NCBI RefSeq assembly: GCF_044324875.1
Contig: NZ_CP172185.1
Strand: one strand, 5' to 3'
Length of the DNA: 64,000 bases
Source: Escherichia coli
Lineage (GTDB): Bacteria > Pseudomonadota > Gammaproteobacteria > Enterobacterales > Enterobacteriaceae
Shown: in pieces, positions 1 through 64,000 of the stretch
Layout of the letters: every line of letters starts with the position of its first letter
Position numbering within the stretch: position 1 is the first letter of the stretch
Translations under genes and position numbers: made by a program
Notes under the pieces: generated by a model
What the model saw: only the letters and a program-made list of their open reading frames with translations
Databases searched by the model: none
What the model was told of the DNA's origin: nothing

Positions 1-1346
1 CGTTTTTCGATACGTTCAGGCAGTTGTGCTGCAATTTGCGGCGTCGAATCGACTAGAATGATGCAGAATTCATCGCCACCGAGTCGGATGGCATAATCAC
101 TTTTACGAATCGACTGTTTAATCGCCTGAGCTAATAACGTAATCGCTAAATCCCCCTCCTGATGACCGAGGGTGTCATTTATTTGCTTTAACTTGTCCAT
201 GTCAATTGCAATAAACATCACCGAAGAACCGGATTGCACCAGTTTTTGCAACCGCTGCTCCAGTTCAGGGGTTAAAATTTTGCGATTATACAGTCCTGTC
301 ATCGCATCACTAATATTTTCTCGCGACACATTTTGGTATAAACGGAAGTGCATCCGCACCATATTCAGCAAAATTAACGCCGTCAAAATCCAGAACAGAA
401 CGCTTTTCCACGAAGACGTGATAAAGTAAAGAATATCAATGGATAACGAGACACGAATACCGCCCGGTAAGTCATGGACGTAACTGACATACTGGAACAG
501 ATTATCTTCGCTCTGGTTGATGATAATGTCGCGCCCCGAATCGGTATCGGTTAGCGTGACATTGAGAAAACGCCAGAGGAGAGGGCGGTCATGAGTGTAA
601 AAGATATTCCGCAGATTGTTTTTGTTAATATCCAGCAGCACAATCCCTTTTAGCTGCCCTGCGACATATACCGGCGTCAGCAAACTCATCACGTTCTGTT
701 TAGTACGCTGATCCTGGTAAATGCTCGATAAAACGGTACGCCCGGTAAATACCTTTTCAATATCTTTGCGATCGATGCCAATACTTCCTGACTGCAGGAA
801 AGACCAGTTATTCATCGCAAAGTATTCAACATTAACCGGCTCATAAAAATAGACATAGCGGTCATTGAGATCGAGATAATAGTGAAATTTCTCTTCGGCC
901 ATCCCAAGACCTGAACCGTAATCATCCTGGTGGCGGTTGCCTTCCACTGCCTGATCAAAAGCGGGTAATAGTGCTGCAGCTTCCACAATTGTGTCGCAGT
1001 CAGTGGATGCGGTTTGTAGTGTGCCGCGTAAGCCAGGGTATTTATGGGCAGTCAGGTTTAAGCCATGGGTATTATTGGCAGACTCAAAAGCCTCGCAGAT
1101 GGCGCGCCGCTGTTCTGGCGACACTTCCGACTGCTCAGCAGCGAGAGCGCGCATCACATGCGCGGCAATACTCTGATTCTGATACTTATCATAAAGAAAG
1201 GAGGAGTCTGCTCTCTGCACGATATAGCGCAGATAGGCACTCATTGCTCTGTCACTGGCGACAAGTTCAAAAATAAGGAAGGAAGATGTCAGCACAATGA
1301 CACTTGCGGCGATAAAATGCCGGAGCATTCTATGGTGCAATTTCAT
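1..1346 (-). CDS. dgcJ: Diguanylate cyclase DgcJ/YeaJ, partial (C-terminal end runs off the window start)
   Basis: Minus-strand frame starts at ATG 1344-1346 (MKLHHRMLRHF...) and stays open to position 1; GGDEF motif (RLGGDEF) is encoded near the window start; synteny next to yeaI. Not in the ORF track because it is open-ended. Confidence 0.85.
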   Translation of the reverse strand, partial: MKLHHRMLRHFIAASVIVLTSSFLIFELVASDRAMSAYLRYIVQRADSSFLYDKYQNQSIAAHVMRALAAEQSEVSPEQRRAICEAFESANNTHGLNLTAHKYPGLRGTLQTASTDCDTIVEAAALLPAFDQAVEGNRHQDDYGSGLGMAEEKFHYYLDLNDRYVYFYEPVNVEYFAMNNWSFLQSGSIGIDRKDIEKVFTGRTVLSSIYQDQRTKQNVMSLLTPVYVAGQLKGIVLLDINKNNLRNIFYTHDRPLLWRFLNVTLTDTDSGRDIIINQSEDNLFQYVSYVHDLPGGIRVSLSIDILYFITSSWKSVLFWILTALILLNMVRMHFRLYQNVSRENISDAMTGLYNRKILTPELEQRLQKLVQSGSSVMFIAIDMDKLKQINDTLGHQEGDLAITLLAQAIKQSIRKSDYAIRLGGDEFCIILVDSTPQIAAQLPERIEK

Positions 1347-1526
1347 GATAAATGGCACTCCTTCGGTTAGTGAAACGAGAAAACCAGATAAAGTTCGATT
1401 GCGGCCTGGCACAGGGGCGCTAATTATACTCATCTCTGCGCCGCTGGGGAGGGGAAATTTAGGGGTAATAGTAATAAATTGTATGCAAAAGCCACGCAAA
1501 AAGCATGGCTCTGAATATTTTTGCAC

Positions 1527-3002
1527 TTAAATATGATGAATAATCACTTTGTTGCCCCCCTCGCTTTTCGCTTCGCGTAAGGCTTTATCTGCTTCCGTCA
1601 TGACAAGCGAGATATTACGTGTGTCACCCGTTGAAAAAACCGTGCCAATACTGATGGTCATTTGCTCAGGAACATCATATCTGTTACTAAAGCCGGTCAG
1701 GAGTTCGACATTTTTACGCATACGTTCCGCAATGATTTTTGCCTGGGCACTATTCAGTTCGGTAAATAGCAAGCCAAACACCTCACCCTCCAGTCGCGCT
1801 AAAATATCATCGGGGCGGATGCTTTGCTGGATAATATCGACAATTGAAACCAGCACTTTATCACCCACACGATGTCCCCATTGGGCATTGATGCGTTTGA
1901 ACTGATTAATATCAACCAGCATGACACAGAAGTCCTTAACAACAGGTCGCGACAATAATGACTCTACGCTGTTGAAAAAGTAGCGCCGATTATAAATATT
2001 GGTCAGCACATCATGAACTGCCAGTTTGCTGGAGAGTTGCAGTTCCTGAAAAATGTTATAAATCAGAAAAGACACAACAAACAGTTTACTGGAGACTTCA
2101 ATCCCGCGACTGATATACCAGATGGTGTAATTATACTCATCCAGAGTTAGTAGAAGTAAGTTGCAGCATAGCGATGCCAGACATAATAATGCTATTAACG
2201 GCCATAGTTCGCTGGCTAATCGTGTACGCATGATAATAAAGAACAGTAAAAATGCCCACAGACAAACCAATATTTTTGTATAGTTGATTCCCCAGGTCGC
2301 AGTATGGTTGTCCGGACAGTAATCGACGACATACAAAGAATAGTCAGCGTTATAACTGCTCAGATTGTGTGCCAGAAGGGGAAAAACTAAAAAAGGAATC
2401 AGCGCCAGTAACAGAATGCCAGTTTTTTTCTTATTGTTGTCAAGGATGTTGTCTTTCCCATAACAAAAGAGCGCCAGCGAGGTTAAACAAATGAAACTGA
2501 GTTGGCGGAAAATATAGAAAATAGAAACATCATTCGACTTTGTCTGGATCAGTGTACTGCCGTTGATTGGTTTATGGATAATTACAATGGTTTCAACTAA
2601 ATAGATAAGGCCACTTAAAAATGCAAGGCTTAAAATGAGTGTTGGTAAAATTTGTTTGTTAGTGAAATACTTCATTAACATGAAAAGAAAAATGACGGCG
2701 TTAAGGAAAAACAAAGCCACAACAACCATCAGGTAATTCATCTGTGGGATGAGTTTTACATTCGTGTTTTCGTTATATAAGGTAGTAATGCAAAATAAAA
2801 TTAACGTCAGCAATAAGCTGAAAATAAAAAAGCCTTGAGCTTTTAATTTTTGTGTACCCATAGAAGCCATAAAAAGGAGAGCAATGTGAGTGCTGGATTT
2901 TATTGATGGCAGAGATATATAGTTTTGACCAGGATCAATTTTCGTTAACGATAAAAAATATTTAAAGAATAACCCCAGGGAAACACGTGTTGACCGAATC
3001 AT
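1527..3002 (-). CDS. cdgI: c-di-GMP-binding degenerate GGDEF protein CdgI/YeaI
   Basis: 491-aa ORF with N-terminal multi-pass membrane region and C-terminal GGDEF-like domain whose signature reads EGEVF; conserved position between yeaJ and yeaH. Confidence 0.9.
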   Translation of the reverse strand: MIRSTRVSLGLFFKYFLSLTKIDPGQNYISLPSIKSSTHIALLFMASMGTQKLKAQGFFIFSLLLTLILFCITTLYNENTNVKLIPQMNYLMVVVALFFLNAVIFLFMLMKYFTNKQILPTLILSLAFLSGLIYLVETIVIIHKPINGSTLIQTKSNDVSIFYIFRQLSFICLTSLALFCYGKDNILDNNKKKTGILLLALIPFLVFPLLAHNLSSYNADYSLYVVDYCPDNHTATWGINYTKILVCLWAFLLFFIIMRTRLASELWPLIALLCLASLCCNLLLLTLDEYNYTIWYISRGIEVSSKLFVVSFLIYNIFQELQLSSKLAVHDVLTNIYNRRYFFNSVESLLSRPVVKDFCVMLVDINQFKRINAQWGHRVGDKVLVSIVDIIQQSIRPDDILARLEGEVFGLLFTELNSAQAKIIAERMRKNVELLTGFSNRYDVPEQMTISIGTVFSTGDTRNISLVMTEADKALREAKSEGGNKVIIHHI

Positions 3003-3148
3003 TTTTCCGAATGATTGTTTTCTGGAACTAAATTGTGTAAAGGTTATGCTGTCATATTTAAAGCGATTGTAAGCTAATGTATGTAATAAATGAGATAATT
3101 TACAGTGAGCTAAAAATCAGCCAGGCGATAATGACCCGGCTGATAGTT

Positions 3149-4444
<1,296 letters not shown>

Positions 4445-4544
4445 CTACATTTGCCAACTGTATGCTACGCCTGTGTTGCCGCTTCTCTGGCCCACGGTTC
4501 GCTGTCGTTGTAGGCCCGGTAGCATGTGTACCGGGCCAGGGTTG

Positions 4545-6479
4545 TTAAGACGATTTACGTACGCGCAAATACCATTCGCACAGTAAACGCACCTGTTTAC
4601 GGGTGTAGCCTTTTTCCATCATACGGTCGACAAAATCGTCGTGTTTCTTCTGCTCGTCGGTTGACGTTTTGGCGTTAAACGAAATAACCGGCAACAGCTC
4701 CTCGGTATTGGAGAACATTTTCTTCTCAATAACCGTGCGCAGTTTTTCATAGCTGGTCCAGTTAGGATTGCGTCCGCTGTTATTCGCTCTGGCGCGCAGT
4801 ACGAAGTTAACAATCTCGTTGCGGAAATCTTTTGGATTACTGATCCCCGCCGGTTTCTCGATTTTCTCCAGCTCGGCGTTAAGAGACTCGCGGTCAAACA
4901 ACTGCCCGGTATCCGGATCGCGATACTCCTGATCCTGAATCCAGAAATCCGCGTAGGTAACATAACGGTCGAAAATGTTTTGCCCATATTCGGAATAGGA
5001 TTCAAGGTAGGCCGTCTGGATCTCTTTGCCGATAAACTCGGCATATTTCGGGATCAGATAACCTTTCAGGAACTCCAGATAGCGTTCTGCCTGCTCTTGC
5101 GGGAACTGCTCGCGCTCGATCTGCTGTTCCAGGACGTAGAACAGATGGACCGGGTTTGCCGCCACTTCTACATGATCGAAGTTGAACACGCGGGAGAGGA
5201 TCTTAAACGCAAAACGCGTCGACAGACCGTTCATCCCTTCATCGACACCGGCGTAGTCACGATATTCCTGATACGACTTGGCTTTGGGATCTGTGTCTTT
5301 CAGACTTTCGCCATCATAAACCCGCATCTTTGAATAAATGCTGGAGTTTTCTGGCTCTTTAAGGCGCGAAAGAATGGAAAAACGTGACAGCGTTTCCAGC
5401 GTGCCAGGGGCGCAGGGGGCGTGAGTCAATTCACTGTGATTAAGCAATTTCTCGTAGATTTTGATCTCTTCGGAAATGCGCAAGCAATACGGCACCTTCA
5501 CGATGTATACACGATCGAGGAAGGCTTCGTTGTTTTTGTTATTACGGAAAGTGACCCATTCGGATTCGTTCGAGTGGGCGAGAATAATCCCGTTGAACGG
5601 CAGGGCGGAGATACCTTCCGTCCCGTTGTAGTTACCTTCCTGAGTGGCGGTTAGCAAGGGATGCAGCACTTTAATCGGTGCTTTAAACATCTCAACGAAT
5701 TCCATGATCCCCTGATTGGCGCGGCACAGCGCACCGGAATAGCCGTAGGCGTCCGGGTCATTCTGCGCGTAGTGTTCGAGTTTACGAATATCGACTTTCC
5801 CAACCAGCGCGGAGATGTCCTGGTTGTTCTCATCACCGGGTTCCGTTTTGGCGATAGCAATTTGTTGCAGAATTGACGGCCAGACCTTCACTACCCGGAA
5901 CTTAGTGATATCGCCACCAAATTCATGCAGGCGTTTTGCCGCCCACGGCGACATGATGGTGCCGAGATAACGGCGAGGAATGCCATACTCTTTTTCCAGA
6001 ATCTGCGCATCTTCCTGCGGATTGAAAAGACAGAACGGATGATCGTTGACCGGGCTACGCTCACCGTTGGCGCTCAATACATAAATCGGTACGAGCTGCA
6101 TTAATGATTTCAGTCGCTCAGCAAGCGATGATTTACCCCCACCCACAGGCCCCAGCAGATACAGGATTTGTTTCTTCTCTTCCAGCCCCTGAGCCGCGTG
6201 TTTCAGATAAGAGACAATCTGTTCAATCGCGTCTTCCATGCCGTAAAACTCTTCAAATGCCGGATAACGTGCAATGACCCGGTTAGAAAAGAGTCGAGAA
6301 AGTCTGGGTTCCTGGGCTGTATCGACCATGACAGGCTCACCGATAGCCATCAATAGCCGCTCAGCCGCGTTGGCATAAGCACTGCGATCTTGCCGACAAG
6401 TGGTAAGAAACTCCTGCAGTGTGAACTCTTCGTCCTTGGCAGCTTCATATCGCTGGCGATAGTGATCGAATATATTCAT
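4545..6479 (-). CDS. yeaG: PrkA-family serine protein kinase YeaG
   Basis: 644-aa ORF with Walker-A-like GPVGGGKSS motif; recognised YeaG sequence. Confidence 0.92.
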   Translation of the reverse strand: MNIFDHYRQRYEAAKDEEFTLQEFLTTCRQDRSAYANAAERLLMAIGEPVMVDTAQEPRLSRLFSNRVIARYPAFEEFYGMEDAIEQIVSYLKHAAQGLEEKKQILYLLGPVGGGKSSLAERLKSLMQLVPIYVLSANGERSPVNDHPFCLFNPQEDAQILEKEYGIPRRYLGTIMSPWAAKRLHEFGGDITKFRVVKVWPSILQQIAIAKTEPGDENNQDISALVGKVDIRKLEHYAQNDPDAYGYSGALCRANQGIMEFVEMFKAPIKVLHPLLTATQEGNYNGTEGISALPFNGIILAHSNESEWVTFRNNKNNEAFLDRVYIVKVPYCLRISEEIKIYEKLLNHSELTHAPCAPGTLETLSRFSILSRLKEPENSSIYSKMRVYDGESLKDTDPKAKSYQEYRDYAGVDEGMNGLSTRFAFKILSRVFNFDHVEVAANPVHLFYVLEQQIEREQFPQEQAERYLEFLKGYLIPKYAEFIGKEIQTAYLESYSEYGQNIFDRYVTYADFWIQDQEYRDPDTGQLFDRESLNAELEKIEKPAGISNPKDFRNEIVNFVLRARANNSGRNPNWTSYEKLRTVIEKKMFSNTEELLPVISFNAKTSTDEQKKHDDFVDRMMEKGYTRKQVRLLCEWYLRVRKSS

Positions 6480-6914
6480 GGTATGCCGTCCTTTCGTTTT
6501 TTAGCACAGGTTAAGAGCCGTTCATATGAATAGTAGAGGCTCCCGGAAGAGGTAAACTGAACGACGTCTCTTGCTAAAACACAGCAACTCTCATGCCATT
6601 TTATCGACGATGAGAACAACGTGCCCGGTGATACACCTTCAAAATTAAGCGTAGATGGCAAATGGAAAACTTGCCTGCACGGCTTTCTTAATTTCAATGG
6701 CATATCAACAACTCATCCATAAATTTTGCATAATTAATGTAAAGACCAGGGTCGCCAGTAACGCTAAATTCATTTGGCTGTAAGCGCGGTGTCATCCGCG
6801 TCAGGAAAATTAAACAGTTACTTTAAAAAATGAAAACGTAAAAAGGTTGGGTTTCGATGTATTGACGGGTAAACTTTGTCGCCCGCTAAACATTTGTTTA
6901 AGGAATGATTAATT

Positions 6915-7661
6915 GTGACCAAACTCAAACTTCTGGCACTTGGAGTGCTTATCGCAACGTCTGCAGGCGTAGCGCACGCTGAAGGTAAATTTTCCCTGGG
7001 CGCAGGCGTAGGTGTCGTTGAACACCCATATAAAGATTACGATACCGATGTTTACCCAGTACCGGTAATCAACTATGAAGGCGATAACTTCTGGTTCCGT
7101 GGCTTAGGTGGTGGTTACTACCTGTGGAATGACGCAACGGACAAACTTTCAATTACCGCTTACTGGTCGCCGCTTTACTTCAAAGCTAAAGACAGTGGCG
7201 ATCACCAAATGCGTCACCTGGATGACCGTAAGAGCACCATGATGGCTGGTCTGTCTTATGCTCACTTTACCCAGTACGGTTACCTGCGTACCACCCTGGC
7301 TGGCGATACCCTGGATAACAGCAACGGCATTGTCTGGGATATGGCCTGGTTGTATCGTTACACCAACGGCGGCCTGACCGTGACTCCGGGTATTGGTGTG
7401 CAGTGGAACAGCGAAAACCAGAACGAATACTATTATGGCGTATCGCGCAAAGAGTCCGCTCGCAGCGGTCTGCGTGGCTATAACCCGAACGACAGCTGGA
7501 GCCCTTACCTGGAGCTGAGCGCCAGCTACAACTTCCTCGGCGACTGGAGTGTTTACGGTACCGCGCGCTACACCCGTCTGTCTGATGAAGTTACTGACAG
7601 CCCGATGGTGGATAAATCCTGGACTGGCCTGATTTCTACCGGGATCACCTACAAATTCTGA
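6915..7661 (+). CDS. mipA: MltA-interacting outer membrane protein MipA
   Basis: 248-aa ORF with signal peptide (MTKLKLLALGVLIATSAGVAHA), beta-barrel-like composition and C-terminal Phe; GTG start. Confidence 0.92.
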   Translation: MTKLKLLALGVLIATSAGVAHAEGKFSLGAGVGVVEHPYKDYDTDVYPVPVINYEGDNFWFRGLGGGYYLWNDATDKLSITAYWSPLYFKAKDSGDHQMRHLDDRKSTMMAGLSYAHFTQYGYLRTTLAGDTLDNSNGIVWDMAWLYRYTNGGLTVTPGIGVQWNSENQNEYYYGVSRKESARSGLRGYNPNDSWSPYLELSASYNFLGDWSVYGTARYTRLSDEVTDSPMVDKSWTGLISTGITYKF

Positions 7662-7692
7662 TAATGCATCTTTCCAGGGCATTTTGTGCATA

Positions 7693-7718
7693 AAAACAGG
7701 GCGTCACGCCCTGTTTTG
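7693..7718 (+). terminator. Rho-independent terminator downstream of mipA
   Basis: GC stem acagggcg/cgccctgt with 3-nt loop followed by TTTTG, about 30 bp after the mipA stop. Confidence 0.5.
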
Positions 7719-7750
7719 CATTACGGTGGTGCAATACCTGGGAGGAAACA

Positions 7751-8039
7751 ATGCAACAAAAAATGATTCAATTTAGTGGCGATGTCTCACTGCCAGCCAT
7801 AGGGCAGGGAACATGGTATATGGGCGAAGATGCCAGTCAGCGCAAAACAGAAGTAGCTGCACTACGCGCGGGCATTGAACTCGGTTTAACCCTCATTGAT
7901 ACCGCCGAAATGTATGCCGATGGTGGTGCCGAAAAGGTGGTTGGGGAAGCATTAACCGGTCTGCGAGAGAAGGTCTTTCTCGTCTCTAAAGTCTATCCGT
8001 GGAATGCTGGCGGGCAAAAAGCGATAAATGCATGCGAAG
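7751..8039 (+). pseudogene. yeaE: yeaE (aldo-keto reductase) 5' fragment, interrupted by IS insertion
   Basis: N-terminal 96 codons of YeaE (MQQKMIQFSGDVSLPAIGQGTWYMG...AINACE), then the frame runs into IS sequence and stops at 8056. Confidence 0.85.
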
Positions 8040-8241
8040 TGCAAAATGGCATCTGAATCGATCGCAGTTTGGCATTCGAATCGATCATGATTTGGCATCC
8101 ATCTCCGATCACAGTTTGGCATCACAATCGATCACGATTTGGCATGCTTCCGATCATTGATTGGCATCCTGCCAGTCACTCCGGGAATTAACTCTTTTCA
8201 CCACAGTCTCCATTGCCGTGTTTAAACCAGTGGAGACGTCA

Positions 8242-9807
8242 ATGTCCAGAAAGAGAAAATCCAGGAGCACTATGGAAACCTGTTTTAAGATCCTTCAGCT
8301 CAAGTTCGACAAGAAGCTGACTAACCGTTGTATCGGACTGACGTTACACATCAGCGCCTCAACCGTTTTTGAGGTTCTTGCCCGCTTCAAAGCCTCTTCT
8401 CTGTCATGGCCATTACCTGCTGATATATCCCATGACACGCTGGAGAAACTCATTTTTCCGCCCAAAGACACCTTTGCATCAGAGCTTGTAATGCCTGACA
8501 TGTTGTACTTCGATACGGAAATGAGAAAACCAGGTGTGACGCGGCAACTGTTGTGGATGGAATACAAGGCACAGGCGGGTAACAAAGCGATGGGATACTC
8601 GCACTTCTGCCGTTGCTACCGGGAGTGGAAAAAAACGCGACGTCTCTCCATGCGCCAGGAGCATCGTGCCGGCGAAAAGCTTTTTATCGACTTCTGTGGT
8701 CCTACGGTTCCTGTTATTAATCCGGACACCGGTGAGATACGCCGCGTGGCAATCTTCGTGGCCGTAATGGGGGCGTCCAACTATACCTACGTTGAAGCGT
8801 GCGAAGGTCAGGACATGATGTCATGGTTAAATGCCCACAGCCGTTGCCTGACCTTCCTGGGCGGCGTACCGAAGCTGCTCATCCCCGATAACCTCAGAAG
8901 CGCAGTGAAAAAGGCCGATCGATATGAGCCTGTCATCAACGACAGTTATCAGGCACTGGCTGAGCACTATGGCACGGTTATCATCCCGGCCCGACCACGC
9001 AAACCTAAAGATAAACCAAAAGCAGAAAACGGCGTCCTCATCGTTGAACGATGGCTTCTTGCCCGCATCCGTAATGAAACCTTCCACACGCTCAGGGCGC
9101 TGAATGCGCGCCTTAGGGAGTTACTGACAGACATGAATAACCGGCCAATGAAGGGGTACGGCAATCAAACCCGTGCAGAACGCTTCCGCATACTGGATGC
9201 GCCAGCACTCTCTCCGCTGCCTCTGGCACCTTATGAATACACGGAATACAAAGCTGTGAAGGTTGGCCCTGACTACCACGTTGAATATGCCCGTCACTGG
9301 TACTCCGTTCCACACGAACTGGTCGGTCAGCGTCTGTCACTGAAGGCGGGGCAGTCGGTGGTACAGCTCTGGCACAAGGGGCAGTGTGTGGCGCAACATC
9401 CGCGCAGCACACATGAATATAAACACACAACCAATCCGCTTCACATGCCAGAGCGCCACCGGCAGCACGGGACATGGACACCGGAACGCCTGATCGAGCA
9501 GGGAAAACGTACGGGCCCGTCCACAGGCCGGGTGGTTGAATCCATGCTGAAGGCAAAACCCCATCCGGAACTGGCTTATCGTGCAGTTCTGGGGCTGCTG
9601 GCACTTCAGAAAAAATACGGCCCGGAACGGCTGGAAAAGGCCTGTTACGTTGCCCTGCACTATAACGCCCCTGACAGACGCTTTATCGACAATCTGCTGC
9701 GTCACCATCGGGAGAACCTGGAGCTTCCATTATCCCGCCAGGGCGAACAACATCCGGCATATGCTTCAGAGCATGAAAACCTGCGTGGTCCGGGCTACTA
9801 CCACTGA
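8242..9807 (+). CDS. istA: IS21-family transposase IstA
   Basis: About 520-aa ORF with N-terminal HTH and DDE-type catalytic core typical of IstA; RBS GGAG upstream of ATG 8242; followed by istB. Confidence 0.85.
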   Translation: MSRKRKSRSTMETCFKILQLKFDKKLTNRCIGLTLHISASTVFEVLARFKASSLSWPLPADISHDTLEKLIFPPKDTFASELVMPDMLYFDTEMRKPGVTRQLLWMEYKAQAGNKAMGYSHFCRCYREWKKTRRLSMRQEHRAGEKLFIDFCGPTVPVINPDTGEIRRVAIFVAVMGASNYTYVEACEGQDMMSWLNAHSRCLTFLGGVPKLLIPDNLRSAVKKADRYEPVINDSYQALAEHYGTVIIPARPRKPKDKPKAENGVLIVERWLLARIRNETFHTLRALNARLRELLTDMNNRPMKGYGNQTRAERFRILDAPALSPLPLAPYEYTEYKAVKVGPDYHVEYARHWYSVPHELVGQRLSLKAGQSVVQLWHKGQCVAQHPRSTHEYKHTTNPLHMPERHRQHGTWTPERLIEQGKRTGPSTGRVVESMLKAKPHPELAYRAVLGLLALQKKYGPERLEKACYVALHYNAPDRRFIDNLLRHHRENLELPLSRQGEQHPAYASEHENLRGPGYYH

Positions 9808-9824
9808 CAGAAGGAACAACAGTA

Positions 9825-10579
9825 TGAGTGATAACCTGTTAAACAAACTGACCCAACTGAAACTCCCGGCGATGGCCGGGAGCCTGATACGGCAGCGGGA
9901 AACGCCTCAGACCTACGACGAACTGTCGTTCGAGGAAAGGCTGACGCTGCTGGTTGATGACGAGCTTCTGAGCAGGGAAAACAGCCGTGTGGCACGGTTG
10001 AGAAAAAATGCCGGCCTGAAATACCAGGCAACACCGGAAGGGCTGCGCTATCCGGCCTCAAGAGGTCTGCGGGCTGAACAGATGAGAGAACTGCTGAACG
10101 GCCACTACATAACCCACAGGAAAAACCTGCTGATAACCGGTCCGACAGGATGTGGCAAGAGCTGGATAGCCAATGCGCTGGGCGAACAGGCATGTCGACA
10201 GAAACACAGCGTCCGGTACTGTAGAACCGGGCGATTACTGGAACAACTGGCTCAGGGACGTGTTGATGGCAGCTGGCTGAAATATCTGAAACAGTTGCAA
10301 AAAATACAGGTTCTAATCCTGGACGATCTGGGGCTGGAACAGTTAAGTAACGCCCAGTGTAATGACCTTCTGGAGCTCATAGAGGATCGTTACGGACAAA
10401 GCAGCACGATAGTGGTAAGCCAGTTCCCGGTAGATAAATGGCATGGTCTGATGGAGAACCCAACAACAGCAGATGCCATCCTGGACAGACTGGTACATAA
10501 CTCACACCGAGTGGTCCTTCAGGGAGAGTCACTGAGGAAAAATCCCCCGGTAGTGGAAAGCAGCGAAAAAACGCGTTAA
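9825..10579 (+). CDS. istB: IS21-family ATP-binding helper IstB
   Basis: 251 aa from MSDNLLNKLTQLKLPAMAG...; Walker A GPTGCGKSW and Walker B ILDDLG; starts 15 bp after the istA stop. Confidence 0.88.
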
Positions 10580-10678
10580 AAAGCGGTAGAAAAAGTTAAG
10601 TTCCCGGTTGATCGAATGGATGCGAATCGCTGATCGGACTTCGATGCCAATCCGTGATCGAATAGAGCGGAATACGCA

Positions 10679-11249
10679 CGAAGCCAGTTTACGCCGTCTC
10701 AATACTGATTATCTCGATCTCTACTTATTACACTGGTCTGGCAGTTTCGCTCTCGAAGAGACTGTCGCAGCGATGGAAAAATTGATCGCCCAGGGCAAAA
10801 TCCGCCGCTGGGGCGTTTCTAACCTTGATTATGCCGATATGCAGGAACTCTGGCAGCTGCCGGGGGGGAATCAGTGTGCCACTAATCAGGTGCTTTACCA
10901 TCTCGGTTCACGAGGGATTGAGTACGATCTACTTCCCTGGTGCCAGAAACAGCAGATGCCGGTGATGGCTTACAGTCCGTTAGCTCAGGCCGGGCGGTTG
11001 CGCAATGGGCTGCTAAAAAACGCAGTAGTCAACGAAATTGCACATGCTCACAATATCAGCGCGGCACAAGTATTGTTAGCGTGGGTAATCAGCCATCAGG
11101 GTGTGATGGCGATTCCAAAAGCGGCCACGATTGCCCATGTCCAACAAAATGCGGCTGTGCTTGAGGTTGAATTTTCGTCAGCGGAATTAGCTATGCTGGA
11201 TAAGGCATATCCGGCACCAAAAGGAAAAACTGCGCTGGATATGGTGTGA
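10679..11249 (+). pseudogene. yeaE: yeaE 3' fragment (aldo-keto reductase C-terminal part)
   Basis: Frame resumes exactly at the target duplication with ASLRRLNTDYLDLYLLHW... through the YeaE C-terminus. Confidence 0.85.
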
Positions 11250-11299
11250 TATTGATACGTGCCGGATGCATCGCACCCGGCACACAACATTAACGCAAA

Positions 11300-12184
11300 T
11301 TAACGTTTCGCAACGCGAATGGATTGCGCCAGATGTGCAGGTTTTTCTTTGGTCACTTTTTGCGTTTCTGAAGCGTAAGCCGTTTCTACACAAACAAAGG
11401 TTTTGTAGCCATCGTCCGGCATATCGCCCATGCTAACTGAAAGCGCCGGTCCTGGGTTCCAGCCAACGACGTTCAGATGATGCTGGTGGCCTACGGCGAT
11501 AATACGATTCAACGCTTCGTCATTAATCACGCTGCAATCTTGCGGATTCAGATACACGCGATCGGTACGGTCAGGGAAGGTCTGAATACCGTCGGTCAGT
11601 ACATCTTCTTTCGCGTCATTCACTTTATCAATGAAGCGATCGCCCAGTCCACTGACGCTTACCTTAGTGATATCACCCACGTTAAAGTAGGTATGCAGGG
11701 CAGAGGTGGTTTCAAATTCGCCGTGTGCTTCAAGATCGATTTCACAGGCTTTACCCACGCGGAAATGCGCTAATAGCGTAAAGTCGTGCGGCCAGAATTT
11801 TTTCGTCTCTTCGCTTTGTGTCAATTCAAAAGTCAGCGCTACGCCATCAGCATCTTCACGATGTGATTTCAGCGTCCACGGCAGGTTGCGGGCAAAACCG
11901 TGCGCAGGCAGACCTTGTTGTGCAGCCGGACCAAACCACGGCCAGCAAACCGGTACGCCACCGCGAATAGCGACGCCATTTTTGAACGGTGTGTTATTGC
12001 TCAACCACAGAACTTCTTCTTCACCTGCAGGTTTCCATGAGAGAAGGTGTGCGCCCTGTAATGCAAAAGAGGCTTTTACCTGGGGATGATCGACCACAAT
12101 GAGGTCCAGTTCATCCAGTTTACGACGGGAGAGGACAGGGGAGATTTGTTCGATGACCGGAAGGGCAAAAATTTTCTTAATCAT
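11300..12184 (-). CDS. yeaD: Glucose-6-phosphate 1-epimerase YeaD
   Basis: Recognised YeaD sequence (MIKKIFALPVIEQISPVLSRRKLDELDLIVVDHPQ...); the track ORF extends 7 codons upstream to 12205. Confidence 0.9.
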   Translation of the reverse strand: MIKKIFALPVIEQISPVLSRRKLDELDLIVVDHPQVKASFALQGAHLLSWKPAGEEEVLWLSNNTPFKNGVAIRGGVPVCWPWFGPAAQQGLPAHGFARNLPWTLKSHREDADGVALTFELTQSEETKKFWPHDFTLLAHFRVGKACEIDLEAHGEFETTSALHTYFNVGDITKVSVSGLGDRFIDKVNDAKEDVLTDGIQTFPDRTDRVYLNPQDCSVINDEALNRIIAVGHQHHLNVVGWNPGPALSVSMGDMPDDGYKTFVCVETAYASETQKVTKEKPAHLAQSIRVAKR

Positions 12185-12212
12185 GACGCAGTCCTTTAAC
12201 TTCATTTTATCA

Positions 12213-12249
12213 GGTAAAAAAAAGAGCGACCGAAGTCGCTCTTTTTAGA
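12213..12249 (-). terminator. Rho-independent terminator after gapA (possibly bidirectional, also after yeaD)
   Basis: Hairpin agagcgac-cgaa-gtcgctct flanked by an A-run on one side and a T-run on the other, between convergent-like gapA and yeaD ends. Confidence 0.55.
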
Positions 12250-12267
12250 TCACAGTGTCATCTCAAC

Positions 12268-13275
<1,008 letters not shown>

Positions 13276-13306
13276 CTATTTGTTAGTGAATAAAAGGTTG
13301 CCTGTA

Positions 13307-13334
13307 AAATTACAAAAACCTTACGCAGCGTCAA
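13307..13334 (-). promoter_or_regulatory. Candidate sigma70 promoter for gapA
   Basis: On the minus strand TTGACG (-35), 16-bp spacer, TAATTT (-10), about 45-70 bp upstream of the gapA start. Confidence 0.35.
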
Positions 13335-13604
13335 GCGGAATCGTGTCAATCATTGCGACAAATCAATCCTGTGCCTAAGCATTACGCGACTGACTCGCCT
13401 CACTCTTCCTTTGGGCTTGAGACCACATGGGGTCGGCGTCCCGAATTTTAAAGGGCAATTACGATAAAAATGTGACTTTCATCACGATTTAGGTGCAGCC
13501 ATTTCGTCGAGATCAAGTTTAGGACAAAATTTTGCCAGTTGGTGTTAATGTTTTGTTAGAATCAGTCACGTAATGTGAGCACGATTAAAGTGAGATGTGA
13601 GCAA

Positions 13605-14018
13605 ATGGCTAATAAACCTTCGGCAGAAGAACTGAAAAAAAATTTGTCCGAGATGCAGTTCTACGTGACGCAGAATCATGGGACAGAGCCGCCATTTACG
13701 GGTCGTTTACTGCATAACAAGCGTGACGGCGTATATCACTGTTTGATCTGCGATGCCCCGCTGTTTCATTCCCAAACCAAGTATGATTCCGGCTGTGGCT
13801 GGCCCAGTTTCTACGAACCGGTGAGTGAAGAATCCATTCGTTATATCAAAGACTTGTCACATGGAATGCAGCGCATAGAAATTCGTTGCGGTAACTGTGA
13901 TGCCCATCTGGGGCATGTCTTCCCCGACGGGCCGCAGCCAACGGGTGAACGTTATTGTGTTAACTCTGCCTCTTTACGCTTTGCCGATGGCGAAAACGGC
14001 GAAGAAATCAACGGTTGA
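13605..14018 (+). CDS. msrB: Peptide methionine-(R)-S-oxide reductase MsrB
   Basis: 137 aa from [12 protein letters not shown]...; two CxxC zinc motifs and catalytic Cys region (RYCVNSASL); track ORF extends 10 codons upstream. Confidence 0.93.
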
Positions 14019-14059
14019 AAAAACGATTCAGCAACTTATTCCACAGGAGCGGAAAAATT

Positions 14060-14332
14060 ATGAATCTTGATGACATTATCAACAGCATGACGCCTGAGGT
14101 ATACCAGCGTTTGTCGACCGCCGTTGAATTGGGGAAATGGCCTGATGGCGTTGCGTTGACCGAGGAACAAAAAGAGAACTGCCTGCAACTGGTGATGCTG
14201 TGGCAAGCCCGCAATAATACCGAAGCACAGCATATGACAATTGACACAAATGGTCAGATGGTCATGAAGAGCAAACAACAGTTAAAAGAAGACTTTGGTA
14301 TCTCAGCAAAGCCTATTGCCATGTTTAAGTAA
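14060..14332 (+). CDS. yeaC: YeaC (DUF1315 family small protein)
   Basis: 90 aa from MNLDDIINSMTPEVYQRLSTAVELGKWPDG...; immediately downstream of msrB. Confidence 0.85.
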   Translation: MNLDDIINSMTPEVYQRLSTAVELGKWPDGVALTEEQKENCLQLVMLWQARNNTEAQHMTIDTNGQMVMKSKQQLKEDFGISAKPIAMFK

Positions 14333-14580
14333 GTGGTTTGTCCCCTTTTTGCCGCGGTTATAAAGGGGATAGCCAACAATAACCCACGACTCATCTCAAT
14401 TATCTCGTCACGACCAGGCTAAGTCCCAGCCCGGTCTCTTGCAGTCGCGTTCACGCCTGAATGACTTCTCCTGAACTTAAGTCTCAGACCTATTTGGCCG
14501 GTAATCCCTCTCAAATTTGCTCATTTTGCGTTCCGCCTTCCATCAACCTGTAACAGATCCAGCCATTTTCTGCGTAATTG

Positions 14581-14606
14581 TGATCTGAGTTGTAAAACGC
14601 AGATCA
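14581..14606. promoter_or_regulatory. Perfect 7-bp inverted repeat (GATCTGA...CAGATCA) upstream of ydjL; candidate operator
   Basis: tGATCTGagttgtaaaacgCAGATCa, about 95 bp upstream of the ydjL start; no coding assignment. Confidence 0.25.
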
Positions 14607-14700
14607 TTATCTGTGTTCTACAGATTTAATGTTGACCTCAAAAATCATGTGGGTAAGTATGATGACCATCTAAGCAAAACAAAACACAGAGGATGACGCA

Positions 14701-15777
14701 ATGAAAGCACTGGCTCGGTTTGGCAAAGCCTTTGGCGGCTACAAGATGATCGATGTCCCACAACCCATTTGTGGCCCGGAAGATGTAGTGATTGAAATTA
14801 AAGCCGCGGCAATCTGCGGCGCAGACATGAAGCACTACAATGTCGATAGCGGTTCTGATGAGTTTAACTCTATCCGCGGCCATGAGTTCGCAGGTTGTAT
14901 TGCGCAGGTTGGTGAAAAAGTCAAAGACTGGAAAGTGGGGCAACGCGTCGTGTCGGATAACAGCGGTCACGTCTGCGGCGTTTGTCCGGCCTGTGAACAA
15001 GGTGATTTTCTGTGTTGTACAGAAAAAGTAAACCTTGGTCTGGATAACAATACCTGGGGCGGTGGTTTTTCCAAATATTGTCTTGTTCCTGGTGAAATTC
15101 TCAAAATTCATCGTCATGCGTTGTGGGAAATCCCTGATGGTGTTGATTATGAGGACGCAGCCGTACTTGACCCTATCTGTAATGCCTACAAATCCATCGC
15201 GCAGCAATCGAAATTCCTTCCTGGTCAGGATGTGGTCGTCATCGGCACTGGCCCACTCGGGCTGTTCTCCGTACAAATGGCGCGGATTATGGGGGCGGTA
15301 AATATCGTCGTCGTTGGTCTGCAAGAAGATGTGGCGGTCAGCTTTCCGGTTGCAAAAGAACTGGGTGCGACGACTGTAGTAAATGGTTCTACCGAAGATG
15401 TGGTGGCGCGCTGCCAGCAAATTTGTGGCAAAGACAATCTGGGACTGGTGATTGAATGCTCCGGTGCCAATATCGCACTGAAACAAGCCATCGAAATGCT
15501 CCGTCCGAACGGGGAAGTGGTACGCGTTGGAATGGGCTTCAAACCTCTTGATTTCTCGATTAATGACATTACCGCCTGGAACAAAAGCATCATTGGGCAT
15601 ATGGCCTATGACTCCACCTCATGGCGTAACGCTCTCCGGCTATTAGCCAGCGGCGCTATCAACGTCAAACCGATGATCACGCATCGTATCGGCCTGTCGC
15701 AATGGCGCGAAGGGTTTGATGCGATGGTCGATAAAACCGCAATCAAAGTGATCATGACTTACGACTTTGATGAATAA
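14701..15777 (+). CDS. ydjL: Zn-dependent alcohol/polyol dehydrogenase YdjL
   Basis: 358-aa ORF with MDR-superfamily zinc ligands (CGADMKH, GHEFAG) and Rossmann motif VIGTGPLG. Confidence 0.88.
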   Translation: MKALARFGKAFGGYKMIDVPQPICGPEDVVIEIKAAAICGADMKHYNVDSGSDEFNSIRGHEFAGCIAQVGEKVKDWKVGQRVVSDNSGHVCGVCPACEQGDFLCCTEKVNLGLDNNTWGGGFSKYCLVPGEILKIHRHALWEIPDGVDYEDAAVLDPICNAYKSIAQQSKFLPGQDVVVIGTGPLGLFSVQMARIMGAVNIVVVGLQEDVAVSFPVAKELGATTVVNGSTEDVVARCQQICGKDNLGLVIECSGANIALKQAIEMLRPNGEVVRVGMGFKPLDFSINDITAWNKSIIGHMAYDSTSWRNALRLLASGAINVKPMITHRIGLSQWREGFDAMVDKTAIKVIMTYDFDE

Positions 15778-15803
15778 CTACTCTCCTGAAGGAACGTTAT
15801 CGC

Positions 15804-17183
15804 ATGGAACAGATAACAAAACCGCATTGTGGTGCACGGCTGGATCGCTTACCGGATTGCCGCTGGCATTCGTCAATGTTTGCCATCGTCGCGTTTGGCT
15901 TGCTTGTCTGCTGGAGTAATGCCGTTGGTGGCTTGATCCTCGCGCAGCTGAAAGAGTTGGGCTGGACAGATAATTCCACCACTGCCACATTCTCAGCAAT
16001 CACGACCGCCGGAATGTTTCTCGGTGCGCTGGTTGGCGGCATCATCGGTGACAAAACCGGTCGCAGAAATGCGTTCATCCTCTATGAGGCCATTCATATT
16101 GCCTCGATGGTGGTCGGTGCTTTTTCACCGAATATGGATTTCCTTATTGCCTGCCGTTTTGTGATGGGCGTTGGGCTGGGAGCTTTACTGGTGACGCTGT
16201 TTGCTGGTTTCACCGAATATATGCCCGGTAGAAATCGCGGAACGTGGTCCAGTCGGGTTTCTTTTATTGGCAACTGGTCATATCCGCTCTGTTCATTGAT
16301 TGCGATGGGACTCACGCCGCTGATTAGTGCAGAGTGGAACTGGCGGGTACAACTGCTTATCCCTGCAATATTGTCGCTTATCGCTACGGCGCTGGCCTGG
16401 CGCTACTTTCCTGAATCCCCGCGCTGGCTGGAATCGCGCGGACGGTATCAGGAAGCCGAGAAAGTCATGCGGAGTATAGAAGAAGGCGTCATACGCCAGA
16501 CGGGAAAACCTTTGCCGCCCGTGGTTATTGCTGATGACGGTAAAGCGCCACAAGCGGTGCCGTATTCAGCCTTACTGACAGGAGTATTACTGAAACGCGT
16601 GATATTAGGTTCTTGTGTGCTGATTGCCATGAACGTTGTGCAGTACACACTAATTAACTGGTTGCCAACAATATTCATGACCCAGGGGATTAATTTAAAA
16701 GACTCGATTGTTTTAAATACCATGAGTATGTTTGGTGCGCCATTTGGTATTTTTATTGCCATGCTGGTGATGGATAAAATTCCGCGTAAAACAATGGGTG
16801 TGGGGCTATTAATCCTGATTGCGGTGCTCGGATATATCTATTCACTGCAAACCAGTATGTTGCTCATAACGCTGATTGGTTTCTTCCTGATTACTTTCGT
16901 CTATATGTACGTTTGCTATGCCTCGGCAGTGTATGTCCCTGAGATCTGGCCGACAGAGGCCAAATTACGTGGCTCCGGTCTGGCGAATGCGGTAGGGCGA
17001 ATCAGTGGTATTGCCGCACCTTATGCCGTTGCAGTGCTGCTCAGTAGTTATGGCGTAACGGGAGTCTTTATTCTTCTGGGGGCTGTTTCAATTATTGTCG
17101 CAATTGCTATCGCCACCATTGGAATTGAAACTAAAGGTGTCTCCGTTGAAAGTTTAAGTATTGATGCAGTAGTCAATAAATAA
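15804..17183 (+). CDS. ydjK: MFS transporter YdjK
   Basis: 459-aa ORF, 12-TM MFS topology, GDKTGRR-type loop motif. Confidence 0.88.
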   Translation: MEQITKPHCGARLDRLPDCRWHSSMFAIVAFGLLVCWSNAVGGLILAQLKELGWTDNSTTATFSAITTAGMFLGALVGGIIGDKTGRRNAFILYEAIHIASMVVGAFSPNMDFLIACRFVMGVGLGALLVTLFAGFTEYMPGRNRGTWSSRVSFIGNWSYPLCSLIAMGLTPLISAEWNWRVQLLIPAILSLIATALAWRYFPESPRWLESRGRYQEAEKVMRSIEEGVIRQTGKPLPPVVIADDGKAPQAVPYSALLTGVLLKRVILGSCVLIAMNVVQYTLINWLPTIFMTQGINLKDSIVLNTMSMFGAPFGIFIAMLVMDKIPRKTMGVGLLILIAVLGYIYSLQTSMLLITLIGFFLITFVYMYVCYASAVYVPEIWPTEAKLRGSGLANAVGRISGIAAPYAVAVLLSSYGVTGVFILLGAVSIIVAIAIATIGIETKGVSVESLSIDAVVNK

Positions 17184-17199
17184 TACTGGTGGATTCAAA

Positions 17200-18243
17200 A
17201 TGAAAAATTCAAAAGCAATATTGCAGGTGCCGGGCATAATGAAAATTATTTCAGCAGAAATACCTGTGCCTAAAGAAGATGAAGTTTTGATTAAAGTGGA
17301 ATATGTCGGTATTTGTGGTTCAGATGTACATGGTTTTGAATCAGGCCCGTTTATTCCGCCTAAAGACCCAAATCAAGAAATTGGCCTGGGACATGAATGC
17401 GCCGGGACGGTTGTGGCTGTGGGAAGCCGTGTGCGCAAATTTAAAGCGGGGGATCGGGTAAATATCGAACCTGGCGTTCCTTGCGGTCACTGTCGTTACT
17501 GTCTGGAAGGCAAATATAACATCTGCCCGGACGTTGATTTTATGGCGACACAACCTAACTACCGCGGCGCATTAACGCACTATCTGTGTCATCCGGAGAG
17601 CTTTACTTACAAACTGCCCGACAATATGGACACGATGGAAGGGGCGCTGGTGGAGCCTGCCGCAGTCGGGATGCATGCCGCGATGCTGGCAGATGTTAAA
17701 CCGGGTAAGAAGATAATTATTCTGGGAGCGGGTTGTATTGGTTTGATGACGTTGCAAGCGTGCAAATGCCTGGGAGCTACGGATATTGCCGTCGTTGATG
17801 TACTGGAAAAACGTCTGACAATGGCGGAACAGCTCGGCGCGACAGTGGTTATTAACGGCGCAAAAGAAGACACTATTGCACGCTGTCAGCAATTTACCGA
17901 AGAAATGGGCGCAGATATTGTTTTCGAAACAGCGGGTTCTGCGGTCACCGTTAAACAGGCACCTTATCTGGTAATGCGCGGCGGTAAAATTATGATTGTT
18001 GGTACTGTACCGGGCGATTCGGCAATCAATTTCCTCAAAATCAATCGCGAAGTCACTATTCAGACAGTATTCCGCTATGCCAATCGTTATCCGGTCACGA
18101 TTGAAGCTATTTCCTCAGGGCGATTCGATGTGAAATCGATGGTGACACATATTTACGATTATCAGGATGTACAACAGGCATTTGAAGAGTCGGTTAACAA
18201 CAAACGCGACATTATTAAAGGCGTTATTAAAATTAGCGATTAA
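17200..18243 (+). CDS. ydjJ: Zn-dependent dehydrogenase YdjJ
   Basis: 347-aa ORF with MDR zinc motifs (CGSDVHGF, GHECAG) and Rossmann ILGAGCIG. Confidence 0.88.
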   Translation: MKNSKAILQVPGIMKIISAEIPVPKEDEVLIKVEYVGICGSDVHGFESGPFIPPKDPNQEIGLGHECAGTVVAVGSRVRKFKAGDRVNIEPGVPCGHCRYCLEGKYNICPDVDFMATQPNYRGALTHYLCHPESFTYKLPDNMDTMEGALVEPAAVGMHAAMLADVKPGKKIIILGAGCIGLMTLQACKCLGATDIAVVDVLEKRLTMAEQLGATVVINGAKEDTIARCQQFTEEMGADIVFETAGSAVTVKQAPYLVMRGGKIMIVGTVPGDSAINFLKINREVTIQTVFRYANRYPVTIEAISSGRFDVKSMVTHIYDYQDVQQAFEESVNNKRDIIKGVIKISD

Positions 18244-18263
18244 TTAATACGGGAGAACAGAAT

Positions 18264-19100
18264 ATGCTCGCAGATATCAGATATTGGGAAAACGATGCTA
18301 CAAATAAACATTATGCAATTGCCCATTTTAACGTATGGAATGCAGAAATGTTGATGGGCGTTATCGACGCAGCCGAAGAAGCGAAATCACCGGTTATTAT
18401 TTCTTTTGGTACAGGTTTTGTCGGGAACACCTCATTTGAAGATTTCTCTCACATGATGGTATCAATGGCAAAAAAAGCAACGGTGCCGGTAATAACTCAT
18501 TGGGATCATGGTCGGAGTATGGAAATTATTCATAACGCCTGGACTCATGGTATGAATTCATTAATGCGTGATGCTTCCGCATTTGATTTCGAAGAAAATA
18601 TTCGTTTAACCAAAGAGGCTGTTGATTTCTTCCATCCGCTGGGTATTCCGGTAGAGGCAGAATTAGGGCATGTCGGCAATGAAACCGTTTATGAAGAAGC
18701 GCTGGCGGGCTATCACTATACCGATCCTGACCAGGCGGCTGAATTTGTTGAACGTACGGGCTGTGACTCATTGGCTGTCGCCATCGGCAACCAGCATGGG
18801 GTTTATACGTCAGAGCCACAATTGAACTTTGAGGTCGTCAAACGCGTACGCGATGCTGTTTCTGTTCCGCTGGTTTTGCACGGCGCATCGGGGATCAGTG
18901 ATACCGACATTAAAACTGCAATTTCGTTGGGTATCGCGAAAATCAACATTCATACGGAGCTCTGTCAGGCCGCAATGGTAGCAGTGAAAGAAAACCAGGA
19001 TCAGCCTTTCCTGCATTTAGAACGTGAAGTACGTAAAGCTGTAAAAGAACGGGCATTGGAAAAAATTAAACTGTTCGGTTCTGATGGCAAAGCGGAATAA
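18264..19100 (+). CDS. ydjI: Class II (metal-dependent) ketose-bisphosphate aldolase YdjI
   Basis: 278-aa ORF with class II aldolase signatures (LVLHGASG, HTELC region). Confidence 0.88.
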   Translation: MLADIRYWENDATNKHYAIAHFNVWNAEMLMGVIDAAEEAKSPVIISFGTGFVGNTSFEDFSHMMVSMAKKATVPVITHWDHGRSMEIIHNAWTHGMNSLMRDASAFDFEENIRLTKEAVDFFHPLGIPVEAELGHVGNETVYEEALAGYHYTDPDQAAEFVERTGCDSLAVAIGNQHGVYTSEPQLNFEVVKRVRDAVSVPLVLHGASGISDTDIKTAISLGIAKINIHTELCQAAMVAVKENQDQPFLHLEREVRKAVKERALEKIKLFGSDGKAE

Positions 19101-19104
19101 TGAT

Positions 19105-20052
19105 ATGGATAATCTCGACGTTATTTGTATAGGTGCCGCTATTGTTGATATTCCATTGCAACCGGTCAGTAAAAATATCTTTGATGTGGATTCTTATCCT
19201 CTTGAAAGAATCGCAATGACCACCGGGGGTGATGCAATAAATGAAGCAACAATTATTTCTCGTCTGGGCCATCGCACAGCATTAATGAGTCGTGTTGGTA
19301 AAGATGCCGCAGGACAATTTATTCTCGACCATTGCCGCAAAGAGAATATTGATATTCAAAGCCTGAAGCAGGACGTCAGCATAGATACCTCTATTAACGT
19401 TGGACTGGTGACGGAGGATGGCGAGCGGACGTTTGTCACAAACCGTAACGGCAGTCTGTGGAAATTGAATATTGACGATGTTGATTTTGCGCGGTTTTCT
19501 CAGGCGAAATTATTATCACTGGCCAGTATTTTCAACAGTCCTCTATTGGATGGTAAAGCGCTAACAGAAATTTTTACGCAAGCTAAAGCCCGGCAGATGA
19601 TTATCTGTGCCGATATGATCAAACCACGGTTGAATGAAACGCTGGATGATATTTGCGAAGCATTGAGTTTTGTCGATTATCTATTTCCTAATTTTGCCGA
19701 GGCAAAATTACTCACCGGGAAAGAGACACTGGATGAAATTGCTGACTGCTTTCTTGCGTGCGGCGTAAAAACGGTGGTGATTAAAACGGGTAAAGACGGC
19801 TGCTTTATCAAGCGTGGTGACATGACGATGAAGGTGCCGGCGGTCGCAGGAATAACCGCCATCGACACCATTGGCGCGGGCGATAACTTTGCTTCAGGTT
19901 TTATTGCGGCACTGTTAGAAGGCAAAAATCTGCGTGAATGCGCACGCTTTGCCAATGCAACGGCGGCTATCTCGGTTCTAAGCGTCGGTGCCACCACCGG
20001 CGTAAAAAACAGAAAGCTGGTCGAACAATTGCTGGAAGAATACGAAGGATAA
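19105..20052 (+). CDS. ydjH: PfkB-family sugar kinase YdjH
   Basis: 315 aa from MDNLDVICIGAAIVD...; C-terminal PfkB motif DTIGAGDNF; track ORF extends 7 codons upstream. Confidence 0.85.
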   Translation: MDNLDVICIGAAIVDIPLQPVSKNIFDVDSYPLERIAMTTGGDAINEATIISRLGHRTALMSRVGKDAAGQFILDHCRKENIDIQSLKQDVSIDTSINVGLVTEDGERTFVTNRNGSLWKLNIDDVDFARFSQAKLLSLASIFNSPLLDGKALTEIFTQAKARQMIICADMIKPRLNETLDDICEALSFVDYLFPNFAEAKLLTGKETLDEIADCFLACGVKTVVIKTGKDGCFIKRGDMTMKVPAVAGITAIDTIGAGDNFASGFIAALLEGKNLRECARFANATAAISVLSVGATTGVKNRKLVEQLLEEYEG

Positions 20053-20061
20053 TGAAGGCAA

Positions 20062-21042
20062 ATGAAAAAGATACCTTTAGGCACAACGGATATTACGCTT
20101 TCGCGAATGGGGTTGGGGACATGGGCCATTGGCGGCGGTCCTGCATGGAATGGCGATCTCGATCAGCAAATATGTATTGATACGATTCTTGAAGCCCATC
20201 GTTGTGGCATTAATCTGATTGATACTGCGCCAGGATATAACTTTGGCAATAGTGAAGTTATCGTCGGTCAGGCGTTAAAAAAACTGCCCCGTGAACAGGT
20301 TGTAGTAGAAACCAAATGCGGCATTGTCTGGGAACGAAAAGGAAGTTTATTCAACAAAGTTGGCGATCGGCAGTTGTATAAAAACCTTTCCCCGGAATCT
20401 ATCCGCGAAGAGGTAGAAGCCAGCTTGCAACGTCTGGGTATTGATTACATCGATATCTACATGACGCACTGGCAGTCGGTGCCGCCATTTTTTACGCCGA
20501 TCGCTGAAACTGTCGCAGTGCTCAATGAGTTAAAGGCCGAAGGGAAAATTCGCGCTATAGGCGCTGCTAACGTCGATGCTGACCATATCCGCGAGTATCT
20601 GCAATATGGTGAACTGGATATTATTCAGGCGAAATACAGTATCCTCGACCGGGCAATGGAAAGCGAACTGCTGCCGCTATGTCGTGATAATGGCATTGTG
20701 GTACAGGTTTATTCCCCGTTAGAGCAGGGATTGTTGACCGGTACCATCACTCGTGATTACGTCCCGGGCGGCGCTCGGGCAAATAAAGTCTGGTTCCAGC
20801 GTGAAAACATGCTGAAAGTGATTGATATGCTTGAACAGTGGCAGCCACTCTGTGCTCGTTATCAGTGCACAATTCCCACTCTGGCACTGGCGTGGATATT
20901 AAAACAGAGTGATTTAATCTCCATTCTTAGTGGGGCTACTGCACCGGAACAGGTACGCGAAAATGTCGCGGCATTGAATATCAACTTATCGGATGCAGAC
21001 GCAACATTGATGAGGGAAATGGCAGAGGCCCTGGAGCGTTAA
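20062..21042 (+). CDS. ydjG: Aldo-keto reductase YdjG
   Basis: 326-aa ORF with AKR fold signatures (GTWAIGG, IDTAPGY). Confidence 0.88.
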   Translation: MKKIPLGTTDITLSRMGLGTWAIGGGPAWNGDLDQQICIDTILEAHRCGINLIDTAPGYNFGNSEVIVGQALKKLPREQVVVETKCGIVWERKGSLFNKVGDRQLYKNLSPESIREEVEASLQRLGIDYIDIYMTHWQSVPPFFTPIAETVAVLNELKAEGKIRAIGAANVDADHIREYLQYGELDIIQAKYSILDRAMESELLPLCRDNGIVVQVYSPLEQGLLTGTITRDYVPGGARANKVWFQRENMLKVIDMLEQWQPLCARYQCTIPTLALAWILKQSDLISILSGATAPEQVRENVAALNINLSDADATLMREMAEALER

Positions 21043-21178
21043 ATACTCAACACGATTCACCTCTGTTTCTGTGAAAACTGTGATGAAAATCTGTGATTCA
21101 AACAGGTTATTTTGAAAGTAAACATCAATTATGCGATAATCGCGCTAATGTGATGTAAAAAGATACAGGGGTGTAATC

Positions 21179-21937
21179 GTGGCGGCAAAAGACAGGATTC
21201 AGGCAATTAAGCAAATGGTTGCCAACGATAAAAAGGTGACAGTCTCAAATTTGAGTGGGATTTTTCAGGTAACCGAAGAAACCATTCGCCGCGATCTTGA
21301 GAAGCTGGAAGATGAAGGCTTTTTGACCAGAACCTATGGTGGTGCTGTTTTAAATACAGCGATGTTGACGGAGAATATCCATTTTTATAAGCGCGCTTCA
21401 TCGTTTTATGAAGAGAAGCAGCTTATTGCACGCAAGGCACTACCCTTTATCGACAATAAAACCACCATGGCAGCCGATTCCAGTAGTACCGTAATGGAAT
21501 TGCTCAAATTGTTACAGGACCGTAGTGACCTGACGTTGCTAACCAACTCGGCGGAAGCGATTCATGTTCTGGCTCAGTCAGAAATTAAAGTCGTTTCAAC
21601 GGGTGGGGAACTAAACAAAAATACACTTTCCCTGCAAGGAAGAATTACTAAAGAGATCATCAGCCGCTACCATGTCGATATCATGGTAATGAGTTGTAAA
21701 GGTCTAGATATTAACAGTGGCGCGCTGGACTCTAACGAAGCGGAAGCTGAAATCAAAAAGACAATGATCCGTCAGGCGACAGAGGTTGCGTTATTGGTTG
21801 ATCACTCTAAGTTTGATCGCAAAGCTTTTGTCCAGTTAGCTGACTTTAGTCATATTAATTACATAATAACTGATAAATCACCGGGTGCAGAGTGGATAGC
21901 ATTTTGCAAAGACAATAATATCCAGCTGGTGTGGTAA
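21179..21937 (+). CDS. ydjF: DeoR-family transcriptional regulator YdjF
   Basis: 252-aa ORF with GTG start; N-terminal DeoR HTH (VTVSNLSGIFQVTEETIRRDLEKLE) and C-terminal sugar-phosphate-binding domain. Confidence 0.88.
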   Translation: MAAKDRIQAIKQMVANDKKVTVSNLSGIFQVTEETIRRDLEKLEDEGFLTRTYGGAVLNTAMLTENIHFYKRASSFYEEKQLIARKALPFIDNKTTMAADSSSTVMELLKLLQDRSDLTLLTNSAEAIHVLAQSEIKVVSTGGELNKNTLSLQGRITKEIISRYHVDIMVMSCKGLDINSGALDSNEAEAEIKKTMIRQATEVALLVDHSKFDRKAFVQLADFSHINYIITDKSPGAEWIAFCKDNNIQLVW

Positions 21938-22054
21938 TTTAAGCACACGTTGTCAATATTATTTGTTCCTGCGCCTGGAAAATAAAATGATGGTAAAGAT
22001 GCGGCAAGTGAATTTGCCGCAATTGCTACCTTTTTAGCAAATCCGAGGCACCTA

Positions 22055-34850: not shown

Positions 34851-35471
34851 GTGCTAGACCGCCATCTTCATCCCCGGATTAAACCGTTGTTGCATCAGTG
34901 CGTGCGGGTTCTTGATAAACCGGGCATTACGCCAGATGGTTTAACATTAGTGGGATTTGCCATCGGCGTGCTGGCACTGCCGTTTCTGGCGCTGGGCTGG
35001 TATCTGACGGCGCTAGTCGTCATTTTGTTGAATCGTCTGCTTGATGGTCTGGATGGCGCACTGGCGCGGCGCAGAGGGCTTACCGACGCGGGCGGCTTTC
35101 TCGATATTTCTCTCGATTTTCTCTTTTACGCGCTGGTGCCGTTTGGTTTTATTCTTGCTGCACCGGAGCAAAATGCGCTGGCAGGCGGCTGGCTGCTGTT
35201 TGCGTTTATCGGTACGGGCAGCAGTTTTCTCGCCTTTGCTGCGCTGGCGACGAAACATCAGATTGATAATCCCGGTTATGCGCATAAATCGTTTTATTAT
35301 CTTGGCGGGTTAACCGAAGGCAGCGAGACGATTTTGCTGTTTGTTCTGAGTTGCCTCTTTCCGGCCTGTTTTCCGTGGTTTGCGTGGGTATTTGGTGCGC
35401 TGTGTTGGATGACGACCTTTACGCGGGTGTGGAGTGGGTATCTGACGCTGAAGTCGCTCCAGCGTCAGTAA
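34851..35471 (+). CDS. ynjF: CDP-alcohol phosphatidyltransferase-family membrane protein YnjF
   Basis: Membrane ORF with DG(x)2AR motif (DGLDGALARRRG); RBS AAGGAG 7 nt before GTG 34851 (the track lists an alternative GTG at 34845). Confidence 0.85.
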   Translation: MLDRHLHPRIKPLLHQCVRVLDKPGITPDGLTLVGFAIGVLALPFLALGWYLTALVVILLNRLLDGLDGALARRRGLTDAGGFLDISLDFLFYALVPFGFILAAPEQNALAGGWLLFAFIGTGSSFLAFAALATKHQIDNPGYAHKSFYYLGGLTEGSETILLFVLSCLFPACFPWFAWVFGALCWMTTFTRVWSGYLTLKSLQRQ

Positions 35472-35479
35472 TTGCAATG

Positions 35480-36787
35480 TTATTTGCTGCTGTCCGGGCC
35501 GCGTTCACCGGTTGCTACCGGATTTTTTGGATCGCTGCTCCATTCGTACCAGCCGCCGTCGTAAACGGAGACGTTATTCCAGCCCATTGCTCGTGCGTAC
35601 ATAAAGGTTTCGGACGCGCGCCAGCCGGTGCCGCAGTAGAATGAAACTTGCTGATCTGGTCTGATATTCCATGCTTTCCACATAGCCGTAATATCATCGG
35701 CGCTGCGCATGGTGCCATCCGGGTTATGGAAATCTTCCATATGCGTCGAGTCGCTACCTGCGTGTCCCCAACGTGCTCCGGCTATTTCACCTTTTGGTTT
35801 AATATAGCTGTAACCGCTGGTCGTACCGATAAATTCTGGCCACGAACGAATGCTCACCAGCGATGCATCCTGGCGATGCAGCAGTCCACGCGCCTGTTCC
35901 ATATCAAGCATCAGTTGCGGTTGTGCCGGGATCTTCACGCCGAAATCCGGTTCCGCTTTCACTTTCGGTGGCGTTCCGCGCTCAACGGGCAGTCCCGCGT
36001 CGGACCAGGTTTGCCAGCCGCCGTCCAGCAGGCGGACATCTTTCACGCCAGCGTAGAGCATAATTTGTGCCACACGCGCTGCAGCGTATATGTCACGCCC
36101 GTACAGAATGACCGTGGTGTCATGGCGAATGCCGTGTTTTGCCAGCATCGCTTTTAGTTGTTCATCAGAAACTTTGTTCCACAGCGGTTCGCTTTCTACT
36201 TCGTTGGTATCGATGTAGTCAGCGCCGGGAATATGGCTGATAAGGTAAAGCTTAGGAGCGCCCCAGGCCGCTTCAATGACTTTCCAGTCACCGGCAGGTT
36301 TCGCCGTAACCTCTTTACCTTGTTGCAGGTCGTGCAGCCATTGCGGATAAACCAGCTGCTCAAAGTGCGGCAGTTTTTGTAGACGGGAAGGTTCGCTTAG
36401 TGCGTCGCTCAAAATGGAGATATGCGTAAAACCTGCTTTTTGCAGTCGCGTTTTGACGGCATCGACATCTTTGTCATTACCGTACAGCGCCACCGGAGCA
36501 TCGGCTTTCAGGTTATGTTGCTTGATCCACTCGTTGAGCTGTTCGGTGCTCATTTTGTCGAGCCAGCTAGCAGAGAGGTTTAAGGCGGCAGGTTCATGAC
36601 CGGAAGGGCCATTTAAGGTTTGTGGCCAGCCGTTATAAAACGCGCTGGGGCGAGTATCAATCGCTTTGCCATTTTGTTGTTGAAGCTGGTCAAGTGTAAG
36701 AGGCTTCGCCAGTTCAGCGGCCCACGAAGAAGCGCAAGCCAGCCCTAAAGCCATTGCCAGCGCGGTCATTTGAGAAACACGTTTCAT
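35480..36787 (-). CDS. ynjE: Periplasmic thiosulfate sulfurtransferase (rhodanese) YnjE
   Basis: 435 aa from MKRVSQMTALAMALGLACASSWA (signal peptide); triple-rhodanese architecture with active-site CGTGWR. Confidence 0.88.
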   Translation of the reverse strand: MKRVSQMTALAMALGLACASSWAAELAKPLTLDQLQQQNGKAIDTRPSAFYNGWPQTLNGPSGHEPAALNLSASWLDKMSTEQLNEWIKQHNLKADAPVALYGNDKDVDAVKTRLQKAGFTHISILSDALSEPSRLQKLPHFEQLVYPQWLHDLQQGKEVTAKPAGDWKVIEAAWGAPKLYLISHIPGADYIDTNEVESEPLWNKVSDEQLKAMLAKHGIRHDTTVILYGRDIYAAARVAQIMLYAGVKDVRLLDGGWQTWSDAGLPVERGTPPKVKAEPDFGVKIPAQPQLMLDMEQARGLLHRQDASLVSIRSWPEFIGTTSGYSYIKPKGEIAGARWGHAGSDSTHMEDFHNPDGTMRSADDITAMWKAWNIRPDQQVSFYCGTGWRASETFMYARAMGWNNVSVYDGGWYEWSSDPKNPVATGERGPDSSK

Positions 36788-36853
36788 CGAAAATCCCGAC
36801 ATTGTAGTTTTGAGTGCGCCATTCTGAACTGACGCATTGAGAAAAACTTTGCG

Positions 36854-37507
36854 TTATCGCAGTTTGTTGTAATTTTCTGACCACTGCGCCATATCCAGAA
36901 CAGAACTATCAGCAGGAACATCCTGGAGATCGTGCGTTACCTGAACGACGGGGATCGCCAGGGCGCGAACTTCGCTAAATACCCACTGGCGAAAATTCTC
37001 GCGCAGAGCTACATCAAGACGGCTGAATGGCTCATCCAGTAGCAACGCTTTTGGCTGAGCGAGAAGAGCGCGAAGCAGAGCAACGCGCGCTCGCTGACCA
37101 CCGGACAGAGTAGCAGGATCATGATGGAACATACCGCCAAGCCCCGCACGCTCCAGCGCATCATTTACCGCATCGCGCCTTGCAATACCTTTGAGTGCCG
37201 CTGGCAGAGCCAGCAGTAAATTTTGCCCGACGCTGAACTGGTCAAATAACAGTGCATCCTGGAAAAGAATGCCAATCTGACGCTCTGCGGTGGGTAGCAT
37301 GTCAATCCGTTGCTCATTGAGCCATAGCTCACCTGTACAAGAAAACTGTCCGGCCAGCGCACCAATCATCCATGAAAACAGAGTGGATTTTCCACAGCCA
37401 GACGGCCCCATTAACGTGACAATGTCACATTTATCCACCGTAAAGTTAACGTTTGTCAGCAAGCGGCTTTCTGGTAAACGTAGCGAAACATTTTTCACGC
37501 AGAGCAT
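36854..37507 (-). CDS. ynjD: ABC transporter ATP-binding protein YnjD
   Basis: 217 aa from MLCVKNVSLRLP...; Walker A GPSGCGKST, signature LSGGQRARV; start ATG overlaps the ynjC stop by 1 nt. Confidence 0.88.
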   Translation of the reverse strand: MLCVKNVSLRLPESRLLTNVNFTVDKCDIVTLMGPSGCGKSTLFSWMIGALAGQFSCTGELWLNEQRIDMLPTAERQIGILFQDALLFDQFSVGQNLLLALPAALKGIARRDAVNDALERAGLGGMFHHDPATLSGGQRARVALLRALLAQPKALLLDEPFSRLDVALRENFRQWVFSEVRALAIPVVQVTHDLQDVPADSSVLDMAQWSENYNKLR

Positions 37508-39042
37508 TAGCGGAGTCCTTGTCTGACATAACCTACCCATTTTGCGACTAACGCGGTCAGGGCAAAAATAATAAGCGGTAATAGCAGTTGCCATAAAGCC
37601 TGGGCGGCGAGAATACCGTTGCTGCCGCCGCTGCTTAATGCCACCGCTTCAGTGGTGAGCGTCGGAAAACGCCCCGCGCCCAGCCACAGCGTCGGCATAT
37701 ACTGTGCAATACTGACTGAAAATCCCACCGCGAAGACAATCAGCGCAGGGCGTAGCATGAGTGGGCATTTCACGTAAAAGAAGATTTTGGCCCGCGACCA
37801 GCCCAGTGTTTGCGCAATCAAAATTAACCGTGAATCAATGCGCTGCCAGGCGGGTTGCAGGATAAACAGCATCCACGGCATTACCCACAGCAAATGCCCC
37901 CAGACCACCGCCGTCCAGCTCCCATCCAGGTTCAGCCAGAGCGCCAGCGTGTACTGGCCCGCCACCAGTGGCAGAGCGGGTAATAAAATGGGCAACCATA
38001 GCCAGAAGTGCCGACGTGACGATCCCCATTCCAGCCACGCCAGTATCAGGATTAAAGCGATAAACGTCGCGGTAAGTCCCATCGTCAGGCTATTGATGAG
38101 CGCTTCACTATTGATCGTCGACTGATCCGCGAGGATCGCCAACAGAACCACACACAGCACACCGGTCAAGGGTAAAAAACTCGCCAGCGTAATGCCTGGC
38201 AATAAAGGCGTGGCAGGCTTACGAACGCCATCTACGCGGGGAATAGTACGCCGCCAGCTACGCCATAGCAGATAGCCCAGCAAAACGTAGGCGGCGAGTA
38301 ACAGCATCAGCAGCAGGCTGGCGAGTGCGCCTTTCGTTTGTTGATCGGCGTCGCCCTGAGTTAACCACTGCCAGCTAATTACTGCCAGCGTCGGGGGATT
38401 ACCTGGCCCAAGGATAATCGCCACATCCACGACCGACAGCGACCAGGCGACAATCGCCAGCATCGCCATTGCCAGTGCAGGTGCGACGGAGGGCAACAAC
38501 AGCCAGTTCAGGCATTGCCAGCGGCTGTAGCCCAGCGAATCCAGTACAATAACTTGCTGCAACAGCCGTTTTTCGCTCAATACTGCCGCTAAGATCCACA
38601 GCAGAAATGCGCTTTCTTTCACTGCAAGGGTGAGGCTCAGACCGATGCCAAATCGGTCCATTGGCGGAGTGAAATACGGGAAATAGTCATAAAGCAGCCC
38701 TCCGTCAGCAAAGAGCAGAAGGGCGCTGGTGGCAAAAGCCACATGGGGAATGGCGAGCAGCCACGGCAGACGGGCGCACATACGCTGCCATTTCGGCCCA
38801 GGCCACAGCGCCACAATCACCAGCAGGGCAATCAACAACGCCCCGACCGCCGCGATGGTTGTCGACACCAGCGTTGCCAGTAATGCCTGCGGTAACTGTG
38901 GATCGGCAAATAACGTCTGCCAGTGTGTCAACGACAAAGCAGGCGATATCAGCGTGAGAGCTGCCGGGATCAGCGGTGCATAAATCACCGCCACCATCGC
39001 CCACAGCAAAAAGATTAATGCGTACCGTAACGGTGTAGCCAT
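37507..39042 (-). CDS. ynjC: ABC transporter permease YnjC
   Basis: About 511-aa polytopic membrane ORF with duplicated permease halves; operon with ynjB and ynjD. Confidence 0.85.
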   Translation of the reverse strand: MATPLRYALIFLLWAMVAVIYAPLIPAALTLISPALSLTHWQTLFADPQLPQALLATLVSTTIAAVGALLIALLVIVALWPGPKWQRMCARLPWLLAIPHVAFATSALLLFADGGLLYDYFPYFTPPMDRFGIGLSLTLAVKESAFLLWILAAVLSEKRLLQQVIVLDSLGYSRWQCLNWLLLPSVAPALAMAMLAIVAWSLSVVDVAIILGPGNPPTLAVISWQWLTQGDADQQTKGALASLLLMLLLAAYVLLGYLLWRSWRRTIPRVDGVRKPATPLLPGITLASFLPLTGVLCVVLLAILADQSTINSEALINSLTMGLTATFIALILILAWLEWGSSRRHFWLWLPILLPALPLVAGQYTLALWLNLDGSWTAVVWGHLLWVMPWMLFILQPAWQRIDSRLILIAQTLGWSRAKIFFYVKCPLMLRPALIVFAVGFSVSIAQYMPTLWLGAGRFPTLTTEAVALSSGGSNGILAAQALWQLLLPLIIFALTALVAKWVGYVRQGLR

Positions 39043-40181
39043 TCTTGTTCCAGCGCATTTACCCAACCTGCGTGCGGTTCAGCCAGTACCGGCGGCAGAT
39101 CCTGCGGCATTCTTGATTGCAATATTTCGCGCTGCCCGTCAGGCAGTTTTTGCGGATCGAGAACCGAAGGATCGCCCCAGACAGCAGGGTCTGCTTTACG
39201 CAGTTGTGCATCGGGTGAGAGCAGGAAATTGGCAACTACCTTCGCCGCAGCACTGGCATTCGCGTTGGCGGGAATGGTGACGAAATGCACGTTGCCAATC
39301 ATTCCCTCGCTAAAGCCAAAGCTGTAACTGCTGGCGGGTAAATCGCCGCTGGCGATTTTTTGCTGCGCATGCGCGGGATTAAAGGTCAGCGACAGGCGCA
39401 ATGTGCCGGCTTTCAGCAGAGCATCCATCCGCGCGGGCGAAGGCGGGAAATCCTTTCCTTCGCGCCACAAATACGGATGCAGCGCATCAAGATATTGCCA
39501 CAAGGGAGCAGTGACACGGGCGAAAGTCGCATCGTCCGGCGCTTCTTTTAATGCGGCGGGATCTGGCGTTAGCATAATCAGCAACTGTTCAAGAAACGCC
39601 GTGCCGGTAAAGTCCGGTGGGCGCGGATAGGTAACCGTACCGGGATTGGCTTTAGCAAACTCCAGTAAGGCTTGCGGCGTTTGTGGTGGCTGCGGCGTAA
39701 CATCGCGGCGGGCGATAAACGTCAGTTGCGCGCCCCCCCAGGGCGATTCCGCACCTTGCGTTGGCACTGAAAAATCTTCCCGCACCGGCAGTTGTGTATC
39801 GACATAACGCCAGTTTGGCAGAGTCTCAGCCCAGCCCGTTTGTAATAAATTGGCCTCTTTTAAGGTGCGGAAGTTTTCGCCGTTCACCCAGAGCAGATCC
39901 ACCGAGCCACCTGTTTTGCGTCCGGCAGCAGCTTCGGTCTGAATGCGCTTCACCGCGTCTGCGGCATCCGCGAGACGAACAATCTTCAGGTTTATAGCGT
40001 AATGGGTTTTCATCTCGCCGCTAACCCAGTCGAGATAGCGGTTAATTGCGGTATCGCCGCCCCAGGCGTTAAACCAGACGGTTTGTCCTTTGGCCTCATT
40101 TTTTATTTCCTGCCAGTCACTGGCATGTGTTGCCAAAGAAAACAGCGATAACAATCCCAGCAACCACCCACAATGGCGCAT
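39015..40181 (-). CDS. ynjB: ABC transporter periplasmic substrate-binding protein YnjB
   Basis: 388-aa ORF with signal peptide MRHCGWLLGLLSLFSLATHA; last recognisable core gene before the island. Confidence 0.88.
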   Translation of the reverse strand: MRHCGWLLGLLSLFSLATHASDWQEIKNEAKGQTVWFNAWGGDTAINRYLDWVSGEMKTHYAINLKIVRLADAADAVKRIQTEAAAGRKTGGSVDLLWVNGENFRTLKEANLLQTGWAETLPNWRYVDTQLPVREDFSVPTQGAESPWGGAQLTFIARRDVTPQPPQTPQALLEFAKANPGTVTYPRPPDFTGTAFLEQLLIMLTPDPAALKEAPDDATFARVTAPLWQYLDALHPYLWREGKDFPPSPARMDALLKAGTLRLSLTFNPAHAQQKIASGDLPASSYSFGFSEGMIGNVHFVTIPANANASAAAKVVANFLLSPDAQLRKADPAVWGDPSVLDPQKLPDGQREILQSRMPQDLPPVLAEPHAGWVNALEQEWLHRYGTH

Positions 40182-40411
40182 CTTCTCTCCTTAGGAATAA
40201 AACTAGATGTATAATCTATTGTTTTTTCATTTGTTGTTTTGTTTGTGTTTTTTAGGGGCCACCAATAAGGCCCCTTGCGCAGTTCGAATTCTTCTGGTGC
40301 TATTTTTCCTCTTTTTTCTGTCTTCCTCCATTATTCTGTTTGACTCGATGTTCTGTATTACGAAATCGAATTAGAGGGCAGATACTTAGAAATTACCAGT
40401 TCAGCTTTCCA

Positions 40412-41197
40412 TTAGTTCCGGATGTTTAAACGTGATATGCGCGGAGCCCTTCTTAAAGTATCTGATACTGAACATCTCATCTTCATAGCACTCTTTACCC
40501 TGAACAGACTGGATGTGCCATCCTGATGAATGGTTATGTTTTTCCCGTTGCCGGGGATGGGGGTGCCGCTGAACAGATGTAGCATTCTTTCCAGGTCGGC
40601 GAGTCGGTCAGTCTGTTGTCCGGTGATAAGATGAAATCCCCACCGGTCCCATCTCACCAGATTGTTGATAATGATTTTACTTCCAAATTTACAGGGAGAG
40701 TTGGTTTTATAATTCCAGCTCAGTTCCCTGAAGACGTTAATCACTCCCCGCTTAAACACCTCATCCTTGTTCTGGTGCACTTGTTCAAATGTGCTCAGAA
40801 TGTTCGCTTCACTGATTTCCGGAAAATTATCATATTCCAGTGACCTGTACCATGTATCACGTGCCTGTGCATCCATTAAGGAAAGCATCCCGGAACGCTG
40901 CATCAGGTTACGCCAGATTTCGCGGTCAAGATTCCGGGTAATGGCTTTCATTGCGGTTTCCTGTTTCTCCTTCAGCCAGCAGCCACAGCGAAAATCCTGT
41001 TTCATGGCCCAGTCCGGGGCGGTTTTACCTCCAATACTTTCCGTCAGAATTGAGATTTTAGCCAGTTGCCGGATAAGTGTGTCGATTGGCAACAGTGTAC
41101 TCTTTCGTACAGCCAGAATGTGGCAGACTGAGGTGGAACAGATAACGTCCGTATGCCCGCTGACCACCTCCGGGCGGGAGAGTGTGGTATCTGACAT
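40412..41197 (-). CDS. Island protein, DUF4942-like (gene commonly found after cbtA/yeeW in CP4-type islands)
   Basis: 261-aa ORF at the distal end of the toxin-antitoxin cassette; family assignment is from memory of typical cassette order, not a search. Confidence 0.5.
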   Translation of the reverse strand: MSDTTLSRPEVVSGHTDVICSTSVCHILAVRKSTLLPIDTLIRQLAKISILTESIGGKTAPDWAMKQDFRCGCWLKEKQETAMKAITRNLDREIWRNLMQRSGMLSLMDAQARDTWYRSLEYDNFPEISEANILSTFEQVHQNKDEVFKRGVINVFRELSWNYKTNSPCKFGSKIIINNLVRWDRWGFHLITGQQTDRLADLERMLHLFSGTPIPGNGKNITIHQDGTSSLFRVKSAMKMRCSVSDTLRRAPRISRLNIRN

Positions 41198-41281
41198 AAT
41201 CGTTTTTCCTTTTTGCAGATAAATGAAAACGCCAGCTCTGTTCAGGCTGGCGTCAGGAGAATGAAGTCTGGTGAGTGAGAT

Positions 41282-41707
41282 TCACCGGTTCTGGTGCAGA
41301 AGTTGCAGTTGGTGCAGGGTACGGATATCCTCCCTGGCCTGTTCGATACAGGGCAACAATGCTGCCGAATCCGTTTTATCCTCATCGTTGTCGAAAATAA
41401 TTCCGGACCCGCAGTCGATATTGTCCTGCAGCCACGCAATGAGGATATCCAGCGCTGTTTCAGTGGTTAATGGCATCACGCTCTGTATCACTGTATTGTC
41501 TTCCGGCAACTGATGAGAGCTGGCAGAAGTCGCCGGTGTTTCGGTAGCGTCACGTTCATCCACCACGCGGAGTGAATAACCGTATTCAGCGACCTTGTTA
41601 ATCAGTTCAGTGAGCTCAACACCATCAATGTCAACGACAATTCGCCCTATATTCAGTGCCTGTACGTTAACGCTGTCTGCTTCCAATGTCAGGGCCAGTT
41701 TCATCAT
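41282..41707 (-). CDS. YeeW-like protein (DUF5983-type)
   Basis: 141-aa acidic ORF whose start overlaps the cbtA-like stop (ATGA), as in yeeV-yeeW. Confidence 0.55.
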
Positions 41708-42078
41708 TTCGCCTCCGGATACTTACCCAGGGTAATGTTATTTACCGTTCTGTAATTGTCGCGGGTCATCAGGCCGGTCGCCCTGCGAGCCCGGAGGATA
41801 TCGATGCTGTTTATTAACTGAGAGCGGGTACAGGCGCTGAATCCCGGCTGGTCGGTACGCACCAGCGCGTATTTTTCCACGAGAAAGTTCACCGCATCAC
41901 ACAGTGAAATGCCTGCCTCAATATGCAGCTCAATCACGCGTTCATCCGCGAACGGTGTGTCATTCAGCGTAAGGCTGTAATGCTGGTCCAGTAACCGGGT
42001 GAGCAGTGTCTGCCAGATGGTGACGGGAGACGGGCAACACGATGCCTCCCGTACATGCGTGTCGGGTAATGTTTTCAT
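41704..42078 (-). CDS. cbtA: CbtA/YeeV-family toxin (type IV toxin-antitoxin system, cytoskeleton-binding toxin)
   Basis: 124-aa [37 protein letters not shown]... matching the YeeV/YkfI/YpjF family. Confidence 0.85.
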
Positions 42079-42167
42079 AATGAAGATTTTCCTGATATGC
42101 AGAGATAAAAAATGGGACAGTGGCGTGGTGAAAACACCAGGCCGGAGCAGAAGATTATTCTGATGAT

Positions 42168-42536
42168 TTACTTTTTCGTTTCGGGCGTCGGATAAACAGC
42201 CAGATAAACGTAACCACAGGAGCCGAGGGTGTCGGCTTCACAGGTCAGCCCCTTCGCATACAGTGTCACGGTATGCTGATGGCGGGGATTCAGTTCACCG
42301 CTGGTGAGCATGAGCTCCAGTTGTTTCATCGGCAGCGGAAAGGCCTGGTCCGGATGGTACGCATCCGCATCTCTGAACCGGCCTCTGATACCGGCACGGT
42401 CGGCAAGGTAATGCAACCGGTTACCCTCCTGCACCAGACGTGCCCCGAAACAGGGCGTCACGGTGCAGGGCAGTCCCCACCAGAGGCGGTCGTGATTGTC
42501 GTCGTGATGCGTTGTCCCGGGGAGTGTGTCTGACAC
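42168..42536 (-). CDS. cbeA: CbeA/YeeU-family antitoxin
   Basis: 122 aa from GTG 42534-42536 ([48 protein letters not shown]...); RBS GAGG about 10 nt upstream; the track ORF is extended upstream in frame. Confidence 0.85.
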
Positions 42537-42585
42537 GATAAAATCCTCACAGAAAATCGTTGAATGATAGTTTAACTTTGACAGG

Positions 42586-43230
42586 TCAGCCGGTGCGCAG
42601 ACCGGCTTCGGTGAAGGTGTATTCGTTGATGAGAAGGGCCTCATCCACAGGGGCATCTGAGGTCAGCCTGTTGTGCTCGTTTTCCAGTTGACGGTACAGC
42701 CAGAAGGCCAGGTCGCGCAGGGCTTCGCTGACAGCGGCTTCCGCATCTGTTGTCATAGTCTGACCAGTCGGACTGTTCCGGGTAACAGTGATATCCATGC
42801 TGTACGGATGGCAGTAGCGTCCCCGGCGGTGGATTTCAGCCTGCAGTTGCCAGAAGTTACGCTTCTGCACCGCCTGCAGGGCATCCGCGATACGATGGAG
42901 TTCATGCTCCTGTGGGGCATACTTCCGGATTATCCGGGCTGTCGCCGGCTGCCAGTGCCAGCGTCCTTCAAAACAGGCTCCGTCCCCCTGGCTGCAGCAT
43001 CCGCTGAACCAGATGCACGGCTCTTCCATAAACCTGCCGTTGCTGAGCCGGAAAACGCGCTGGCGGAGGTCAATTCCGAAAATGTCACAGACCGCCCTGA
43101 AGTCCTCATACACGTTTTCATACCAGTTGCTGTCAGCATGATGCTGACGGTACCCGTCGCGGGCTTTTCCCCGTACCGGGCAGGAAAGTTCATCCAGCGT
43201 ATACACTGTGATGGTGATAATGCTGCTCAT
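42586..43230 (-). CDS. Cysteine-rich hypothetical protein (214 aa), unrecognised family, inserted between the DUF987 and antitoxin genes
   Basis: ATG 43228-43230 with RBS AAGGGG 7 nt upstream, 18 bp after the DUF987 stop; 10 Cys including a CIWFSGCCSQGDGAC cluster; no family recognised by me. Confidence 0.5.
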   Translation of the reverse strand: MSSIITITVYTLDELSCPVRGKARDGYRQHHADSNWYENVYEDFRAVCDIFGIDLRQRVFRLSNGRFMEEPCIWFSGCCSQGDGACFEGRWHWQPATARIIRKYAPQEHELHRIADALQAVQKRNFWQLQAEIHRRGRYCHPYSMDITVTRNSPTGQTMTTDAEAAVSEALRDLAFWLYRQLENEHNRLTSDAPVDEALLINEYTFTEAGLRTG

Positions 43231-43248
43231 CAGAATCCCCTTTCTGAT

Positions 43249-43470
43249 TCAGTTCAGGGTGACGCTCATCAGCCGGACATACGGGCCAAAACTGTCCTTA
43301 CGGCGTTCAGCAAACACGGCCAGCACACCGGGAATATCCTGTACTTCACGACCGGTATACGTCTCAGCACTGCCGTGCCAGCGGTACTTACCGGTGCAGA
43401 ACGGAAATAGACGGGATGCAGGATGCTGTTGGTGAATACGCATGGCTTCACCACGGGTGATAATTTTCAT
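43249..43470 (-). CDS. YeeT/YkfH/YpjJ-family protein (DUF987)
   Basis: 73-aa ORF MKIITRGEAMRIHQQHPASRLFPFCTGKYRWHGSAETYTGREVQDIPGVLAVFAERRKDSFGPYVRLMSVTLN, near-identical to remembered YeeT. Confidence 0.85.
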   Translation of the reverse strand: MKIITRGEAMRIHQQHPASRLFPFCTGKYRWHGSAETYTGREVQDIPGVLAVFAERRKDSFGPYVRLMSVTLN

Positions 43471-43532
43471 AATGGGATACCTCTGAAGACAGAAGATAAA
43501 AGTGAAAACAGGTGTGATGTGGTTGTGACGGG

Positions 43533-44009
43533 TTAAAGCAGACCATGTTCGGCAAAGGAGAAAACCTGGCTGCCACCGACTATCAGATGGTCCGGCACCC
43601 GGATATCCACCAGGCCCAGTGCCTGTACCAGACGTTCCGTGATAAGGCGGTCTGCCTTGCTGGGTGTGACTTCACCGGACGGGTGATTGTGCGCCAGCAC
43701 CACGGCAGCGGCATTGTGGTACAGGGCGCGTTTAATCACTTCCCGGGGATGGACTTCCGTGCGGTTGATGGTGCCGGTGAAGAGGGTTTCACCGGCAATC
43801 AGCTGATTCTGGTTGTTCAGATACAGCACCCGGAATTCTTCACGCTCCAGTCCCGCCATGTTCAGAATCAGCCATTCCCGTGCCGCATGCGTGGAGGTGA
43901 AGGCCACGCCGGGTTCATGAAGATGGCGGTCCAGGGCTTTCAGGGCCCGCTGAATGAGGCTGCGCTCTCTGGTTGTCATTTCTCCGGGCAGAAAGGAAAT
44001 CTGTTGCAT
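43533..44009 (-). CDS. RadC-like JAB/MPN-domain protein (YeeS/YkfG/YfjY family)
   Basis: 158-aa ORF with JAMM motif HNHPSGEVTPSKAD. Confidence 0.88.
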   Translation of the reverse strand: MQQISFLPGEMTTRERSLIQRALKALDRHLHEPGVAFTSTHAAREWLILNMAGLEREEFRVLYLNNQNQLIAGETLFTGTINRTEVHPREVIKRALYHNAAAVVLAHNHPSGEVTPSKADRLITERLVQALGLVDIRVPDHLIVGGSQVFSFAEHGLL

Positions 44010-44024
44010 TGTTCCGGCCCCCTT

Positions 44025-44504
44025 TCAGTCAATGATGCGCATAATGGCGCTGCATTCCGGATGCTGCAGGGCGTAATCCCGCAGACGGTAATAATGAACC
44101 GTCATGGCATAACACTCCGTACGGCAGGCGTGATGACTGTACGTCATCAGACAGGCAGCAATGCCGGCGGCTTCCGGGCTCATTTCAGCGCGGTTACCGT
44201 TCATGGCATTGAACAGTACCCATGTTTCGTCATCATCATCATCCGGTTCGGGGGCCATAAATGCCCCGCCGTTGTTCAGGGTGTACAGATTCCAGATACC
44301 ACCGCAGTAGTCTTCGCACAGACGGTCCATCCAGCCGAAGACACTGGGCTCCAGGGTCACCCACTGTGGAATGAGGCCAAAATGCTGCGGCCAGAAGCTG
44401 ATGCGCTGTTCATCAGGGACGAGGCTGGCAACCAACTGAGGCGGATTATTCTCTGGTGTTGTAGCTGAATAAATTGTGGGGGTATTCTGAGAAACGGTTT
44501 TCAT
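44025..44504 (-). CDS. Antirestriction protein (KlcA/ArdB-like, YfjX/YafX family)
   Basis: 159-aa ORF with acidic stretch EPDDDDDE and the conserved C-terminal region of island antirestriction proteins. Confidence 0.85.
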   Translation of the reverse strand: MKTVSQNTPTIYSATTPENNPPQLVASLVPDEQRISFWPQHFGLIPQWVTLEPSVFGWMDRLCEDYCGGIWNLYTLNNGGAFMAPEPDDDDDETWVLFNAMNGNRAEMSPEAAGIAACLMTYSHHACRTECYAMTVHYYRLRDYALQHPECSAIMRIID

Positions 44505-44585
44505 GAGATAACGCCTTAAATAACAAATAAATGTGTGTTTTTCAGGAACGAAAGCTGAATGATTCCCTCACTCAGGGAAACGGCA

Positions 44586-45404
44586 TCAGCGCATGCTCTC
44601 CAGCAGCGTTTCTGCCATCACCCACAATGCGCGGTTGAGTTTTATATCGGTATCAATGCTGTGAATGGCCCGGGTATGGATACGTTTTCCTTTTGCACTG
44701 CGACCGGAAATCCCGCCTTTCAGCATATTCTCCTGGATGGTCTGATAAGCACTCCACAGGTCCTTACCGTAATCCTCCCGGCGTCGTGGTGTCAGAATGT
44801 CGGCGGTGGTGACGGGCTGATGTTCGTCACCATAACGGTAAGTCAGTGCCGCCTGTGCCAGCGCCTGGCGTGCCGGTGGCGGCAGGACCAGCGACTGCAT
44901 GGCATCACGCTTCTCCTCTATCCGGTCAAACACGCCCACCACCTCGTAAGCCCCTTCAATGACTCTGTCCACCACATTTCCCCGGTGCGGAACACGCACT
45001 TCCCCCCGAGACTGACCGCAGACGCATCCGTTCTGGCAGACGAACCTGAAGTAACCCGGCAGCATCTGGTAGCTGGAGGTACCGTCATGAGAGTTGAGCA
45101 GAATAATTTCAGGGACATGTTGTCCGTTTATCTCCCCGTCACGGCGCAGACGCAGCATGTGTTTGGTATACCCCCGGCGACCCGGGTCACGTACGCGGGT
45201 CTGGCAGGCGAAGAATGGCTGAAAGCCTTCCCGCTGCAGGCTTTCCAGCACGGTGATGGTGGGGATGTATGTATAGTTCCGGCTCCGGGAGGTGTGTTTA
45301 TCTTCCCCGAAAATCCCGGGCACATGGTGCATCAGCTCTTCACGGGTCAGCGGACGGTCACGGCGTATCTGGTTCGCATAACCAAAACGACTGGCTAATC
45401 GCAT
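44586..45404 (-). CDS. DUF932-family protein (YfjQ-like)
   Basis: 272-aa ORF, ATG with RBS GGAG; conserved first gene of the antirestriction-radC-TA cassette. Confidence 0.8.
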   Translation of the reverse strand: MRLASRFGYANQIRRDRPLTREELMHHVPGIFGEDKHTSRSRNYTYIPTITVLESLQREGFQPFFACQTRVRDPGRRGYTKHMLRLRRDGEINGQHVPEIILLNSHDGTSSYQMLPGYFRFVCQNGCVCGQSRGEVRVPHRGNVVDRVIEGAYEVVGVFDRIEEKRDAMQSLVLPPPARQALAQAALTYRYGDEHQPVTTADILTPRRREDYGKDLWSAYQTIQENMLKGGISGRSAKGKRIHTRAIHSIDTDIKLNRALWVMAETLLESMR

Positions 45405-45447
45405 ACTTTGCTCCTTATCAGTGGTTAAGACTGAATGACGTAATCAA

Positions 45448-45481
45448 TGAAAAAGCCGCGTCTCACGGAGAAGACGCGGCC
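45448..45481 (-). terminator. Rho-independent terminator after the secreted-protein/small-ORF pair
   Basis: Hairpin gccgcgtct-cacggaga-agacgcggc followed on the minus strand by T5. Confidence 0.5.
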
Positions 45482-45504
45482 TGATGGATGAAATGAATGA
45501 GGGT

Positions 45505-45657
45505 TTACCGAAGCCCTTCAGCATTGTGGTGACGCAACCGGAAATGCGTTCCCTGATCATCTTCAATAAGCACATTGCGGTAAGCTGTTGTGACAGCCAT
45601 CGCCTGTTCGCGTGAGAAAGGGCCTTCGGGCAATAAAACAGGGTGACAGTCCGACAT
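45505..45657 (-). CDS. Small ORF (50 aa), tightly coupled downstream of the 225-aa secreted protein
   Basis: ATG 6 bp after the upstream stop; [41 protein letters not shown]...; below the ORF-track length cut-off; resembles small island proteins but family not verified. Confidence 0.3.
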
Positions 45658-45662
45658 ACCGG

Positions 45663-46340
45663 CTATTTTCCGATAAATTCAACGCTGGCGCCGGTGGCAT
45701 TACCGTCAGCACCAACCGTGACGGTCACTTTGTCGTACGCACGGTCTTCAGGATTGAACACTTCAAACTCAACCTTATTGCCTTTTACTTCGTAAGAGCC
45801 AAAATCAGCGGTTTCTGTTATTTCCTCGTCATATTCCCGGGCGTATGCCTGCCGGGCAGCCTGCAGGACGGAATCTTTATTAATAGTGGTCGTCTGTTTC
45901 GGGGAAAAACCGGCAAGTGATGTGACAAATTTCGGACAGACCTTCAGCATATCACCGCGGGTGAATTCCATTCGTACACCAAATGCCTGTAAAACGGACA
46001 CATCACGCTCTGCTATGGAGTGAACGGCTTTTTTGACCATTTCCGGCGCCTGTCCGACTTCCACCTCAACAGCCCTGAATCCTGTCTGCTGATTACACAT
46101 TTGTGATGTGGGGATCAGGTTACCGTTAATACTGATACGGTTGCCCAGGAGCGTCTGTACGCCATTCGGGCATCCCTGCATCAGGCCGGTAATACCAATC
46201 GTGCCATTTTTCAGCATTACCAGCGCCTGACCATCTTCCGTCATGGTCTGACACCAGCCGTTTTTGACAGCCCAGTTGCCGGCGGAGGCGGAGAATGATG
46301 CCACAGTGAACAGCAGGGGAAAAAGAATTCTGGTATTCAT
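45663..46340 (-). CDS. Secreted/periplasmic hypothetical protein (225 aa) with signal peptide
   Basis: N-terminus [23 protein letters not shown] (signal peptide with AxA-type cleavage site); RBS GAGG; occupies the cargo slot between the GTPase and DUF932 genes. Confidence 0.6.
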
Positions 46341-46458
46341 GACTGACCTCTGAAATTAAAGAGCGTGTTATTGATAATGACAGACGGTATACGGCAGTGG
46401 TTACCGTAATCCGTTGTCGTGTAAAGGTATACGGTTGCCACGGGGGACTCCGGAGCGT

Positions 46459-47343
46459 TCAGAACAGGTGATCCCACAGAGTGACCAGCAGGTGGATAAT
46501 GCGGTCCCGGGTTTTGCGCAGAAGCTGTAACATCCAGGCCGGAAAACTGAAACGGGCAACGGCGTCGTCAAAACTTTTCCCGATGGTTTCACCAAAAGTC
46601 TGTTGTGCGTGTTTCTGGACCCGTTCAGAGCGGTTTTCCCCCCGGATATGTGAATAAACCGCGCTGGTTGCCTGTGGCGGCAGTGCGTGGATCATCAGTG
46701 ACACCAGTGCCGGAATATTCCAGCCGACAGGCGCGGCAACGGGGAGTACCGGAAATGATGAAGGGAACAGGGTTGCCACCCGGGCTGTCACCGTCGCCAG
46801 CGAGAGTTCCTGGTGACGGGACGGGCATTTTTCTGTGTCGTTCCATTCTTCAGCAGGAAATACGCGATCGGCATGGCTGAGAACAAACAGAAAACGCGAG
46901 GGATCTGCACCTTCATTCAGTAAAAACTGATGCATGGCGATGTCGGCAGCATACGCACGTTCATCAGCCCGCAGGATCCAGATAATCAGATCCAGTTCGG
47001 GCAGTAACTGACTGTAAAGTGCCCGGTATTCCTGATCATGCTGTGGTGTTTCGCCAGTGCCGGGCAGATCGACCAGCGTCATTCTTCGTTCACCGGGCTG
47101 AAAGGTAAGACGATGAGCCTGACGGGTGCAGCCGTTCAGCGGATGCGTGGCGCAGACACGGGACTGAAAAATGGCATTGCACAGGCTGCTTTTTCCGGCA
47201 CCGGATTTACCCATAATGCCAATCACGGGCTCGTAATGAATAACACTGTGGAGATGTTCAAGGATTTTCTGGCGAATTTCTTCAGGAAGAAACGTCAGAT
47301 ATGATTTCACTTGTGCGGAGAGGGAAGAATGGCTGAATGACAT
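46459..47343 (-). CDS. YeeP/YfjP/YkfA-family GTPase
   Basis: 294-aa ORF with P-loop GIMGKSGAGKSS and G3 motif DLPGTG; typical lead gene of CP4-type island cassettes. Confidence 0.85.
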   Translation of the reverse strand: MSFSHSSLSAQVKSYLTFLPEEIRQKILEHLHSVIHYEPVIGIMGKSGAGKSSLCNAIFQSRVCATHPLNGCTRQAHRLTFQPGERRMTLVDLPGTGETPQHDQEYRALYSQLLPELDLIIWILRADERAYAADIAMHQFLLNEGADPSRFLFVLSHADRVFPAEEWNDTEKCPSRHQELSLATVTARVATLFPSSFPVLPVAAPVGWNIPALVSLMIHALPPQATSAVYSHIRGENRSERVQKHAQQTFGETIGKSFDDAVARFSFPAWMLQLLRKTRDRIIHLLVTLWDHLF

Positions 47344-47448
47344 ACCGGTATCCTGTTGATTTCACTGAACCGGATCACACTAATCCGGTTTATCATTCAG
47401 GTAATATGGGCGTGAAAAAATCTGGAGTGACAAAGTTCGGGAGGAGTG

Positions 47449-48399
47449 ATGGCATCACTGTCGATTAATACGCTACGCCGAATGAGCATTTGTAAAAGTC
47501 AGGCCTGGAAAGATACCCAGCGAATACTGAAGCGTAGTGGACTTGTGTACAGAGGGGAACGGTCAGAATCGTTTGATCCTGAGAAACATTTTAATCGTTA
47601 TACGGTGCGTTATCTGTACCTGCTTAACATAATTGCGCTTAAGATAAGGTCGGTTAGTAAATTTTCCTGTTGGATCGAGGTGGGACAATGCCATCGTATG
47701 ACTGGTAAACATTTATCTCTTAATGCCCCGCCTTTTATGCTGATTCCGCGTAGTATCCGGAGAAAAGTGGATGGATTCAGACAGTCAAAAGGTGAAGCAA
47801 CCCCAAAATCGGCTCAACCGTTCACGGGCAGTTTGTATGAGGTTTTGAGAAAGGAGAGCGATTCAGCTAAGCTGGACGCATGGATTGCTGAACTGCCTCT
47901 GAACTTGCAGGAGGAGGGAAAGGAAATCTCAGTCATGGGATTTAGTCCACGGGCTGTGGCCCGACCTGTTCTTCGGTCAGCATCCCCGACGTTTGAACTG
48001 TTTTATCAGGAGTATCAATCCCTAAGATTAAAATCTGTTTTTAAATTTGAACCAAGATTTGAACAACTTTTAACAAGACTGAGCTTTAGAAAACAATCAA
48101 TTCTCAGAAAACAACAATACAGGGTTAAATCGCAATTACTGGAGAGACTGGGGAATGTGTTGTTTTTCACGTCGCTTTATAACCAGGGATGTTTAGAGGA
48201 GTTTATAAATGCACTTGTGGAAAAGGAGGACATTTATCTGAAAATGTCCCCTGGGGAGGAAAAGGTGAAAGCACACCAGAAAATGGTTAACTACATTGAA
48301 GCGTTCTGCAACAAAATGACGGAAAAATACCTGATGCCCGCAGCAAGCAGACACTACAAAAAGAAGAAAATCGCCAGGAGCGAAAGTGGTGAAAGTTAA
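47449..48399 (+). CDS. Hypothetical protein (316 aa), low GC, unrecognised family
   Basis: Strong RBS GGGAGGAG 4 nt before ATG 47449; divergent from the GTPase gene; basic and coiled-coil-rich; no motif I can assign. Confidence 0.55.
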   Translation: MASLSINTLRRMSICKSQAWKDTQRILKRSGLVYRGERSESFDPEKHFNRYTVRYLYLLNIIALKIRSVSKFSCWIEVGQCHRMTGKHLSLNAPPFMLIPRSIRRKVDGFRQSKGEATPKSAQPFTGSLYEVLRKESDSAKLDAWIAELPLNLQEEGKEISVMGFSPRAVARPVLRSASPTFELFYQEYQSLRLKSVFKFEPRFEQLLTRLSFRKQSILRKQQYRVKSQLLERLGNVLFFTSLYNQGCLEEFINALVEKEDIYLKMSPGEEKVKAHQKMVNYIEAFCNKMTEKYLMPAASRHYKKKKIARSESGES

Positions 48400-49184
48400 T
48401 CCAGTCTACCGTACAGAATCAGTTGTTCCAGAATAGCCTGCTGTGTTGTTTTCCGCTCTCTGGTCAGTCTGTCCAGAGCGCTTTTTGCGGATGGCGATAT
48501 CTTTACGTTGATTTGTACCCGTTTATCTTTTTTTCCATCGATAAACTGTTTTCTGAATGCATTGTGCATCTTGTCGAAAAATCTTTCTTTTGCAGCGAAT
48601 CCTAGGTGAAATTCTTTTGGCGTCAGTAAACAGGGTGTGTCTGTGGGGAATAACATTTTTAGTAAAACTACAATGGCAATATATCTTTCGTTATCATTTA
48701 CAGGATTAAACCAGGAAAGATATGTGGGTGAGATACGTGCATCAATATATTCCCATGCCCATTTCAGTTGTTCGGTATTCTTTTTAAGCCATTTGGCTTC
48801 GTTTCTCTTTTCGAGTCCCAGCCAGTTTTGATGCATTATTGAGATAATCCGATCTGCTTCCCCATAAAGGATTAACGCATTAATCCATTTCCCTATAACA
48901 TTCAGTCGTGTTTCATGACTTGAAGGAATAATTGTCATGGGGTTATCCTTCATAACGATCACCCCCTTCAAGGCAGAGTTGAACTCAGATTCATTATTAA
49001 GTTTAAGTTTTTCGGGAACTGTATGAGACATAATTAACCAGAACCAGAATGCTGCAATTTCATTTTTTCTGATCCATTCAGGTATGTGATTATCTGCCAG
49101 ATTATTATCATTCAATAAATGCTCAGTTGTTTTATTTTTCCAGTCATATCTATTCACGTTATAACCGCCTTTATATTGTTTCAT
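48396..49184 (-). CDS. Hypothetical protein (about 262 aa), low GC, C-terminal ribbon-helix-helix-like segment
   Basis: ATG 49184 with RBS GAGG 8 nt upstream (the track ORF starts 29 codons earlier); stop overlaps the convergent gene stop by 4 nt; C-terminus KISPSAKSALDRLTRERKTTQQAILEQLI resembles RHH DNA-binding folds. Confidence 0.5.
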   Translation of the reverse strand: MKQYKGGYNVNRYDWKNKTTEHLLNDNNLADNHIPEWIRKNEIAAFWFWLIMSHTVPEKLKLNNESEFNSALKGVIVMKDNPMTIIPSSHETRLNVIGKWINALILYGEADRIISIMHQNWLGLEKRNEAKWLKKNTEQLKWAWEYIDARISPTYLSWFNPVNDNERYIAIVVLLKMLFPTDTPCLLTPKEFHLGFAAKERFFDKMHNAFRKQFIDGKKDKRVQINVKISPSAKSALDRLTRERKTTQQAILEQLILYGRLD

Positions 49185-49804
49185 CTGATTACGCCTCAAT
49201 CGTTTTCTTTTCTGGTGATTTTCACCATCACATGTCAGTTGTATATGCAAGGGGATCAATAAAAATATCACCCTGCAAGCACTTCAAAGCTGATTATGGG
49301 GATATTCTAGAACTATTCACAAAACTATTCCAGACATATCAAGAACTATTTCTTGACCTATTCATAATAAAATAAAACATGCTATCAACTACGGCTCATA
49401 TTCTCCTTGGGGGTGTCGTTGTACTGTTCGACTGTTCTTGTGGTCAGATTAACAATCTGAAGAGTAAAAGCGACAGTAATCTGTCTGTTATAGTGGCGAT
49501 AAAAACACTGAATGCGCATCCTGTATGTGAAATCCTGTCATGTAGAGCAGTAAGCAATGACAGACATGCATGTTATATGTGAAGGGGGCCGGGAGACGAC
49601 ATAATCAGTATGGCTGTCATTCTGGTTGTAAAACGCGATCACTTTCCGGGGGTAAAAGATGATATGGAGGTTGACAAACGGTTTGCTTCGGATTGTCTTT
49701 TCTGGGGCCTGAAATACGAGGGCAGAAAAATAATTCCAGAGTAAATCTGCTCTGTTTTTAGGACAGAAAACTCCATGCTGGCTGTAAAAGTGAAAAATTA
49801 ACAC

Positions 49805-50881
49805 CCAGTATGTATGGAAGTCTGAAGATGTTGAGAATGTCGGTATGATACTATATACACATATTTTACTAAGTATTTTTACTAAGCATTTCAGTAAGTG
49901 TTATACACGTATTTTCTACTAAGTGTTTTACCAGACATACACGTGTTTTCATAAACAGCCCTATAAGTGTTTTCATTAAGCATTGCTGTACACATTGCTT
50001 TGTCTGAAACACATCCAGTTTAGTAAATCTTTACGTTAGCTAAAATCAGTTTAAAGCTGCTGTAAAACCTTTCTGTTTAAGCAATCAATCTGCTATTCGA
50101 TTTTACTGATGTTGCGTTTAACCTTTTCTGAGATTTCGAGTTTCGACGTTAGCATGAGAAAAGTATCTTTACGCTAAATCAACCCGAACTTTCCTGAAGT
50201 AATCTGACGTTTTTTTCGATGTGCTTACGACGATTCTGTTAAACGACTTTCTGGATGTTTTGATAACAATCAGATTGAGGCATTAACGATTCCTGACGTT
50301 TTCTTTTCCGTGTAAGGTCATTCTTTTTGTCATGAGGTTTCTTCTTGCATTGCGAAAGTGTGATGAACGGTTTTGGTGTTTTTGATTCAGATAAGGTTTA
50401 CGTTATCGATGGTTAATCGTTTTTATGGTGCGTAGTGAAACGTAACTTTTTCAGGATGAGAAAATCGATTCTGATGTTGGTGATTTTTGTTCTTGTGGCG
50501 GGGTTTATCTGTAAACAGGTTTTAAACGTGTCATTCACATCCGTGATTGAGTTGTGTGATTAAGCTGTAGGTTTTGGGGTTGTTGTTGATTTGCATTACC
50601 AGGAAGCGTTCTGGTTGCGTTTCTGGTGTTTTGTTCGAATGTTCTGTGGATCCTTTTCCCTTCTGACTTTTCTCGTTGTCCATGTCGTTTTTAAATCCAT
50701 TCGCTGTTCTTGAGTGTTTTTACCCTGCGTGTAGAATTATCTTTTCGTTCCGGGATGGTTTGTTCCGTTTCAATCACTCTTAATCAGAGAGTTGTAGCAT
50801 TGCTCAATGCCGGATGCCGTAAAGTTTTACCGCGGTGATTAATGATGTGAAGTCAATCCAAATCAACGGAGATCTCTCATC
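49805..50881. other. ORF-free, T-rich (plus strand) 1.08-kb non-coding region with repeated short motifs, upstream of the first gpII-like gene
   Basis: No ORF of 60 aa or more in any frame; strong T over A and G over C skew on the plus strand; repeated TAAGTGTTTT-like and TTTTCG/GTTT units. Confidence 0.5.
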
Positions 50882-51613
50882 ATGAATCAACCAATACATA
50901 ATGCTTACTGGTTATCCCGTTTTGACAGCCTTCTCGACAGTGCCCTGGCGCAGCACCGTGCCGTCTCGTTAATCCGGGTGGATTTACGTTTCCCTGAGTA
51001 TATGCCTGTCACCATCATGGATCCCGATCCGGATTCAGCGGTGATTTCTCGTTTTTTTGCATCCCTGAAAGCCAAAATTCAGGCTTACCAGCGGAAAAAA
51101 AGATGTGCCAATCAGCGTGTGCATGCAACCAGCCTGCGTTATTTCTGGTGCCGGGAGTTCGGCAAGGAAAAAGGCAGGAAACATTATCACGTGATATTAC
51201 TGCTCAACAAAGATACCTGGTGCTCGCCAGGGGATTTCACCGTTCCTTCTTCGCTGGCGACACTGATCAAGCTGGCATGGTGTAGCGCTCTGCATCTTGA
51301 GCCCTGGCAGGGTAATGGACTGGTTCATTTTTCCAGGCGGACGCCTTTCCGTAAACCGGCATCATCTGATGCTCGCCCTTCTTCCGATGATACGCCTTTG
51401 TCGGGTGGATGTTCTGATACCAGGAAGGCTTCAGAAAAAAAGCCGGGTGAAGCCGCTGTTCTCTGGATCAAGCGTGGTGATGTGGAAGCGCTGCAGAAAG
51501 CCCGGAACAGAGCCAGTTATCTCGTGAAATATGAGACGAAGCAGCATGACGGTTCCGGGCAACGTAATTATGGTTGCAGTCGTGGGCCGGGGCGTCTGCT
51601 GGATGGCAGGTGA
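50882..51613 (+). CDS. Inovirus gpII-like (YagK/YfjJ-family) protein, putative HUH-type replication initiator
   Basis: 243-aa ORF with HYHVILLL (His-hydrophobic-His) motif; family typical of P4/CP4-like islands. Confidence 0.65.
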   Translation: MNQPIHNAYWLSRFDSLLDSALAQHRAVSLIRVDLRFPEYMPVTIMDPDPDSAVISRFFASLKAKIQAYQRKKRCANQRVHATSLRYFWCREFGKEKGRKHYHVILLLNKDTWCSPGDFTVPSSLATLIKLAWCSALHLEPWQGNGLVHFSRRTPFRKPASSDARPSSDDTPLSGGCSDTRKASEKKPGEAAVLWIKRGDVEALQKARNRASYLVKYETKQHDGSGQRNYGCSRGPGRLLDGR

Positions 51614-51939
51614 GCCCTGTAAAACGACATCCGGTGCCTGAGCTTATGCTACAGGACGTTGGCTGACGCCCTTAGCTCGTTTTCTGAAAAAGTCGTCCTG
51701 AAGTCATGCAACGGTATTTTTCTCTGCTTTCGCTCCTGGAAACACTCCGTCGGTAAAACCTTACTGTCCTGCTTAATGATGTGAACCGAAGTCAACGGAG
51801 ATCATTCATTCTGAACCTGCATCCGGTGTTCTGTCCCTTGTCGGTTACCTGATCTTCCCGTTCTGCCGCGGTTTTTCACTTATTCCATCAACCCCATACG
51901 CAAGCCATAACACGTCAGCGCATCCACGGGCAGGACGCG

Positions 51940-52542
51940 TTGTGGGCTGCGTATAACGGAACATATCTTATGAATGCTATCCCTTATTTCGACTATAGCA
52001 TGGCGCCCTTCTGGCCATCTTATCAGAACAAAATCATCGGCGTTCTCAACCGTGTGTTGCGCGAGCAGTCCTGCTCCCGAATACGGCGGATCCTGCTTCG
52101 TCTGCCGGGGGAACATGGCAACATCTTCAGCGACAGAAAAACCTGGTTCGGTATGGCCTTTATCGAAACCGTCAGTGCGCTGATGAATGCAACCCCCGGA
52201 CGCGACCTCTGCTGGCTCCTGACCCGTCATCCTGAAAAACCGGAATACCACGTGGTGCTGTGCGTCAGACAGGAATATTTCGACGGCCCTGAGCTGGACC
52301 GGTTGATTCTGGATGCCTGGAGCAACGTACTGGGCTTCGCGTCACCGGGTGAAGCAGCACCGTACCAGAAACAGATAACCCGGGATGTGGTGCTGGACAG
52401 TTGTTCACCGGACTGCGAAGAGAGACTCAAAGAGCTGATATGGGCGTTCAGTGATTTCGCCCGCGATCGTCGTGGTGTGCGCGATCCGGAAGCCCGTTAC
52501 CTCGCCGGTAATCCCTGGTATCCCGTAGCAGGCCAGCTCTGA
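51940..52542 (+). CDS. Inovirus gpII-like (YagK/YfjJ-family) paralog
   Basis: 200-aa ORF with EYHVVLCV motif and a similar upstream sequence motif to the 50882 gene. Confidence 0.6.
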   Translation: MWAAYNGTYLMNAIPYFDYSMAPFWPSYQNKIIGVLNRVLREQSCSRIRRILLRLPGEHGNIFSDRKTWFGMAFIETVSALMNATPGRDLCWLLTRHPEKPEYHVVLCVRQEYFDGPELDRLILDAWSNVLGFASPGEAAPYQKQITRDVVLDSCSPDCEERLKELIWAFSDFARDRRGVRDPEARYLAGNPWYPVAGQL

Positions 52543-52610
52543 AAGCTCAGCTCAGCAGATTCACCCGCATTTGCCCAACATTCATAAATCTCACAGAGGA
52601 CATTCTGACC

Positions 52611-52847
52611 ATGTTGACCTCAATGACAGGTCACGACAGCGTATTGCTGCGTGCCGACGATCCCCTGATCGACATGAACTACATCACCAGCTTCACTGGT
52701 ATGACCGACAAATGGTTTTACAAGCTGATCAGTGAAGGCCATTTCCCTAAACCCATCAAACTGGGGCGCAGCAGCCGCTGGTACAAAAGTGAAGTGGAGC
52801 AGTGGATGCAGCAACGAATCGAGGCATCACGAGGGGCAGCAGCATGA
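52611..52847 (+). CDS. alpA: AlpA-family prophage transcriptional regulator (P4-type)
   Basis: 78-aa ORF with MerR-like HTH (ITSFTGMTDKWFYKLISEGHFPKPIKLGRSSRWYKSEVEQWM). Confidence 0.8.
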   Translation: MLTSMTGHDSVLLRADDPLIDMNYITSFTGMTDKWFYKLISEGHFPKPIKLGRSSRWYKSEVEQWMQQRIEASRGAAA

Positions 52848-53596
52848 AACGTGTTGTAATGCCGGTACGCTGGCAATGTGCAAAATACCAGCGTTGGTAT
52901 TGTGGAAATCAGCCCTGTCCCTGGTGCTGGCGACCTGCTGCCCCCGTCTGTCATTCCTCGTTCTTCGCTGTAACAGGCATCGTACCGGTCTCGGCGTGCT
53001 TTCCTGCGTACCGACACCGGTTCAGCAACATTCAAGGGGATCAAATCGTGCAAATAACCGAAACCGTACTTTCAGAGCCGGTGGAAATCCGGCGTTTTAT
53101 TCAGCAGGCGGTGGATCACTGGCCGCGTCTGCTGGCCGTCCACTTCACACTCCATTCGGCAGAAGGAAACATCAACGGACAACAGATTCATGCATTCTGT
53201 ACTTCCTTTTACCGACAGGTGCACGAGCGTATTACTGAACGTAATCACACGGCCAGTCCAGCACCACCGGTGGTATTACGCTGGTTGCGGGAACAACATG
53301 GAGGAGCAACAATGCGATGCCTGTTGCTGCTCAGCCAGACGAGCATTTGCCATCCACGGGTCAGTGCCACGGTTGATGAAGAATGTTCGCAACGGGTGGA
53401 TTTATTGCAACAGACATGGCGGGTGATAAGTGCTGACGGACAATGCCGGGTGGAAAGGTGTTTTCAGGCTGCCCGGGGTGATACATCCGGCCAGTATATT
53501 GCGTTAAAAACAGTTGCATTGTCTCTGGGGTTACCGGTTGTGACCGGTATTACCCATCGCCCGGTACAGCGCTGTACATTGATTACAGCTCAGTGA
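52844..53596 (+). CDS. Hypothetical protein (250 aa), translationally coupled to alpA; possibly a third gpII-like paralog
   Basis: ATGA overlap with the alpA stop; contains AVHFTLHS in a context resembling the other two paralogs; Cys/Trp-rich N-terminus. Confidence 0.45.
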   Translation: MKRVVMPVRWQCAKYQRWYCGNQPCPWCWRPAAPVCHSSFFAVTGIVPVSACFPAYRHRFSNIQGDQIVQITETVLSEPVEIRRFIQQAVDHWPRLLAVHFTLHSAEGNINGQQIHAFCTSFYRQVHERITERNHTASPAPPVVLRWLREQHGGATMRCLLLLSQTSICHPRVSATVDEECSQRVDLLQQTWRVISADGQCRVERCFQAARGDTSGQYIALKTVALSLGLPVVTGITHRPVQRCTLITAQ

Positions 53597-53613
53597 ACAG
53601 CGCTGTTGTGCAG

Positions 53614-53916
53614 TCAACGAGGTTTTCTGTCTTTTCGTCGGTCATTCAGCATCATTAAACGGGTCTCTGCCTCTTTCTGTTCCTGTGGTGTCACTTCCCC
53701 GCACGGCTGACCGTTCAGGTTGTAACGGGCGCCACCTGCTATTAACGCACGGTAATAGCGCGGAGACTGCACATAAGACGCCACTGCTGCATGTAATGTA
53801 CCAGCGCCAAACGCCAGTTCTCGGATGGCGATATCCTGTATCAGGTCGTCAGGTATCCCCACTTTAAGTGGTTTTGTTTTTTTCCCGGTTGAATGACTCA
53901 GGCCAGAGTTCCACAA
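53614..53916 (-). CDS. Hypothetical small protein (100 aa); uncertain, possibly a remnant
   Basis: ORF convergent with the alpA module; an adjacent 64-aa ORF (53931-54125) lies on the same strand, so both may be fragments of one decayed gene. Confidence 0.25.
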   Translation of the reverse strand: MWNSGLSHSTGKKTKPLKVGIPDDLIQDIAIRELAFGAGTLHAAVASYVQSPRYYRALIAGGARYNLNGQPCGEVTPQEQKEAETRLMMLNDRRKDRKPR

Positions 53917-54510
53917 GACGAATAATGCGCTTACGGTTTTTGCTCTGGCGTTTTGTCATGTCGCCACGGTGTTTTATCAGCAGGTTTCTGTTTATCGTTC
54001 AACTGTGGTATCTGGTCACCGGCCTTCATTTTGTATGCTGTGTCCGTTTTATCCTGCAGCGGCGTTGCCGGTGATTTACTGAAAATACCCTGCGGTTTAC
54101 GGTTAATGGTCAGAGTTACCATCAATTTTGTTACCTCGCGCTGTCAATGGAAGTAGTACCTCATCCGATATCTGAAAATGTTTTCCGGTGGATGTTACAG
54201 CGAATTTCATGTAAGACATGTTGTTGTCGGTATTGTTCAGTACTGTGCGTTGTGAGCGTATTCGTTATCAGACAGAGGGGCAGGGAACAAACGTCAGAGG
54301 TTAAGGATATCCGGGAACAAATGGCGTAAACGGACATCTCAGTGCCTGAGAAACAGTACAGGTCAGGCCATCATGGCCTGCAAACAGAGCCCTGGCGACC
54401 CCGTGGCCGAAAACGAAACAATAACCCGCGCGCAGTGCGAGGAATCCGGATGTGAAGCAATCAGCAGGTAATATTAATGGCAGGACCAGCAGGTTCTTTA
54501 AACAAACGAA

Positions 54511-55273
54511 GGTGGTGACTCCAATTAGTAGAACATATATTTTTCGATAAAGGCACCGATGACTTTTTCATGAAGTTCTACAGAGCGCGAGAAACAGATA
54601 GTTCTGCGGGCCAGACGTTTGATTCGGGTTCTCAGAGGTAGATGTTGCGCTCAATGCGCTGAGTAAAAATCTTACCAGTCAGATGCTTCTCCTTCGGTAA
54701 CTCTCTGGTGTAACTACCCCATTCGTCAGTGGTCAACATACCGATGGTAAAAGGGCAAGCAGCGCCAGCAATTCACGACAGGTTTAATCAGTCCGTAGGC
54801 CAAAAGTGTAGGCCAGAACGCCACCAGTTTTCGTGTTGTACGTGTACCAGAGCCAGTGCTGTCGCGCTTTACTGCCGACAAAACTCCATTGCTCATCAAG
54901 TTCGCAGATGAGTGCCATATCAGCATGAGCGACCGGGTATGACGTTATTCTTCGTGGCGAGAGTTTTTTAAAGTCCGGATGACAGTATTAATGCCGATTT
55001 TCAGCGTACGGGCAGTATCGCGAACTCCGGCACCGTTGAAAGCCATTTCAGTGATTTGCTCTTTAACTCCCGGTTTACGGGCCTCGTAACGGTAAGTGAG
55101 CTGAAGCACTCGATGACAGTCACGGCAGCGAAATCGATCATGTCCTTTGGGTTCTTCCCGTGACGGTAAACCTGAACGGACTGGCAACAGGAGCAATGAA
55201 GGTTAACTGTGACCATGAAAGAACCTTAAAAGTGGCTATTATACTCCTAATTCAACTAATTGGAGTCATTACC
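54511..55273 (-). mobile_element. IS1-family insertion sequence (divergent isoform), apparently defective
   Basis: 763 bp; terminal repeats GGTGGTGACTCCAATTAGTAG (left) and AATTGGAGTCATTACC (right); InsA-like and InsB-like coding on the minus strand, each split across two frames. Confidence 0.8.
54945..55216 (-). pseudogene. insA: insA-like gene with internal frameshift
   Basis: Zn-finger N-terminus (MVTVNLHCSCCQSVQVYRHGKNPK) is in one frame and the HTH C-terminus (GHDRFRCRDCHRVLQLTY...AFNGAGVRDTARTLKIGINTVIRTLKNS) in another; downstream InsB-like sequence (...RTRIKRLARRTICFSRSVELHEKVIGAFIEKYMFY) is also split. Confidence 0.6.
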
Positions 55274-55281
55274 GTATTCAT

Positions 55282-55452
55282 AATGGATTAGGTTCAGCAG
55301 TTGCTGAAGTGCTTGTAGAAACTTGTCCTGTGCCCATGCGTCGGGTGGGGGTTAAAGAGCGGTATGGCCAGGTTGAAACTCAGGACTTTTTACAGAGAGA
55401 GTACGGGTTAACCGCGCAAGCTATTGTGGCGGCAGCCAGAGAGCTATTGTAA
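55282..55452 (+). pseudogene. Transketolase C-terminal-domain remnant, truncated by the IS1 insertion
   Basis: Frame encodes ...GLGSAVAEVLVETCPVPMRRVGVKERYGQVETQDFLQREYGLTAQAIVAAARELL-stop, a typical transketolase C-terminal tail, beginning immediately after the IS1 right end with no upstream gene body. Confidence 0.55.
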
Positions 55453-55653
55453 TTCATGGAGTTTGTTTACCATTCTGTTTTTCTTAAAAGTGAGTGTCTG
55501 TGCGGTCACTAAACTCGGTAATAAAGCAGTTCATTGCAGGATAAGAAGCGTTTGGTTGTGTCGTTTTACCGTAAGAACCGACCGCCGTATGTATCCATTA
55601 AGCCAGTATTGGTAACGTAGGTGCCCACCTTTTCAAACTGGTGGGCGCCTGTT

Positions 55654-55826
55654 ATGGAGCAAAAACATTATCCGCAGAACCCCGCAGATCATTTTCAAAT
55701 GAGTTAAACTTCAAATGGTTAAACTGGTTTTGCAACCAGGAGCCTCTGTTGCCCGTATTGCCCGGGAACACGATATCAATGATAACCTCCTGTTCAAATG
55801 GCTCAGACTCTGGCAGAACGTAAGGT
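55654..55826 (+). pseudogene. Transposase helper (HTH OrfA-type) remnant of an unidentified IS
   Basis: Short frames encoding MEQKHYPQNPADHFQMS-stop and ...LQPGASVARIAREHDINDNLLFKWLRLWQ, resembling IS OrfA HTH segments; interrupted by stops. Confidence 0.3.
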
Positions 55827-55904
55827 AAAGGGAGATGAAAAAGGCAATAGCAGAACTGAGTGACAGTGAAACCATTCTGGCGTACAGGGTTGGATGGTGA
55901 AACT

Positions 55905-55938
55905 GATAAAAAACCCTCTGAAAATTCTGTCAGAGGGT
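55905..55938 (-). terminator. Candidate rho-independent terminator (minus strand)
   Basis: Perfect 8-bp stem ccctctga/tcagaggg with 8-nt loop, followed on the minus strand by T6. Confidence 0.35.
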
Positions 55939-56649
55939 GTAGTCAAAAATGGTAGATATTTACGATGCAGTAATGCTTTCACTCCGGTAATTAATTTCCG
56001 TGATTAACTGCTTTCGATCAATAAAGGAATTGCAAAAGTGTGATCTTGTTCACGACATTGTGGATGATAATATGCCTGATGTCTGAATCCGGAAACAGTG
56101 ATCTGGCGGTTTCATGTGAAGTTGACGGATAAAAAATCCGCACGACCAGACAGACGTGCGGTTTACGAAATTCGTAACAAGAGGCTTTTCTACGGATCAC
56201 GTGGTGCGTGCCACGTGAAATTTTTGTAGCGCAAAATGTGTGATGTGTAAATACAAGGAAGGAAAAAAGTTAAATCGGTGGAAGTCCATGCCTGCCACAT
56301 GTATGTCTGCATTCCTCGTTTTGAACAGAATTCTCACCAGACATCGTGAATTTCTCATTCAATCATCAGAGATATTACCCAGGATTTTTATTGTTTTGTG
56401 ATAGCAGTACTTTAAATGTTCAGATGCTAAAATAAGCGCGCTTATTATAATTATAGTTATGATGTTTTATCTGTATGTATTTTAATGATTTTCGCGTCAT
56501 TGCTTTTCTGCTGCTTAAATTGAAGGCGCATATTATACACAATAATATTCCTGGCATTATTAAATTAATAAAAGAGGATTCTTATCACTGTATTTTTGCT
56601 CCGCACTACCGTTCTGGCTGGTGAAGTAATAATACAGGAGAATAACAGA

Positions 56650-58197
56650 ATGCTTAAAAGACGTGATGCTTTTTTAAAGAAAAGCGCGCTGGCAGTGAGT
56701 GTGGCCCTGCTGCTCTCGGCTCAGGCTCAGGCTCAGGATATTTTAATCGGACCGATTGAACCTGGCGAAGATAATAGCTTTCTTGTTGGAGAATCAGTAG
56801 CTGGCCGTTCGATTGATAAAGTAAGAAATGTATGGTTGATTGGTGATGATTCTTTTTTATTAGACTCAAACAGGACTGTGCTTTTGGGGAATAATTCTGA
56901 TGTTGTGAACTCTCCGGGAAGTGTGAGTCTGGGGCATGATGCACTTATTGCTGACTCTGAATGGGGGACTGTTGCAGGAAAAGAAGCGTCACTTATTTCT
57001 TCTCGTCAGAGCTCGGCAATTGGTGCGTTTTCATCTGTGCAGGATTCTACCAGTTCTGTAGCTCTGGGCCATGGCTCACAGGTGTCGGGAGAAAATAACG
57101 TGGTATCTGTTGGTGCCGGGCCTGAGGGATATGGAGAGAGTGTCAAAGGAGCACCGGAAACCCGCCGGATTATAAATGTGTCTGATGGTATCAATAACAC
57201 AGATGCAGCGACGGTAGGGCAACTGAATGAACGATTTGATGATGCACAGGTCTTTTTGTTGCAGACGAATGAAAGAATTGACGAGACAGATAAACGTCTT
57301 TCAACAGTTCATGCTGAACTCAGCAGGGATATTATTGCAGGCACATCGGCAGCGGTGACGTATACAGATGTAACAGCGCTTGCACTTCAGGATGAGATAA
57401 AGGATGGGACGAACAAAGTACGTGATGAGTTGAAATCACAGGGAGACAGTCTGCGTGGTGAGATAGGCGGTGTATACAGAGATGCCCGTGCTCATACTGA
57501 CAGTCAGGTCACAGCAGTACGTGATGAACTGAAGGCAGAGGGAGACAGTCTGCGCGGTGAGATAGGCGGTGTATACAGAGATGCCCGTGCTCATACTGAC
57601 AGTCAGGTTACAGCAGTACGTGATGAACTCAGCAGGGATATTATTGCAGGCACATCGGCAGCGGTGGCGTATACGGATGCATCTTCTCTTGCTCTTCAGG
57701 ATGAAATAAAAGAAAAAGCGGATGAAACAGTTCAGGTTTCCCGGGCTTATACAGATAAAAGTGTACGGGATGCCCGTAAAGAAGCGAAAAGCCAGGCAGA
57801 ACATCTCAGCGATGTGCTTGTGAAGAACAGGGCGCAGACGGATGCAGCAATAGCCTCAAATACAGCAGCGATAAGGAATAACAGTCATCGTCTGGATTTG
57901 ACGGAAGCCTGGCAGAAGATGGCGACAGAGAGAATGAATAATATGCAGGAGCAGATTAAAGAGAACCGGAAGGAGTTAAGGGAGAGTGCAGCCCAGAGCG
58001 CGGCACTGGCAGGTCTTTTCCAGCCATACAGTGTTGGAAAATTTAACGCGACAGCAGCCGTTGGTGGTTACCGTGATGAGCAGGCCATTGCGGTGGGCGT
58101 GGGCTACCGTTTCACAGAGAATGTGGCAGGAAAAGTTGCAGTTGCTGCAGGTGGGTCATCCGCATCGTGGAATGCTGGTGTGAATTTTGAGTTCTGA
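56650..58197 (+). CDS. YadA-type trimeric autotransporter adhesin (515 aa; Eib/Saa-like size class)
   Basis: Signal peptide [29 protein letters not shown], repetitive coiled-coil stalk, and C-terminal YadA-like anchor ending ...[19 protein letters not shown] 9 nt upstream; AT-rich 5' region. Confidence 0.8.
57313..57730 (+). repeat. In-frame tandem and nested repeats inside the adhesin stalk
   Basis: A 105-bp unit (...[33 protein letters not shown]) occurs twice in tandem (about 57424-57528 and 57529-57633), flanked by two copies of a second roughly 100-bp unit ([16 protein letters not shown]...ALQDEIK) at 57313 and 57625. Confidence 0.7.
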
Positions 58198-58258
58198 CAG
58201 GTCAGGATTTAGATATCTGTCCCGGGGGGAGTCCCCCGGGATATAATGAGGTACAGAG

Positions 58259-58714
58259 ATGCTGGATATAATCCTGGCGACGAGAGATATTTATTTTGAA
58301 AAAGCCCTGCGAGAGATATTTGGAACCGTAAGCAGTCGAATCAGATATATAGAAGATGCCATATCAGACAGAAGAAGGGTGCAGTCAGGCAGGTCATTCA
58401 GATATTATTTTGTATTCTGTGATGATGAGTATACAGATATTGTTCGTATTCTTTTTACCGGAGAGGCCTGCTGTATTCTGAATAAGTCGATGCTGAATCT
58501 GAGAGCGGCCGGAGGTGTGTTGACGCTGGAAGAGCGCAGAGCGGTACTGAACCGGTATTACAGAGGTTTAAGTATTGCGGAGATTACAGAAGAGACGGGG
58601 CAGAATGACAAGACGGTATACGGTCATCTTCGTCGTGCACTGCAGCGGTCTGGATTCCGGAAGGGGCGTTTTATAAAGGGGAGAGAAGCGGCGGGGGATT
58701 CAGGTGTTGAATAA
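58259..58714 (+). CDS. Putative transcriptional regulator with C-terminal sigma-70 region 4 / LuxR-type HTH
   Basis: 151-aa ORF; C-terminal LTLEERRAVLNRYYRGLSIAEITEETGQNDKTVYGHLRRALQ resembles sigma region 4/GerE-type HTH; 60 bp downstream of the adhesin gene. Confidence 0.45.
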   Translation: MLDIILATRDIYFEKALREIFGTVSSRIRYIEDAISDRRRVQSGRSFRYYFVFCDDEYTDIVRILFTGEACCILNKSMLNLRAAGGVLTLEERRAVLNRYYRGLSIAEITEETGQNDKTVYGHLRRALQRSGFRKGRFIKGREAAGDSGVE

Positions 58715-58788
58715 TGTATCTTATATTGTGATATTGAACCGCCCCGGGAATCCTGGAGACTAAACTCCCTGAGAAAGAGGTAAACAGA

Positions 58789-59115
58789 ATGACTAAAAAT
58801 ACTCGTTTTTCCCCCGAAGTCCGTCAGAGGGCGATTCGTATGGTTCTGGAAAGTCAGGGCGAATATGACTCACAGTGGGCGGCAATTTGTTCCATTGCCC
58901 CAAAGATTGGCTGTACACCGGAGACTCTGCGTGTCTGGGTACGCCAGCATGAGCGGGATACCGGAGGCGGTGATGGCGGGCTCACCACCGCTGAACGTCA
59001 GCGTCTGAAAGAGCTGGAACGTGAAAATCGTGAACTGCGCCGCAGTAACGATATCCTTCGCCAGGCTTCCGCTTATTTTGCGAAGGCGGAGTTCGACCGC
59101 CTCTGGAAAAAGTGA
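58789..59115 (+). CDS. IS629 transposase OrfA
   Basis: 108-aa [63 protein letters not shown]... matching IS629 OrfA. Confidence 0.9.
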
Positions 59116-60002
59116 TGCCACTGCTGGATAAGCTGCGTAAGCTGTACGGGGTCGGACCGGTATGCAGTGAACTACATATTGCCCCGTCAACGTATTACCA
59201 CTGTCAGCAACAGCGACATCATCCTGATAAACGCAGTGCCCGTGCGCAGCGCGATGACTGGCTGAAGAAAGAGATACTGCGCGTATACGATGGGAATCAT
59301 CAGGTATACGGTGTGCGTAAAGTCTGGCGTCAGTTGTTACGGGAAGGAATCAGGGTAGCCAGATGTACAGTGGCGCGCCTCATGGCGGTTATGGGACTTG
59401 CCGGTGTTCTCCGGGGTAAAAAGGTCCGCACTACCGTCAGCCGGAAAGCCGTTGCCGCAGGCGACCGCGTAAACCGTCAGTTTGTGGCAGAACGTCCTGA
59501 CCAGTTGTGGGTGGCTGATTTTACTTACGTCAGCACATGGCAGGGGGTCGTCTATGTGGCGTTCATCATTGATGTGTTTGCCGGATACATCGTGGGGTGG
59601 CGGGTCTCATCGTCTATGGAAACGACATTCGTGCTGGATGCTCTGGAGCAGGCGTTATGGGCCCGTCGACCGTCCGGCACAGTCCATCACAGTGATAAAG
59701 GTTCTCAGTATGTATCGCTGGCCTACACACAGCGGCTTAAGGAAGCCGGATTACTGGCATCAACAGGAAGTACTGGTGACTCGTATGACAACGCGATGGC
59801 GGAGAGCATCAATGGCCTTTACAAAGCGGAGGTAATACACCGTAAGAGCTGGAAAAACCGGACAGAAGTGGAGCTGGCCACACTCACGTGGGTGGACTGG
59901 TATAACAATCGACGATTGCTGGAAAGGCTGGGCCATATCCCACCGGCAGAAGCAGAAAAAGCTTATTATGCTTCCATCGGAAACGATGATCTGGCAGCCT
60001 GA
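59112..60002 (+). CDS. IS629 transposase OrfB (DDE integrase core)
   Basis: 296-aa ORF overlapping orfA by 4 nt; motifs [16 protein letters not shown] and [15 protein letters not shown]. Confidence 0.9.
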
Positions 60003-60410
60003 GTTCACAGATAAAACACTCTCCAGGAAACCCGGGGCGGTTCATATCGGTGCTGCTGCTGTTATTTTTTGTTGTATTTGTGACGAATGGTTAAGAATAA
60101 AACATGAGTTGGTGATTATCAGGACAGGTTGCTTGTATATGAAGATAACAAAGGCGGCATTTATTTTTGCGCTGTCAGTGTGGAGTGTTGCTGTGATATG
60201 TCTTTTATTATTTGTACTGGTTGTTCTGGGATAGCTATAGTGGAATTATTATTTTTTTAAGACTATGGTTTATATTTTTATTCGGCAATATTTCTGTAAA
60301 CAATTAAATATCAGAAAGGCGTGTTGTATGCGTGAACACGCCTGAGTATGTATACAGAGATTGTTAATTTGGAGAGAATAATTACAGTTGTTATTTATTT
60401 GACGTCCTGA

Positions 60411-60695
60411 TTAGTGAAAAAACCAGTCATCAGCAGTTTCCCAGACTTCCTGCAGCGTTTCCTGTATGAACTTCTGAGCGTTTTCTTTATCTACGGCTCT
60501 TAAAATGGTCAGTCCGTCATTACTGGCGGATTTTACTATAACCTCCACATCGTCATATCGTTTTCTGGTACGGCGAGACATTTCCTGTTGTAGAGCAGGT
60601 ACAGAGCCTTTTGGCATTTTGCTGAATTTTTCTTTAGCGATACAGATCTCAATACGAATAAAAGTCCCTCTGCACTGTGTTATTTTTATCTGCAT
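60411..60695 (-). CDS. DinI-family protein (DNA-damage-inducible protein I-like)
   Basis: C-terminus [18 protein letters not shown] matches the DinI signature [25 protein letters not shown] resembles the DinI N-terminus MRIEVTIAK; true start within the 94-aa track ORF is uncertain. Confidence 0.6.
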
Positions 60696-61541
60696 GAATA
60701 AACAGTGTCAATAGATAAGATTGGTTGTAAGGAATCAATGGAGCATGTATGGGACATTTTTAACCGACTAAATTCACAGAAGTTCGTAGGCATCGAAAAC
60801 GAATCATCTGTCCAACCCTTTAAAAACGGCTCTCTTGGACGATTTTCGTCGTTTTTTAAAATGCAACAAGTACGTTGTTCATATGATTTCATTCCATCTC
60901 ATGGGACTGGCGCTACCTTTGTTTGATCTCCCTTGGTATGAGAATTTTTCTGAAATTTTTGGACATTTAGTAGGGTTCTGGTCCATTGAAATTGTTCGCA
61001 GATATTTACGAAACAGAATTACTCATGAGCCAGACCTTGAGATCCATTTAGGCTCAAACAGATAATGTATTGAATTATAAAAATGGCGCAAATACAGTGC
61101 CATTTTTATGGGGTAAATGTTACTTATTTCCTTCTGATACAGGAGAAAAAAGGTCTGATGCAGGTAGCCAATGAGCCTGTAACTCCACTTCGATACTGTA
61201 GAACTGGAGATTTCTACGGAGGAAGACACGTTGTTGCTGGAAGTGAGGAGAAATCTCGGGTGATGTTGAATCATGTTAATACATCAGTAGCACTGGATAT
61301 CGGGAGAACGGTACTACCAGAGGGACAGCATACGCCCGCTACAGTTTGGCGGGCGTAAGGGCATTAAGATTTTTAGAGAGAGCGTTCAGAATTCTGTGTC
61401 ACGTTAAAAATTCTACAGTGTCATCACAGTATTCAGTCGCCCTTCAAAATAAATGGCTAACTGCGACAATGTCAAATTCCAGCTCTGGATCGGCATTGTC
61501 CATTTTTTCTGTACGTTCATCAGCCCCAGATAAAGCAGCTT

Positions 61542-61981
61542 CTACAGACTATTTTCATTCGGGAAAGCACCTTTGGTTTTGGTCAGTTTCCTGAACTGGC
61601 GATGGACTGATTCAATCGCATTTGTGGTGTAAATGACCTTGCGGATATTTGCCGGATAGCGGAAGTATGCTGACAGGTTTTCCCACTTGCGACGCCACGA
61701 CTGAAGCACCACCGGATATTGCTGGCCCCATTTCGCCTCCAGCTCATCCAGCGCCGTTTCTGCGGCTTCTTTCGACACCGCGCGATATACCGGCTTCAGG
61801 TCGGCCATGAACGCTTTGTGGTGTTTTGCCCTCCAGATTCAGCGCCAGCACCGTGTAAACGACCTTGCTCTGGTAGCGGCCATCCTCCCTGATTTTATAG
61901 TGAATGGCATCCAGCCATACGAAGGGGTAAACCTTCTCCAGCGGGCGCTGTTGCCACTGTTTTAACTCAGGAATGACCTTA
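61542..61981 (-). pseudogene. IS256-family (mutator-type) transposase remnant, internally deleted and truncated by the IS66-family insertion
   Basis: Minus-strand frames encode ...IPELKQWQQRPLEKVYPFVWLDAIHYKIREDGRYQSKVVYTVLALNLEGK and, in another frame, MADLKPVYRAVSKEAAETALDELEAKWGQQYPVVLQSWRRKWENLSAYFRYPANIRKVIYTTNAIESVHRQFRKLTKTKGAFPNENSL; the segment between them is too short. Confidence 0.7.
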
Positions 61982-62018
61982 GTAAGCGTACAGCGAGGGC
62001 CGTATTGACGGGGATGTG

Positions 62019-63557
62019 TTATTCAGCTGGCAGTGCTATGCGCCACGGAAGCAGTTCGCTGACCCGGTTGACCGGCCAGTCTGCTATGACGCCAAGCACA
62101 TGGCGAAGGTAGCTTTCTGGATCCACGTCATTCAGTTTGCACGTCCCTATCAGGCTGTACAGTAGCGCTCCCCGCTCACCACCATGGCCAGAGCCGAAGA
62201 ACAGGAAGTTTTTACGACCCAGACTTACCGCCCGCAGGGCATTTTCAGCGATGTTGTTGTCGATTTCCACCCAGCCATCGTTCGCATAGTACGTCAGTGC
62301 CGGCCACTGGTTAAGTGCGTACGCGAACGCCTTCGCCAACTCTGAGTGTCGCGACAGGGTCTTCATCTTTTCACGCAACCAGCTTTCCAGGGATTTCAAC
62401 AGCGGTTTCGTTTTTCGCTGACGTTCAGCAAGCCGCTGCTCTGCCGGCATTCCCCTTATATCCGCCTCTATGGCGTACAACTGACCGATCTGCTCCAGGG
62501 CTTCTTCCGTCAGTGCTGACGGGATGCGGACGTGCACATCGTGGATCTTTCGGCGGGCATGAGCCCAGCAGGCAGCTTCCGTTATCCCACCATTGCGATA
62601 CAGCTCGTTGAACCCGGCGTACGCATCCGCTTGCAGCACACCGCTGAAGCAAGCAAGATGAGTCTGCGGATGGATGCCTTTTCTGTCCGGGCTGTAAGCG
62701 AACCACACTGCAGGTGCCAACGCTGACCCGGCATTGCGGTCATCACGAACATACGCCCACAACCGCCCGGTCTTCGTCTTCTTATTACCCGGCATCAGTA
62801 CCTGGACCGGGGTATCATCGGCATGGAGTTTGCCGTCAGTCATGACATAGCCATGAAGCGCCTCTTCCAGCGGAGACAGCAGCCGGCAGCATGCATCCAC
62901 CCAGCCCGACAGCAGTGAACGGCTCAGCTCCACACCTTGCCGGCCGTATATTTCTGACTGGCGATACAGCGGGGTGTGCTCTGCATACTTCGAGGTCAGC
63001 ACGCGGGCCAGCAGCCCCGGTCCGGCGATACCCCGCTCGATGGGCCGCGAAGGTGCAGGTGCCTGCACGATGGCATCGCACTGAGTACAGGCATGTTTTT
63101 CCCGTACCGTCCGGATAACCCGGAAGGCGCTACGCATCAACTCCAGCTGTTCGGCGGTATCCTCGCCCAGATAGCTCAGTGAACCGCCGCAGTTCGGGCA
63201 GCACGGCGCCGCAGGCAACAGTCGCTTTTCGTCACGGGGTAGTGATTCAGGGAACGGCTTACGGATGCGGGTCTGACGCAACGGACGCTGTACTGCCGGG
63301 TCATACACCCTACCAGTCAGCGTATCGCTCTCTTTCTGAAGCCGGTTCAGATCGGCTTCCATTTGTGCGATACGGCGGGAGACTTTTTCGGAACGACTGC
63401 CGAAGTTCATCCGGCGGAGTTTATCCAGCTGCGCCTGCAGATGGTCTATTTCGCGCTCCCGGTTGCTCAGCTTTTCCTGCAGGGCGTGGATCAGCGCTTC
63501 CTGTTCGGCCAGGCGCTGTTTCAGCAGGAAGATGTCGTCAGAAGAGATGTCGTTCAT
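62019..63557 (-). CDS. IS66-family transposase (large ORF)
   Basis: 512-aa ORF with N-terminal coiled coil ([20 protein letters not shown]), zinc-finger CCPNCGG...CTQCD and DDE core typical of IS66 transposases. Confidence 0.85.
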
Positions 63558-63606
63558 AAGCCCGTATTTTACCGGGCTTATTCTGTGACAACCAGGATAA
63601 AGAGAT

Positions 63607-63954
63607 TTACAGCATGGTCAGGGAGGTCAGCAGCCGCTTAGGCTGTCGCCAGTCGATACCTTCCAGCAGCATCGCCAGCTGCGCCTGTGTAAGGAACACT
63701 TTGCCATCACGGGCTGACGGCCAGGCGAAGCGCCCACGCTCCAGCCGTTTGGTCAGGAGGCACAGTCCGTCACCGGTGGACCACAGCAGTTTAACCTGAC
63801 TGCCGCTGCGGCCCCGGAAAATGAAAACATGGCCGGACATGGGATCGTCTTTCAGCGCCGTCTGTACTTTCGCAGCCAGGCCGTTGAAGCCATTTCTCAT
63901 ATCGGTGATACCGGCAACCAGCCAAATTTTGGTCCCGGAAGGTAAAGGGATCAT
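63607..63954 (-). CDS. IS66-family accessory protein TnpB (orf2)
   Basis: 115-aa [34 protein letters not shown]...[36 protein letters not shown] matching IS66 Orf2. Confidence 0.88.
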
Positions 63955-64000
63955 CGCTTCAGTTCCTGTATCAGCAGAGTCAGGAGCTTTTCGCTGACAT
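63951..64000 (-). CDS. IS66-family orf1 (TnpA helper), C-terminal end only; rest lies beyond the window
   Basis: Minus-strand frame ending ...[12 protein letters not shown] with TGA overlapping the tnpB ATG (ATGA), the standard IS66 orf1/orf2 coupling. Confidence 0.5.
   Translation of the reverse strand, partial: VSEKLLTLLIQELKR

Follow-up and report, generated by a model that had tools for sequence, protein, structure and literature searches.

Here, we identify a dead IS1-family element in a 64-kb stretch of Escherichia coli DNA (the window) as the mark of an IS-associated deletion of a 5.3-kb operon. We put the probability of this overall account, as distinct from any specific route to the deletion, at about 0.9. 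In the scenario that we propose, an IS1-family element would first have entered a six-gene operon carried on a genomic island, and a deletion with one edge at an IS end would then have removed 5,283 bp. One end of the IS would thereby have come to border intergenic DNA downstream of the regulator gene, and the other end codon 260 of the transketolase C-subunit gene. Subsequently, the IS would have gathered three 1-bp deletions and a nonsense codon. The features of the locus are collected in Table 1.

Table 1. Features at the deleted locus, with positions numbered along the window
Feature	Position	Strand	Details
Left flank	54313-54510	.	100% identical to FORC_082 locus 34049-34246, ending 207 bp downstream of the LacI-family gene
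Defective IS1-family insertion sequence	54511-55273	- (transposase)	763 bp; alignment to intact copies, Pfam, PGAP label
Right inverted repeat, insB side	54511-54533	+	GGTGGTGACTCCAATTAGTAGAA
Left inverted repeat, insA side	55251-55273	-	GGTAATGACTCCAATTAGTTGAA, read on the - strand; adjoins the transketolase fragment
insA-insB' transposase pseudogene	54525-55216	-	PGAP pseudo-CDS coordinates, converted
1-bp deletion in an A-run (A4>A3), insA codon 23	55146-55148	-	Alignment to intact copies
Nonsense GAA>TAA (G>T) in insB	54786-54784	-	Alignment to intact copies
1-bp deletion in a C-run (C4>C3), insB	54753-54755	-	Alignment to intact copies
1-bp deletion in insB, outside a homopolymer	between 54644 and 54643	-	Alignment to intact copies
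3' remnant of the split-transketolase C-subunit gene	55274-55452	+	58 codons plus stop, in frame from 55276
IS66-family end with frameshifted TnpA (HTH_Tnp_1) fragment	55576-55830	+	124 bp downstream of the transketolase stop codon

The deletion is evident from comparison with E. coli FORC_082, which has the undeleted arrangement. By BLAST, both flanks of the IS1 copy align to the FORC_082 locus right up to the IS ends: the left breakpoint lies at 54510/54511, and the window from 55274 onward corresponds to the FORC_082 locus from 39530 onward. The IS replaces exactly 5,283 bp (FORC_082 locus 34247-39529), and the breakpoints fall exactly at the IS termini, with clean junctions on both sides. 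Lost are the genes for the LacI-family regulator, PTS IIA, IIB, and IIC (ascorbate family), and the transketolase N-subunit together with ∼258-259 codons of the C-subunit gene, i.e., the entire operon is gone from the window locus, the regulator included. The neighbors are the same in FORC_082 as in the window, with a YagK/YfjJ-family gene, hypothetical genes, an HTH regulator gene, and a ProQ/FinO-family gene on the left, and the IS66-family TnpA fragment, a YadA-like gene, and a sigma-factor-like gene on the right. The first-pass annotation of this DNA had proposed that an IS1-mediated deletion took most of a sugar-metabolism gene and probably its operon; the comparison bears this out, with 5,283 bp including the whole operon missing relative to FORC_082. 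A target-site duplication of 8-9 bp is absent around the window IS, the flanks CAAACGAA and GTATTCAT being different. Such an absence is expected for an IS-associated deletion, and we attribute it to the loss of the 5,283 bp. IS-adjacent deletion and recombination between IS copies are both documented causes of missing target-site duplications (PMC11708052).

Formally, a comparison of insertion with deletion is symmetrical, and on this point only could the truncated state be read as ancestral, with the operon inserted later in FORC_082-like strains. However, the window retains, in frame, the 3' end of a gene whose complete and colinear version is found in FORC_082, ECCNB12-2, and Salmonella (86% amino-acid identity for the latter), and a gene cannot arise by insertion of its initial 259 codons exactly in front of a matching tail that was already there. 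We therefore reject a gain of the operon, the probability of which we consider negligible. Because the complete colinear gene exists in both E. coli and Salmonella, the direction of change is unambiguously loss.

The transketolase remnant directly adjoins the IS end and is without a start codon, promoter, or upstream body. The translation of 55276-55452 is IHNGLGSAVAEVLVETCPVPMRRVGVKERYGQVETQDFLQREYGLTAQAIVAAARELL*. It corresponds to residues 260-317 of the 317-aa FORC_082 protein, with 56 of 58 residues identical. The full-length FORC_082 protein carries the Transket_pyr (PF02779) and Transketolase_C (PF02780) domains with high significance in Pfam, whereas the remnant alone matches PF02780 with E=0.0068 and 16.8 bits, falling short of the curated cut-off of 25.9 bits, and does not match PF02779. 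The assignment to the transketolase C-subunit is based on the 56/58 identity and on DNA colinearity with the FORC_082 homolog. Because a 276-aa Transketolase_N protein precedes the 317-aa C-subunit in FORC_082, we conclude that the enzyme is a split transketolase. In the window, a complete ORF with an upstream N-subunit partner (PF00456) is absent; the N-subunit gene is missing entirely, as are 259 codons of the C-subunit gene. At the nucleotide level, the remnant differs from the two intact E. coli copies at 2-3 of 179 positions, and one of the changes converts GQVG to GQVE, replacing a Gly on which the two intact E. coli copies and Salmonella agree. Judged from its sequence, the 58-codon remnant is a non-functional pseudogene, and PGAP labels it [quoted passage not shown] The suggestion made from the sequence alone that the last ∼55 codons of a transketolase-family gene abut the IS holds, with an exact count of 58, and the search for intact homologs and their context that had been recommended leads to the full operon of FORC_082, in which the matching C-subunit is encoded.

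An operon with the same gene order lies between yfcD and yfcC in Salmonella enterica. Both operons comprise genes for a LacI-family regulator, PTS IIA, IIB, and IIC, a 276-aa N-subunit, and a 317-aa C-subunit, and the E. coli C-subunit is 86% identical to that of Salmonella over its full length. We take the Salmonella yfcD-yfcC split-transketolase operon to be the tktC locus, STM2340-STM2341. By contrast to the location between yfcD and yfcC, the E. coli operon resides in a mobile island, where it is flanked by IS remnants, and the window keeps only 58 codons of it. The literature (PMC12651746) refers to tktC as a third transketolase gene of Salmonella.

The element at the breakpoint is a member of the IS1 family by descent. 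IS1 elements are ∼768 bp long with imperfect inverted repeats of ∼23 bp; the window copy measures 763 bp and its intact relatives 766 bp. A plasmid nucleotide search identified these relatives, which are 96.6-97.3% identical to the window copy and have an intact annotated transposase CDS, on E. marmotae pEM148 and on an S. enterica plasmid. Alignment to the 766-bp copies sets the IS termini at GGTAATG... and ...CACCACC and shows that both terminal inverted repeats of the window copy are intact. The ends of the element are confirmed by the pEM148 copy, which is bordered by an 8-bp direct repeat (TGGTAAGT). Canonical IS1A of E. coli K-12 is not matched by the window IS in blastn; in global alignment, the two are ∼58% identical in nucleotides, and InsA and InsB are 42.5 and 45.8% identical, respectively. 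IS1A is thus ill suited as a reference, and the 766-bp plasmid copies took its place. Nevertheless, the window copy resembles IS1A in its size of ∼766 bp and in its ∼23-bp inverted repeats starting with GGT. With the family at large it shares the arrangement of insA (zinc ribbon and HTH) followed by insB' (DDE) in the -1 frame, with an A6C motif. An 8-bp target duplication is seen in the intact isoform copy, whereas the window copy is dead and without a duplication.

The nearest named isoform is represented by chromosomal copies that PGAP calls IS1H-like, to which the window IS is ∼92% identical. These copies adjoin Rhs elements (the metJ-yiiX-Rhs locus) in about 2,400 genomes and are annotated as frameshifted themselves. 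Intact copies of the IS1 sub-lineage of the window seem to be rare in E. coli and were found mainly on plasmids of other species.

The coding regions of the window copy are broken. Pfam matches are scattered across short ORF pieces of the - strand that lie in different frames: the InsA zinc ribbon (PF03811, Zn_ribbon_InsA) is recognized with E=8.8e-9 on the N-terminal ORF piece, the InsA HTH (PF12759, HTH_Tnp_IS1) with E=1.4e-30, and DDE_Tnp_IS1 (PF03400) on two insB pieces with E=1.8e-21 and 7.5e-12. The reference intact element encodes a 90-aa InsA followed by the slippery site TTTAAAAAAC and InsB' in the -1 frame. This programmed -1 motif, of the A6C type, is kept in the window copy at 54963-54972; a difference in frame between insA and insB is therefore normal in itself, and it is the extra shifts that are defects. 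Relative to the intact 766-bp relatives, the window copy has lost a single base at three sites, of which one lies in insA and two lie in insB. The deletion in insA places the zinc-ribbon and HTH pieces in different frames. Missense changes include P9S and R10C in the InsA zinc ribbon. Alignment to the intact copies thus substantiates the earlier proposal that both insA and insB are frameshifted: the shifts are real and go beyond the programmed -1 event, and insB in addition contains a nonsense codon. Coding capacity for a functional transposase is absent from the window copy. With its three 1-bp deletions and its nonsense codon, the IS is predicted to have lost the ability to produce either InsA or the InsAB' transposase.

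Some sequencing platforms are prone to errors in short homopolymer runs, where two of the three 1-bp deletions are located, and apparent frameshifts in a truly intact IS could in general stem from sequencing or assembly errors. This explanation is very improbable here. First, the affected runs have just 3-4 bases, one of the deletions lies outside any homopolymer, and one of the lesions is a substitution to TAA. Second, the three deletions and the nonsense codon recur without gaps in the independent assemblies of SMS-3-5, TUM9803, and EC974. Over the 1401-bp stretch 54300-55700, these three are gap-free and 99.8-100% identical to the window, with two mismatches in SMS-3-5, none in TUM9803, and three in EC974. 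The lesions are common to all four assemblies aligned; SCU-115 has one extra private base at 54866, which is outside the three shared deletions. Third, 289 of the 5,426 complete E. coli genomes cover at least 80% of the 1401-bp stretch, the threshold by which we counted carriers of the deleted-allele junction, and an identity of at least 99% to it is reached in 288 records. In matching genomes, the RefSeq/PGAP label is “IS1 family transposase, frameshifted; internal stop.” With the same lesions in independent assemblies, we reject sequencing error.

The intact 6-kb operon region is kept (at least 80% coverage) in 132 complete E. coli genomes versus the 289 with the deleted allele. The deleted allele is found at several chromosomal positions and on one plasmid-labeled record, and many of its carriers are poultry or extraintestinal isolates. 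Some strains have two related islands, one with the intact operon and the other with the deleted allele. In one of them, ECCNB12-2, the intact PTS/split-transketolase operon is located in a second, paralogous island (NZ_CP033635.1 5165743-5181892) and the IS1-deleted allele elsewhere in the chromosome. Therefore, the deleted allele does not always equate to loss of the function from the genome.

With regard to the route, we lean slightly toward an intramolecular, transposase-mediated adjacent deletion, which is classical IS1 behavior; since the early studies of the gal region, IS1 has been the classical deletion-forming IS. Possible, though in our view unlikely, is a route that starts from two directly oriented IS1 copies of this isoform, located downstream of the regulator gene and within the C-subunit gene, respectively; RecA-dependent recombination between them would remove the interval and leave a single hybrid copy. 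The end product would be identical, i.e., non-matching flanks with both breakpoints at IS termini. Moreover, the island is rich in IS elements, and recombination between IS copies is a common cause of missing duplications (PMC11708052). However, this route needs a rare isoform to have inserted twice, independently, within 5.3 kb, and no genome with IS1 at either site and the operon in place was found among the 5,426 complete E. coli genomes. Such intermediates, in which IS1 sits at either breakpoint with the operon still attached, were sought with two junction queries at a coverage of at least 80%. The junctions were queried separately, as a combined chimeric query joined the IS ends of deleted alleles into places of 50% coverage and masked intermediates. 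No intermediate was found among the complete E. coli genomes, so that the two-step history is a reconstruction. Adjacent deletion is favored over two-copy recombination on grounds of parsimony. The final structure is equally compatible with two-copy recombination or with insertion of the IS into a break during the deletion, and routes other than adjacent deletion and two-copy recombination take up the remaining share of the probability. The IS150 and IS1 deletions of the LTEE (PMC11708052) share with the window event an IS-centered deletion, no target-site duplication, and breakpoints at an IS terminus. By contrast, the window event is old, fixed, and spread over many lineages, while the time series of the LTEE documents the insertion-only stage.

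The first-pass annotation had also placed the decay of the IS after the deletion. The comparison with FORC_082 and the lesions establish both the deletion and the decay; their order we infer from the consideration that a transposase must be active for the element to transpose. In principle, the lesions could predate the deletion, with transposase supplied in trans.

Altogether, the feature in the window is an ordinary scar of IS-mediated gene loss in an IS-rich island and a textbook case of genome decay. It involves no new mechanism or gene family and is of little import beyond local annotation. The pseudogene status of its parts is already known, RefSeq/PGAP labeling all three features (IS1, transketolase, and IS66) as pseudogenes. 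Our findings document the loss of an accessory carbohydrate operon from a widespread E. coli island at base-pair resolution, and they identify the RefSeq calls for IS1, transketolase, and IS66 as real shared decay and not as assembly errors. The deleted allele could find use in marking lineages or the island. Because it is approximately twice as common as the intact operon (289 vs. 132), has many poultry or extraintestinal isolates among its carriers, and occupies several positions, the question arises whether loss of the operon is pathoadaptive and not neutral. We consider this improbable; if true, selection could favor and spread the deleted version of the island.

The island starts adjoining ynjB at ∼40.2-40.4 kb of the window (about 40200-40420), and SCU-115 has the same junction. 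The backbone is CP4-like, with genes for a CbtA/YeeU toxin-antitoxin system, antirestriction, DUF932, and GTPase proteins. No tRNA gene is present within the 64-kb window. In the closest relatives, the island runs on into the aerobactin iuc genes. The region is full of further IS remnants. The IS66-family fragment to the right of the transketolase remnant is also present in the undeleted FORC_082 locus and, therefore, is older than the IS1 event. To the left of IS1, the ProQ/FinO-family gene (53614-54125, - strand) is broken into two ORF pieces and is labeled as frameshifted by PGAP in matching genomes, while it is intact in FORC_082 with 480 nt. The frameshift is thus a further sign of decay of the island.

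Several minor observations concern the DNA to the right. Compared with FORC_082, the window contains an inserted IS3-family element at 58735-60044 (1,310 bp; inverted repeats, TGAACCGCCCCGGG...). Unlike IS1, it has a 3-bp TAT target duplication and, thus, represents a simple insertion; its ORF at 59112-60002 encodes rve and HTH_21 domains. The right-hand part, where the TnpC gene of an IS66-family element is located, is not matched throughout by any of the complete genomes in the collection, and the coverage of 40000-64000 does not exceed 78% in any of them. This transposase gene (62019-63557, - strand) is apparently intact and encodes 512 aa with all four IS66 domains. The YadA-like gene (56596-58197) encodes a trimeric autotransporter of 533 aa and contains a 99-bp tandem repeat in 2.2 copies (57417-57629). 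Across the genomes examined, the length of this gene varies from 1110 to 1602 nt, presumably via the number of repeats.

Follow-up and report, generated by a model that had tools for sequence, protein, structure and literature searches.

What kind of surface protein does the gene at 56650..58197 encode, and is it still in use? An earlier note on the window (the whole 64,000-nucleotide stretch of Escherichia coli DNA analysed here) had read this gene as a short trimeric autotransporter adhesin (TAA) resembling the prophage-borne Eib/Saa type, with recently duplicated stalk repeats. The explanation that we consider best, and likely, is an intact two-gene cassette that sits on a CP4-like island in the E. 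coli chromosome and codes for a lollipop TAA together with a small DNA-binding protein.

The adhesin gene and its predicted fold

The gene is an ATG-started open reading frame on the plus strand, as are all features described below to which a strand is assigned, and encodes 515 amino acids followed by a stop codon. The reading frame carries no frameshift in the window sequence. One public protein, P0012 (515 aa), matches the product exactly, and near-identical copies are named 'YadA-like family protein' in RefSeq. We found no characterization of this adhesin gene in the literature searched.

The translation begins with a Sec signal peptide (residues 1-30; 56650..56739), recognized on inspection by its basic N-region, its hydrophobic core and a C-region of Ala-Gln repeats with an Ala-x-Ala pattern, from which the putative cleavage site was placed. 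In the AF2 model, residues 5-24 form a helix. The head (residues ~31-165; 56740..57144) consists of about seven YadA-like left-handed β-roll repeats of 14-15 residues each, modeled by AF2 as short strands at residues 42-139 with pLDDT 70-85. Residues 124-203 match the SadA head/neck fragment 2yo0 (phmmer, E 4.4e-7), and residues 91-224 match the EibD head (BLASTP, E 6e-10); the Pfam YadA_head match is weak (E 0.3). The neck (residues ~166-194; 57145..57231) is delimited by Pfam YadA_stalk, whose positions 1-22 fall on residues 173-194 (E 2.9e-5), and by phmmer alignments in which it follows SadA necks residue by residue.

Beyond the neck, the AF2 monomer model predicts an α-helical stalk of ~260 residues (residues ~195-456; 57232..58017), formed by helices 189-233 and 243-456 and free of any β insertion. 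We infer that the stalk is a trimeric coiled coil; both trimerization and coiled-coil geometry are read from this monomer model, which has a mean pLDDT of 70. The C-terminal YadA-type membrane anchor (residues 457-515; 58018..58194) contributes four β-strands per monomer, located at residues 465-513 in the AF2 model. It is covered over its full length by Pfam YadA_anchor (PF03895, model positions 1-60 of 60, E 3.5e-16) and matches the YadA anchor 2LME (phmmer, E 2e-17). A Foldseek search with the full monomer model matched the anchor only, to 2LME (target TM 0.72) and to Hia anchors, and returned no match for the head.

The YadA-type anchor, the Sec signal peptide and the head-neck-helical stalk passenger together identify the product, by sequence and model, as an intact short TAA of the type Vc secretion class, predicted to be a homotrimer. 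The assignment of the 515-aa frame as a short TAA, already made in the earlier note, is thus upheld by the full-length anchor and the neck match. The adhesin is an ordinary example of a known TAA kind, and these results leave the general understanding of type Vc secretion unchanged. From established TAA biology, the protein would be exported by Sec, and the four-stranded C-terminal segments of three chains would form a 12-stranded outer-membrane barrel. The passengers would then be threaded outward to give a trimeric helical stalk of ~260 residues and a neck, with a small left-handed β-roll head on top. By analogy, its role is most likely adhesion and/or cell-cell aggregation, and it could possibly add protection against serum or phagocytes.

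Variation in the stalk, head and signal peptide

The stalk-coding sequence contains repeats in the order A-B-B-A. Two tandem units of 99 bp (33 codons), B1 of the Lys-Ser-Gln subtype (57417..57515) and B2 of the Lys-Ala-Glu subtype (57516..57614), lie between two outer copies of 106 nt found by repeat search, A1 (57299..57404) and A2 (57608..57713), which are 86% identical and differ at 15 of 106 positions. The in-frame tandem duplication was detected by two methods, TRF and a separate repeat search. Both the duplication and its nesting within a second pair of roughly 100 bp are as previously described, but the tandem period is 99 bp rather than the 105 bp first given. The 2 to 3 nucleotide differences claimed for the unit apply to its 3' ~76 nt, to which the near-identity of B1 and B2 is limited (2 mismatches); over the whole unit, 7 of 99 positions differ. 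Five of the differences are bunched within 11 nt, at unit positions 12-22, and convert Lys-Ser-Gln to Lys-Ala-Glu. The longest exact repeat inside the gene is 53 nt, against a maximum of 16 nt in 500 codon shuffles, and the stalk repetition is therefore far beyond chance.

The length variation anticipated from this arrangement is seen among natural alleles. Among public E. coli alleles, the number of B units ranges from 0 to 4 and that of A units from 0 to 2, and all repeat changes among them are in frame and by whole 33-aa units. Relative to the window protein, P0001 (548 aa) has one extra 33-aa unit and 0 substitutions, and P0032 (482 aa) is one unit shorter, with a single substitution. Two or more head types show such unit-number series (482/515/548 and 513/546). 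In these alleles the Lys-Ser-Gln subtype occurs solely as the first B unit after an A unit; extra units after an A unit are always of the Lys-Ala-Glu subtype, which is amplified in the longer alleles. The description of the stalk as recently duplicated is borne out in part. Single-unit gains and losses do occur on identical backgrounds, but more full-length cluster representatives (26 of 86) carry the two-unit Lys-Ser-Gln/Lys-Ala-Glu arrangement than any other, and it is no private new duplication.

The differences between copy 1 of the gene in strain TUM1886 and the window are five substitutions grouped at 57429-57439; they turn unit 1 into the unit-2 subtype, the sequence pattern expected from gene conversion. 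The sequence data thus show that unequal recombination or slippage between 99-bp units adds or removes exact 33-residue modules, and each module would shift the reach of the head by roughly 5 nm. Isogenic 1-, 2- and 3-unit alleles exist for functional comparison.

We also analyzed the hydrophobic periodicity of the stalk. A period of 11/3 residues (hendecad) was not significant, with 86 of 1000 shuffles doing as well, and the peak was at 3.65 residues and nearly gone once the duplicate units were removed. A hendecad periodicity, had it held, would explain the tolerance of 33-residue modules.

Head variation is confined to a cassette at codons ~29-135 (56734..57054), which encodes the membrane-distal part of the β-roll head. 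In comparison with the ECCNB12-2 allele, codons 31-165 have a dS of 0.89 and a dN of 0.44, and codons 1-30 and 166-515 are without any difference (dS = dN = 0); all head substitutions fall within residues 31-135. Two paralogues in strain TUM1886 differ by the same sharp head block within one genome. Judged by these alignments, the head is a recombining cassette whose tip is exchanged between strains. Recombination, probably with paralogues on sister islands, swaps a block of ~320 bp coding for the exposed head tip, and the swap would alter ligand or antigenic specificity. The gene is thus a natural experiment in which stalk length and tip sequence are varied independently.

The C-region of the signal peptide contains a GGCTCA hexanucleotide repeat of 3.3 copies (56718..56737; TRF), encoding (Ala-Gln)3. 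The copy number of (Ala-Gln)n is polymorphic among alleles, which differ in steps of 2 aa (480/482/484, 513/515/517/519 and 546/548/550), and its changes alter the number of Ala-Gln pairs at the cleavage region. This variable repeat, the recombining head cassette and the homology of the downstream gene described below all go beyond the earlier note.

Downstream gene, island setting and decay

A gene for a 151-aa HTH DNA-binding protein (58259..58714; Sigma70_r4_2, E 4e-7), also recognized previously, starts 61 nt after the adhesin stop codon. Its product combines a short α/β N-terminal domain with an HTH of the σ70-region-4/LuxR type, and all NCBIfam matches are far below their cut-offs. The protein is without σ regions 2 or 3 and is therefore no σ factor. 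In a comparison with NarL/FixJ-LuxR regulators, its N-terminal domain of ~80 residues is shorter than a receiver domain and carries Thr-Arg-Asp where receiver domains have an acidic pair after their first β-strand.

The HTH protein matches phrog_6585, which represents the ORF-156 family (E 3.3e-4). A profile comparison with that family by hhalign gives a probability of 95.4% (E 1.6e-8); in alignment, the protein is collinear with ORF-156 and ~22% identical to it. By these comparisons, it is a divergent ORF-156 family member, and adhesin and putative regulator therefore form a conserved pair. In three of the four unrelated contexts sampled, an ORF-156-like gene is found 80-83 nt beyond a YadA_anchor gene, and such genes also follow eibA, eibD and eibE. 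In RefSeq, the HTH gene is annotated beside nearly every listed complete-genome copy that keeps the adhesin 3' end. We read the product as a diverged factor of the ORF-156 type, in which an HTH is joined to a truncated receiver-like domain; judged by its fold, it is probably a transcription regulator linked to the adhesin. ORF-156-type proteins are thus an unstudied candidate regulator of the whole Eib-like adhesin group.

Between the two genes lies a 10-bp GC-rich hairpin (58219..58242), present in the centroid structure at -22.2 kcal/mol and without a T-run after it; the whole 68-nt intergenic stretch has a minimum free energy (MFE) of -24.8 kcal/mol and a z-score of -2.38. In eib-type loci, by contrast, the hairpin at the equivalent position is accompanied by a T-run.

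The adhesin gene is preceded by an AT-rich upstream region and 5' leader (56504..56649) conserved between alleles and paralogues, unlike the adjoining block at 56399-56503, which is divergent between them. The GC content is 0.285-0.36 in the upstream region and leader and 0.285-0.315 at 56300-56599, in line with the AT-richness noted before; H-NS silencing, also suggested there, is putative. An AGGAG ribosome-binding site is located ~11 nt before the ATG. A promoter and terminator scan found nothing above shuffle expectation; the sole consensus promoter-like match (56419-56448) belongs to the divergent block and could equally arise in shuffled sequence. The 16-bp palindrome AATAAGCGCGCTTATT (56431-56446) was considered as an operator and rejected. 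It is not conserved in strain NRZ14408, and is therefore no fixed part of the cassette.

Insertion sequences lie on both sides of the gene pair, as had been observed. The left flank (54523..55814, no strand assigned; coordinates mapped from L018) comprises a decayed IS1, a transketolase gene fragment and a transposase fragment, and positions 54300-56460 of the window are 100% identical to stretches so annotated in several genomes. On the right, an intact IS629/IS1203-like element of the IS3 family (1310 bp; 58735..60044) is inserted 20 nt past the HTH stop codon, with terminal inverted repeats TGAACCGCCCCGGG at 58735 and 60044 and two transposase ORFs. The ALIL frameshift pseudoknot of this element (59070-59186) was the only RNA family match in the Rfam scan, and the tRNA scan found no tRNA. 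Similarity to other genomes ends at 58734, and the IS629-like element is the right boundary of the cassette in the window.

The neighbouring genes encode RadC, an antirestriction protein, DUF932, a YeeP-like GTPase, YagK/YfjJ, AlpA and ProQ, together with IS elements; in other strains, aerobactin genes are among the neighbours. This gene content places the locus in a chromosomal CP4-like integrative island or pathogenicity island, and not in a prophage. In PLSDB, the complete gene was found on no plasmid and a 5' fragment on one, and the matches in phage records cover the C-terminal third only.

Of the complete E. coli genomes, roughly 3-7% carry this lineage. Isolates from poultry or humans account for many of the carriers listed, and the adhesin gene often adjoins aerobactin or pap genes. 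Approximately half of the 373 matching complete genomes retain the 5' end only; at the one 5'-only locus inspected, the truncated gene is followed by sul2 and part of an ISCR2. Elsewhere, copies carry frameshifts or IS5/IS421 insertions. As decay among IS debris is so frequent, selection for function may be weak or niche-specific.

This pattern of decay raises the alternative that the gene is a silent relic among insertion sequences, heading for loss, whose repeats and head vary as a neutral consequence of recombination between island copies. The 5' stumps and disrupted copies would fit such a history, as would the IS1 and transposase debris upstream, the IS629-like element immediately after the HTH gene and the upstream region itself, since very AT-rich upstream regions are of the kind usually silenced by H-NS. 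However, this copy and those of many genomes have kept an intact reading frame, signal peptide and anchor, and the repeat array changes only by whole in-frame units. The head cassette has a dN/dS of ~0.5 rather than ~1, and hardly any variation between strains is seen in the stalk, anchor and HTH genes. Public data also contain several 98-100%-identical 515-aa clusters, two of them on ~20 contigs each, and many 98-100%-identical 515-aa and 513-aa variants, two on ~100 contigs each, and some genomes keep the cassette in two copies. On this evidence, we regard a silent relic as unlikely, and favor an intact cassette.

A wider reading of the two-gene cassette is tentative and on the whole doubtful. 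Here, a mobile unit of adhesin plus dedicated regulator would have spread among lambdoid prophages (the eib loci), CP4-like islands and other sites. The truncated-receiver/HTH protein would be made by read-through of the intergenic hairpin and would couple adhesin display to another programme. MrpJ and PapX repress motility for fimbriae; the coupling could likewise be motility repression, or auto-activation against H-NS. Paralogous island copies would serve as a reservoir for head-cassette exchange. If this reading were true, the locus would hold a three-tier variation system, made up of tip specificity, stalk length and the signal-peptide repeat.

Comparison with Eib, Saa and other short trimeric adhesins

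In E. coli, short trimeric adhesins, represented by Eib, Saa and now Cla, influence how cells aggregate and form chains, their resistance to serum and their virulence. The window adhesin shares with the Eib proteins the build of a short lollipop TAA of ~500 aa (515 aa; EibD has 511 aa) with a YadA-like β-roll head, a neck and a helical stalk. It is 57-62% identical to EibA, EibC, EibD and EibE over residues ~398-490, and its anchor is nearly identical to theirs. The order of hairpin and ~150-aa ORF-156-type gene after the adhesin gene is also common to the window and the eib loci, and some database entries for near-identical proteins are named 'immunoglobulin-binding protein'. These features would suit a true Eib family member with non-immune IgG Fc binding through its stalk.

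The remainder of the protein argues against Eib membership. Overall identity to EibD is just 31% with 16% gaps, and is strong only in the last ~120 residues. Nothing in the window protein aligns by BLASTP with the 'Eib region' (EibD residues 1-138), and the signal peptide leads straight into the β-roll repeats. The EibD saddle segment is without a counterpart in the alignment, and the AF2 helix 243-456 is continuous; the one low-confidence helix break, at 233-242 in repeat A1, is not reproduced in A2. The stalk is a much longer uninterrupted helix than that of Eib and is built with 33-aa modules. In addition, the eib genes occupy the tail-fibre end of lambdoid prophages, whereas the window locus sits on a chromosomal island.

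The Fc-binding motif points in the same direction. The RIDYAVG motif (GRTDRIDYAVGA, with EibD D387/Y388) is absent from the window protein, lying opposite a 10-residue gap in the BLASTP alignment and opposite unrelated residues in the MAFFT alignment. The Fc site maps to EibD 384-418. For its location we otherwise follow a 2025 preprint, which reports that the aspartate of the motif is required for Fc binding in EibG (bioRxiv 10.64898/2025.12.25.695649). The preprint prints 'EibE D378-Y388'; since the adjacent Asp-Tyr pair is D387-Y388 in the EibD record and the EibG mutant is D391A, beside A392, we take this as EibD numbering with a typographical error. In the same preprint, Kotaka et al. found that ClaA and ClaB, Eib-like TAAs without the Fc residues, do not bind Fc. 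The window adhesin, to judge by its sequence, probably does not bind immunoglobulin either, although a surface other than the missing Eib Fc motif may do so, and the older name 'immunoglobulin-binding protein' is probably a misnomer for these proteins. Eib membership with Fc binding is thus improbable, and the locus is better read as the island-borne cassette. What stands of the Eib/Saa assignment is the short TAA form and the similarity of the last ~120 residues. The membership itself fails on identity (31% to EibD, 25% to Saa), and alignment showed the Eib N-terminal region, saddle and Fc motif to be missing.

Saa, the STEC autoagglutinating adhesin, has an analogous architecture. The Saa of pO113 carries five 37-aa stalk repeats with a similar ...A-x-T-Y-T-x-x-Q-V-x-A-L... 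motif, and the alignment spans query residues 121-492, that is, the end of the head, the neck, the stalk and the first part of the anchor. Alleles of saa differ in repeat number. That the window gene is saa or a close variant is nevertheless scarcely credible and, as a claim of membership, refuted: the 25% identity comes with 20% gaps, the head and N-terminal region differ, the repeat unit is 37 aa in Saa against 33 aa here, and Saa is plasmid-borne, without an ORF-156-like gene downstream.

The Yal proteins ('function-unknown adhesin-like') are described as EibG-like TAAs that cluster nearer Saa and are without the Eib N-terminal domain or a predicted saddle (bioRxiv 10.64898/2025.12.25.695649). 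The described features of Yal all fit the window protein, a comparison made by description alone. The Cla proteins, like the window protein, are without the Fc-binding residues, but they have a pronounced saddle. We considered claA and claB as the identity of the window gene and rejected both: their 5' ends, taken from the cloning primers of the preprint, are absent from the window even with 3 mismatches allowed, and no saddle is predicted for the window protein in the AF2 model.

With YadA of Yersinia, the window adhesin shares the domain order of head, neck, stalk and anchor, and 48% identity with the YadA anchor 2LME in a structural alignment. The passengers are only ~23% identical, and YadA is encoded on a virulence plasmid and has no array of 33-aa modules. 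Finally, eYadA of APEC strain TW-XM is a short YadA-family TAA of avian/extraintestinal E. coli whose deletion changed motility, biofilm formation, adhesion and virulence (Vet Res 2026, PMC12955052). It was rejected as a match, since a different gene, located at cueR-ybbJ, encodes it (338 aa) and its similarity to the window protein is limited to the C-terminal 160 residues, at 23% identity. The gene downstream of it does not resemble ORF-156, unlike that of the window locus, where the short adhesin is followed by a member of the same family as in the eib loci.

Adhesin architecture and copy-number polymorphism of the stalk

The open reading frame at 56596-58197 on the plus strand is intact. 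Its in-frame ATG at 56650 follows an AGGAG and gives the 515-aa product called in the earlier note. The earlier assignment to the trimeric autotransporter adhesins (TAAs) was right, as residues 457-515 cover the Pfam YadA membrane anchor in full (E 3.5e-16) and residues 173-194 match the Pfam neck/start-of-stalk motif. Among PDB sequences, Yersinia YadA (2LME, E 2e-17) matched the anchor, and Salmonella SadA head-plus-neck fragments matched residues 124-203. By inspection, about seven YadA-head-type repeats of 14-15 residues occupy residues ~60-150.

The AlphaFold2 model of the protein (monomer, 59 homologues as input, mean pLDDT 70) shows a signal-peptide helix at 5-24, short strands at 42-139 and coil at 140-188, then two helices (189-233 and 243-456) and, at the C-terminal end, four strands (465-513). 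Foldseek matched the terminal part of the model to the YadA and Hia anchors. The window protein is a short 'lollipop' TAA with its domains in the order signal peptide, head, neck, stalk and anchor. By established TAA biology, it would be exported by Sec, its trimeric 12-stranded barrel would assemble and its passenger be exported, and the trimeric helical stalk would present a β-roll head for adhesion and/or aggregation.

Tandem Repeats Finder and a second repeat finder both delineated two 99-bp stalk units lying head-to-tail, B1 (57417-57515) and B2 (57516-57614), and two outer 106-bp repeats, A1 (57299-57404) and A2 (57608-57713), which are 86% identical. All four are on the plus strand and in frame, in the order A-B-B-A. 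The earlier note had described a 105-bp tandem duplication with two to three nucleotide differences, nested within a second pair of roughly 100 bp. The second pair is present as the A repeats flanking the B array; the tandem unit is 99 bp, or 33 codons, and its copies differ at seven positions. The observation was therefore real but imprecisely described. Five of the differences fall inside 11 nt and convert Lys-Ser-Gln to Lys-Ala-Glu. Four of the seven are synonymous: the two isolated ones and two in the cluster. Exact repeats inside the gene reach 53 nt, whereas 500 codon shuffles gave none longer than 16 nt, so the stalk repeat is not a chance match. A periodicity test of the stalk for three hendecads per 33 residues was not significant.

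To survey alleles, 86 full-length relatives from a protein search were sorted by their A and B units. A-B-B-A was found in 36 cluster representatives, A-B-A in 22 and A-B-B-B-A in 16, the remainder being rarer arrangements (A-A, B-B-B, B-B-A-B-B-A and forms without A2). Adhesin lengths form series with 33-residue spacing, 482/515/548 and 480/513/546. One relative, P0001 (548 aa), is the window protein plus one 33-residue unit and otherwise identical, while another, P0032 (482 aa), lacks one unit and carries a single substitution; both are pure copy-number events on one background. The array thus varies in nature by whole in-frame units, as the earlier note had anticipated. Each module would add about 5 nm of reach.

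The description 'recently duplicated' held only in part: single-unit changes on one background are seen, but the window's Lys-Ser-Gln/Lys-Ala-Glu pair is the commonest allele (26/86) and is therefore no private recent duplication. The first B unit after an A unit carries either Lys-Ser-Gln or Lys-Ala-Glu, and following units always carry Lys-Ala-Glu. Relative to the window, TUM1886 has five clustered substitutions at 57429-57439 that change unit 1 to the unit-2 subtype, fitting the pattern expected from conversion between units.

Mosaic head and upstream region

Two further variable parts were missed in the earlier note, namely the head cassette and a signal-peptide repeat. Amino-acid divergence among the major alleles is confined to residues 31-163, with identity from residue 200 on. 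At the DNA level, the window and ECCNB12-2 alleles show zero differences in codons 1-30 and 166-515, and dS 0.89 and dN 0.44 in codons 31-165. TUM1886 carries two whole copies of the cassette (adhesin gene plus downstream gene), at 5.13 Mb and, adjoining aerobactin genes, at 2.41 Mb, on similar island backbones. Its two adhesins are equal in length (515 aa) with different heads, and the paralogues differ in sharp blocks, one upstream (56399-56503) and one in the head (about 56699-57099, window coordinates).

The head is mosaic. This sharply blocked divergence within otherwise identical sequence indicates recombinational exchange of an old, diverged head cassette rather than recent point mutation, and paralogues on sister islands are plausible donors. 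A swapped head tip would, by established TAA biology, alter specificity or antigenicity. Equal-length adhesin pairs also occur on two other genome-sized contigs, of 4,762,195 bp (548/548) and 5,752,694 bp (515/515), and together with the TUM1886 pair they hint at concerted stalk evolution between paralogues. The second variable part is a GGCTCA hexanucleotide repeat at 56718-56737, encoding (Ala-Gln)3 in the signal-peptide C-region at the cleavage region. The number of Ala-Gln pairs differs among alleles, which accounts for the 2-residue steps in the length series.

The upstream region is AT-rich, as the earlier note had it, with GC dropping to 0.285-0.315 at 56300-56599. Silencing by H-NS is plausible for such a region. 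The sharply bounded block 56399-56503 has about 33 differences per 100 nt between otherwise identical paralogues, which suggests alternative promoter-distal cassettes besides alternative heads. Within it, at 56431-56446 and about 200 bp before the adhesin ATG, is a perfect 16-bp palindrome, AATAAGCGCGCTTATT, overlapping the sole promoter-like match. Since other alleles have unrelated sequence in place of this block, the palindrome does not belong to the constant parts of the cassette.

Partner gene and genomic setting

The downstream helix-turn-helix (HTH) gene of the earlier note was confirmed. A 151-aa ORF at 58259-58714 begins 61 nt past the adhesin stop codon, and its product has, at residues 87-130, an HTH of the σ70-region-4/LuxR type (Pfam E 4e-7; weak NCBIfam matches). 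The protein hardly varies (most copies 98-100% identical) and is found almost exclusively in E. coli. It is collinear, at ~22% identity, with ORF-156, the gene after eibA, eibD and eibE; the ORF-156 PHROG family was hit by its N-terminal half (E 3.3e-4), and comparison with an ORF-156 profile of 26 relatives, with the window sequence left out, gave 95.4% probability (E 1.6e-8) over 129 columns. ORF-156 relatives lie 80-83 nt 3' of a YadA-anchor gene in three of the four unrelated contexts sampled, so the adhesin-plus-ORF-156 pair is a recurring module. In the fourth (L012/L013, 2849-4001), the upstream 1.1 kb, adjoining hpa genes, has no called gene and could be a decayed TAA gene. Such a short-TAA/ORF-156 pair is found next to a giant TAA locus as well: in a further E. 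coli context (L014/L015, 1-3918), genes for a 1439-aa TAA, a BamE/OmpA-domain protein, a short TAA and an ORF-156-like protein stand in a row.

In the AlphaFold2 model of the HTH protein (mean pLDDT 78), a short β-α-β-α-β-α-β-β domain precedes a four-helix HTH. We take the protein to combine a shortened receiver-like domain with an HTH, and hence to be a probable transcription regulator with a putative link to the adhesin. The intergenic region holds a 10-bp GC hairpin (58219-58242); eib-type loci have a hairpin plus T-run between the genes, whereas the window hairpin has no T-run, so read-through is plausible. The adhesin and HTH genes form a conserved pair, and the regulator-like partner is conserved yet unstudied.

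Core chromosome, with prkA, sppA, topB, gdhA and ynj-type genes, makes up the window's first ~41 kb and contains an IS21-family transposase gene at 8161-9807. The prophage origin suggested in the earlier note was not supported: the adhesin sits in a CP4-like island encoding RadC/JAB, antirestriction, DUF932 and YeeP-like GTPase proteins (43533-47343, minus strand), together with YagK/YfjJ-type proteins, AlpA and ProQ. No tRNA gene was found anywhere in the 64-kb window. IS elements do lie on both sides of the cassette, as the note had stated. The left flank contains a decayed IS1 along with fragments of transketolase and transposase genes. On the right, an intact 1310-bp IS629/IS1203-like element of the IS3 family (58735-60044, plus strand, 14-bp terminal inverted repeats) starts 20 nt past the HTH stop codon, at a position where other genomes lack it; it contains an ALIL programmed-frameshift pseudoknot at 59070-59186 (116 bits). 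An IS66-family transposase gene follows at 62019-63557.

Matches were found in 373 of 5426 complete E. coli genomes, every one chromosomal, and many of the listed carriers are poultry or human isolates. In other strains, the cassette adjoins aerobactin genes. Of 60 records sampled at even intervals from the 373 matches, about half keep the adhesin 3' end and the HTH gene, and the other half the promoter and 5' end only. Frameshifted and IS-interrupted copies exist. In APEC E123 (L004, 6187-9036), the sole 5'-only locus examined, the adhesin is cut off at the neck to leave a 188-aa 'hypothetical protein'; sul2 and an ISCR2 fragment come after it, and the locus adjoins pap genes. In strain L26 (L017, 8251-9793), annotation splits the adhesin into two overlapping ORFs (84 and 437 aa), apparently through a frameshift inside the variable head.

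Comparison with Eib, Saa and related adhesins

The resemblance to Eib proteins proposed in the earlier note did not extend to membership. Phage records match only the C-terminal part of the window protein: EibC and EibD align over residues 301-490 (37.5% identity), and EibA and EibE over residues ~398-490 (57-59%). Full-length BLASTP against EibD gave 31% identity with 16% gaps; the match sets in at position 139 of EibD, so the window protein lacks an equivalent of the N-terminal 'Eib region'. The EibD saddle segment likewise finds no equivalent in the alignment, and the AlphaFold2 monomer model predicts no β insertion in the stalk.

A stalk Asp and Tyr are reported in a 2025 preprint to be critical for IgG-Fc binding, which is lost in EibG D391A (bioRxiv 10.64898/2025.12.25.695649). 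In the EibD record, the adjacent Asp-Tyr pair is D387-Y388, within GRTDRIDYAVGA; we read the preprint's 'D378' as a typo for D387. This segment falls in a gap of the window protein (BLASTP) or opposite unrelated residues (another alignment). With the segment missing or replaced, the immunoglobulin binding suggested previously is unlikely by the Eib mechanism, and the name 'immunoglobulin-binding protein' on some database entries for relatives looks like carry-over from the common C-terminus.

Membership with Saa was likewise unsupported. Saa is 25% identical to the window protein, is plasmid-borne, has its own 37-residue repeats in place of the 33-residue unit, and has no similar gene downstream; it is an analogue, not an orthologue. 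The eYadA of APEC TW-XM (PMC12955052) is a different gene. ClaA and ClaB form chains, do not bind Fc and possess a saddle (bioRxiv 10.64898/2025.12.25.695649); they were ruled out, as the window contains neither the claA nor the claB 5' end given by the cloning primers. We looked for a paper characterising the window adhesin gene and found none. The 'Yal' clades, which are nearer Saa, lack the N-terminal domain and saddle and have no assigned function (bioRxiv 10.64898/2025.12.25.695649), fit the window protein, a likeness by description only. The window adhesin, whose population genetics are tidy, adds a new and uncharacterised member to a familiar class of proteins.

Follow-up and report, generated by a model that had tools for sequence, protein, structure and literature searches.

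A small predicted helix-turn-helix protein, probably of the ORF-156 family, encoded behind a trimeric autotransporter adhesin gene of Escherichia coli: a candidate local regulator

Introduction

The small trimeric autotransporter adhesins (TAAs) of Escherichia coli influence chain-like adherence, resistance to serum, and the binding of immunoglobulins, and they are poorly expressed in the laboratory. To our knowledge, their control is largely unexplained beyond the action in trans of IbrAB. The proteins IbrA and IbrB, the only regulators described for prophage-borne small TAAs in E. coli, are unrelated in sequence to the protein presented here, and unlike its gene they belong to a separate island and act in trans. 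Another type of arrangement is represented by EcpR (MatA), a LuxR-type regulator encoded in the ecp adhesin operon of E. coli. The activation of eib by IbrA and IbrB is attributed to Sandt, Hopper & Hill (2002, as cited in PMC8065619). Expression of Eib is known to be under conditional control, for which no local regulator has been described (PMC4352079). More recently, the Cla and Yal lineages of small E. coli trimeric adhesins have been described (bioRxiv 10.64898/2025.12.25.695649).

The closest described genes are those of ORF-156A, C, D, and E from prophages P-EibA, C, D, and E of E. coli ECOR-9 (AF151091, AF151674-AF151676), which are assigned to phrog_6585. Proteins of the ORF-156 type match the phrog_6585 profile over their full length, with E values from 2e-93 to 6e-73, and this PHROG is represented in 174 phage records and in at least 439 complete genomes. 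Their genes are found in the late region, at the right end, of lambdoid prophages, adjoining dinI. All 15 of the prophage or plasmid loci that were inspected, among them the EibA and EibE records and two in which the TAA was missing from the gene calls, have the orf-156 gene 82-90 bp past a YadA-anchor TAA, and the TAAs that precede these genes are EibD-like. A hairpin is annotated between eib and orf-156 in AF151676 and AF151091, which in the Eib prophages carries a T-run and is a strong terminator. One subclade (P0173/P0176), rare in complete genomes, is located instead 450-490 bp upstream of kpsF (in the order kpsF-kpsE-kpsD), with no TAA nearby. The family is under purifying selection (pN 0.12-0.31 versus pS 0.45-0.87; dN/dS 0.08-0.23). 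Regarding its function, K-12 lysogens holding whole eib prophages reportedly express little Eib unless ibrAB is supplied, although orf-156 is present in them, which indicates that ORF-156 is not a sufficient activator. A literature search returned nothing on the function of ORF-156 or on the gene described below.

Structure of the Gene and of the Encoded Protein

The gene studied here, referred to as the HTH gene, occupies positions 58259..58714 on the plus strand of the window, the stretch of 64,000 nucleotides of E. coli DNA that was analysed. It encodes 151 amino acids from an ATG codon and is the longest ORF possible in its frame. A Shine-Dalgarno-type sequence, GAGG, is found at 58248-58251, 7 nt ahead of the ATG, and the start lies 61 bp past the stop codon of a 515-amino-acid TAA gene. 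A promoter scan revealed no sigma-70-like promoter of the HTH gene's own, and this result, together with the good Shine-Dalgarno spacing, fits co-transcription with the adhesin gene. Judged from its sequence, 58259..58714 is a genuine gene for a small protein predicted to bind DNA.

Three segments can be distinguished in the protein: an N-terminal domain (aa 1-86; 58259..58516), homologous to the N-terminal domain of ORF-156/phrog_6585; a helix-turn-helix (HTH) of the sigma-70-region-4 or LuxR type (aa 87-131; 58517..58651), recognized by Pfam (PF08281), AlphaFold2 (AF2), and Foldseek; and a basic, Gly-rich tail (aa 132-151), which with the stop codon covers 58652..58714, all of them on the plus strand. 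A preliminary description of this DNA had read the 151-aa ORF as having a C-terminal HTH resembling sigma-70 region 4 or GerE/LuxR and neither a recognisable receiver domain nor sigma region 2, and so as a possible stand-alone regulator. The Pfam searches bear out both parts of that reading. The Sigma70_r4_2 profile (PF08281) matches aa 87-130 with an E value of 2.2e-7 and 30.9 bits, above the curated gathering cut-off of 25.7, while the whole protein has no match to Sigma70_r2, Response_reg, or GerE at E<=1, and aa 1-86 alone have none to Sigma70_r2 (PF04542), Response_reg (PF00072), or GerE at E<=10. The N-terminal domain finds no match in Pfam or NCBIfam, and the NCBIfam matches of the protein are just to the C-terminal parts of ECF sigma factor models, at 12-21 bits versus cut-offs of 43-350.

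Structure prediction points in the same direction for the HTH, so that the fold postulated in the preliminary description is predicted by the Pfam profile, by a three-helix AF2 model, and by LuxR-type and sigma-4 neighbours in Foldseek. The single-sequence AF2 model has a pLDDT of 37, and the second one, obtained with a shallow HTH-only alignment, is confident for the HTH only, with helices at residues 90-101, 106-113, and 117-131 (pLDDT 91-96). The N-terminal half is modelled as strands in one run and as helices in the other, and therefore no fold is claimed for it. The best Foldseek matches of the modelled HTH in the PDB are LuxR/NarL-type domains and ECF sigma-4 domains, all with E values of at least 0.08; among them, 3hug shows 41% identity and an rmsd of 1.7 Å over 41 residues.

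The protein can be compared with several described classes. Region 4 of ECF sigma factors, such as SigL from Mycobacterium tuberculosis (PDB 3hug), is the best sequence-profile match for its HTH; unlike those factors, it lacks region 2 and its N-terminal domain is unrelated. Without region 2, it cannot be a sigma factor. GerE, VpsT, RcsB, and EvgA, regulators of the GerE/LuxR type with non-canonical N-terminal domains, are structural neighbours of the modelled HTH, again with E values of at least 0.08, and the protein itself does not match PF00196 at E<=1. The locus resembles those of adhesin-operon regulators of the LuxR type such as EcpR/MatA in that a small regulator-type gene is physically tied to an adhesin gene, but EcpR is encoded upstream of its own operon, while the HTH gene follows the adhesin gene. 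Taken together, the protein is predicted to be small, cytoplasmic, and composed of two domains, an N-terminal one of approximately 85 residues and a C-terminal HTH of the sigma-70-region-4/LuxR type.

The Adhesin Gene and Its Upstream Region

The TAA gene (56650..58197, plus strand) encodes 515 amino acids from an ATG preceded by the Shine-Dalgarno sequence CAGGAG at 56636-56641. The mechanically derived ORF is longer (533 amino acids from a TTG at 56596), and PGAP calls the 515-aa form in identical loci. The protein ends in a YadA_anchor domain (PF03895, E=3.3e-16), has in addition a YadA_stalk fragment, matches PDB 2lme (E=2.2e-17), and shows by eye a signal-peptide-like N-terminus. The alleles range from 369 to 557 aa with 67-100% identity, the passenger being hypervariable and repeat-containing and the C-terminal anchor conserved. 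The last 120 residues or so of the window TAA are 56-58% identical to Eib-type TAAs.

Several identities were considered for this locus and discarded. The adhesin is not EibD-like over its passenger, assignment to Saa or to any other plasmid-borne TAA was rejected, and the locus is not the tkt1 island of APEC O1. The 'eYadA' of APEC XM represents a different locus, situated between cueR and ybbJ and followed by genes for a lipoprotein and a small membrane protein.

The region upstream of the adhesin gene has a GC content of 34-37%. The alignment of seven loci delimited in this AT-rich region a variable patch (56403..56507, plus strand) that exists as two haplotypes about 60% identical to each other with identical flanks. 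The patch contains the only sigma-70-like promoter match of the promoter scan, TTCAGA-18-TATTAT, at 56419-56448. A 16-bp palindrome, AATAAGCGCGCTTATT (56432-56447), was considered as an operator and discarded, as it exists in one of the two promoter haplotypes only. An invertible promoter switch was also rejected, given that the patch is collinear, not inverted, between haplotypes when inspected by eye.

Organization of the Rest of the Module

Between the two genes lies a GC-rich hairpin (58218..58243, plus strand) with an 11-bp stem, a 4-nt loop, and no U-tract. It is conserved in 16 loci with one SNP, and the breakpoints of IS421 in other strains, at 58225/58236, fall in it.

Downstream of the HTH gene, a 31-aa hydrophobic ORF (MKITKAAFIFALSVWSVAVICLLLFVLVVLG; 60139..60234, plus strand) is found that carries no PGAP annotation and has no family match. 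It lies inside the cassette sequence, which is conserved up to 60246. In a gap-free alignment, this ORF matches the last 29 residues of prophage peptides of the ORF-60A type and ends at the same residue; the eight identities, which include a VW pair, are suggestive only in sequences this short. Counterparts with the pattern ...RYT(A/T)GAMCFMLFVWLGGVV... occur behind eight of the eight Eib-linked orf-156 genes checked, while no clear counterpart is seen in the locus of plasmid p100 and the kps-adjacent members of the family lack the peptide ORF. Neither this ORF nor the N-terminal domain common to ORF-156 had been mentioned in the preliminary description.

The next gene, on the minus strand, encodes a DinI-like protein (60411..60695) and is placed, relative to its neighbours, as in Eib prophages. 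This region is about 79% identical in DNA sequence to that beside orf-156 in two loci (L025 and L030), where PF06183 has been called. The whole order (TAA, hairpin, HTH gene, small membrane-peptide ORF, and DinI gene on the opposite strand) is collinear with that of the Eib prophages. A TAA encoded on an Enterobacter plasmid (43% identity) is followed by an IS3 element and not by a gene resembling orf-156.

Relationship to ORF-156 and phrog_6585

An exhaustive single-sequence HMMER search of 1.84 billion proteins detected no homologue of the protein beyond near-identical sequences from E. coli and Salmonella; this search and word-index searches otherwise returned weak matches to HTH-repeat proteins, with E values of about 3e-4. 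The link to ORF-156 first came through synteny on plasmid p100. At the sequence level, the phrog_6585 profile matches aa 3-75 of the protein (E=3.3e-4), and hhalign of the window variants against 20 ORF-156-type proteins gave a probability of 86.5% and an E value of 4.5e-6 over 130 columns (aa 3-134), covering both domains. As the profile on the window side is effectively one sequence, this match is moderate, not overwhelming. The multiple alignment of the protein with ORF-156 proteins is collinear, and two motifs are common to both, ILATR(D/N)xY(F/L)E and CD...(I/L)(V/M)R..(L/M)F.G.

The protein also resembles ORF-156 in its size class (151 aa against 156-175 aa) and in its two-domain layout, with common motifs in both domains. 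The likeness extends to the position of its gene, which is separated by a hairpin from the YadA-anchor TAA gene ahead of it and is succeeded by a small membrane-peptide ORF and by dinI on the other strand. On the other hand, the identity is only about 20%, an inter-domain segment of about 15 residues is missing, the hairpin has no T-run, and the partner adhesin has an unrelated passenger that is not EibD-like. Moreover, the HTH gene resides in islands, not in an intact prophage, and shows almost no sequence diversity. Weighing these features, the gene very probably encodes an HTH protein of the ORF-156 family.

For the family itself, GerE (1fse) is the best solved match of the profile (E=0.046), and one of 20 members matches PF00196 (E=0.056). 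A search of IMG/VR retrieved only the same E. coli islet, and PADLOC gave no matches. A full-length tblastn match in the phage record MT836610 (E=5) was discarded as an unrelated ORF.

Distribution and Sequence Variation

The HTH gene is present in 183 of 5,426 complete E. coli genomes (about 3%), the 3' end of the TAA gene is likewise present in 183, and all loci inspected carry both. The junction between the two genes is contiguous in 163 genomes, and wherever an inspected locus is uninterrupted the spacing is 61 bp, across at least three genomic contexts. Strains with an uninterrupted cassette include BEN2908, SCU-115, and MRY15-117; in several others, F11 and GF4 among them, IS421 parts the HTH gene from an intact adhesin gene. 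The preliminary description had suggested that the ORF may be dedicated to the adhesin locus, and its conservation beside homologous adhesins was indeed found, in 183 of 183 genomes for its own family and, for ORF-156, beside Eib-type TAAs in prophages and on a plasmid. The complete genomes contain 287 copies of the HTH gene in all, with up to six near-identical ones per genome; all copies are at least 99% identical, and the cassette is common in poultry and ExPEC isolates.

Among 16 loci, the HTH gene shows six nonsynonymous and no synonymous polymorphisms, versus 8 nonsynonymous and 11 synonymous in the adjoining 3' end of the TAA gene (one-sided Fisher test, p=0.017). By itself, a ratio of 6:0 can be accommodated by neutral evolution (p=0.20), and these loci give no sign of purifying selection on the window's own gene family. 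The polymorphisms include A144V and A145T in the C-terminal tail, and among further amino-acid variants L89P and G103R fall within the HTH domain. In the protein database, alleles with frameshifts or IS truncations are common, and a 74-aa truncated form is seen on 145 contigs. All these data, together with the IS insertions in or beside the gene, would agree with a passenger in decay. Such a gene would stem from a functional gene of the ORF-156 type, would have come under relaxed selection, and would do nothing of importance for the adhesin, its constant presence reflecting physical linkage alone in a recently spread cassette. In fact, with all copies at least 99% identical, linkage alone explains the co-occurrence of the HTH gene and the adhesin gene. 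Nevertheless, at least 1000 contigs and 15 of the 16 loci carry exactly this 151-aa sequence in intact form, aa 104-143, including the recognition helix, are free of variants (a post-hoc observation), an excess of nonsynonymous changes is expected for very recent polymorphism, and the homologous ORF-156 family is clearly constrained. On balance, such a decaying passenger appears unlikely.

Possible Role of the HTH Protein

Sequence comparison makes the HTH gene a plausible local regulator, by virtue of its relation to the ORF-156 genes that follow Eib adhesin genes. The explanation that we prefer, which we hold tentatively as one that may be right nearly as readily as wrong, combines an ORF-156-family DNA-binding protein, a mobile module, and regulation of the adhesin. 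The adhesin gene, the hairpin, the HTH gene, and the membrane-peptide ORF form a module that would travel as a unit among prophages, a plasmid, a metabolic islet of the PTS/transketolase kind, and pathogenicity islands. The HTH protein would be synthesized at a low level through read-through of the hairpin behind the adhesin gene, and it would bind DNA near the module to modulate the AT-rich adhesin promoter, which is probably silenced by H-NS. It might do so as an activator, an anti-silencer, or a repressor. The step in which the protein regulates the adjacent adhesin is, taken on its own, possible and is proposed here with reserve.

Some observations count against regulation of the adhesin. 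They comprise the terminator between eib and orf-156 in Eib prophages, the IS421-separated loci of F11 and GF4, the kps-adjacent subclade without a TAA, the 6:0 polymorphism, and the frequency of frameshifted or IS-truncated alleles.

The protein could also be a functional transcription factor with another target, such as capsule, flagella, or other surface loci, or prophage or host genes. The subclade of ORF-156 that precedes kpsF by 450-490 bp and lacks a neighbouring adhesin, the strong terminators between eib and orf-156, the position of ORF-156 beside dinI in the late region of lambdoid prophages, and the presence of up to six near-identical copies of the window gene per genome all agree with this proposal. 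However, complete genomes rarely contain the kps-adjacent form, and the linkage to a TAA is tight both times when followed at two evolutionary depths and across several kinds of mobile element, so that a different target also seems unlikely.

Beyond adhesin regulation as preferred above, a more general proposal, which is speculative and rather improbable, is that the small trimeric adhesins of E. coli have their missing cis-encoded regulators in the ORF-156-type proteins, this divergent one included, which would operate in a three-part switch. The HTH protein would act on the AT-rich promoter of the adhesin, whether of the Eib, Cla/Yal-like, or island-borne type, at a level set by hairpin read-through, and the membrane peptide would gate it in the manner of a miniature sigma/anti-sigma pair. 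In this switch, sensing or oligomerization would fall to the N-terminal domain, as a new fold.

An action through RNA polymerase, either as a sigma-region-4 mimic or as a split sigma-like subunit possibly checked by the small membrane peptide, is very improbable. It could be suggested by the best sequence match, sigma-70 region 4, by the closest solved match, which is region 4 of SigL complexed with its anti-sigma factor, and by the single-pass membrane-peptide ORF conserved directly downstream. Nevertheless, there is neither a region 2 nor a partner in the module able to supply one, the ORF-156 profile matches GerE/LuxR-type regulators best, the cytoplasmic part of the peptide falls far short of the length of a known anti-sigma domain, and the kps-adjacent members have no peptide ORF. 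A response regulator of the NarL/FixJ type with a phosphorylatable receiver is hardly credible, since the name given by IMG to one cluster member ('DNA-binding NarL/FixJ family response regulator'), a weak match to the UhpA model (E=0.033), an N-terminal pattern compatible by eye with beta-alpha-beta plus a CDD motif, and weak matches of 3-5 ORF-156 members to the RcsC ABL alpha/beta domain (E 0.012-0.15) are opposed by an N-terminal domain that alone lacks a Response_reg match at E<=10 and has about 35 residues fewer than a receiver, and by a module with no cognate kinase gene.

The island-borne adhesin cassette is now tied to the Eib prophage module, and a small HTH protein and a membrane-peptide ORF accompany the adhesin gene in both. 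With the reading preferred here, a local regulator of the ORF-156 family, phrog_6585, a PHROG of unknown function, would receive its first functional prediction. If it had no regulatory role, the HTH gene would be one more hypothetical HTH protein.

The Insertion Sequence behind the HTH Gene

The HTH gene is followed by an IS3-family insertion sequence (58735..60044, plus strand) of 1310 bp with the ends TGAAC...GTTCA. It contains orfA (58789-59115, 108 aa) and orfB (59112-60002, 296 aa), both on the plus strand, and an ALIL frameshift pseudoknot (59070-59186), the sole Rfam match. The preliminary description had placed an IS629 copy 20 bp after the stop codon of the HTH gene. The position stands, with the element starting at 58735 next to a TAT target duplication (58732-58734 and 60045-60047). 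Its length, its two ORFs with a programmed frameshift, its terminal inverted repeats, and the 3-bp duplication agree with IS629, but the name is approximate: the element is IS629/IS1203-like, with 95.0% identity to a PGAP-annotated IS1203 copy (66 mismatches, no gaps), and sequences that match it at 99.9% bear only the label 'IS3 family transposase'. The exact junction of the window between HTH gene and IS occurs in no complete E. coli genome of the collection, and the uninterrupted version of the site is seen in 15 other loci. The insertion separates the HTH gene from the small downstream ORF and leaves the HTH gene itself intact.

A Helix-Turn-Helix Protein Encoded Downstream of the Adhesin

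The trimeric autotransporter adhesin (TAA) gene, best placed at 56650-58197 (+), encodes a protein of 515 aa with a YadA_anchor domain (E=3.3e-16), and identical loci have the same PGAP start. The ORF at 58259-58714 (+) begins 61 bp past its stop codon and comprises 151 codons, with an ATG start and a GAGG sequence 7 nt upstream, which bears out the 151-aa gene directly 3' of the adhesin proposed in the preliminary description. The C-terminal helix-turn-helix (HTH), likened there to sigma region 4 or GerE/LuxR, is also supported, as residues 87-130 match Sigma70_r4_2 (E=2.2e-7; 30.9 bits versus a Pfam gathering score of 25.7). All weaker Pfam matches are to other short HTH families, and in NCBIfam only ECF sigma models match, with their C-terminal ends and far under the cut-offs. 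AlphaFold2 yields a pLDDT of 37 from the single sequence of the protein, and of 91-96 for helices 90-101, 106-113, and 117-131 when a shallow alignment of the HTH segment is supplied. The solved structures closest to these helices are LuxR/NarL-type DNA-binding domains and region 4 of ECF sigma factors, every Foldseek E-value being at least 0.08 because just ~45 residues are well modelled.

Even with the threshold at E≤10, residues 1-86 match neither Pfam nor NCBIfam entries, and the protein is therefore devoid of sigma region 2 and of a receiver domain, as had been claimed. The absence of the former rejects its identity as a sigma factor, and that of the latter its identity as a response regulator. 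The protein is cytoplasmic and consists of two domains, the C-terminal one a sigma-4/LuxR-type HTH; its membership of the GerE/LuxR family is no more than possible. Its RefSeq name is "sigma factor-like helix-turn-helix DNA-binding protein", elsewhere it is labelled a sigma-70 family factor, a NarL/FixJ response regulator, or hypothetical, and a literature search turned up no paper that mentions it.

Relationship to the ORF-156 Family

Word-index and exhaustive HMMER searches with the window protein returned near-identical sequences only, and no further relative. Its N-terminal half (aa 3-75) matches marginally (E=3.3e-4) phrog_6585, a PHROG without assigned function. A gene for a 160-aa hypothetical protein lies 82 bp past a short plasmid-borne TAA (p100), whose anchor is 50% identical to that of the window; the hypothetical protein begins MKVIIATRNRYMEY, where the window protein has MLDIILATRDIYFEK. 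This plasmid protein is a member of a diverse family from E. coli and Citrobacter (50-100% identity), which corresponds to phrog_6585 over its full length (E=2e-93 to 6e-73), and whose members are annotated in GenBank as ORF-156A, C, D, and E directly 3' of eibA, C, D, and E in the Eib prophages of ECOR-9. Although annotated since 2000, no characterisation of this family was found in the searchable literature.

When the window protein was compared with 20 family members at the profile-profile level, the probability was 86.5% (E=4.5e-6) over 130 columns, covering aa 3-134 and hence both domains. The joint alignment is collinear, with the common motifs ILATR(D/N)xY(F/L)E, CD...(I/L)(V/M)R..(L/M)F.G, LT(L/M).E...Y.(Y/F)R, E.G...KTV...L, and (N/S)G, although ~15 interdomain residues of the ORF-156 proteins are missing from the window protein. 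The best solved relative of the family profile is GerE (E=0.046), and the N-terminal half of a few members weakly matches the RcsC ABL alpha/beta domain (E 0.012-0.15), no more than a hint that the N-terminal domain may adopt an alpha/beta fold. The most suitable assignment for the window protein is to the ORF-156/phrog_6585 family, as a divergent member.

A Conserved Adhesin Module

In all 15 prophage or plasmid loci examined, an ORF-156-type gene lies 82-90 bp past a TAA gene with a YadA anchor, the latter being present yet not called in two of them. The right end of lambdoid prophages reads J, lom, stf, tfa, TAA, ORF-156, and then dinI on the other strand. The TAAs of the ORF-156 loci are EibD-like, and that of the window has only the last ~120 residues in common with them (56-58% identity). 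Between both genes, the prophages have a hairpin that is a classical terminator ending in a T-run, and the window a GC-rich hairpin (58218-58243) that lacks one.

The ORF-156 gene is followed by an ORF for a small single-pass membrane peptide (ORF-60A in AF151091), whose consensus ...RYT(A/T)GAMCFMLFVWLGGVV... was found in 8/8 Eib-prophage loci checked; the p100 locus shows no clear counterpart. In the window, an unannotated ORF for a 31-aa hydrophobic peptide (60139-60234, +), situated in the cassette's conserved tail, aligns without gaps to the ORF-60A-type peptides (compared at L043:4471-4653 and L031:5525-5653), with the same end residue and a VW-containing membrane segment, and may represent the third conserved gene of the module. 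Next comes dinI (60411-60695, opposite strand), with ~79% DNA identity to the prophage region, so that hairpin, membrane-peptide ORF, and dinI have the same order in the window and in the prophages.

Among complete E. coli genomes, the HTH gene is present in 183 of 5,426, at 287 places, all chromosomal, with up to 6 per genome and a copy at ≥99% identity in 182 of the 183. The TAA 3' end is likewise present in 183 genomes, and both genes occur in every locus inspected. The junction is contiguous in 163 of the 183, the rest having an IS (often IS421) in the intergenic hairpin or a truncated HTH gene or adhesin; wherever the pair is unbroken in the inspected loci, the spacing is exactly 61 bp. 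The HTH gene is strictly linked, in physical terms, to a TAA gene, and this holds across several types of mobile element and at two evolutionary depths.

The adhesin passenger is highly variable among loci (369-557 aa, 67-100% identity). Direct repeats of 99-114 bp (86-94% identity) lie within the adhesin gene at 57299-57710, and the alleles found elsewhere have other repeat numbers and head regions. Despite this, ≥99% identity is kept in the last ~250 adhesin codons and the downstream gene.

Genomic Settings and Insertion Sequences

The conserved cassette corresponds to 55274-58734 plus 60045-60246 and has been found in two settings. In BEN2908 and MRY15-117 it is flanked by a PTS/transketolase operon and a lysozyme-inhibitor gene; in SCU-115, F11, and GF4 it lies in pathogenicity islands beside aerobactin genes. 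Both settings occur within the genome of TUM1886 (NZ_CP128970.1), whose islet and island copies have the same adhesin allele and a private V96L variant of the HTH protein, suggesting a recent intragenomic duplication or gene conversion; other genomes have up to 6-8 copies. The island-borne cassette retains, from the metabolic-islet setting, the 3' end of the transketolase-family gene and an IS3-type orfA fragment (55274-55460 and ~55640-55815), which suggests that the metabolic-islet version was the donor of the island copies.

An IS3-family element of 1310 bp (58735-60044), with orfA, orfB, an ALIL frameshift pseudoknot, and a 3-bp TAT target duplication, starts 20 bp past the stop codon of the HTH gene. 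The preliminary description had placed an IS629 copy there; the position holds, and the name is approximate, since 95.0% identity to an IS1203 copy annotated by PGAP makes IS629/IS1203-like the safe designation. The element lies between the HTH gene and the membrane-peptide ORF, which it cuts off from the former. This junction was found in none of the 5,426 complete E. coli genomes, and the sequence without the IS was seen in 15 other loci. The hairpin is a recurrent insertion site for IS421 (IS4 family), which duplicates 58225-58236 and parts the adhesin and HTH genes in several strains (L004, L020, L007, L008). Near the window end, an IS256-type transposase fragment (61542-61808, -) and the IS66-family genes tnpC (62019-63557, -) and tnpB (63607-63954, -) place the cassette in a heavily IS-ridden island.

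Selection

The ORF-156 family is clearly under purifying selection, with pN of 0.12-0.31 versus pS of 0.45-0.87, and dN/dS of 0.08-0.23 where computable. In the window's own family, all six polymorphic sites in 16 loci are nonsynonymous (I20V, T23I, S46L, V96L, A144V, A145T), in significant contrast with the 11 synonymous and 8 nonsynonymous changes along 747 bp of the neighbouring TAA gene (Fisher one-sided p=0.017). The 6:0 ratio itself fits neutrality (p=0.20), nonsynonymous enrichment is expected in recent polymorphism, and this family is too uniform to judge selection. Protein databases also list L89P and G103R, both within the HTH domain, besides several alleles with frameshifts; a form cut short to 74 aa occurs on 145 contigs, and the intact sequence on at least 1000. 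This pattern weakens the case for function in the window's lineage, and does not refute it.

Proposed Role and Regulation

It is proposed that the HTH protein binds DNA and would modulate transcription of the module. In a promoter scan, the sole sigma-70-like match falls upstream of the adhesin and the HTH gene has no match of its own, so that its expression probably depends on read-through of the post-adhesin hairpin. The region 5' of the adhesin is AT-rich (34-37% GC); acquired genes silenced by H-NS are typically AT-rich. The promoter match lies in a ~105-bp patch (56403-56507) with two collinear, not inverted, haplotypes that are ~60% identical between essentially identical flanks and do not track the adhesin allele. 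Form A (the window, TUM1886, MRY15-117) is the only one with a 16-bp palindrome, and form B occurs in SCU-115, BEN2908, F11, and one IMG/VR contig.

Sandt, Hopper and Hill are said to have observed in 2002 that K-12 lysogens with whole eib prophages make little Eib unless ibrAB is supplied; ORF-156 would thus not be a sufficient activator. Expression of EibG depends on culture conditions (static versus shaken), and no local regulator has been described for it (PMC4352079). A subclade of ORF-156-type proteins (P0173, P0176) is encoded 450-490 bp upstream of the capsule genes kpsF-kpsE-kpsD with neither a TAA nor a peptide ORF, which argues against strict dedication to adhesins and fits a regulator family tied to surface-structure loci. 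This subclade (L034:4001-4516, L040:4001-4492) comes from draft E. coli genomes and one metagenome, lies downstream of T6SS-like ImpA_N/VasL genes, and is rare among complete genomes, where a single partial match was obtained.

The pairing of an adhesin gene with a small regulator gene is a familiar idea. What is new is the connection of the island-borne cassette with the Eib prophage module, the identification of an HTH in the ORF-156 family, and the three-gene architecture of the module; these bear on the control of small E. coli TAAs, with no mechanistic surprise so far. In the published study of the APEC adhesin eYadA, possible polar effects of its deletion are not discussed (PMC12955052). 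The eYadA locus (APEC XM, NZ_CP025328.1, 519174-520898) holds a different, core-located TAA between cueR and ybbJ, downstream of which lie a lipoprotein-like ORF of 140 aa and a membrane ORF of 67 aa, and is therefore another TAA gene with small downstream genes.

Follow-up and report, generated by a model that had tools for sequence, protein, structure and literature searches.

A 64,000-nt stretch of Escherichia coli DNA (contig NZ_CP172185.1; hereafter, the window) carries an insertion sequence (IS) between a regulator gene next to an adhesin gene and a DinI-like gene. In an initial annotation it was taken to be an intact and probably active copy of IS629. The locus raises the question of what this element is, how it came to lie at this site, and whether it might move again or rearrange its surroundings. 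We are highly confident that it is a structurally complete IS3-family element of the IS629/IS1203/IS3411 group, that it belongs to the sub-lineage of the enterotoxigenic E. coli (ETEC) H10407 copy, and that it was inserted recently, at the level of the strain, into the spacer with duplication of TAT. An element of an already known kind is thus found here, placed more precisely in the H10407-type sub-lineage rather than in the O157 or Shigella type.

Structure and reading frames

As read in the 64-kb window, the element spans 58735 (TGAACC...) to 60044 (...GGTTCA), which is exactly the 1310 bp that had been claimed (Table 1). Its opening letters at 58735 are TGAACCGCCCCGGGAATCCTGGAGA, and its closing letters are TCTCCAGGAAACCCGGGGCGGTTCA, an imperfect reverse complement of the start. 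The inverted-repeat arms, of 25 nt each, are complementary at 23 of the 25 positions (92%; TGAAC...GTTCA). This pattern occurred in only two places in the 64-kb window, with 0 chance matches expected from shuffled sequences.

Table 1 Features of the IS element and its neighbours (window coordinates)
Feature	Position	Strand	Evidence or remark
Complete IS3-family element, IS629 group, H10407-type sub-lineage	58735..60044	+	Gapless 1310-nt alignments
Left terminal inverted repeat (IRL), 5'-TG start	58735..58759	+	Inverted-repeat pattern search
Right terminal inverted repeat (IRR), ...CA-3' end	60020..60044	-	2 mismatches to IRL
Left copy of 3-bp target-site duplication, TAT	58732..58734	.	Single TAT at empty sites
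Right copy of 3-bp target-site duplication, TAT	60045..60047	.	Single TAT at empty sites
orfA, 108 aa, HTH_Tnp_1 DNA-binding protein	58789..59115	+	Pfam PF01527, 47.7 bits
orfB, 296 aa, -1 frame, HTH_21 and rve DDE core	59112..60002	+	Pfam, NCBIfam, exact protein match
Predicted OrfAB fusion transposase, 404 aa	58789..60002	+	Conceptual -1 frameshift at 59109-59112
Slippery tetramer A_AA.G, last sense codon AAG of orfA, then stop TGA	59109..59112	+	CTC TGG AAA AAG TGA; putative shift site
ALIL pseudoknot, cis-acting -1 frameshift stimulator	59070..59186	+	Rfam RF01497
YadA-type trimeric autotransporter adhesin gene	56596-58197		Neighbour of the regulator gene
Sigma-70 region 4 HTH regulator gene, 151 aa	58259-58714		Left of the IS; stop TAA 58712-58714
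DinI-like gene	60411-60695	-	Right of the IS; convergent with the regulator gene

The claim of two intact ORFs held: orfA and orfB overlap, with orfB in the -1 frame, and neither the 108-codon nor the 296-codon frame is disrupted or contains an internal stop. OrfB scored 95.1 bits for the Pfam domain rve and 64.3 bits for HTH_21, and the NCBIfam IS3-family transposase model NF033516 was matched with 308.7 bits against a cutoff of 160. The catalytic motifs, NAMAESI among them, were found in OrfB and place the DDE residues at D136, D195 and E231 (OrfB numbering). The exact OrfA sequence was present in at least 1000 contigs, and the exact OrfB sequence was that of CBJ04477.1, deposited as 'IS629 transposase' from ETEC H10407. 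A conceptual -1 shift at A_AA.G gave a 404-aa OrfAB without a stop, and in RefSeq the corresponding CDS of near-identical copies is joined from 2 pieces and labelled 'programmed frameshift'. All the sequence hallmarks of the IS3 family were found, namely, overlapping ORFs, a slip motif with a stimulator, rve and HTH domains, TG...CA repeats and a 3-bp duplication.

As established for the family, the product of orfA would be a small protein that binds DNA. Ribosomes slipping back by one nucleotide on A_AA.G, with the ALIL pseudoknot as stimulator, would join orfA to orfB and so yield the 404-aa DDE transposase OrfAB. This protein is expected to act on both terminal inverted repeats in a copy-out-paste-in process via a circular intermediate, and its insertion events would leave target duplications of 3-4 bp.

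Frameshift signal

The ALIL pseudoknot matched Rfam RF01497 over the full length of the model (1-117 of 117) with a bit score of 116.2 (gathering score 50, E 4.5e-31). Within it, the lineage of the window copy (hereafter, the window lineage) has diverged at several positions. The slip motif is A_AA.G in the window lineage, whereas it is A_AA.A in all labelled IS629/IS1203 copies compared. This single A-to-G change is synonymous, and it also alters the first codon of orfB from ATG to GTG. Additionally, a G-to-A change at 59174 breaks a C-G pair of the apical hairpin, leaving a lineage-specific, non-standard C.A pair; further lineage-specific changes in the frameshift signal lie at 59139, 59143 and 59168. 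The minimum free energy of the apical hairpin was -11.5 kcal/mol in the window lineage versus -15.7 to -18.2 kcal/mol in other sub-types, i.e., 4-7 kcal/mol weaker.

Of the six tetramers that are effective in E. coli when combined with a pseudoknot stimulator, A_AA.G ranked first and A_AA.A last, with frameshift efficiencies ranging from 5.6% down to 0.26% (PMC4066793). As far as the predicted folding goes, the weaker ALIL hairpin could lower the output of OrfAB, and the A_AA.G slip motif may compensate for it. A tentative reading, to which we give a low probability, is that the H10407-type lineage is a functionally distinct IS629 variant whose frameshift signal has been re-tuned by A_AA.G together with the opened hairpin pair. 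If the OrfAB:OrfA ratio does differ in this lineage, its transposition rate would be unlike that of O157-type IS629/IS1203, and such an altered rate, if true, could account for the spread of the lineage over E. coli chromosomes, plasmids and Salmonella plasmids.

Name and sub-lineage

The name was judged on proxies for the prototype X51586 (S. sonnei pSS_046, pO55, pO157 Sakai and depositor-labelled phage and plasmid copies), and all copy comparisons were gapless over 1310 nt. Between the window copy and those that carry the label IS629 or IS1203 in S. sonnei, O55:H7, Stx phages and O157:H7, 52-67 nt (4.0-5.1%) differed. The number of differences was 52 for the 'IS629' of BP-4795 (96.0% identity), 56 for the 'IS629' of Stx2_499 (95.7%), 57 for the S. 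sonnei pSS_046 copy (95.65%), 60 for the pO55 copy (sub-type II of Rump et al.; 95.4%) and 66-67 for O157-type copies (94.9-95.0%). In the four copies translated (pO55, two O157 and 2020N21-246), OrfB differed at 12-14 of 296 residues (95.3-95.9% identity). The codon differences in orfB to other sub-types were mostly synonymous (29-39 versus 12-14 non-synonymous), which points to selection on the protein.

Two ISfinder rules bear on the name. Isoforms share at least 95% of their nucleotides with the prototype (X51586 for IS629), and near-identity means more than about 98% amino-acid identity of the transposase. On the proxies, at about 95-96% nucleotide identity, formal membership of IS629 is borderline. 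The OrfB proteins of pO55, 2020N21-246 and O157 fell short of the latter value, whereas that of H10407 was 100% identical. The close identity to O111/O157-type copies that would go with the name IS1203 was likewise not seen, given the 66-67 differences. Meanwhile, the length of 1310 bp agrees with IS629, and IRL and IRR are the same as in pSS_046, pO55 and Stx2_499 over 25 nt. PGAP names the O157-type copies 'IS3-like element IS1203 family' and the window-lineage copies only 'IS3 family transposase'. All sub-types share one 90% protein cluster, in which the names are generic save for the 'IS629 transposase' of H10407, so that a homologue search would not tell them apart. The window lineage is common: in 826 E. 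coli records and in 645 plasmid records, the best match reached at least 99% identity.

A mosaic copy was observed on a plasmid of S. dysenteriae 204/96 (locus 301-1610). Over the first ~600 nt it follows the window lineage, with 4 differences, and over the last ~700 nt sub-type II, with 7 differences; therefore, IS629 lineages recombine.

It is possible, although we doubt it, that the window copy, while the same kind of element, is a separate isoform or sub-type, diverged by ~5% and possibly nearer to IS3411 or meriting a name of its own. The nucleotide distances to the pSS_046, pO55, Stx2_499 and O157 copies speak for such a separation, as do the 12-14 differing OrfB residues, the 'IS1203 family' label that PGAP gives to O157-type copies but not to the window lineage, and the lineage-specific slip motif and hairpin; moreover, sub-types 4-5% apart have already been split by Rump et al. 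However, an identical OrfB was named 'IS629 transposase' by the H10407 depositors, and the length, both inverted repeats, the ORF layout and the duplication size are those of labelled IS629 copies. Identity to the S. sonnei and annotated IS629 copies is also just over 95% (95.6-96.0%), and the S. dysenteriae mosaic shows the lineages recombining as one family. Relative to the sub-types of Rump et al. (2011), which are 4-5% apart, the window lineage is either a further IS629 sub-type or one that is inseparable from theirs with their data.

We retain the assignment to the IS629 group. Judged from these alignments, the name IS629 appears valid only in its broad, common usage, for an element that looks to form a sub-lineage of its own, close to the limit usually set for isoforms. 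What stands of the name first given is an intact IS629-type element 2 nt away from the H10407 copy; what does not is a close match to the other labelled copies, 52-67 nt away. The initial annotation had listed sequence divergence from reference IS629 and frame disruption as grounds against itself, and these were found in part: the divergence amounted to 4.0-5.1% against the proxy labelled copies, and the frames were undisturbed.

Mobility of the lineage

The closest relatives, in 1517k, in MS 119-7 and on a Salmonella Heidelberg IncHI2 plasmid, are 1 nt each from the window copy. Each of the three differs at a position of its own; the window copy has no private substitution and takes a central place among its nearest relatives. 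When a 1310/1310 identical copy was sought in 5,426 complete E. coli genomes and the plasmid collection, none was returned, and the best match was 1309/1310. Copies 1-3 nt apart were found at unrelated sites on E. coli chromosomes, on plasmids and on the Salmonella Heidelberg plasmid, and the near-identical copies were mostly flanked by duplications of their own (ACG, TTT, AAC, GCT, CCT and GTAC). Its intactness and these near-identical copies elsewhere make it likely that the window copy still transposes. The lack of a private change and the mainly synonymous nature of the differences to other sub-types also favour activity.

An opposing explanation is that the copy is structurally intact but silent, with a weak stimulator or no expression, and so would be dormant and would cause rearrangement only as a substrate for homologous recombination. 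We consider this improbable. A silent copy would fit the C.A mismatch in ALIL, with an apical hairpin that falls 4-7 kcal/mol short of those of other sub-types, the GTG first codon of orfB and the absence of a second copy from the 64 kb. However, the hairpin and slip-site variants are common to all near-identical copies, which lie at many sites with fresh duplications; because these copies share both features, the lineage transposes with the weak hairpin and A_AA.G. In addition, no tetramer in E. coli is more prone to shifting than A_AA.G, which greatly exceeds A_AA.A (PMC4066793), and the lack of any private substitution relative to the closest relatives also argues against a silent copy.

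Insertion site and target duplication

The position of the element relative to the regulator gene was as initially described, with 20 nt between the stop codon TAA (58712-58714) and the IS. The empty site was rebuilt from the window by joining 150 nt on the left to 150 nt on the right, minus the IS and one TAT, and was searched in 5,426 complete E. coli genomes with at least 80% of the length and at least 99% identity required for a match. It was matched in 182 of these 5,426 genomes, several of them at 300/300, whereas the occupied left junction had 0 matches in the same 5,426 genomes. The initial annotation had proposed a comparison with the empty site in related strains, and the complete genomes of TUM9803 and GF43, which carry the same adhesin-regulator module, provided it: both are uninterrupted and read ...TTGTGA TAT CGGTGCTG..., with one TAT and without the IS. 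The flank on either side of the window copy is collinear with the empty sites elsewhere.

Because a single-TAT empty site exists in other genomes (182 in all), the paired TAT represents a genuine duplication of a 3-bp target, canonical as first proposed. IS629 is reported to produce target duplications of 3-4 bp in targets without sequence specificity (PMC3271280). The insertion is precise and, among the genomes searched, limited to the source strain. The chance is negligible that the TAT pair is coincidental and that recombination brought the element in together with its flanks or that it forms one end of a larger composite structure: a given 3-mer does recur by chance at ~1/64, and oftener in AT-rich spacers, and the surroundings are IS-rich (ISEc8 lies to the right, and related strains carry IS remnants), but taking out exactly 1310 bp and one TAT restores a sequence present at 300/300 elsewhere, the flanks are collinear with empty sites, no partner IS629 copy lies inside the window, and the empty sites with a single TAT rule out an origin of the pair by chance or recombination.

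Genomic context and effect on neighbouring genes

The true insertion of an IS629-group element described above lies in the spacer between the convergent regulator and DinI-like genes and interrupts no ORF; a neutral effect on the neighbouring genes is therefore probable. A scan for promoters and terminators around the insertion returned fewer sites than shuffled sequences did and gave no sign that a terminator of the regulator gene had been hit.

Just to the right of the insertion, a strongly hydrophobic, unannotated ORF of 31 aa was observed (60139-60234, plus strand; MKITKAAFIFALSVWSVAVICLLLFVLVVLG). It is kept at the empty sites of other strains, has no NCBIfam match and is now parted from the regulator gene by the IS.

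The initial annotation also regarded the element as a potential driver of further rearrangement around the adhesin locus. A second IS629 copy or fragment that could act as a partner in recombination or in a composite transposon was sought in the 64-kb window, and none was found. Because there is no second copy in the window, this claim is only the generic potential of any IS. Farther right, on the minus strand from about 61978 to 64000 and past the right end of the window, lies an ISEc8-type element of the IS66 family, comprising a 512-aa transposase gene (62019-63557), tnpB and tnpA, which is 99.9-100% identical in many genomes.

Other insertions of the IS629 family were observed in the same module. 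In strain 2020N21-246 (locus 5201-6510), a sub-type-II-like copy lies between the adhesin and regulator genes; it is 5 bp ahead of the start of the regulator gene and is flanked by a duplicated GTAC equivalent to 58251-58254 of the window. In strain 135 (locus 4874-6182), a frameshifted IS629-family copy lies inside the adhesin gene, at the equivalent of about 56953-56956. That these two represent the same insertion as the window copy was ruled out, as they are other sub-types at other positions. Including the window copy, three separate IS629-family hits fall within 1.8 kb, and the adhesin-regulator module appears to be a repeated target of the family.

The module itself varies among strains. 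The adhesin stalk contains 99-nt (33-aa) tandem repeats (57299-57710), and both repeat number and protein length vary by strain; the adhesin is 533 aa long here versus roughly 370-515 aa in annotated homologues elsewhere. In E. coli ECCNB12-2 (locus 373-9761), the adhesin, HTH regulator and DinI-like genes directly follow tail genes of lambdoid type (gpJ, tail fibre), where a prophage ends beside yecD-aspS. The left flank of the window module (56596-60695) matches an IS-scarred island of the TUM9803 type, and the sequence at the regulator end occurs in up to 6 copies in some genomes. The adhesin-regulator module seems to be prophage cargo that has been moved between contexts.

Implications

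The insertion is a clean, strain-specific event that can be used as a typing marker, and it adds to the evidence that IS629-family elements repeatedly insert into this prophage-type adhesin-regulator module. Moreover, the name 'IS629' spans several lineages that are 4-5% apart and have different frameshift signals. Because the lineages and their frameshift signals differ, data on copy number and activity from O157:H7 should be transferred to the H10407-type lineage only after a test.

Comparison with known systems

The nearest known system is the 'IS629' of H10407 p948 (CBJ04477.1; NC_017724.1, 31732-33041), which is identical to the window copy at 1308 of 1310 nt. Its OrfB is identical, its OrfA differs by 1 residue, and its inverted repeats, slip motif (A_AA.G) and hairpin variant are those of the window copy. 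The two substitutions lie at IS positions 54 and 176. It occupies another insertion site, and its flanking triplets do not match, unlike the TAT pair in the window.

The copies of S. sonnei pSS_046, pO55 and Stx2_499 resemble the window copy in their length of 1310 bp, 25-nt inverted repeats, orfA/orfB coordinates, ALIL stimulator and 3-bp duplication. They differ from it at 56-60 nt (95.4-95.7% identity) and about 12 OrfB residues, and they have an A_AA.A slip motif, an intact hairpin C-G pair and an ATG first codon in orfB. Among them, the copy in the Stx2a phage Stx2_499 (LC567824) was annotated by its depositors as 'IS3 family IS629' with the same 1310-bp limits, ORF layout and 3-bp duplication as in the window. 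The IS1203 or O157:H7-type IS629 (sub-type I) has the same length, architecture and family, whereas 66-67 nt, 14 OrfB residues and 1-3 positions of the inverted repeats are different. Excision of the O157 type is boosted by IEE, a finding that concerns the O157 type (bioRxiv 10.1101/2023.06.07.543989).

More distantly, IS3 and IS911 share with the window element the orfA/orfB arrangement, an OrfAB produced by -1 frameshifting, a DDE (rve) core, TG...CA ends and duplications of 3-4 bp, and they differ from it at the sequence level. Copy-out-paste-in transposition, as in IS3 and IS911, was applied to the window element from the literature on the family and would be its expected route. The stimulators are also of different kinds, namely, an H-type pseudoknot in IS3 and a three-way junction in IS911, compared with the ALIL type in the window element.

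Follow-up and report, generated by a model that had tools for sequence, protein, structure and literature searches.

The window, a stretch of 64,000 nucleotides from Escherichia coli, begins with chromosomal genes (types PrkA/YeaG, GGDEF, SppA and TopB); a CP4-57-like island comes next. In the right-hand part of the island, a reading frame of 94 codons runs on the minus strand from 60695 to 60411, as given by the list of open reading frames, and its end carries the DinI signature; the strand had not been named in the earlier note. The DNA around this frame is collinear with the right ends of prophages and contains the following features:

55821..61981, no strand assigned: prophage-derived segment (minus the IS), with the 3' stub of a DUF4376 gene, a YadA-like adhesin gene, a sigma-like helix-turn-helix (HTH) gene, the dinI-like gene, a YagU-like fragment and an IS256 fragment, delimited by collinearity with prophage right ends
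56650..58197, plus strand: gene for a YadA-like trimeric autotransporter adhesin, a native neighbour (Pfam YadA_anchor, E=3e-16; PDB 2LME, the YadA anchor)
58259..58714, plus strand: sigma-70 region-4-like HTH gene, a native neighbour (Pfam Sigma70_r4_2, E=2e-7)
58735..60044, plus strand: IS629-like element of the IS3 family, 1310 bp, with OrfA and OrfB reading frames and terminal inverted repeats, delimited by BLAST break points and by the empty site in contig L006
60411..60659, minus strand: dinI-like coding sequence of 82 codons plus TAA, counted from the ancestral start (249-nt PGAP homologues occupy exactly the same span in TUM9803 and STEC1585; the alignment to DinI is end to end)

Membership in the DinI family, which the earlier note had claimed from the C-terminal signature, was confirmed by every profile and structure comparison made. 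The Pfam DinI profile (PF06183) matches the reading frame over its entire length (positions 1-63 of 63; E=4.1e-18, 65.9 bits against a cut-off of 24.2), and PHROG 189, 'RecA filament binding protein DinI', matches with E=4e-26. When PDB sequences were searched with phmmer, DinI itself (1GHH/7YWA) was the sole significant match (E=6.4e-12), and BLASTP aligned the product with E. coli DinI end to end, with 45% identity over 82 residues. Alignment to DinI and to prophage DinI-like proteins, the check that the note had proposed, thus yields homology over the full domain and well beyond chance. The NCBIfam DinI model PRK10597 (the NF007893 equivalog) gives E=5.5e-18, and its 65.2 bits lie below the equivalog cut-off of 111; hence, the protein belongs to the family without being an orthologue of the chromosomal dinI product. 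Judging by these scores, the gene is a phage-type paralogue and not the host dinI.

A structural model of the 82-residue form was obtained with AF2 from 12 family sequences (pLDDT 85.7). The predicted elements are strands at residues 2-8, 39-45 and 49-53 and helices at 9-14, 19-34 and 58-80, so that the model shows the small alpha/beta fold with a long C-terminal helix known from 1GHH. Foldseek returned 1GHH and 7YWA as best matches (TM 0.79-0.83, rmsd of about 2 A, probability 1.00), and no other PDB entry was matched at E<=0.001. DinI touches RecA through a hydrophobic pocket (L13, L21, W71, W77 and F78) and acidic residues (E24, E69 and D76) (Gao et al. 2023, PMC9926225). In the family alignment, the counterparts of these residues are M15, L23, W73, W79, F80, E26, E71 and D78: seven of the eight are identical, and the eighth is a conservative replacement (L13 to M).

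The neighbourhood of the gene was compared with that of its phage relatives. The right end of lambdoid prophages (TUM9803, STEC1585 and L005-L007) reads, in order, tail tip J, tail fibre, DUF4376, YadA-like adhesin, sigma-like HTH, dinI-like gene on the opposite strand, and host DNA. The window is 97% identical to such right ends (L006, L008 and L097) over 55821..58734 and 100% identical over 60044..61981 (1938 bp); the HTH gene is called 'sigma factor-like helix-turn-helix DNA-binding protein' by PGAP in both TUM9803 and strain 144. Relatives of the dinI-like protein are encoded in 133 phage records, with identities of 84% in PhiR12, 83% in P-EibC, 80.5% in BP-4795 and JLK-2012 and about 65% in many Stx phages. 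P-EibC keeps the order of the slot as well: orf-191, eibC, orf-156 and, further on, an unannotated dinI-like reading frame. The phage origin that the earlier note had proposed for the right-hand part of the island is therefore borne out by synteny, by the high identity to lambdoid right ends and by the many phage records with relatives. The chromosomal genes and the CP4-57-like island on the left indicate that a piece of prophage has moved into the island. From this synteny, the right end of the island is a captured prophage tail-end module made of adhesin, regulator and dinI.

The same note had described the gene as isolated among IS elements. IS elements do flank it; however, its native prophage neighbours still adjoin, and the IS629-like element is merely inserted between the HTH and dinI-like genes, with a TAT target duplication at 58732..58734 and 60045..60047. 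Rfam places the ALIL frameshift pseudoknot of this element at 59070..59186. On the other side, homology to prophages stops at 61981, where an element of the IS66 family begins. This element (62019..63954, minus strand; a 512-aa transposase plus TnpB) cuts off the prophage block, and the window ends inside it. A fragment of an IS256-family transposase (61542..61808, minus strand), which covers only positions 276-360 of Pfam Transposase_mut, is part of the prophage-derived block. Related islands, for instance the one in strain 144, keep the adhesin and HTH genes and lose homology at 60246, before dinI. A plasmid origin of the impC-like kind was considered and rejected, as no plasmid record matches the locus and no impAB/umuDC-like genes lie downstream.

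Additional observations were made in the vicinity of the gene:

(i). In P-Eib prophages, the place of the adhesin gene is taken by the eib (immunoglobulin-binding) genes. Orthology with Eib was discarded: likeness to EibC is limited to the anchor/stalk end (the C-terminal 225 aa or so, 40% identity). Tandem repeats of 99 bp are found at 57417..57629, and among the products called in otherwise near-identical prophages the shortest has 291 aa and the longest at least 715 aa, while several have 485-581 aa; this spread suggests variation in the number of stalk repeats.

(ii). A 31-codon reading frame (60139..60234, plus strand), located just downstream of the HTH gene, would encode a very hydrophobic peptide, MKITKAAFIFALSVWSVAVICLLLFVLVVLG, without a Pfam match. 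All close relatives of the module keep it, among them the island of strain 144, from which dinI is missing. The peptide could be a small membrane peptide or a toxin; the copies are too alike to judge selection.

(iii). Rfam IS009, an enterobacterial sRNA candidate, matches 61071..61288 (plus strand) at full length (96 bits, E=9e-22), a score below the gathering score of 117. Directly upstream lies a 76-codon fragment (60835..61062, plus strand) that resembles the C-terminus of DUF1440/YagU. Together they look like what remains of a yagU-type gene and the region 3' to it, carried inside the prophage between dinI and attR.

Examination of the 5' side of the gene revealed an unusual start. The signals that surround the coding sequence, all on the minus strand, are the following:

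60657..60659: position of the start codon, ATT in the window and ATG in TUM9803 and STEC1585
60665..60670: Shine-Dalgarno sequence GAGGGA, 5 nt before the ATT; relatives keep the motif as agagggactttt-ATG
60675..60681: remnant of LexA box 2 (its right half-site, CACAG) with the junction of a 13-nt gap, TACTGTATACAAA being missing, as found in alignments
60682..60711: sigma-70 promoter, with TTGACA at 60711..60706, an 18-nt spacer and AAAAAT at 60687..60682 (10 of 12 in a promoter scan)
60688..60707: LexA box 1, weakened, found by pattern matching; the 20-mer is CACTGTTTATTCATGCAGAT, with its CTG-N10-CAG core at 60690..60705
60693..60695: ATG that opens the 94-codon reading frame, judged a false start (between the -35 and -10 hexamers, within LexA box 1, without a Shine-Dalgarno sequence)
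60317..60343: intrinsic-terminator-like hairpin with a 9-bp G+C-rich stem followed by UUUCUGAUAUUU, 70 nt after the stop codon (RNA fold of 60290..60412, z=-2.7)

A canonical start (ATG, GTG or TTG) is absent from the conserved position in the window. The start codon is ATG at 79 of 80 homologous loci from IMG/VR and GTG at the remaining one; ATT occurs at none of them, and the intact products all have 82 aa. Likewise, 55 homologous loci yielded 30 distinct sequences spanning the upstream region and the start, and all 30 have ATG at this position. Aside from the start codon, the coding sequence of the window is identical, base for base, to that of the ATG allele in L096. Homology to DinI starts at residue 13-14 of the 94-codon frame, in NCBIfam and phmmer alignments alike. 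The earlier note was thus correct in calling the N-terminal extension non-homologous and in distrusting the listed start; the N-terminus that it left uncertain can now be placed at the ancestral start, the ATT at 60657..60659.

The origin of the extension becomes apparent when the promoter is compared with that of the relatives. In these, TTGACA is followed by a spacer that contains LexA box 1 (CTGTTTATCCATACAG) and by an A-rich -10; LexA box 2 (CTGTATACAAACACAG) then covers the point where transcription is expected to begin, and the Shine-Dalgarno sequence and ATG come last. Of the 30 distinct upstream regions of homologues, 29 retain the two-box promoter with its TTGACA and A-rich -10. Where the window has the upstream ATG, relatives read ATA (CCATACAG in relatives, TCATGCAG in the window). 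The ATG at 60693..60695 therefore exists because of an A-to-G change, and it is in frame because of the 13-nt gap. Change of the genuine start from ATG to ATT, together with these promoter mutations, explains the odd N-terminal 'extension'. By homology, the 82-codon frame is the real gene, and the 94-aa form is a by-product of promoter mutations.

Public records differ in the length deposited for the identical allele (94, 82 and 68 aa), and the NCBI annotation of L097 begins at the ATT; the two other lengths deserve consideration. A true product of 94 residues, carrying a 12-residue extension from the ATG at 60695, would correspond to the longest ATG-initiated frame and is the form used by one public annotation (GCP69289.1). 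We regard it as highly improbable: its ATG, located between the -35 and -10 hexamers, precedes the point at which transcription is predicted to begin and lacks a Shine-Dalgarno sequence; the extension has no homologue, all relatives having 82 aa, and DinI homology begins exactly at residue 13-14; and both the ATG and the frame stem only from the A-to-G change plus the 13-nt gap. Fusion to an antirepressor domain, as in phage 186's Tum protein, was also discarded because the extension lacks homology and is too short; neither Pfam nor phmmer detected such a domain in the frame. Translation from the internal ATG at 60618..60620 (Met14 of the 82-aa form) would produce a 68-aa protein truncated at its N-terminus. 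This ATG is the first canonical start downstream of the promoter, and one public record is so annotated (MCV8054670.1). However, the truncated protein would miss strand beta-1 (residues 2-8) and the helix at residues 9-14 of the predicted fold, the ATG is preceded by a weak A-rich stretch without a clear Shine-Dalgarno sequence, and almost every relative has the same methionine as an internal residue. We give this form marginally less credit still than the 94-residue one, and retain the 82-codon frame.

The strength of the LexA boxes was estimated with HI-like scores. For these, a matrix was assembled anew on the basis of 28 E. coli LexA sites; it reproduces known HI values only roughly, so that scores are approximate and only relative differences should be read. 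With this approximate matrix, box 1 of the window (CTGTTTATTCATGCAG) scores 12.0, compared with 5.5 for the ancestral CACTGTTTATCCATACAGTT, and most of the loss is due to the A-to-G change next to CAG. A value of 12.0 is, in the same approximate matrix, what the weakest sites accepted for E. coli reach; box 1 is nevertheless the second-best LexA-like site that the rebuilt matrix finds within the 64-kb window. Scores of box 1 in relatives range from 3.7 to 10.3, and most relatives have approximately 4-8 for both boxes by the rebuilt matrix. Relatives carry an intact box 2, TACTGTATACAAACACAGTA, with values of 4.4-8.2 in most of them according to the rebuilt matrix, whereas the 13-nt gap takes out the left half and the centre of this box in the window. 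A LexA box of the form CTGT-N8-ACAG, for which the earlier note had suggested looking upstream of the gene, was thus found only in part: one weakened CTG-N10-CAG lies in the promoter spacer, next to the stump of a second box, and the strict pattern is missed by one base. The motif CTG-N10-CAG alone is uninformative, with 40 matches in the window.

Two other LexA-like sites were noted. The best 20-mer of the whole window (AACTGGTTTTGCAACCAGGA, 55722..55741, HI-like score of 9.8 by the rebuilt matrix) lies about 80 bp to the left of the start of prophage homology and may be due to chance. Another CTG-N10-CAG, at 60342..60357 on the plus strand (CTGAGTATGTATACAG, 14.5 by the approximate matrix), adjoins the right arm of the terminator, with which it shares one base, and is probably fortuitous.

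Upstream of the gap, the window is approximately 80% identical to the STEC1585-type allele; the downstream part shows no difference from the TUM9803/L096 type. The location of the gap at the junction of two allele types makes misaligned recombination between them a possible cause, and the 13-nt gap may have derived from such an event. Folding of the 5' untranslated and start regions did not reveal any special structure (z=+0.6). Downstream of the dinI-like gene, no reading frame is found on the same strand before the IS, and the next genes converge on the terminator; by this arrangement, the gene is monocistronic.

Comparison with known systems places the gene in its own family and highlights what is peculiar to the window allele:

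(i). E. coli K-12 DinI (1GHH; 7YWA is its complex with the RecA filament) resembles the window protein in length (81 versus 82 aa), sequence (the 45% identity given above), predicted fold (TM of about 0.8) and, putatively, an SOS-type promoter. In contrast, the window copy belongs to a prophage-derived module, its start codon is ATT and its operator is damaged; its relatives have two LexA boxes.

(ii). The DinI-like proteins of lambdoid and Stx prophages (BP-4795 dinI, JLK-2012, PhiR12, P-EibC, Stx1/Stx2; PHROG 189) are its own family, with 65-84% identity and the same position: on the opposite strand, behind the tail-fibre/adhesin genes, where the prophage ends on its far right. They have ATG (GTG in one case) and both LexA boxes; the window allele has ATT and a single, weakened box.

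(iii). The dinI homologues of Salmonella Gifsy-1, -2 and -3 are also prophage-borne. They are provided with LexA boxes and induced by DNA damage; they are LexA-controlled, and nalidixic acid induces them 4.6- to 23-fold (PMC3121763; PMC8072944). Gifsy dinI is, however, the first gene of an operon with an antirepressor gene (gfoA, gftA) and irsA, near the replication genes, while the window gene, situated where the prophage ends, is monocistronic and has a terminator of its own. An operon of the Gifsy type, with an antirepressor frame and irsA downstream of dinI, is absent from the window locus.

(iv). In the temperate phage 186, Tum contains a DinI-like module that LexA controls (PMC3121763). 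In this 146-aa protein an antirepressor domain is fused N-terminally to the DinI-like C-terminal half; the window frame has instead 12 non-homologous codons, which are probably untranslated.

The distribution of the ATT allele was also examined. The exact 94-aa frame was detected on at least 21 public contigs, and the complete prophage that carries the allele has potB, potA, pepT and roxA as neighbouring host genes. Carriers differ by approximately 2% in the flanking host genes, whereas divergence is close to nil from the end of potB up to and including dinI, an indication that at least four E. coli backgrounds harbour one and the same element with the ATT allele. IS insertions vary among carriers (none in L006, a different site in L005 and L007); hence, the lesions are older than the IS629 insertion of the window. 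The ATT allele was absent from complete RefSeq E. coli genomes, plasmids and IMG/VR contigs. The window-type upstream flank CAACCAATCTTATCTATTGACACTG had no match in IMG/VR or among GTDB species representatives, and the pattern for starts with a third base other than G, AGAGGGAYTTTTATHCGTATTGA, had none in IMG/VR and one unrelated chance match in JGI metagenomes. Intermediate alleles (the gap with an ATG, or the ATT with intact boxes) were found neither among the homologous loci nor in pattern searches.

Two side observations concern the carriers L005-L011. Around positions 4400-8000 of the locus, a gene for an alpha/beta-hydrolase (261 aa) and a fragment of an IS256-family transposase lie between dinI and potB. 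Divergence among them is about 2% in host genes and about zero from approximately position 4500 on, which sets the boundary of the element at the end of potB.

Damage to genes of this family is not restricted to the ATT allele. Three IMG/VR contigs (L038, L039 and L043) carry a nonsense allele with TAA or TAG at codon 29, and in L052 an IS1 (InsA by Pfam) is inserted between the SOS promoter and the Shine-Dalgarno sequence of the dinI-like gene. These alleles fit sporadic loss of a dispensable accessory gene. The kind of gene is itself already known: DinI-like genes are frequent in prophages and have been annotated, and public databases contain identical sequences.

The interpretation that we favor, and consider likely, is that the locus holds a lambdoid-prophage dinI-like accessory gene of 82 codons with damaged start and operator, which is probably a hypomorph or a nascent pseudogene rather than a normal SOS gene. 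The putative history would be as follows. The gene would have been brought into the island with its native neighbours from the right arm of a lambdoid prophage, and IS elements now flank it. In the ancestral state, which the relatives show, it would have been a typical SOS gene with a strong promoter, box 1 in the -35/-10 spacer, box 2 over the transcription start, a Shine-Dalgarno sequence and ATG. Three linked lesions would then have altered it: ATG to ATT at the start; the 13-nt gap, which removes the left half of box 2; and the A-to-G change, which weakens box 1 and creates an ATG. The last two would have given rise to the 94-codon frame, whose ATG precedes the predicted transcription start. 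LexA is thus predicted to hold transcription weakly, and translation from AUU would reach a few per cent of the normal level. In E. coli reporters, AUU initiates with 1-2% of the efficiency of AUG (bioRxiv 10.1101/063800).

The protein, if made, would be expected to behave as DinI does. DinI lies in the groove of RecA-ssDNA filaments, which it stabilises at approximately stoichiometric level, while an excess inhibits UmuD cleavage and recombination (PMC6590174; PMC9926225). By homology, the product is expected to bind the RecA nucleoprotein filament and to modulate its stability and co-protease activity: a low dose would stabilise filaments, and a high dose would block the co-protease functions of RecA.

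Certain observations go against a hypomorph or nascent pseudogene. The reading frame is intact and, apart from the start, identical to ATG alleles, without signs of prolonged decay; the Shine-Dalgarno sequence and its spacing are intact as well, and AUU is a genuine albeit rare start codon in E. coli, used by infC and pcnB. Furthermore, the presence of the allele in complete prophages of at least four backgrounds is a sign of tolerance at the least, and the allele could be functional. One may therefore ask whether the lesions represent an adaptive re-tuning, in which loss of LexA control would leave a RecA modulator, harmful at high dose, constitutively transcribed, and the AUU start would be a down-mutation that compensates for this and permits low, constitutive, IF3-sensitive synthesis of a fully functional DinI-like protein. 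Intactness of promoter, Shine-Dalgarno sequence, frame and all RecA-contact residues would suit this explanation, and so would the coincidence of operator and start-codon lesions on one allele within about 50 bp and the occurrence of the allele in whole prophages of at least four divergent host backgrounds; the reported inhibition of UmuD cleavage and recombinase activity by excess DinI (reviewed in PMC6590174) would provide a reason to keep the dose low. We consider it unlikely, however: no intermediate allele was found by which to order the events; the promoter is a mosaic with the gap at its junction, so that one sloppy recombination event could explain the operator changes without selection; and the near-zero divergence of the element points to recent spread, which is equally compatible with neutrality. 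A more specific proposal, that ATT and broken operator are a co-selected pair through which a RecA modulator formerly induced by SOS is now produced constitutively, in very small amounts and at a level set by IF3 discrimination (as in infC) instead of by LexA, is a speculation to which we assign a slightly smaller chance. A hypomorph or nascent pseudogene thus stands as our preferred reading.

For annotation, the value of these observations is that the homologous frame has 82 codons from the ATT, the 94-aa form being an artefact. If the co-selection proposal were true, the allele would be a small natural example of an SOS modulator re-tuned by choice of start codon, and a resident prophage or island could pre-set the stability of RecA filaments and hence the induction threshold of co-resident prophages.

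Follow-up and report, generated by a model that had tools for sequence, protein, structure and literature searches.

Nested insertion of ISEc8 in a decayed IS256-family transposase gene of Escherichia coli

Related Insertion Sequences

ISEc8, an IS66-family element, has been annotated in many E. coli, O157:H7 among them, and known copies carry the GTAAGCGTACAGC terminus and adjacent, full-length tnpB and tnpC genes. Elements of the IS256 family duplicate 8 to 9 bp of target DNA, and two members in E. coli are relevant here: an element with a 400-codon frame on IncF-type plasmids (NZ_CP148283 36384-37678, WP_097760936.1; also NZ_CP010136 and NZ_CP023734), and IS1414 (family profile NF033543), the carrier of astA/EAST1, which occupies the equivalent prophage end in strain TUM1886. 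Nesting of ISEc8 in another insertion sequence also has a precedent in E. coli GPEC60-33-648 (locus L012), where a copy splits an IS1 and is flanked by an 8-bp duplication; the YadA-like/HTH gene pair, also present at the locus described here, lies immediately upstream.

We analyzed a 64,000-nucleotide stretch of E. coli DNA (the window), the right end of which had been interpreted in a sequence-only reading as an IS66-family element inside an internally deleted IS256-family transposase gene. Both alignment to ISEc8 and the ISEc8-free loci that carry the same gene remnant (the relic) bear out this nesting. The ISEc8 copy differs from known copies in its location alone, its site inside the IS256-family relic being absent from every searched collection. 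The relic has the terminal repeats of the IncF-type plasmid element, but has lost 221 bp, terminates prematurely at codon 358 and is interrupted by ISEc8. IS1414 was rejected as its identity, as the relic and its intact relative share only ~52–55% nucleotide identity with that element despite belonging to the same family, and the question of astA therefore does not arise. The nesting in L012 has a different recipient (IS1) and a different position, and is thus an independent event.

ISEc8 at the Right End of the Window

The last 2,019 bp of the window (61982-64000) correspond to the first 2,019 bp of ISEc8, for which a full length of 2,442 bp is predicted. The visible features are as follows.

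61982-64000, minus strand: visible part of ISEc8, aligned to annotated copies; far end predicted at ~64423, ~423 bp past the window
61982-62007, unstranded: ISEc8 terminal inverted repeat, tnpC-proximal end, beginning GTAAGCGTACAGC
62019-63557, minus strand: tnpC, DDE transposase, 512 aa, full length (Pfam and NCBIfam)
63607-63954, minus strand: tnpB, accessory gene, 115 aa, full length (Pfam and NCBIfam), immediately upstream of tnpC
63951-64000, minus strand: last 50 nt of tnpA, truncated where the window stops; position assigned from collinearity with L012

The alignment is gap-free against two reference copies, both labeled 'IS66-like element ISEc8 family transposase' in RefSeq, with a single mismatch to L012 1879-3897 (99.95% identity over 2,019 bp) and 99.3% identity to the copy in locus L013 over the same length. 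We measured ends and duplications directly in these two copies, which are 2,442 bp long, have the termini GTAAGCGTACAGC.../...GCTGTACGCTTAC and are flanked by 8-bp duplications. In the window, ISEc8 homology ends exactly at 61982, the first G of GTAAGCG. This GTAAGCG-type start is identical to both ends of the reference copies, one end being visible here; the first 13 bp of the repeat equal the opposite end of full copies, and the match is imperfect to ~26 bp. TnpC matches the Pfam families DDE_Tnp_IS66 (E 9e-107), LZ_Tnp_IS66, zf-IS66 and DDE_Tnp_IS66_C, as well as the NCBIfam IS66 transposase model NF033517 (457 bits, cut-off 180, E 5e-137). TnpB matches TnpB_IS66 (E 1e-38) and NF033819 (120 bits, cut-off 50). 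The 50 nt of tnpA are identical to and collinear with L012 (tnpA 3848-4228, tnpB 3504-3851), and the end of tnpA overlaps the start of tnpB (ATGA). This is an intact-looking copy of a known E. coli insertion sequence.

The IS256-Family Relic and Its Decay

The IS256-family relic directly adjoins ISEc8 and reaches further left than had been supposed. The sequence-only reading began the region at 61542 because a TTG>TAG stop lies there; this is a premature stop and not the natural gene end, and the relic extends to 61378.

61378-61981, minus strand: IS256-family relic, 3' 604 bp, from BLAST against the intact relative, with Pfam Transposase_mut and NCBIfam IS256 matches
61829-61981, minus strand: upstream transposase fragment, codons ~139-189 (...KVIPELKQ...VWLDAIHY...LNLEG), from translation and Pfam (144-194)
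61824-61828, unstranded: deletion junction, with one TTTTG left (gene orientation CAAAA); the intact element has two, 221 bp apart
61542-61808, minus strand: residual 88-codon ORF MADLKPVY...NENSL, codons 270-357, ending at the premature TAG
61378-61401, unstranded: relic terminal inverted repeat (GAGAGCGTTCAGAATTCTGTGTCA), where homology to every intact relative begins
61370-61377, unstranded: IS256-family target-site duplication, 8 bp, TTTTTAGA (gene orientation TCTAAAAA); the second octamer is in locus L003

Relative to the intact 400-codon relative, the relic covers CDS nucleotides 414-1203 except for 221 bp and continues through the 3' end of the element. It aligns to the intact element of plasmid NZ_CP148283 (L001) in two BLAST pieces, 61378-61828 at 95% and 61824-61981 at 96% identity (94.3% for the whole relic). 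As the earlier reading had stated, the IS256-type frame runs right up to the GTAAGCG terminus: read downwards from 61980, the minus-strand frame gives KVIPELKQWQQRPLEKVYPFVWLDAIHYKIREDGRYQSKVVYTVLALNLEGK, and DNA homology to the intact element reaches 61981. The upstream fragment (E 8e-12, 45.2 bits, profile 144-194) and the 88-codon ORF (E 2e-21, 76.8 bits, profile 276-360) both match Pfam Transposase_mut above its cut-off of 21. With NF033543 (cut-off 150) the intact relative scores 414.6 bits, and the 88-aa fragment alone falls below the cut-off at 102.5 bits because it is partial. The exact 88-codon ORF has been predicted by gene callers in 57 blocks of public assemblies.

The two pieces share 5 bp at 61824-61828, which allowed the join to be reconstructed exactly: the relic lacks CDS nucleotides 567-787 of the intact relative (codons 189-263), and the ACVDG motif with them. 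The deletion proposed between LNLEGK and MADLKPVY is therefore real, with a size of 221 bp (~74 codons, frameshifting) in place of the ~80 codons originally estimated. Many plasmids give matches that end at 61828; the idea of a shared recombination breakpoint at this position was rejected, the effect being trivial: a query without the 221 bp breaks any intact reference there. The relic also carries four nonsense codons, at codon 358 (TTG, Leu358 of the intact relative, changed to TAG at 61542-61544) in the window and at codons 18, 36 and 84 upstream, the latter seen in related genomes.

Some IS families do use two reading frames, and the two IS256-type frames could in principle belong to a natural, shorter two-ORF or programmed-frameshift element that never suffered a deletion. 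Comparison with intact relatives refutes this interpretation, to which we give a vanishingly small probability: in all relatives at 88–95% identity a single uninterrupted 400-codon ORF runs through this point and contains 221 additional bases there, the missing part holds the conserved ACVDG motif, and the relic has its four nonsense codons. Nor are the two frames contiguous in any intact relative: each of these, on plasmid or chromosome, aligns in two pieces with ~221 extra bases between them.

We assign D162, D228 and E335 as the putative catalytic DDE triad, from resemblance to IS256/Mutator motifs. The upstream fragment would then contain the putative first catalytic Asp, D162, and the second was presumably lost with the ACVDG motif. 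A single continuous ORF of ~400 codons with a complete triad is absent from the relic, given the deletion, the codon-358 stop and the interruption by ISEc8. Because the deletion takes codons 189-263 and shifts the frame, this copy is unable to encode a transposase; it is a remnant, and not a functional member, of the IS256 family.

At its outer end the relic retains the marks of its own insertion. Its terminal repeats agree at 19/24 positions between window 61378-61401 and L003 9358-9381, an ISEc8-free locus, and the TCTAAAAA octamer lies on both sides of the relic, at window 61370-61377 and L003 9350-9357. In a diverged homologous locus that has no IS256-family element, the octamer stretch is present as a single copy.

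Order of Events and the ISEc8 Insertion Site

The same relic occurs without ISEc8 in 15 other E. coli assemblies, where it is 100% identical over 1.5–1.9 kb and has the same deletion and stop. It runs uninterrupted across the ISEc8 position in all 19 fetched loci from these assemblies, and ISEc8-free contigs with the exact 88-aa ORF, itself a product of the deletion and the stop, are 100% identical to window 61981..60232. ISEc8 is therefore the last, recent event and entered an already deleted gene, in agreement with the earlier proposal of successive insertions. In the same 15 assemblies the unoccupied site reads GCGGTGACCGA-TAAGGTCA-TTCCTGAG.

61974-61981, unstranded: predicted ISEc8 target-site duplication, 8 bp, TGACCTTA (gene orientation TAAGGTCA), adjoining ISEc8

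The octamer TGACCTTA is predicted to have been duplicated by ISEc8, and its second copy would fall outside the window. Simple insertion with this duplication is a prediction, as neither junction was found in a public sequence: the exact left ISEc8/relic junction had 0 matches in genome_contigs and metagenome_contigs, and neither 5,426 complete E. coli genomes nor 72,556 plasmids (PLSDB) contained it. Similarly, an exact-protein look-up with the window's YadA-like protein returned no record, and look-ups with the HTH protein and the neighboring hydrolase led solely to ISEc8-free or unrelated places. Since the far side of ISEc8 was not recovered in the window's lineage, the remainder of the relic is read from ISEc8-free relatives.

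The junction might instead be a rearrangement breakpoint, produced by recombination with another ISEc8 or by an adjacent deletion or inversion after insertion. ISEc8 is present in E. coli strains in high numbers (a genome can have as many as 51 matching places, a count that includes the IS3 part of the query), IS copies are common recombination substrates, and the right junction lies outside the window and was not found in contig scans. The visible junction, however, falls exactly at the ISEc8 terminus, the window has no sign of a rearrangement, and 15 related assemblies have an uninterrupted target between flanks that are 100% identical, as expected of a fresh simple insertion, so that we regard a breakpoint as improbable. 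We consider it highly improbable that a contig was misjoined to an ISEc8 copy and that the relic really contains none. The element is multicopy and a second public sequence with the junction was not found, but misassemblies normally join inside repeats and not at their edges, and this join is base-exact at a true IS terminus beside a plausible 8-bp target. As an indirect indication, 15 blocks with the 88-aa ORF and 8 with the hydrolase lie on contigs under 2 kb, which would fit short-read assemblies of other genomes that break at this very place.

Simple insertion into the relic is thus retained, and with high confidence we propose three layered events at the distal end of an E. coli chromosomal prophage or island: IS256-family insertion, decay and ISEc8 insertion. 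Direct observation covers what ISEc8 is and where exactly it terminates, the deletion and the microhomology at it, the nonsense codons, the succession of events and the IS256-family duplication. First, an IS256-family element of ~1,295 bp entered the spacer that separates an alpha/beta-hydrolase gene from the remnant of a tail-fiber-assembly gene, duplicating the 8 bp TCTAAAAA. This copy then gained stops at codons 18, 36, 84 and 358 and lost 221 bp between CAAAA pentamers, most likely through replication slippage or another form of microhomology-mediated illegitimate recombination. Finally, in the window's lineage only, the 2,442-bp ISEc8 (tnpA-tnpB-tnpC) would have entered the relic after CDS nucleotide 421, at the target TAAGGTCA and in the orientation of the dead IS256-family gene.

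Beyond ISEc8 we expect a second TAAGGTCA and, after it, the other 470 bp of the relic. Directly after the terminus ...GCTGTACGCTTAC the sequence TGACCTTATCGGTCACCGCGCTGATGG would appear, in which the duplicated octamer leads into the relic sequence seen at L003 9358-9827. For a simple insertion, the right junction is predicted to be CGCTTAC, TGACCTTA and TCGGTCACCGCG..., or in longer form ...GGCTGTACGCTTAC, TGACCTTA and TCGGTCACCGCGCTGATGGTGG..., and the relic should finish with the terminal repeat TGACACAGAATTTCTAACACTCCC, beyond which TTTTTAGA and the alpha/beta-hydrolase gene are expected.

Neighboring Insertion Sequences

A further insertion sequence, specific to the strain, lies 1.3 kb to the left of the relic.

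58735-60044, plus strand: IS3-family element, IS629/IS1203-like, 1,310 bp, flanked by TAT
58789-59115 and 59112-60002, plus strand: orfA and orfB of the IS629-like element

This element is absent from locus L004, the flanks of which are otherwise 100% identical, and it is 94.9% identical to IS1203 in L013. It matches the NCBIfam IS3 model (NF033516) at 308.7 bits and has the features of that family, namely orfA and orfB with a -1 frameshift signal, TGAAC...GTTCA repeats and a 3-bp duplication. The Rfam ALIL pseudoknot, associated with IS3 frameshifting, scores 116 bits at 59070-59186, and scanning all of the window for tRNAs and Rfam families detected nothing besides this pseudoknot. Related loci around the same YadA-like/HTH/DinI stretch have IS2-like, IS1414, other IS256-family, IS1::ISEc8 and IS4 insertions. 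With other IS elements both nearby and in related loci, 'IS trap', the term used in the sequence-only reading, is a fair description, for which the support is only qualitative.

Implications

The reading of nested insertions is correct and concerns known elements; the region is ordinary mobile-element debris where a prophage or island ends, and it points to no new element, mechanism or function. All three ISEc8 copies examined lie within or next to DNA of other insertion sequences, and two of them have near-identical target octamers, (C/G)AACAACC. It is conceivable, though very improbable, that ISEc8 prefers other IS or their remnants as targets, or that the 88-codon remnant ORF is expressed as a transposase-derived regulator. 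If such targeting were real, the nesting would reflect target choice and not neutral accumulation.

Beyond annotation the finding has very little significance: it sets the boundaries of an ISEc8 copy that looks active and of a dead IS256-family copy. The relative chronology of IS256-family insertion, decay and ISEc8 insertion could serve as a marker of strain lineage, since both the ISEc8 and the IS629-like insertion are missing in loci whose sequence is otherwise 100% identical, and the locus illustrates how IS debris builds up at prophage ends.

Identity of the IS66-family element

The IS66-family element proposed in the sequence-only reading is ISEc8 itself, an already known element, and it starts exactly at the GTAAGCG terminus recognized there, the first G being position 61982. 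In a megablast search of 5,426 complete E. coli genomes it gave thousands of matches with 99-100% identity, which carry the annotation 'IS66-like element ISEc8 family transposase'. Two of its genes lie within the window:

62019-63557 (-): ISEc8 tnpC, full length, 512 aa; Pfam DDE_Tnp_IS66, E 9e-107; NCBIfam NF033517, 457 bits, far over the cut-off
63607-63954 (-): ISEc8 tnpB, full length, 115 aa; Pfam TnpB_IS66, E 1e-38; NCBIfam NF033819, 120 bits, far over the cut-off

Aligned to two annotated ISEc8 copies fetched with their flanks, 61982-64000 matched one (L012, from GPEC60-33-648) without gaps at 99.95% identity, with one mismatch, and the other (L013) at 99.3%. Comparison of these two reference copies gives an element of 2,442 bp with the ends GTAAGCGTACAGC... 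and ...GCTGTACGCTTAC, and both copies have a perfect duplication of 8 bp at their flanks (CAACAACC for one, GGTTGTTC for the second). The window holds 2,019 bp of the element, whose far end should lie past the window, near 64423.

Anatomy of the IS256-family relic

ISEc8 interrupts a gene whose pieces lie in two minus-strand frames of 61542-61982, one reading KVIPELKQWQQRPLEKVYPFVWLDAIHYKIREDGRYQSKVVYTVLALNLEGK and another MADLKPVY...NENSL*, which match positions 144-194 (E 8e-12) and 276-360 (E 2e-21) of the Pfam Transposase_mut profile, with about 81 profile positions missing between them. Its nearest DNA relatives are IS256-family elements of E. coli plasmids (~95% identity), followed at 88-93% by elements of E. 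albertii, Salmonella and Klebsiella plasmids and some E. coli chromosomes. IS1414 was rejected as its identity, at only ~52-55%. The relic is a decayed version of an IS256-family element with intact copies (94% identical) on E. coli plasmids.

Every relative aligns in two pieces with extra sequence on the reference side, and the gene is indeed internally deleted. For the anatomy of the relic we used the intact element of plasmid NZ_CP148283 (L001; CDS 3014-4216, 400 codons). Identity to it is 95% over 61378-61828 and 96% over 61824-61981, pieces that overlap by 5 bp in the window and stand 221 bp apart in the plasmid. At the nucleotide level, CDS nt 567-787 (codons 189-263) are gone, and with them the peptide KKEILGLYLSESEGANFWLSVLSDLQNRGVEDILIACVDGLTGFPEAINSIYPQTEVQLCVIHQIRNSIKYVAS. 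A CAAAA pentamer lies at each border of the lost sequence, and one is left, at 61824-61828 (TTTTG in plus-strand reading). The internal loss proposed earlier therefore stands, while its size is 221 bp with CAAAA microhomology rather than about 80 codons; the frame changes because 221 is not divisible by three. IS256/Mutator transposases carry a DDE triad, and we take D228 in the deleted ACVDG, by motif resemblance, to be the second catalytic Asp; D162 (VWLDAIHY) and E335 (TNAIES), presumably the other members, are retained.

Position 61542, at which the sequence-only reading had placed the limit of the element, is instead an additional premature stop, TAG where the intact relative has TTG (Leu358) and runs 43 codons further. 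Homology to all relatives extends to 61378, the true boundary, where a 24-bp terminal inverted repeat starts (GAGAGCGTTCAGAATTCTGTGTCA).

Order of insertions

Since the deletion, by its start context, and the stop together create an 88-aa ORF (MADLKPVY...NENSL), we looked up its exact sequence, and public assemblies contain it in 57 blocks. All loci fetched in this way are 99.9-100% identical to the window from 61981 to 60232 or further, and identity breaks off exactly at 61981 for the sole reason that they lack ISEc8; beyond that point they continue without interruption into upstream sequence of the IS256-family gene (...GCGGTGACCGA TAAGGTCA TTCCTGAG...). Together with loci gained by a second look-up, via the neighbouring hydrolase gene, the ISEc8 site is unoccupied in 19 of 19 loci from 15 distinct assemblies. 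The relic thus occurs with its deletion and stop but without ISEc8, so both are older than ISEc8, whose insertion, after CDS nt 421, is the latest event and, given zero substitutions in the flanks, a very recent one. The nesting proposed from the sequence is borne out by these unoccupied sites, which show that the IS66-family element entered an already deleted IS256-family gene. The duplicated octamer is expected to be TAAGGTCA (TGACCTTA on the plus strand). The octamers at the three ISEc8 copies are located as follows:

L012: 1871-1878 and 4321-4328
L013: 2276-2283 and 4726-4733
Window: 61974-61981

The exact ISEc8/relic junction had no matches in GTDB representative genomes or JGI metagenomes, and neither the junction nor the deleted relic was found in any of the 5,426 complete E. 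coli genomes or in a PLSDB plasmid. A simple insertion is nevertheless strongly indicated, because the terminus is exact and the target is intact in 15 relatives with identical flanks. The far junction lies outside the window, and a rearrangement at that end is very improbable; a misjoin of the assembly at the repeat is more improbable still. Many contigs carrying the 88-aa ORF (15 blocks) or the neighbouring hydrolase (8 blocks) are under 2 kb, as would be expected of short-read assemblies interrupted at the ISEc8 site between the two genes; this is an indirect sign that public data may contain ISEc8-occupied genomes.

The remainder of the relic, read in ISEc8-free loci, has three more nonsense codons (positions 18, 36 and 84), and its far terminal repeat agrees with that in the window at 19 of 24 positions. 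The octamer TCTAAAAA lies outside both ends (9350-9357 in L003, an ISEc8-free locus; 61370-61377 in the window, minus-strand reading). A synthetic empty site, both flanks joined with one octamer copy, matches several E. coli chromosomes in one piece over the joint at ~83% identity, and in alignment the homologous empty locus has a single copy of the octamer stretch between alpha/beta-hydrolase and tail-fibre-assembly genes. The IS256-family element therefore came by ordinary transposition, with an 8-bp duplication.

Genomic surroundings and IS accumulation

The relic stands at a prophage or island end, adjoining potAB-pepT-phoQP in related assemblies. The window is E. coli DNA, and 44000-58734 is 99.3-99.6% identical to islands in many strains. 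About 1.3 kb to its left is another insertion sequence:

58735-60044: IS3-family element (IS629/IS1203-like), apparently intact, 1,310 bp

This element has TGAACCGCC...GGCGGTTCA ends with TAT on either side, an orfA/orfB pair and an Rfam ALIL frameshift pseudoknot (59070-59186, 116 bits), and shares only 94.9% identity with O157 IS1203. It is strain-specific, being absent from the related locus L004, where the flanks are 100% identical.

The two genes at 56596-58714, for a YadA-like trimeric autotransporter and a small HTH protein resembling sigma-70 region 4, form a module (also in L002, L012 and L014-L023) that is found repeatedly at the ends of both lambdoid prophages and CP4-like islands. 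Public assemblies contain the exact HTH protein in 5,466 blocks (at most four copies per genome); the YadA-like gene is very variable in length (412-581 aa), often with an IS just downstream. The DinI-like gene (60411-60695, -) has prophage-borne counterparts at 99% identity in thousands of E. coli genomes; few complete E. coli genomes contain the 640 bp to its right (60738-61378). A short ORF at 61083-61358 (+) and the DNA around it match the 3' part of what is annotated in the homologous locus L024 as a phage tail-fibre-assembly gene; here the gene appears to survive only in truncated form, as a remnant at the end of the prophage.

Other IS DNA surrounds or adjoins each of the three ISEc8 copies examined: the IS256 relic in the window, an IS1 that one reference copy has entered, and an IS4-family pseudogene and IS1203 next to the other. 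The two reference target duplications, CAACAACC and GGTTGTTC, lie in opposite orientation and, with the second read as its reverse complement GAACAACC, share 7 of 8 positions; with three copies, this likeness and the IS neighbourhood could reflect target preference or chance. In NZ_CP148283 (L001 1803-4216), the intact reference element lies tail to tail with a second, different IS256-family transposase gene and its end overlaps the last 30 bp of that gene's annotated CDS, suggesting another IS-in-IS or IS-next-to-IS arrangement.

It is common for one IS to lie inside another, and nothing at this locus is new in kind. With three refinements (the 221-bp deletion, the stop at 61542 and the boundary at 61378), the sequence-only reading is correct overall in observation and interpretation. 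Its term 'IS trap' is apt as a description of a stretch that gathers insertion sequences, as different elements occupy it in other strains: a 1.3-kb IS3-family element at window position 60232-60238 (L003, L005 and L008), IS1414 between the HTH and DinI genes (TUM1886), an ISEc8-split IS1 directly downstream of the HTH gene (GPEC60-33-648), and IS256-family or IS4 elements within the same few kilobases (L017, L019, L020 and L023). These loci are not an unbiased sample, because the look-up tool shows loci whose neighbours differ. The build-up is most simply explained by insertions being neutral in decayed prophage-end DNA.
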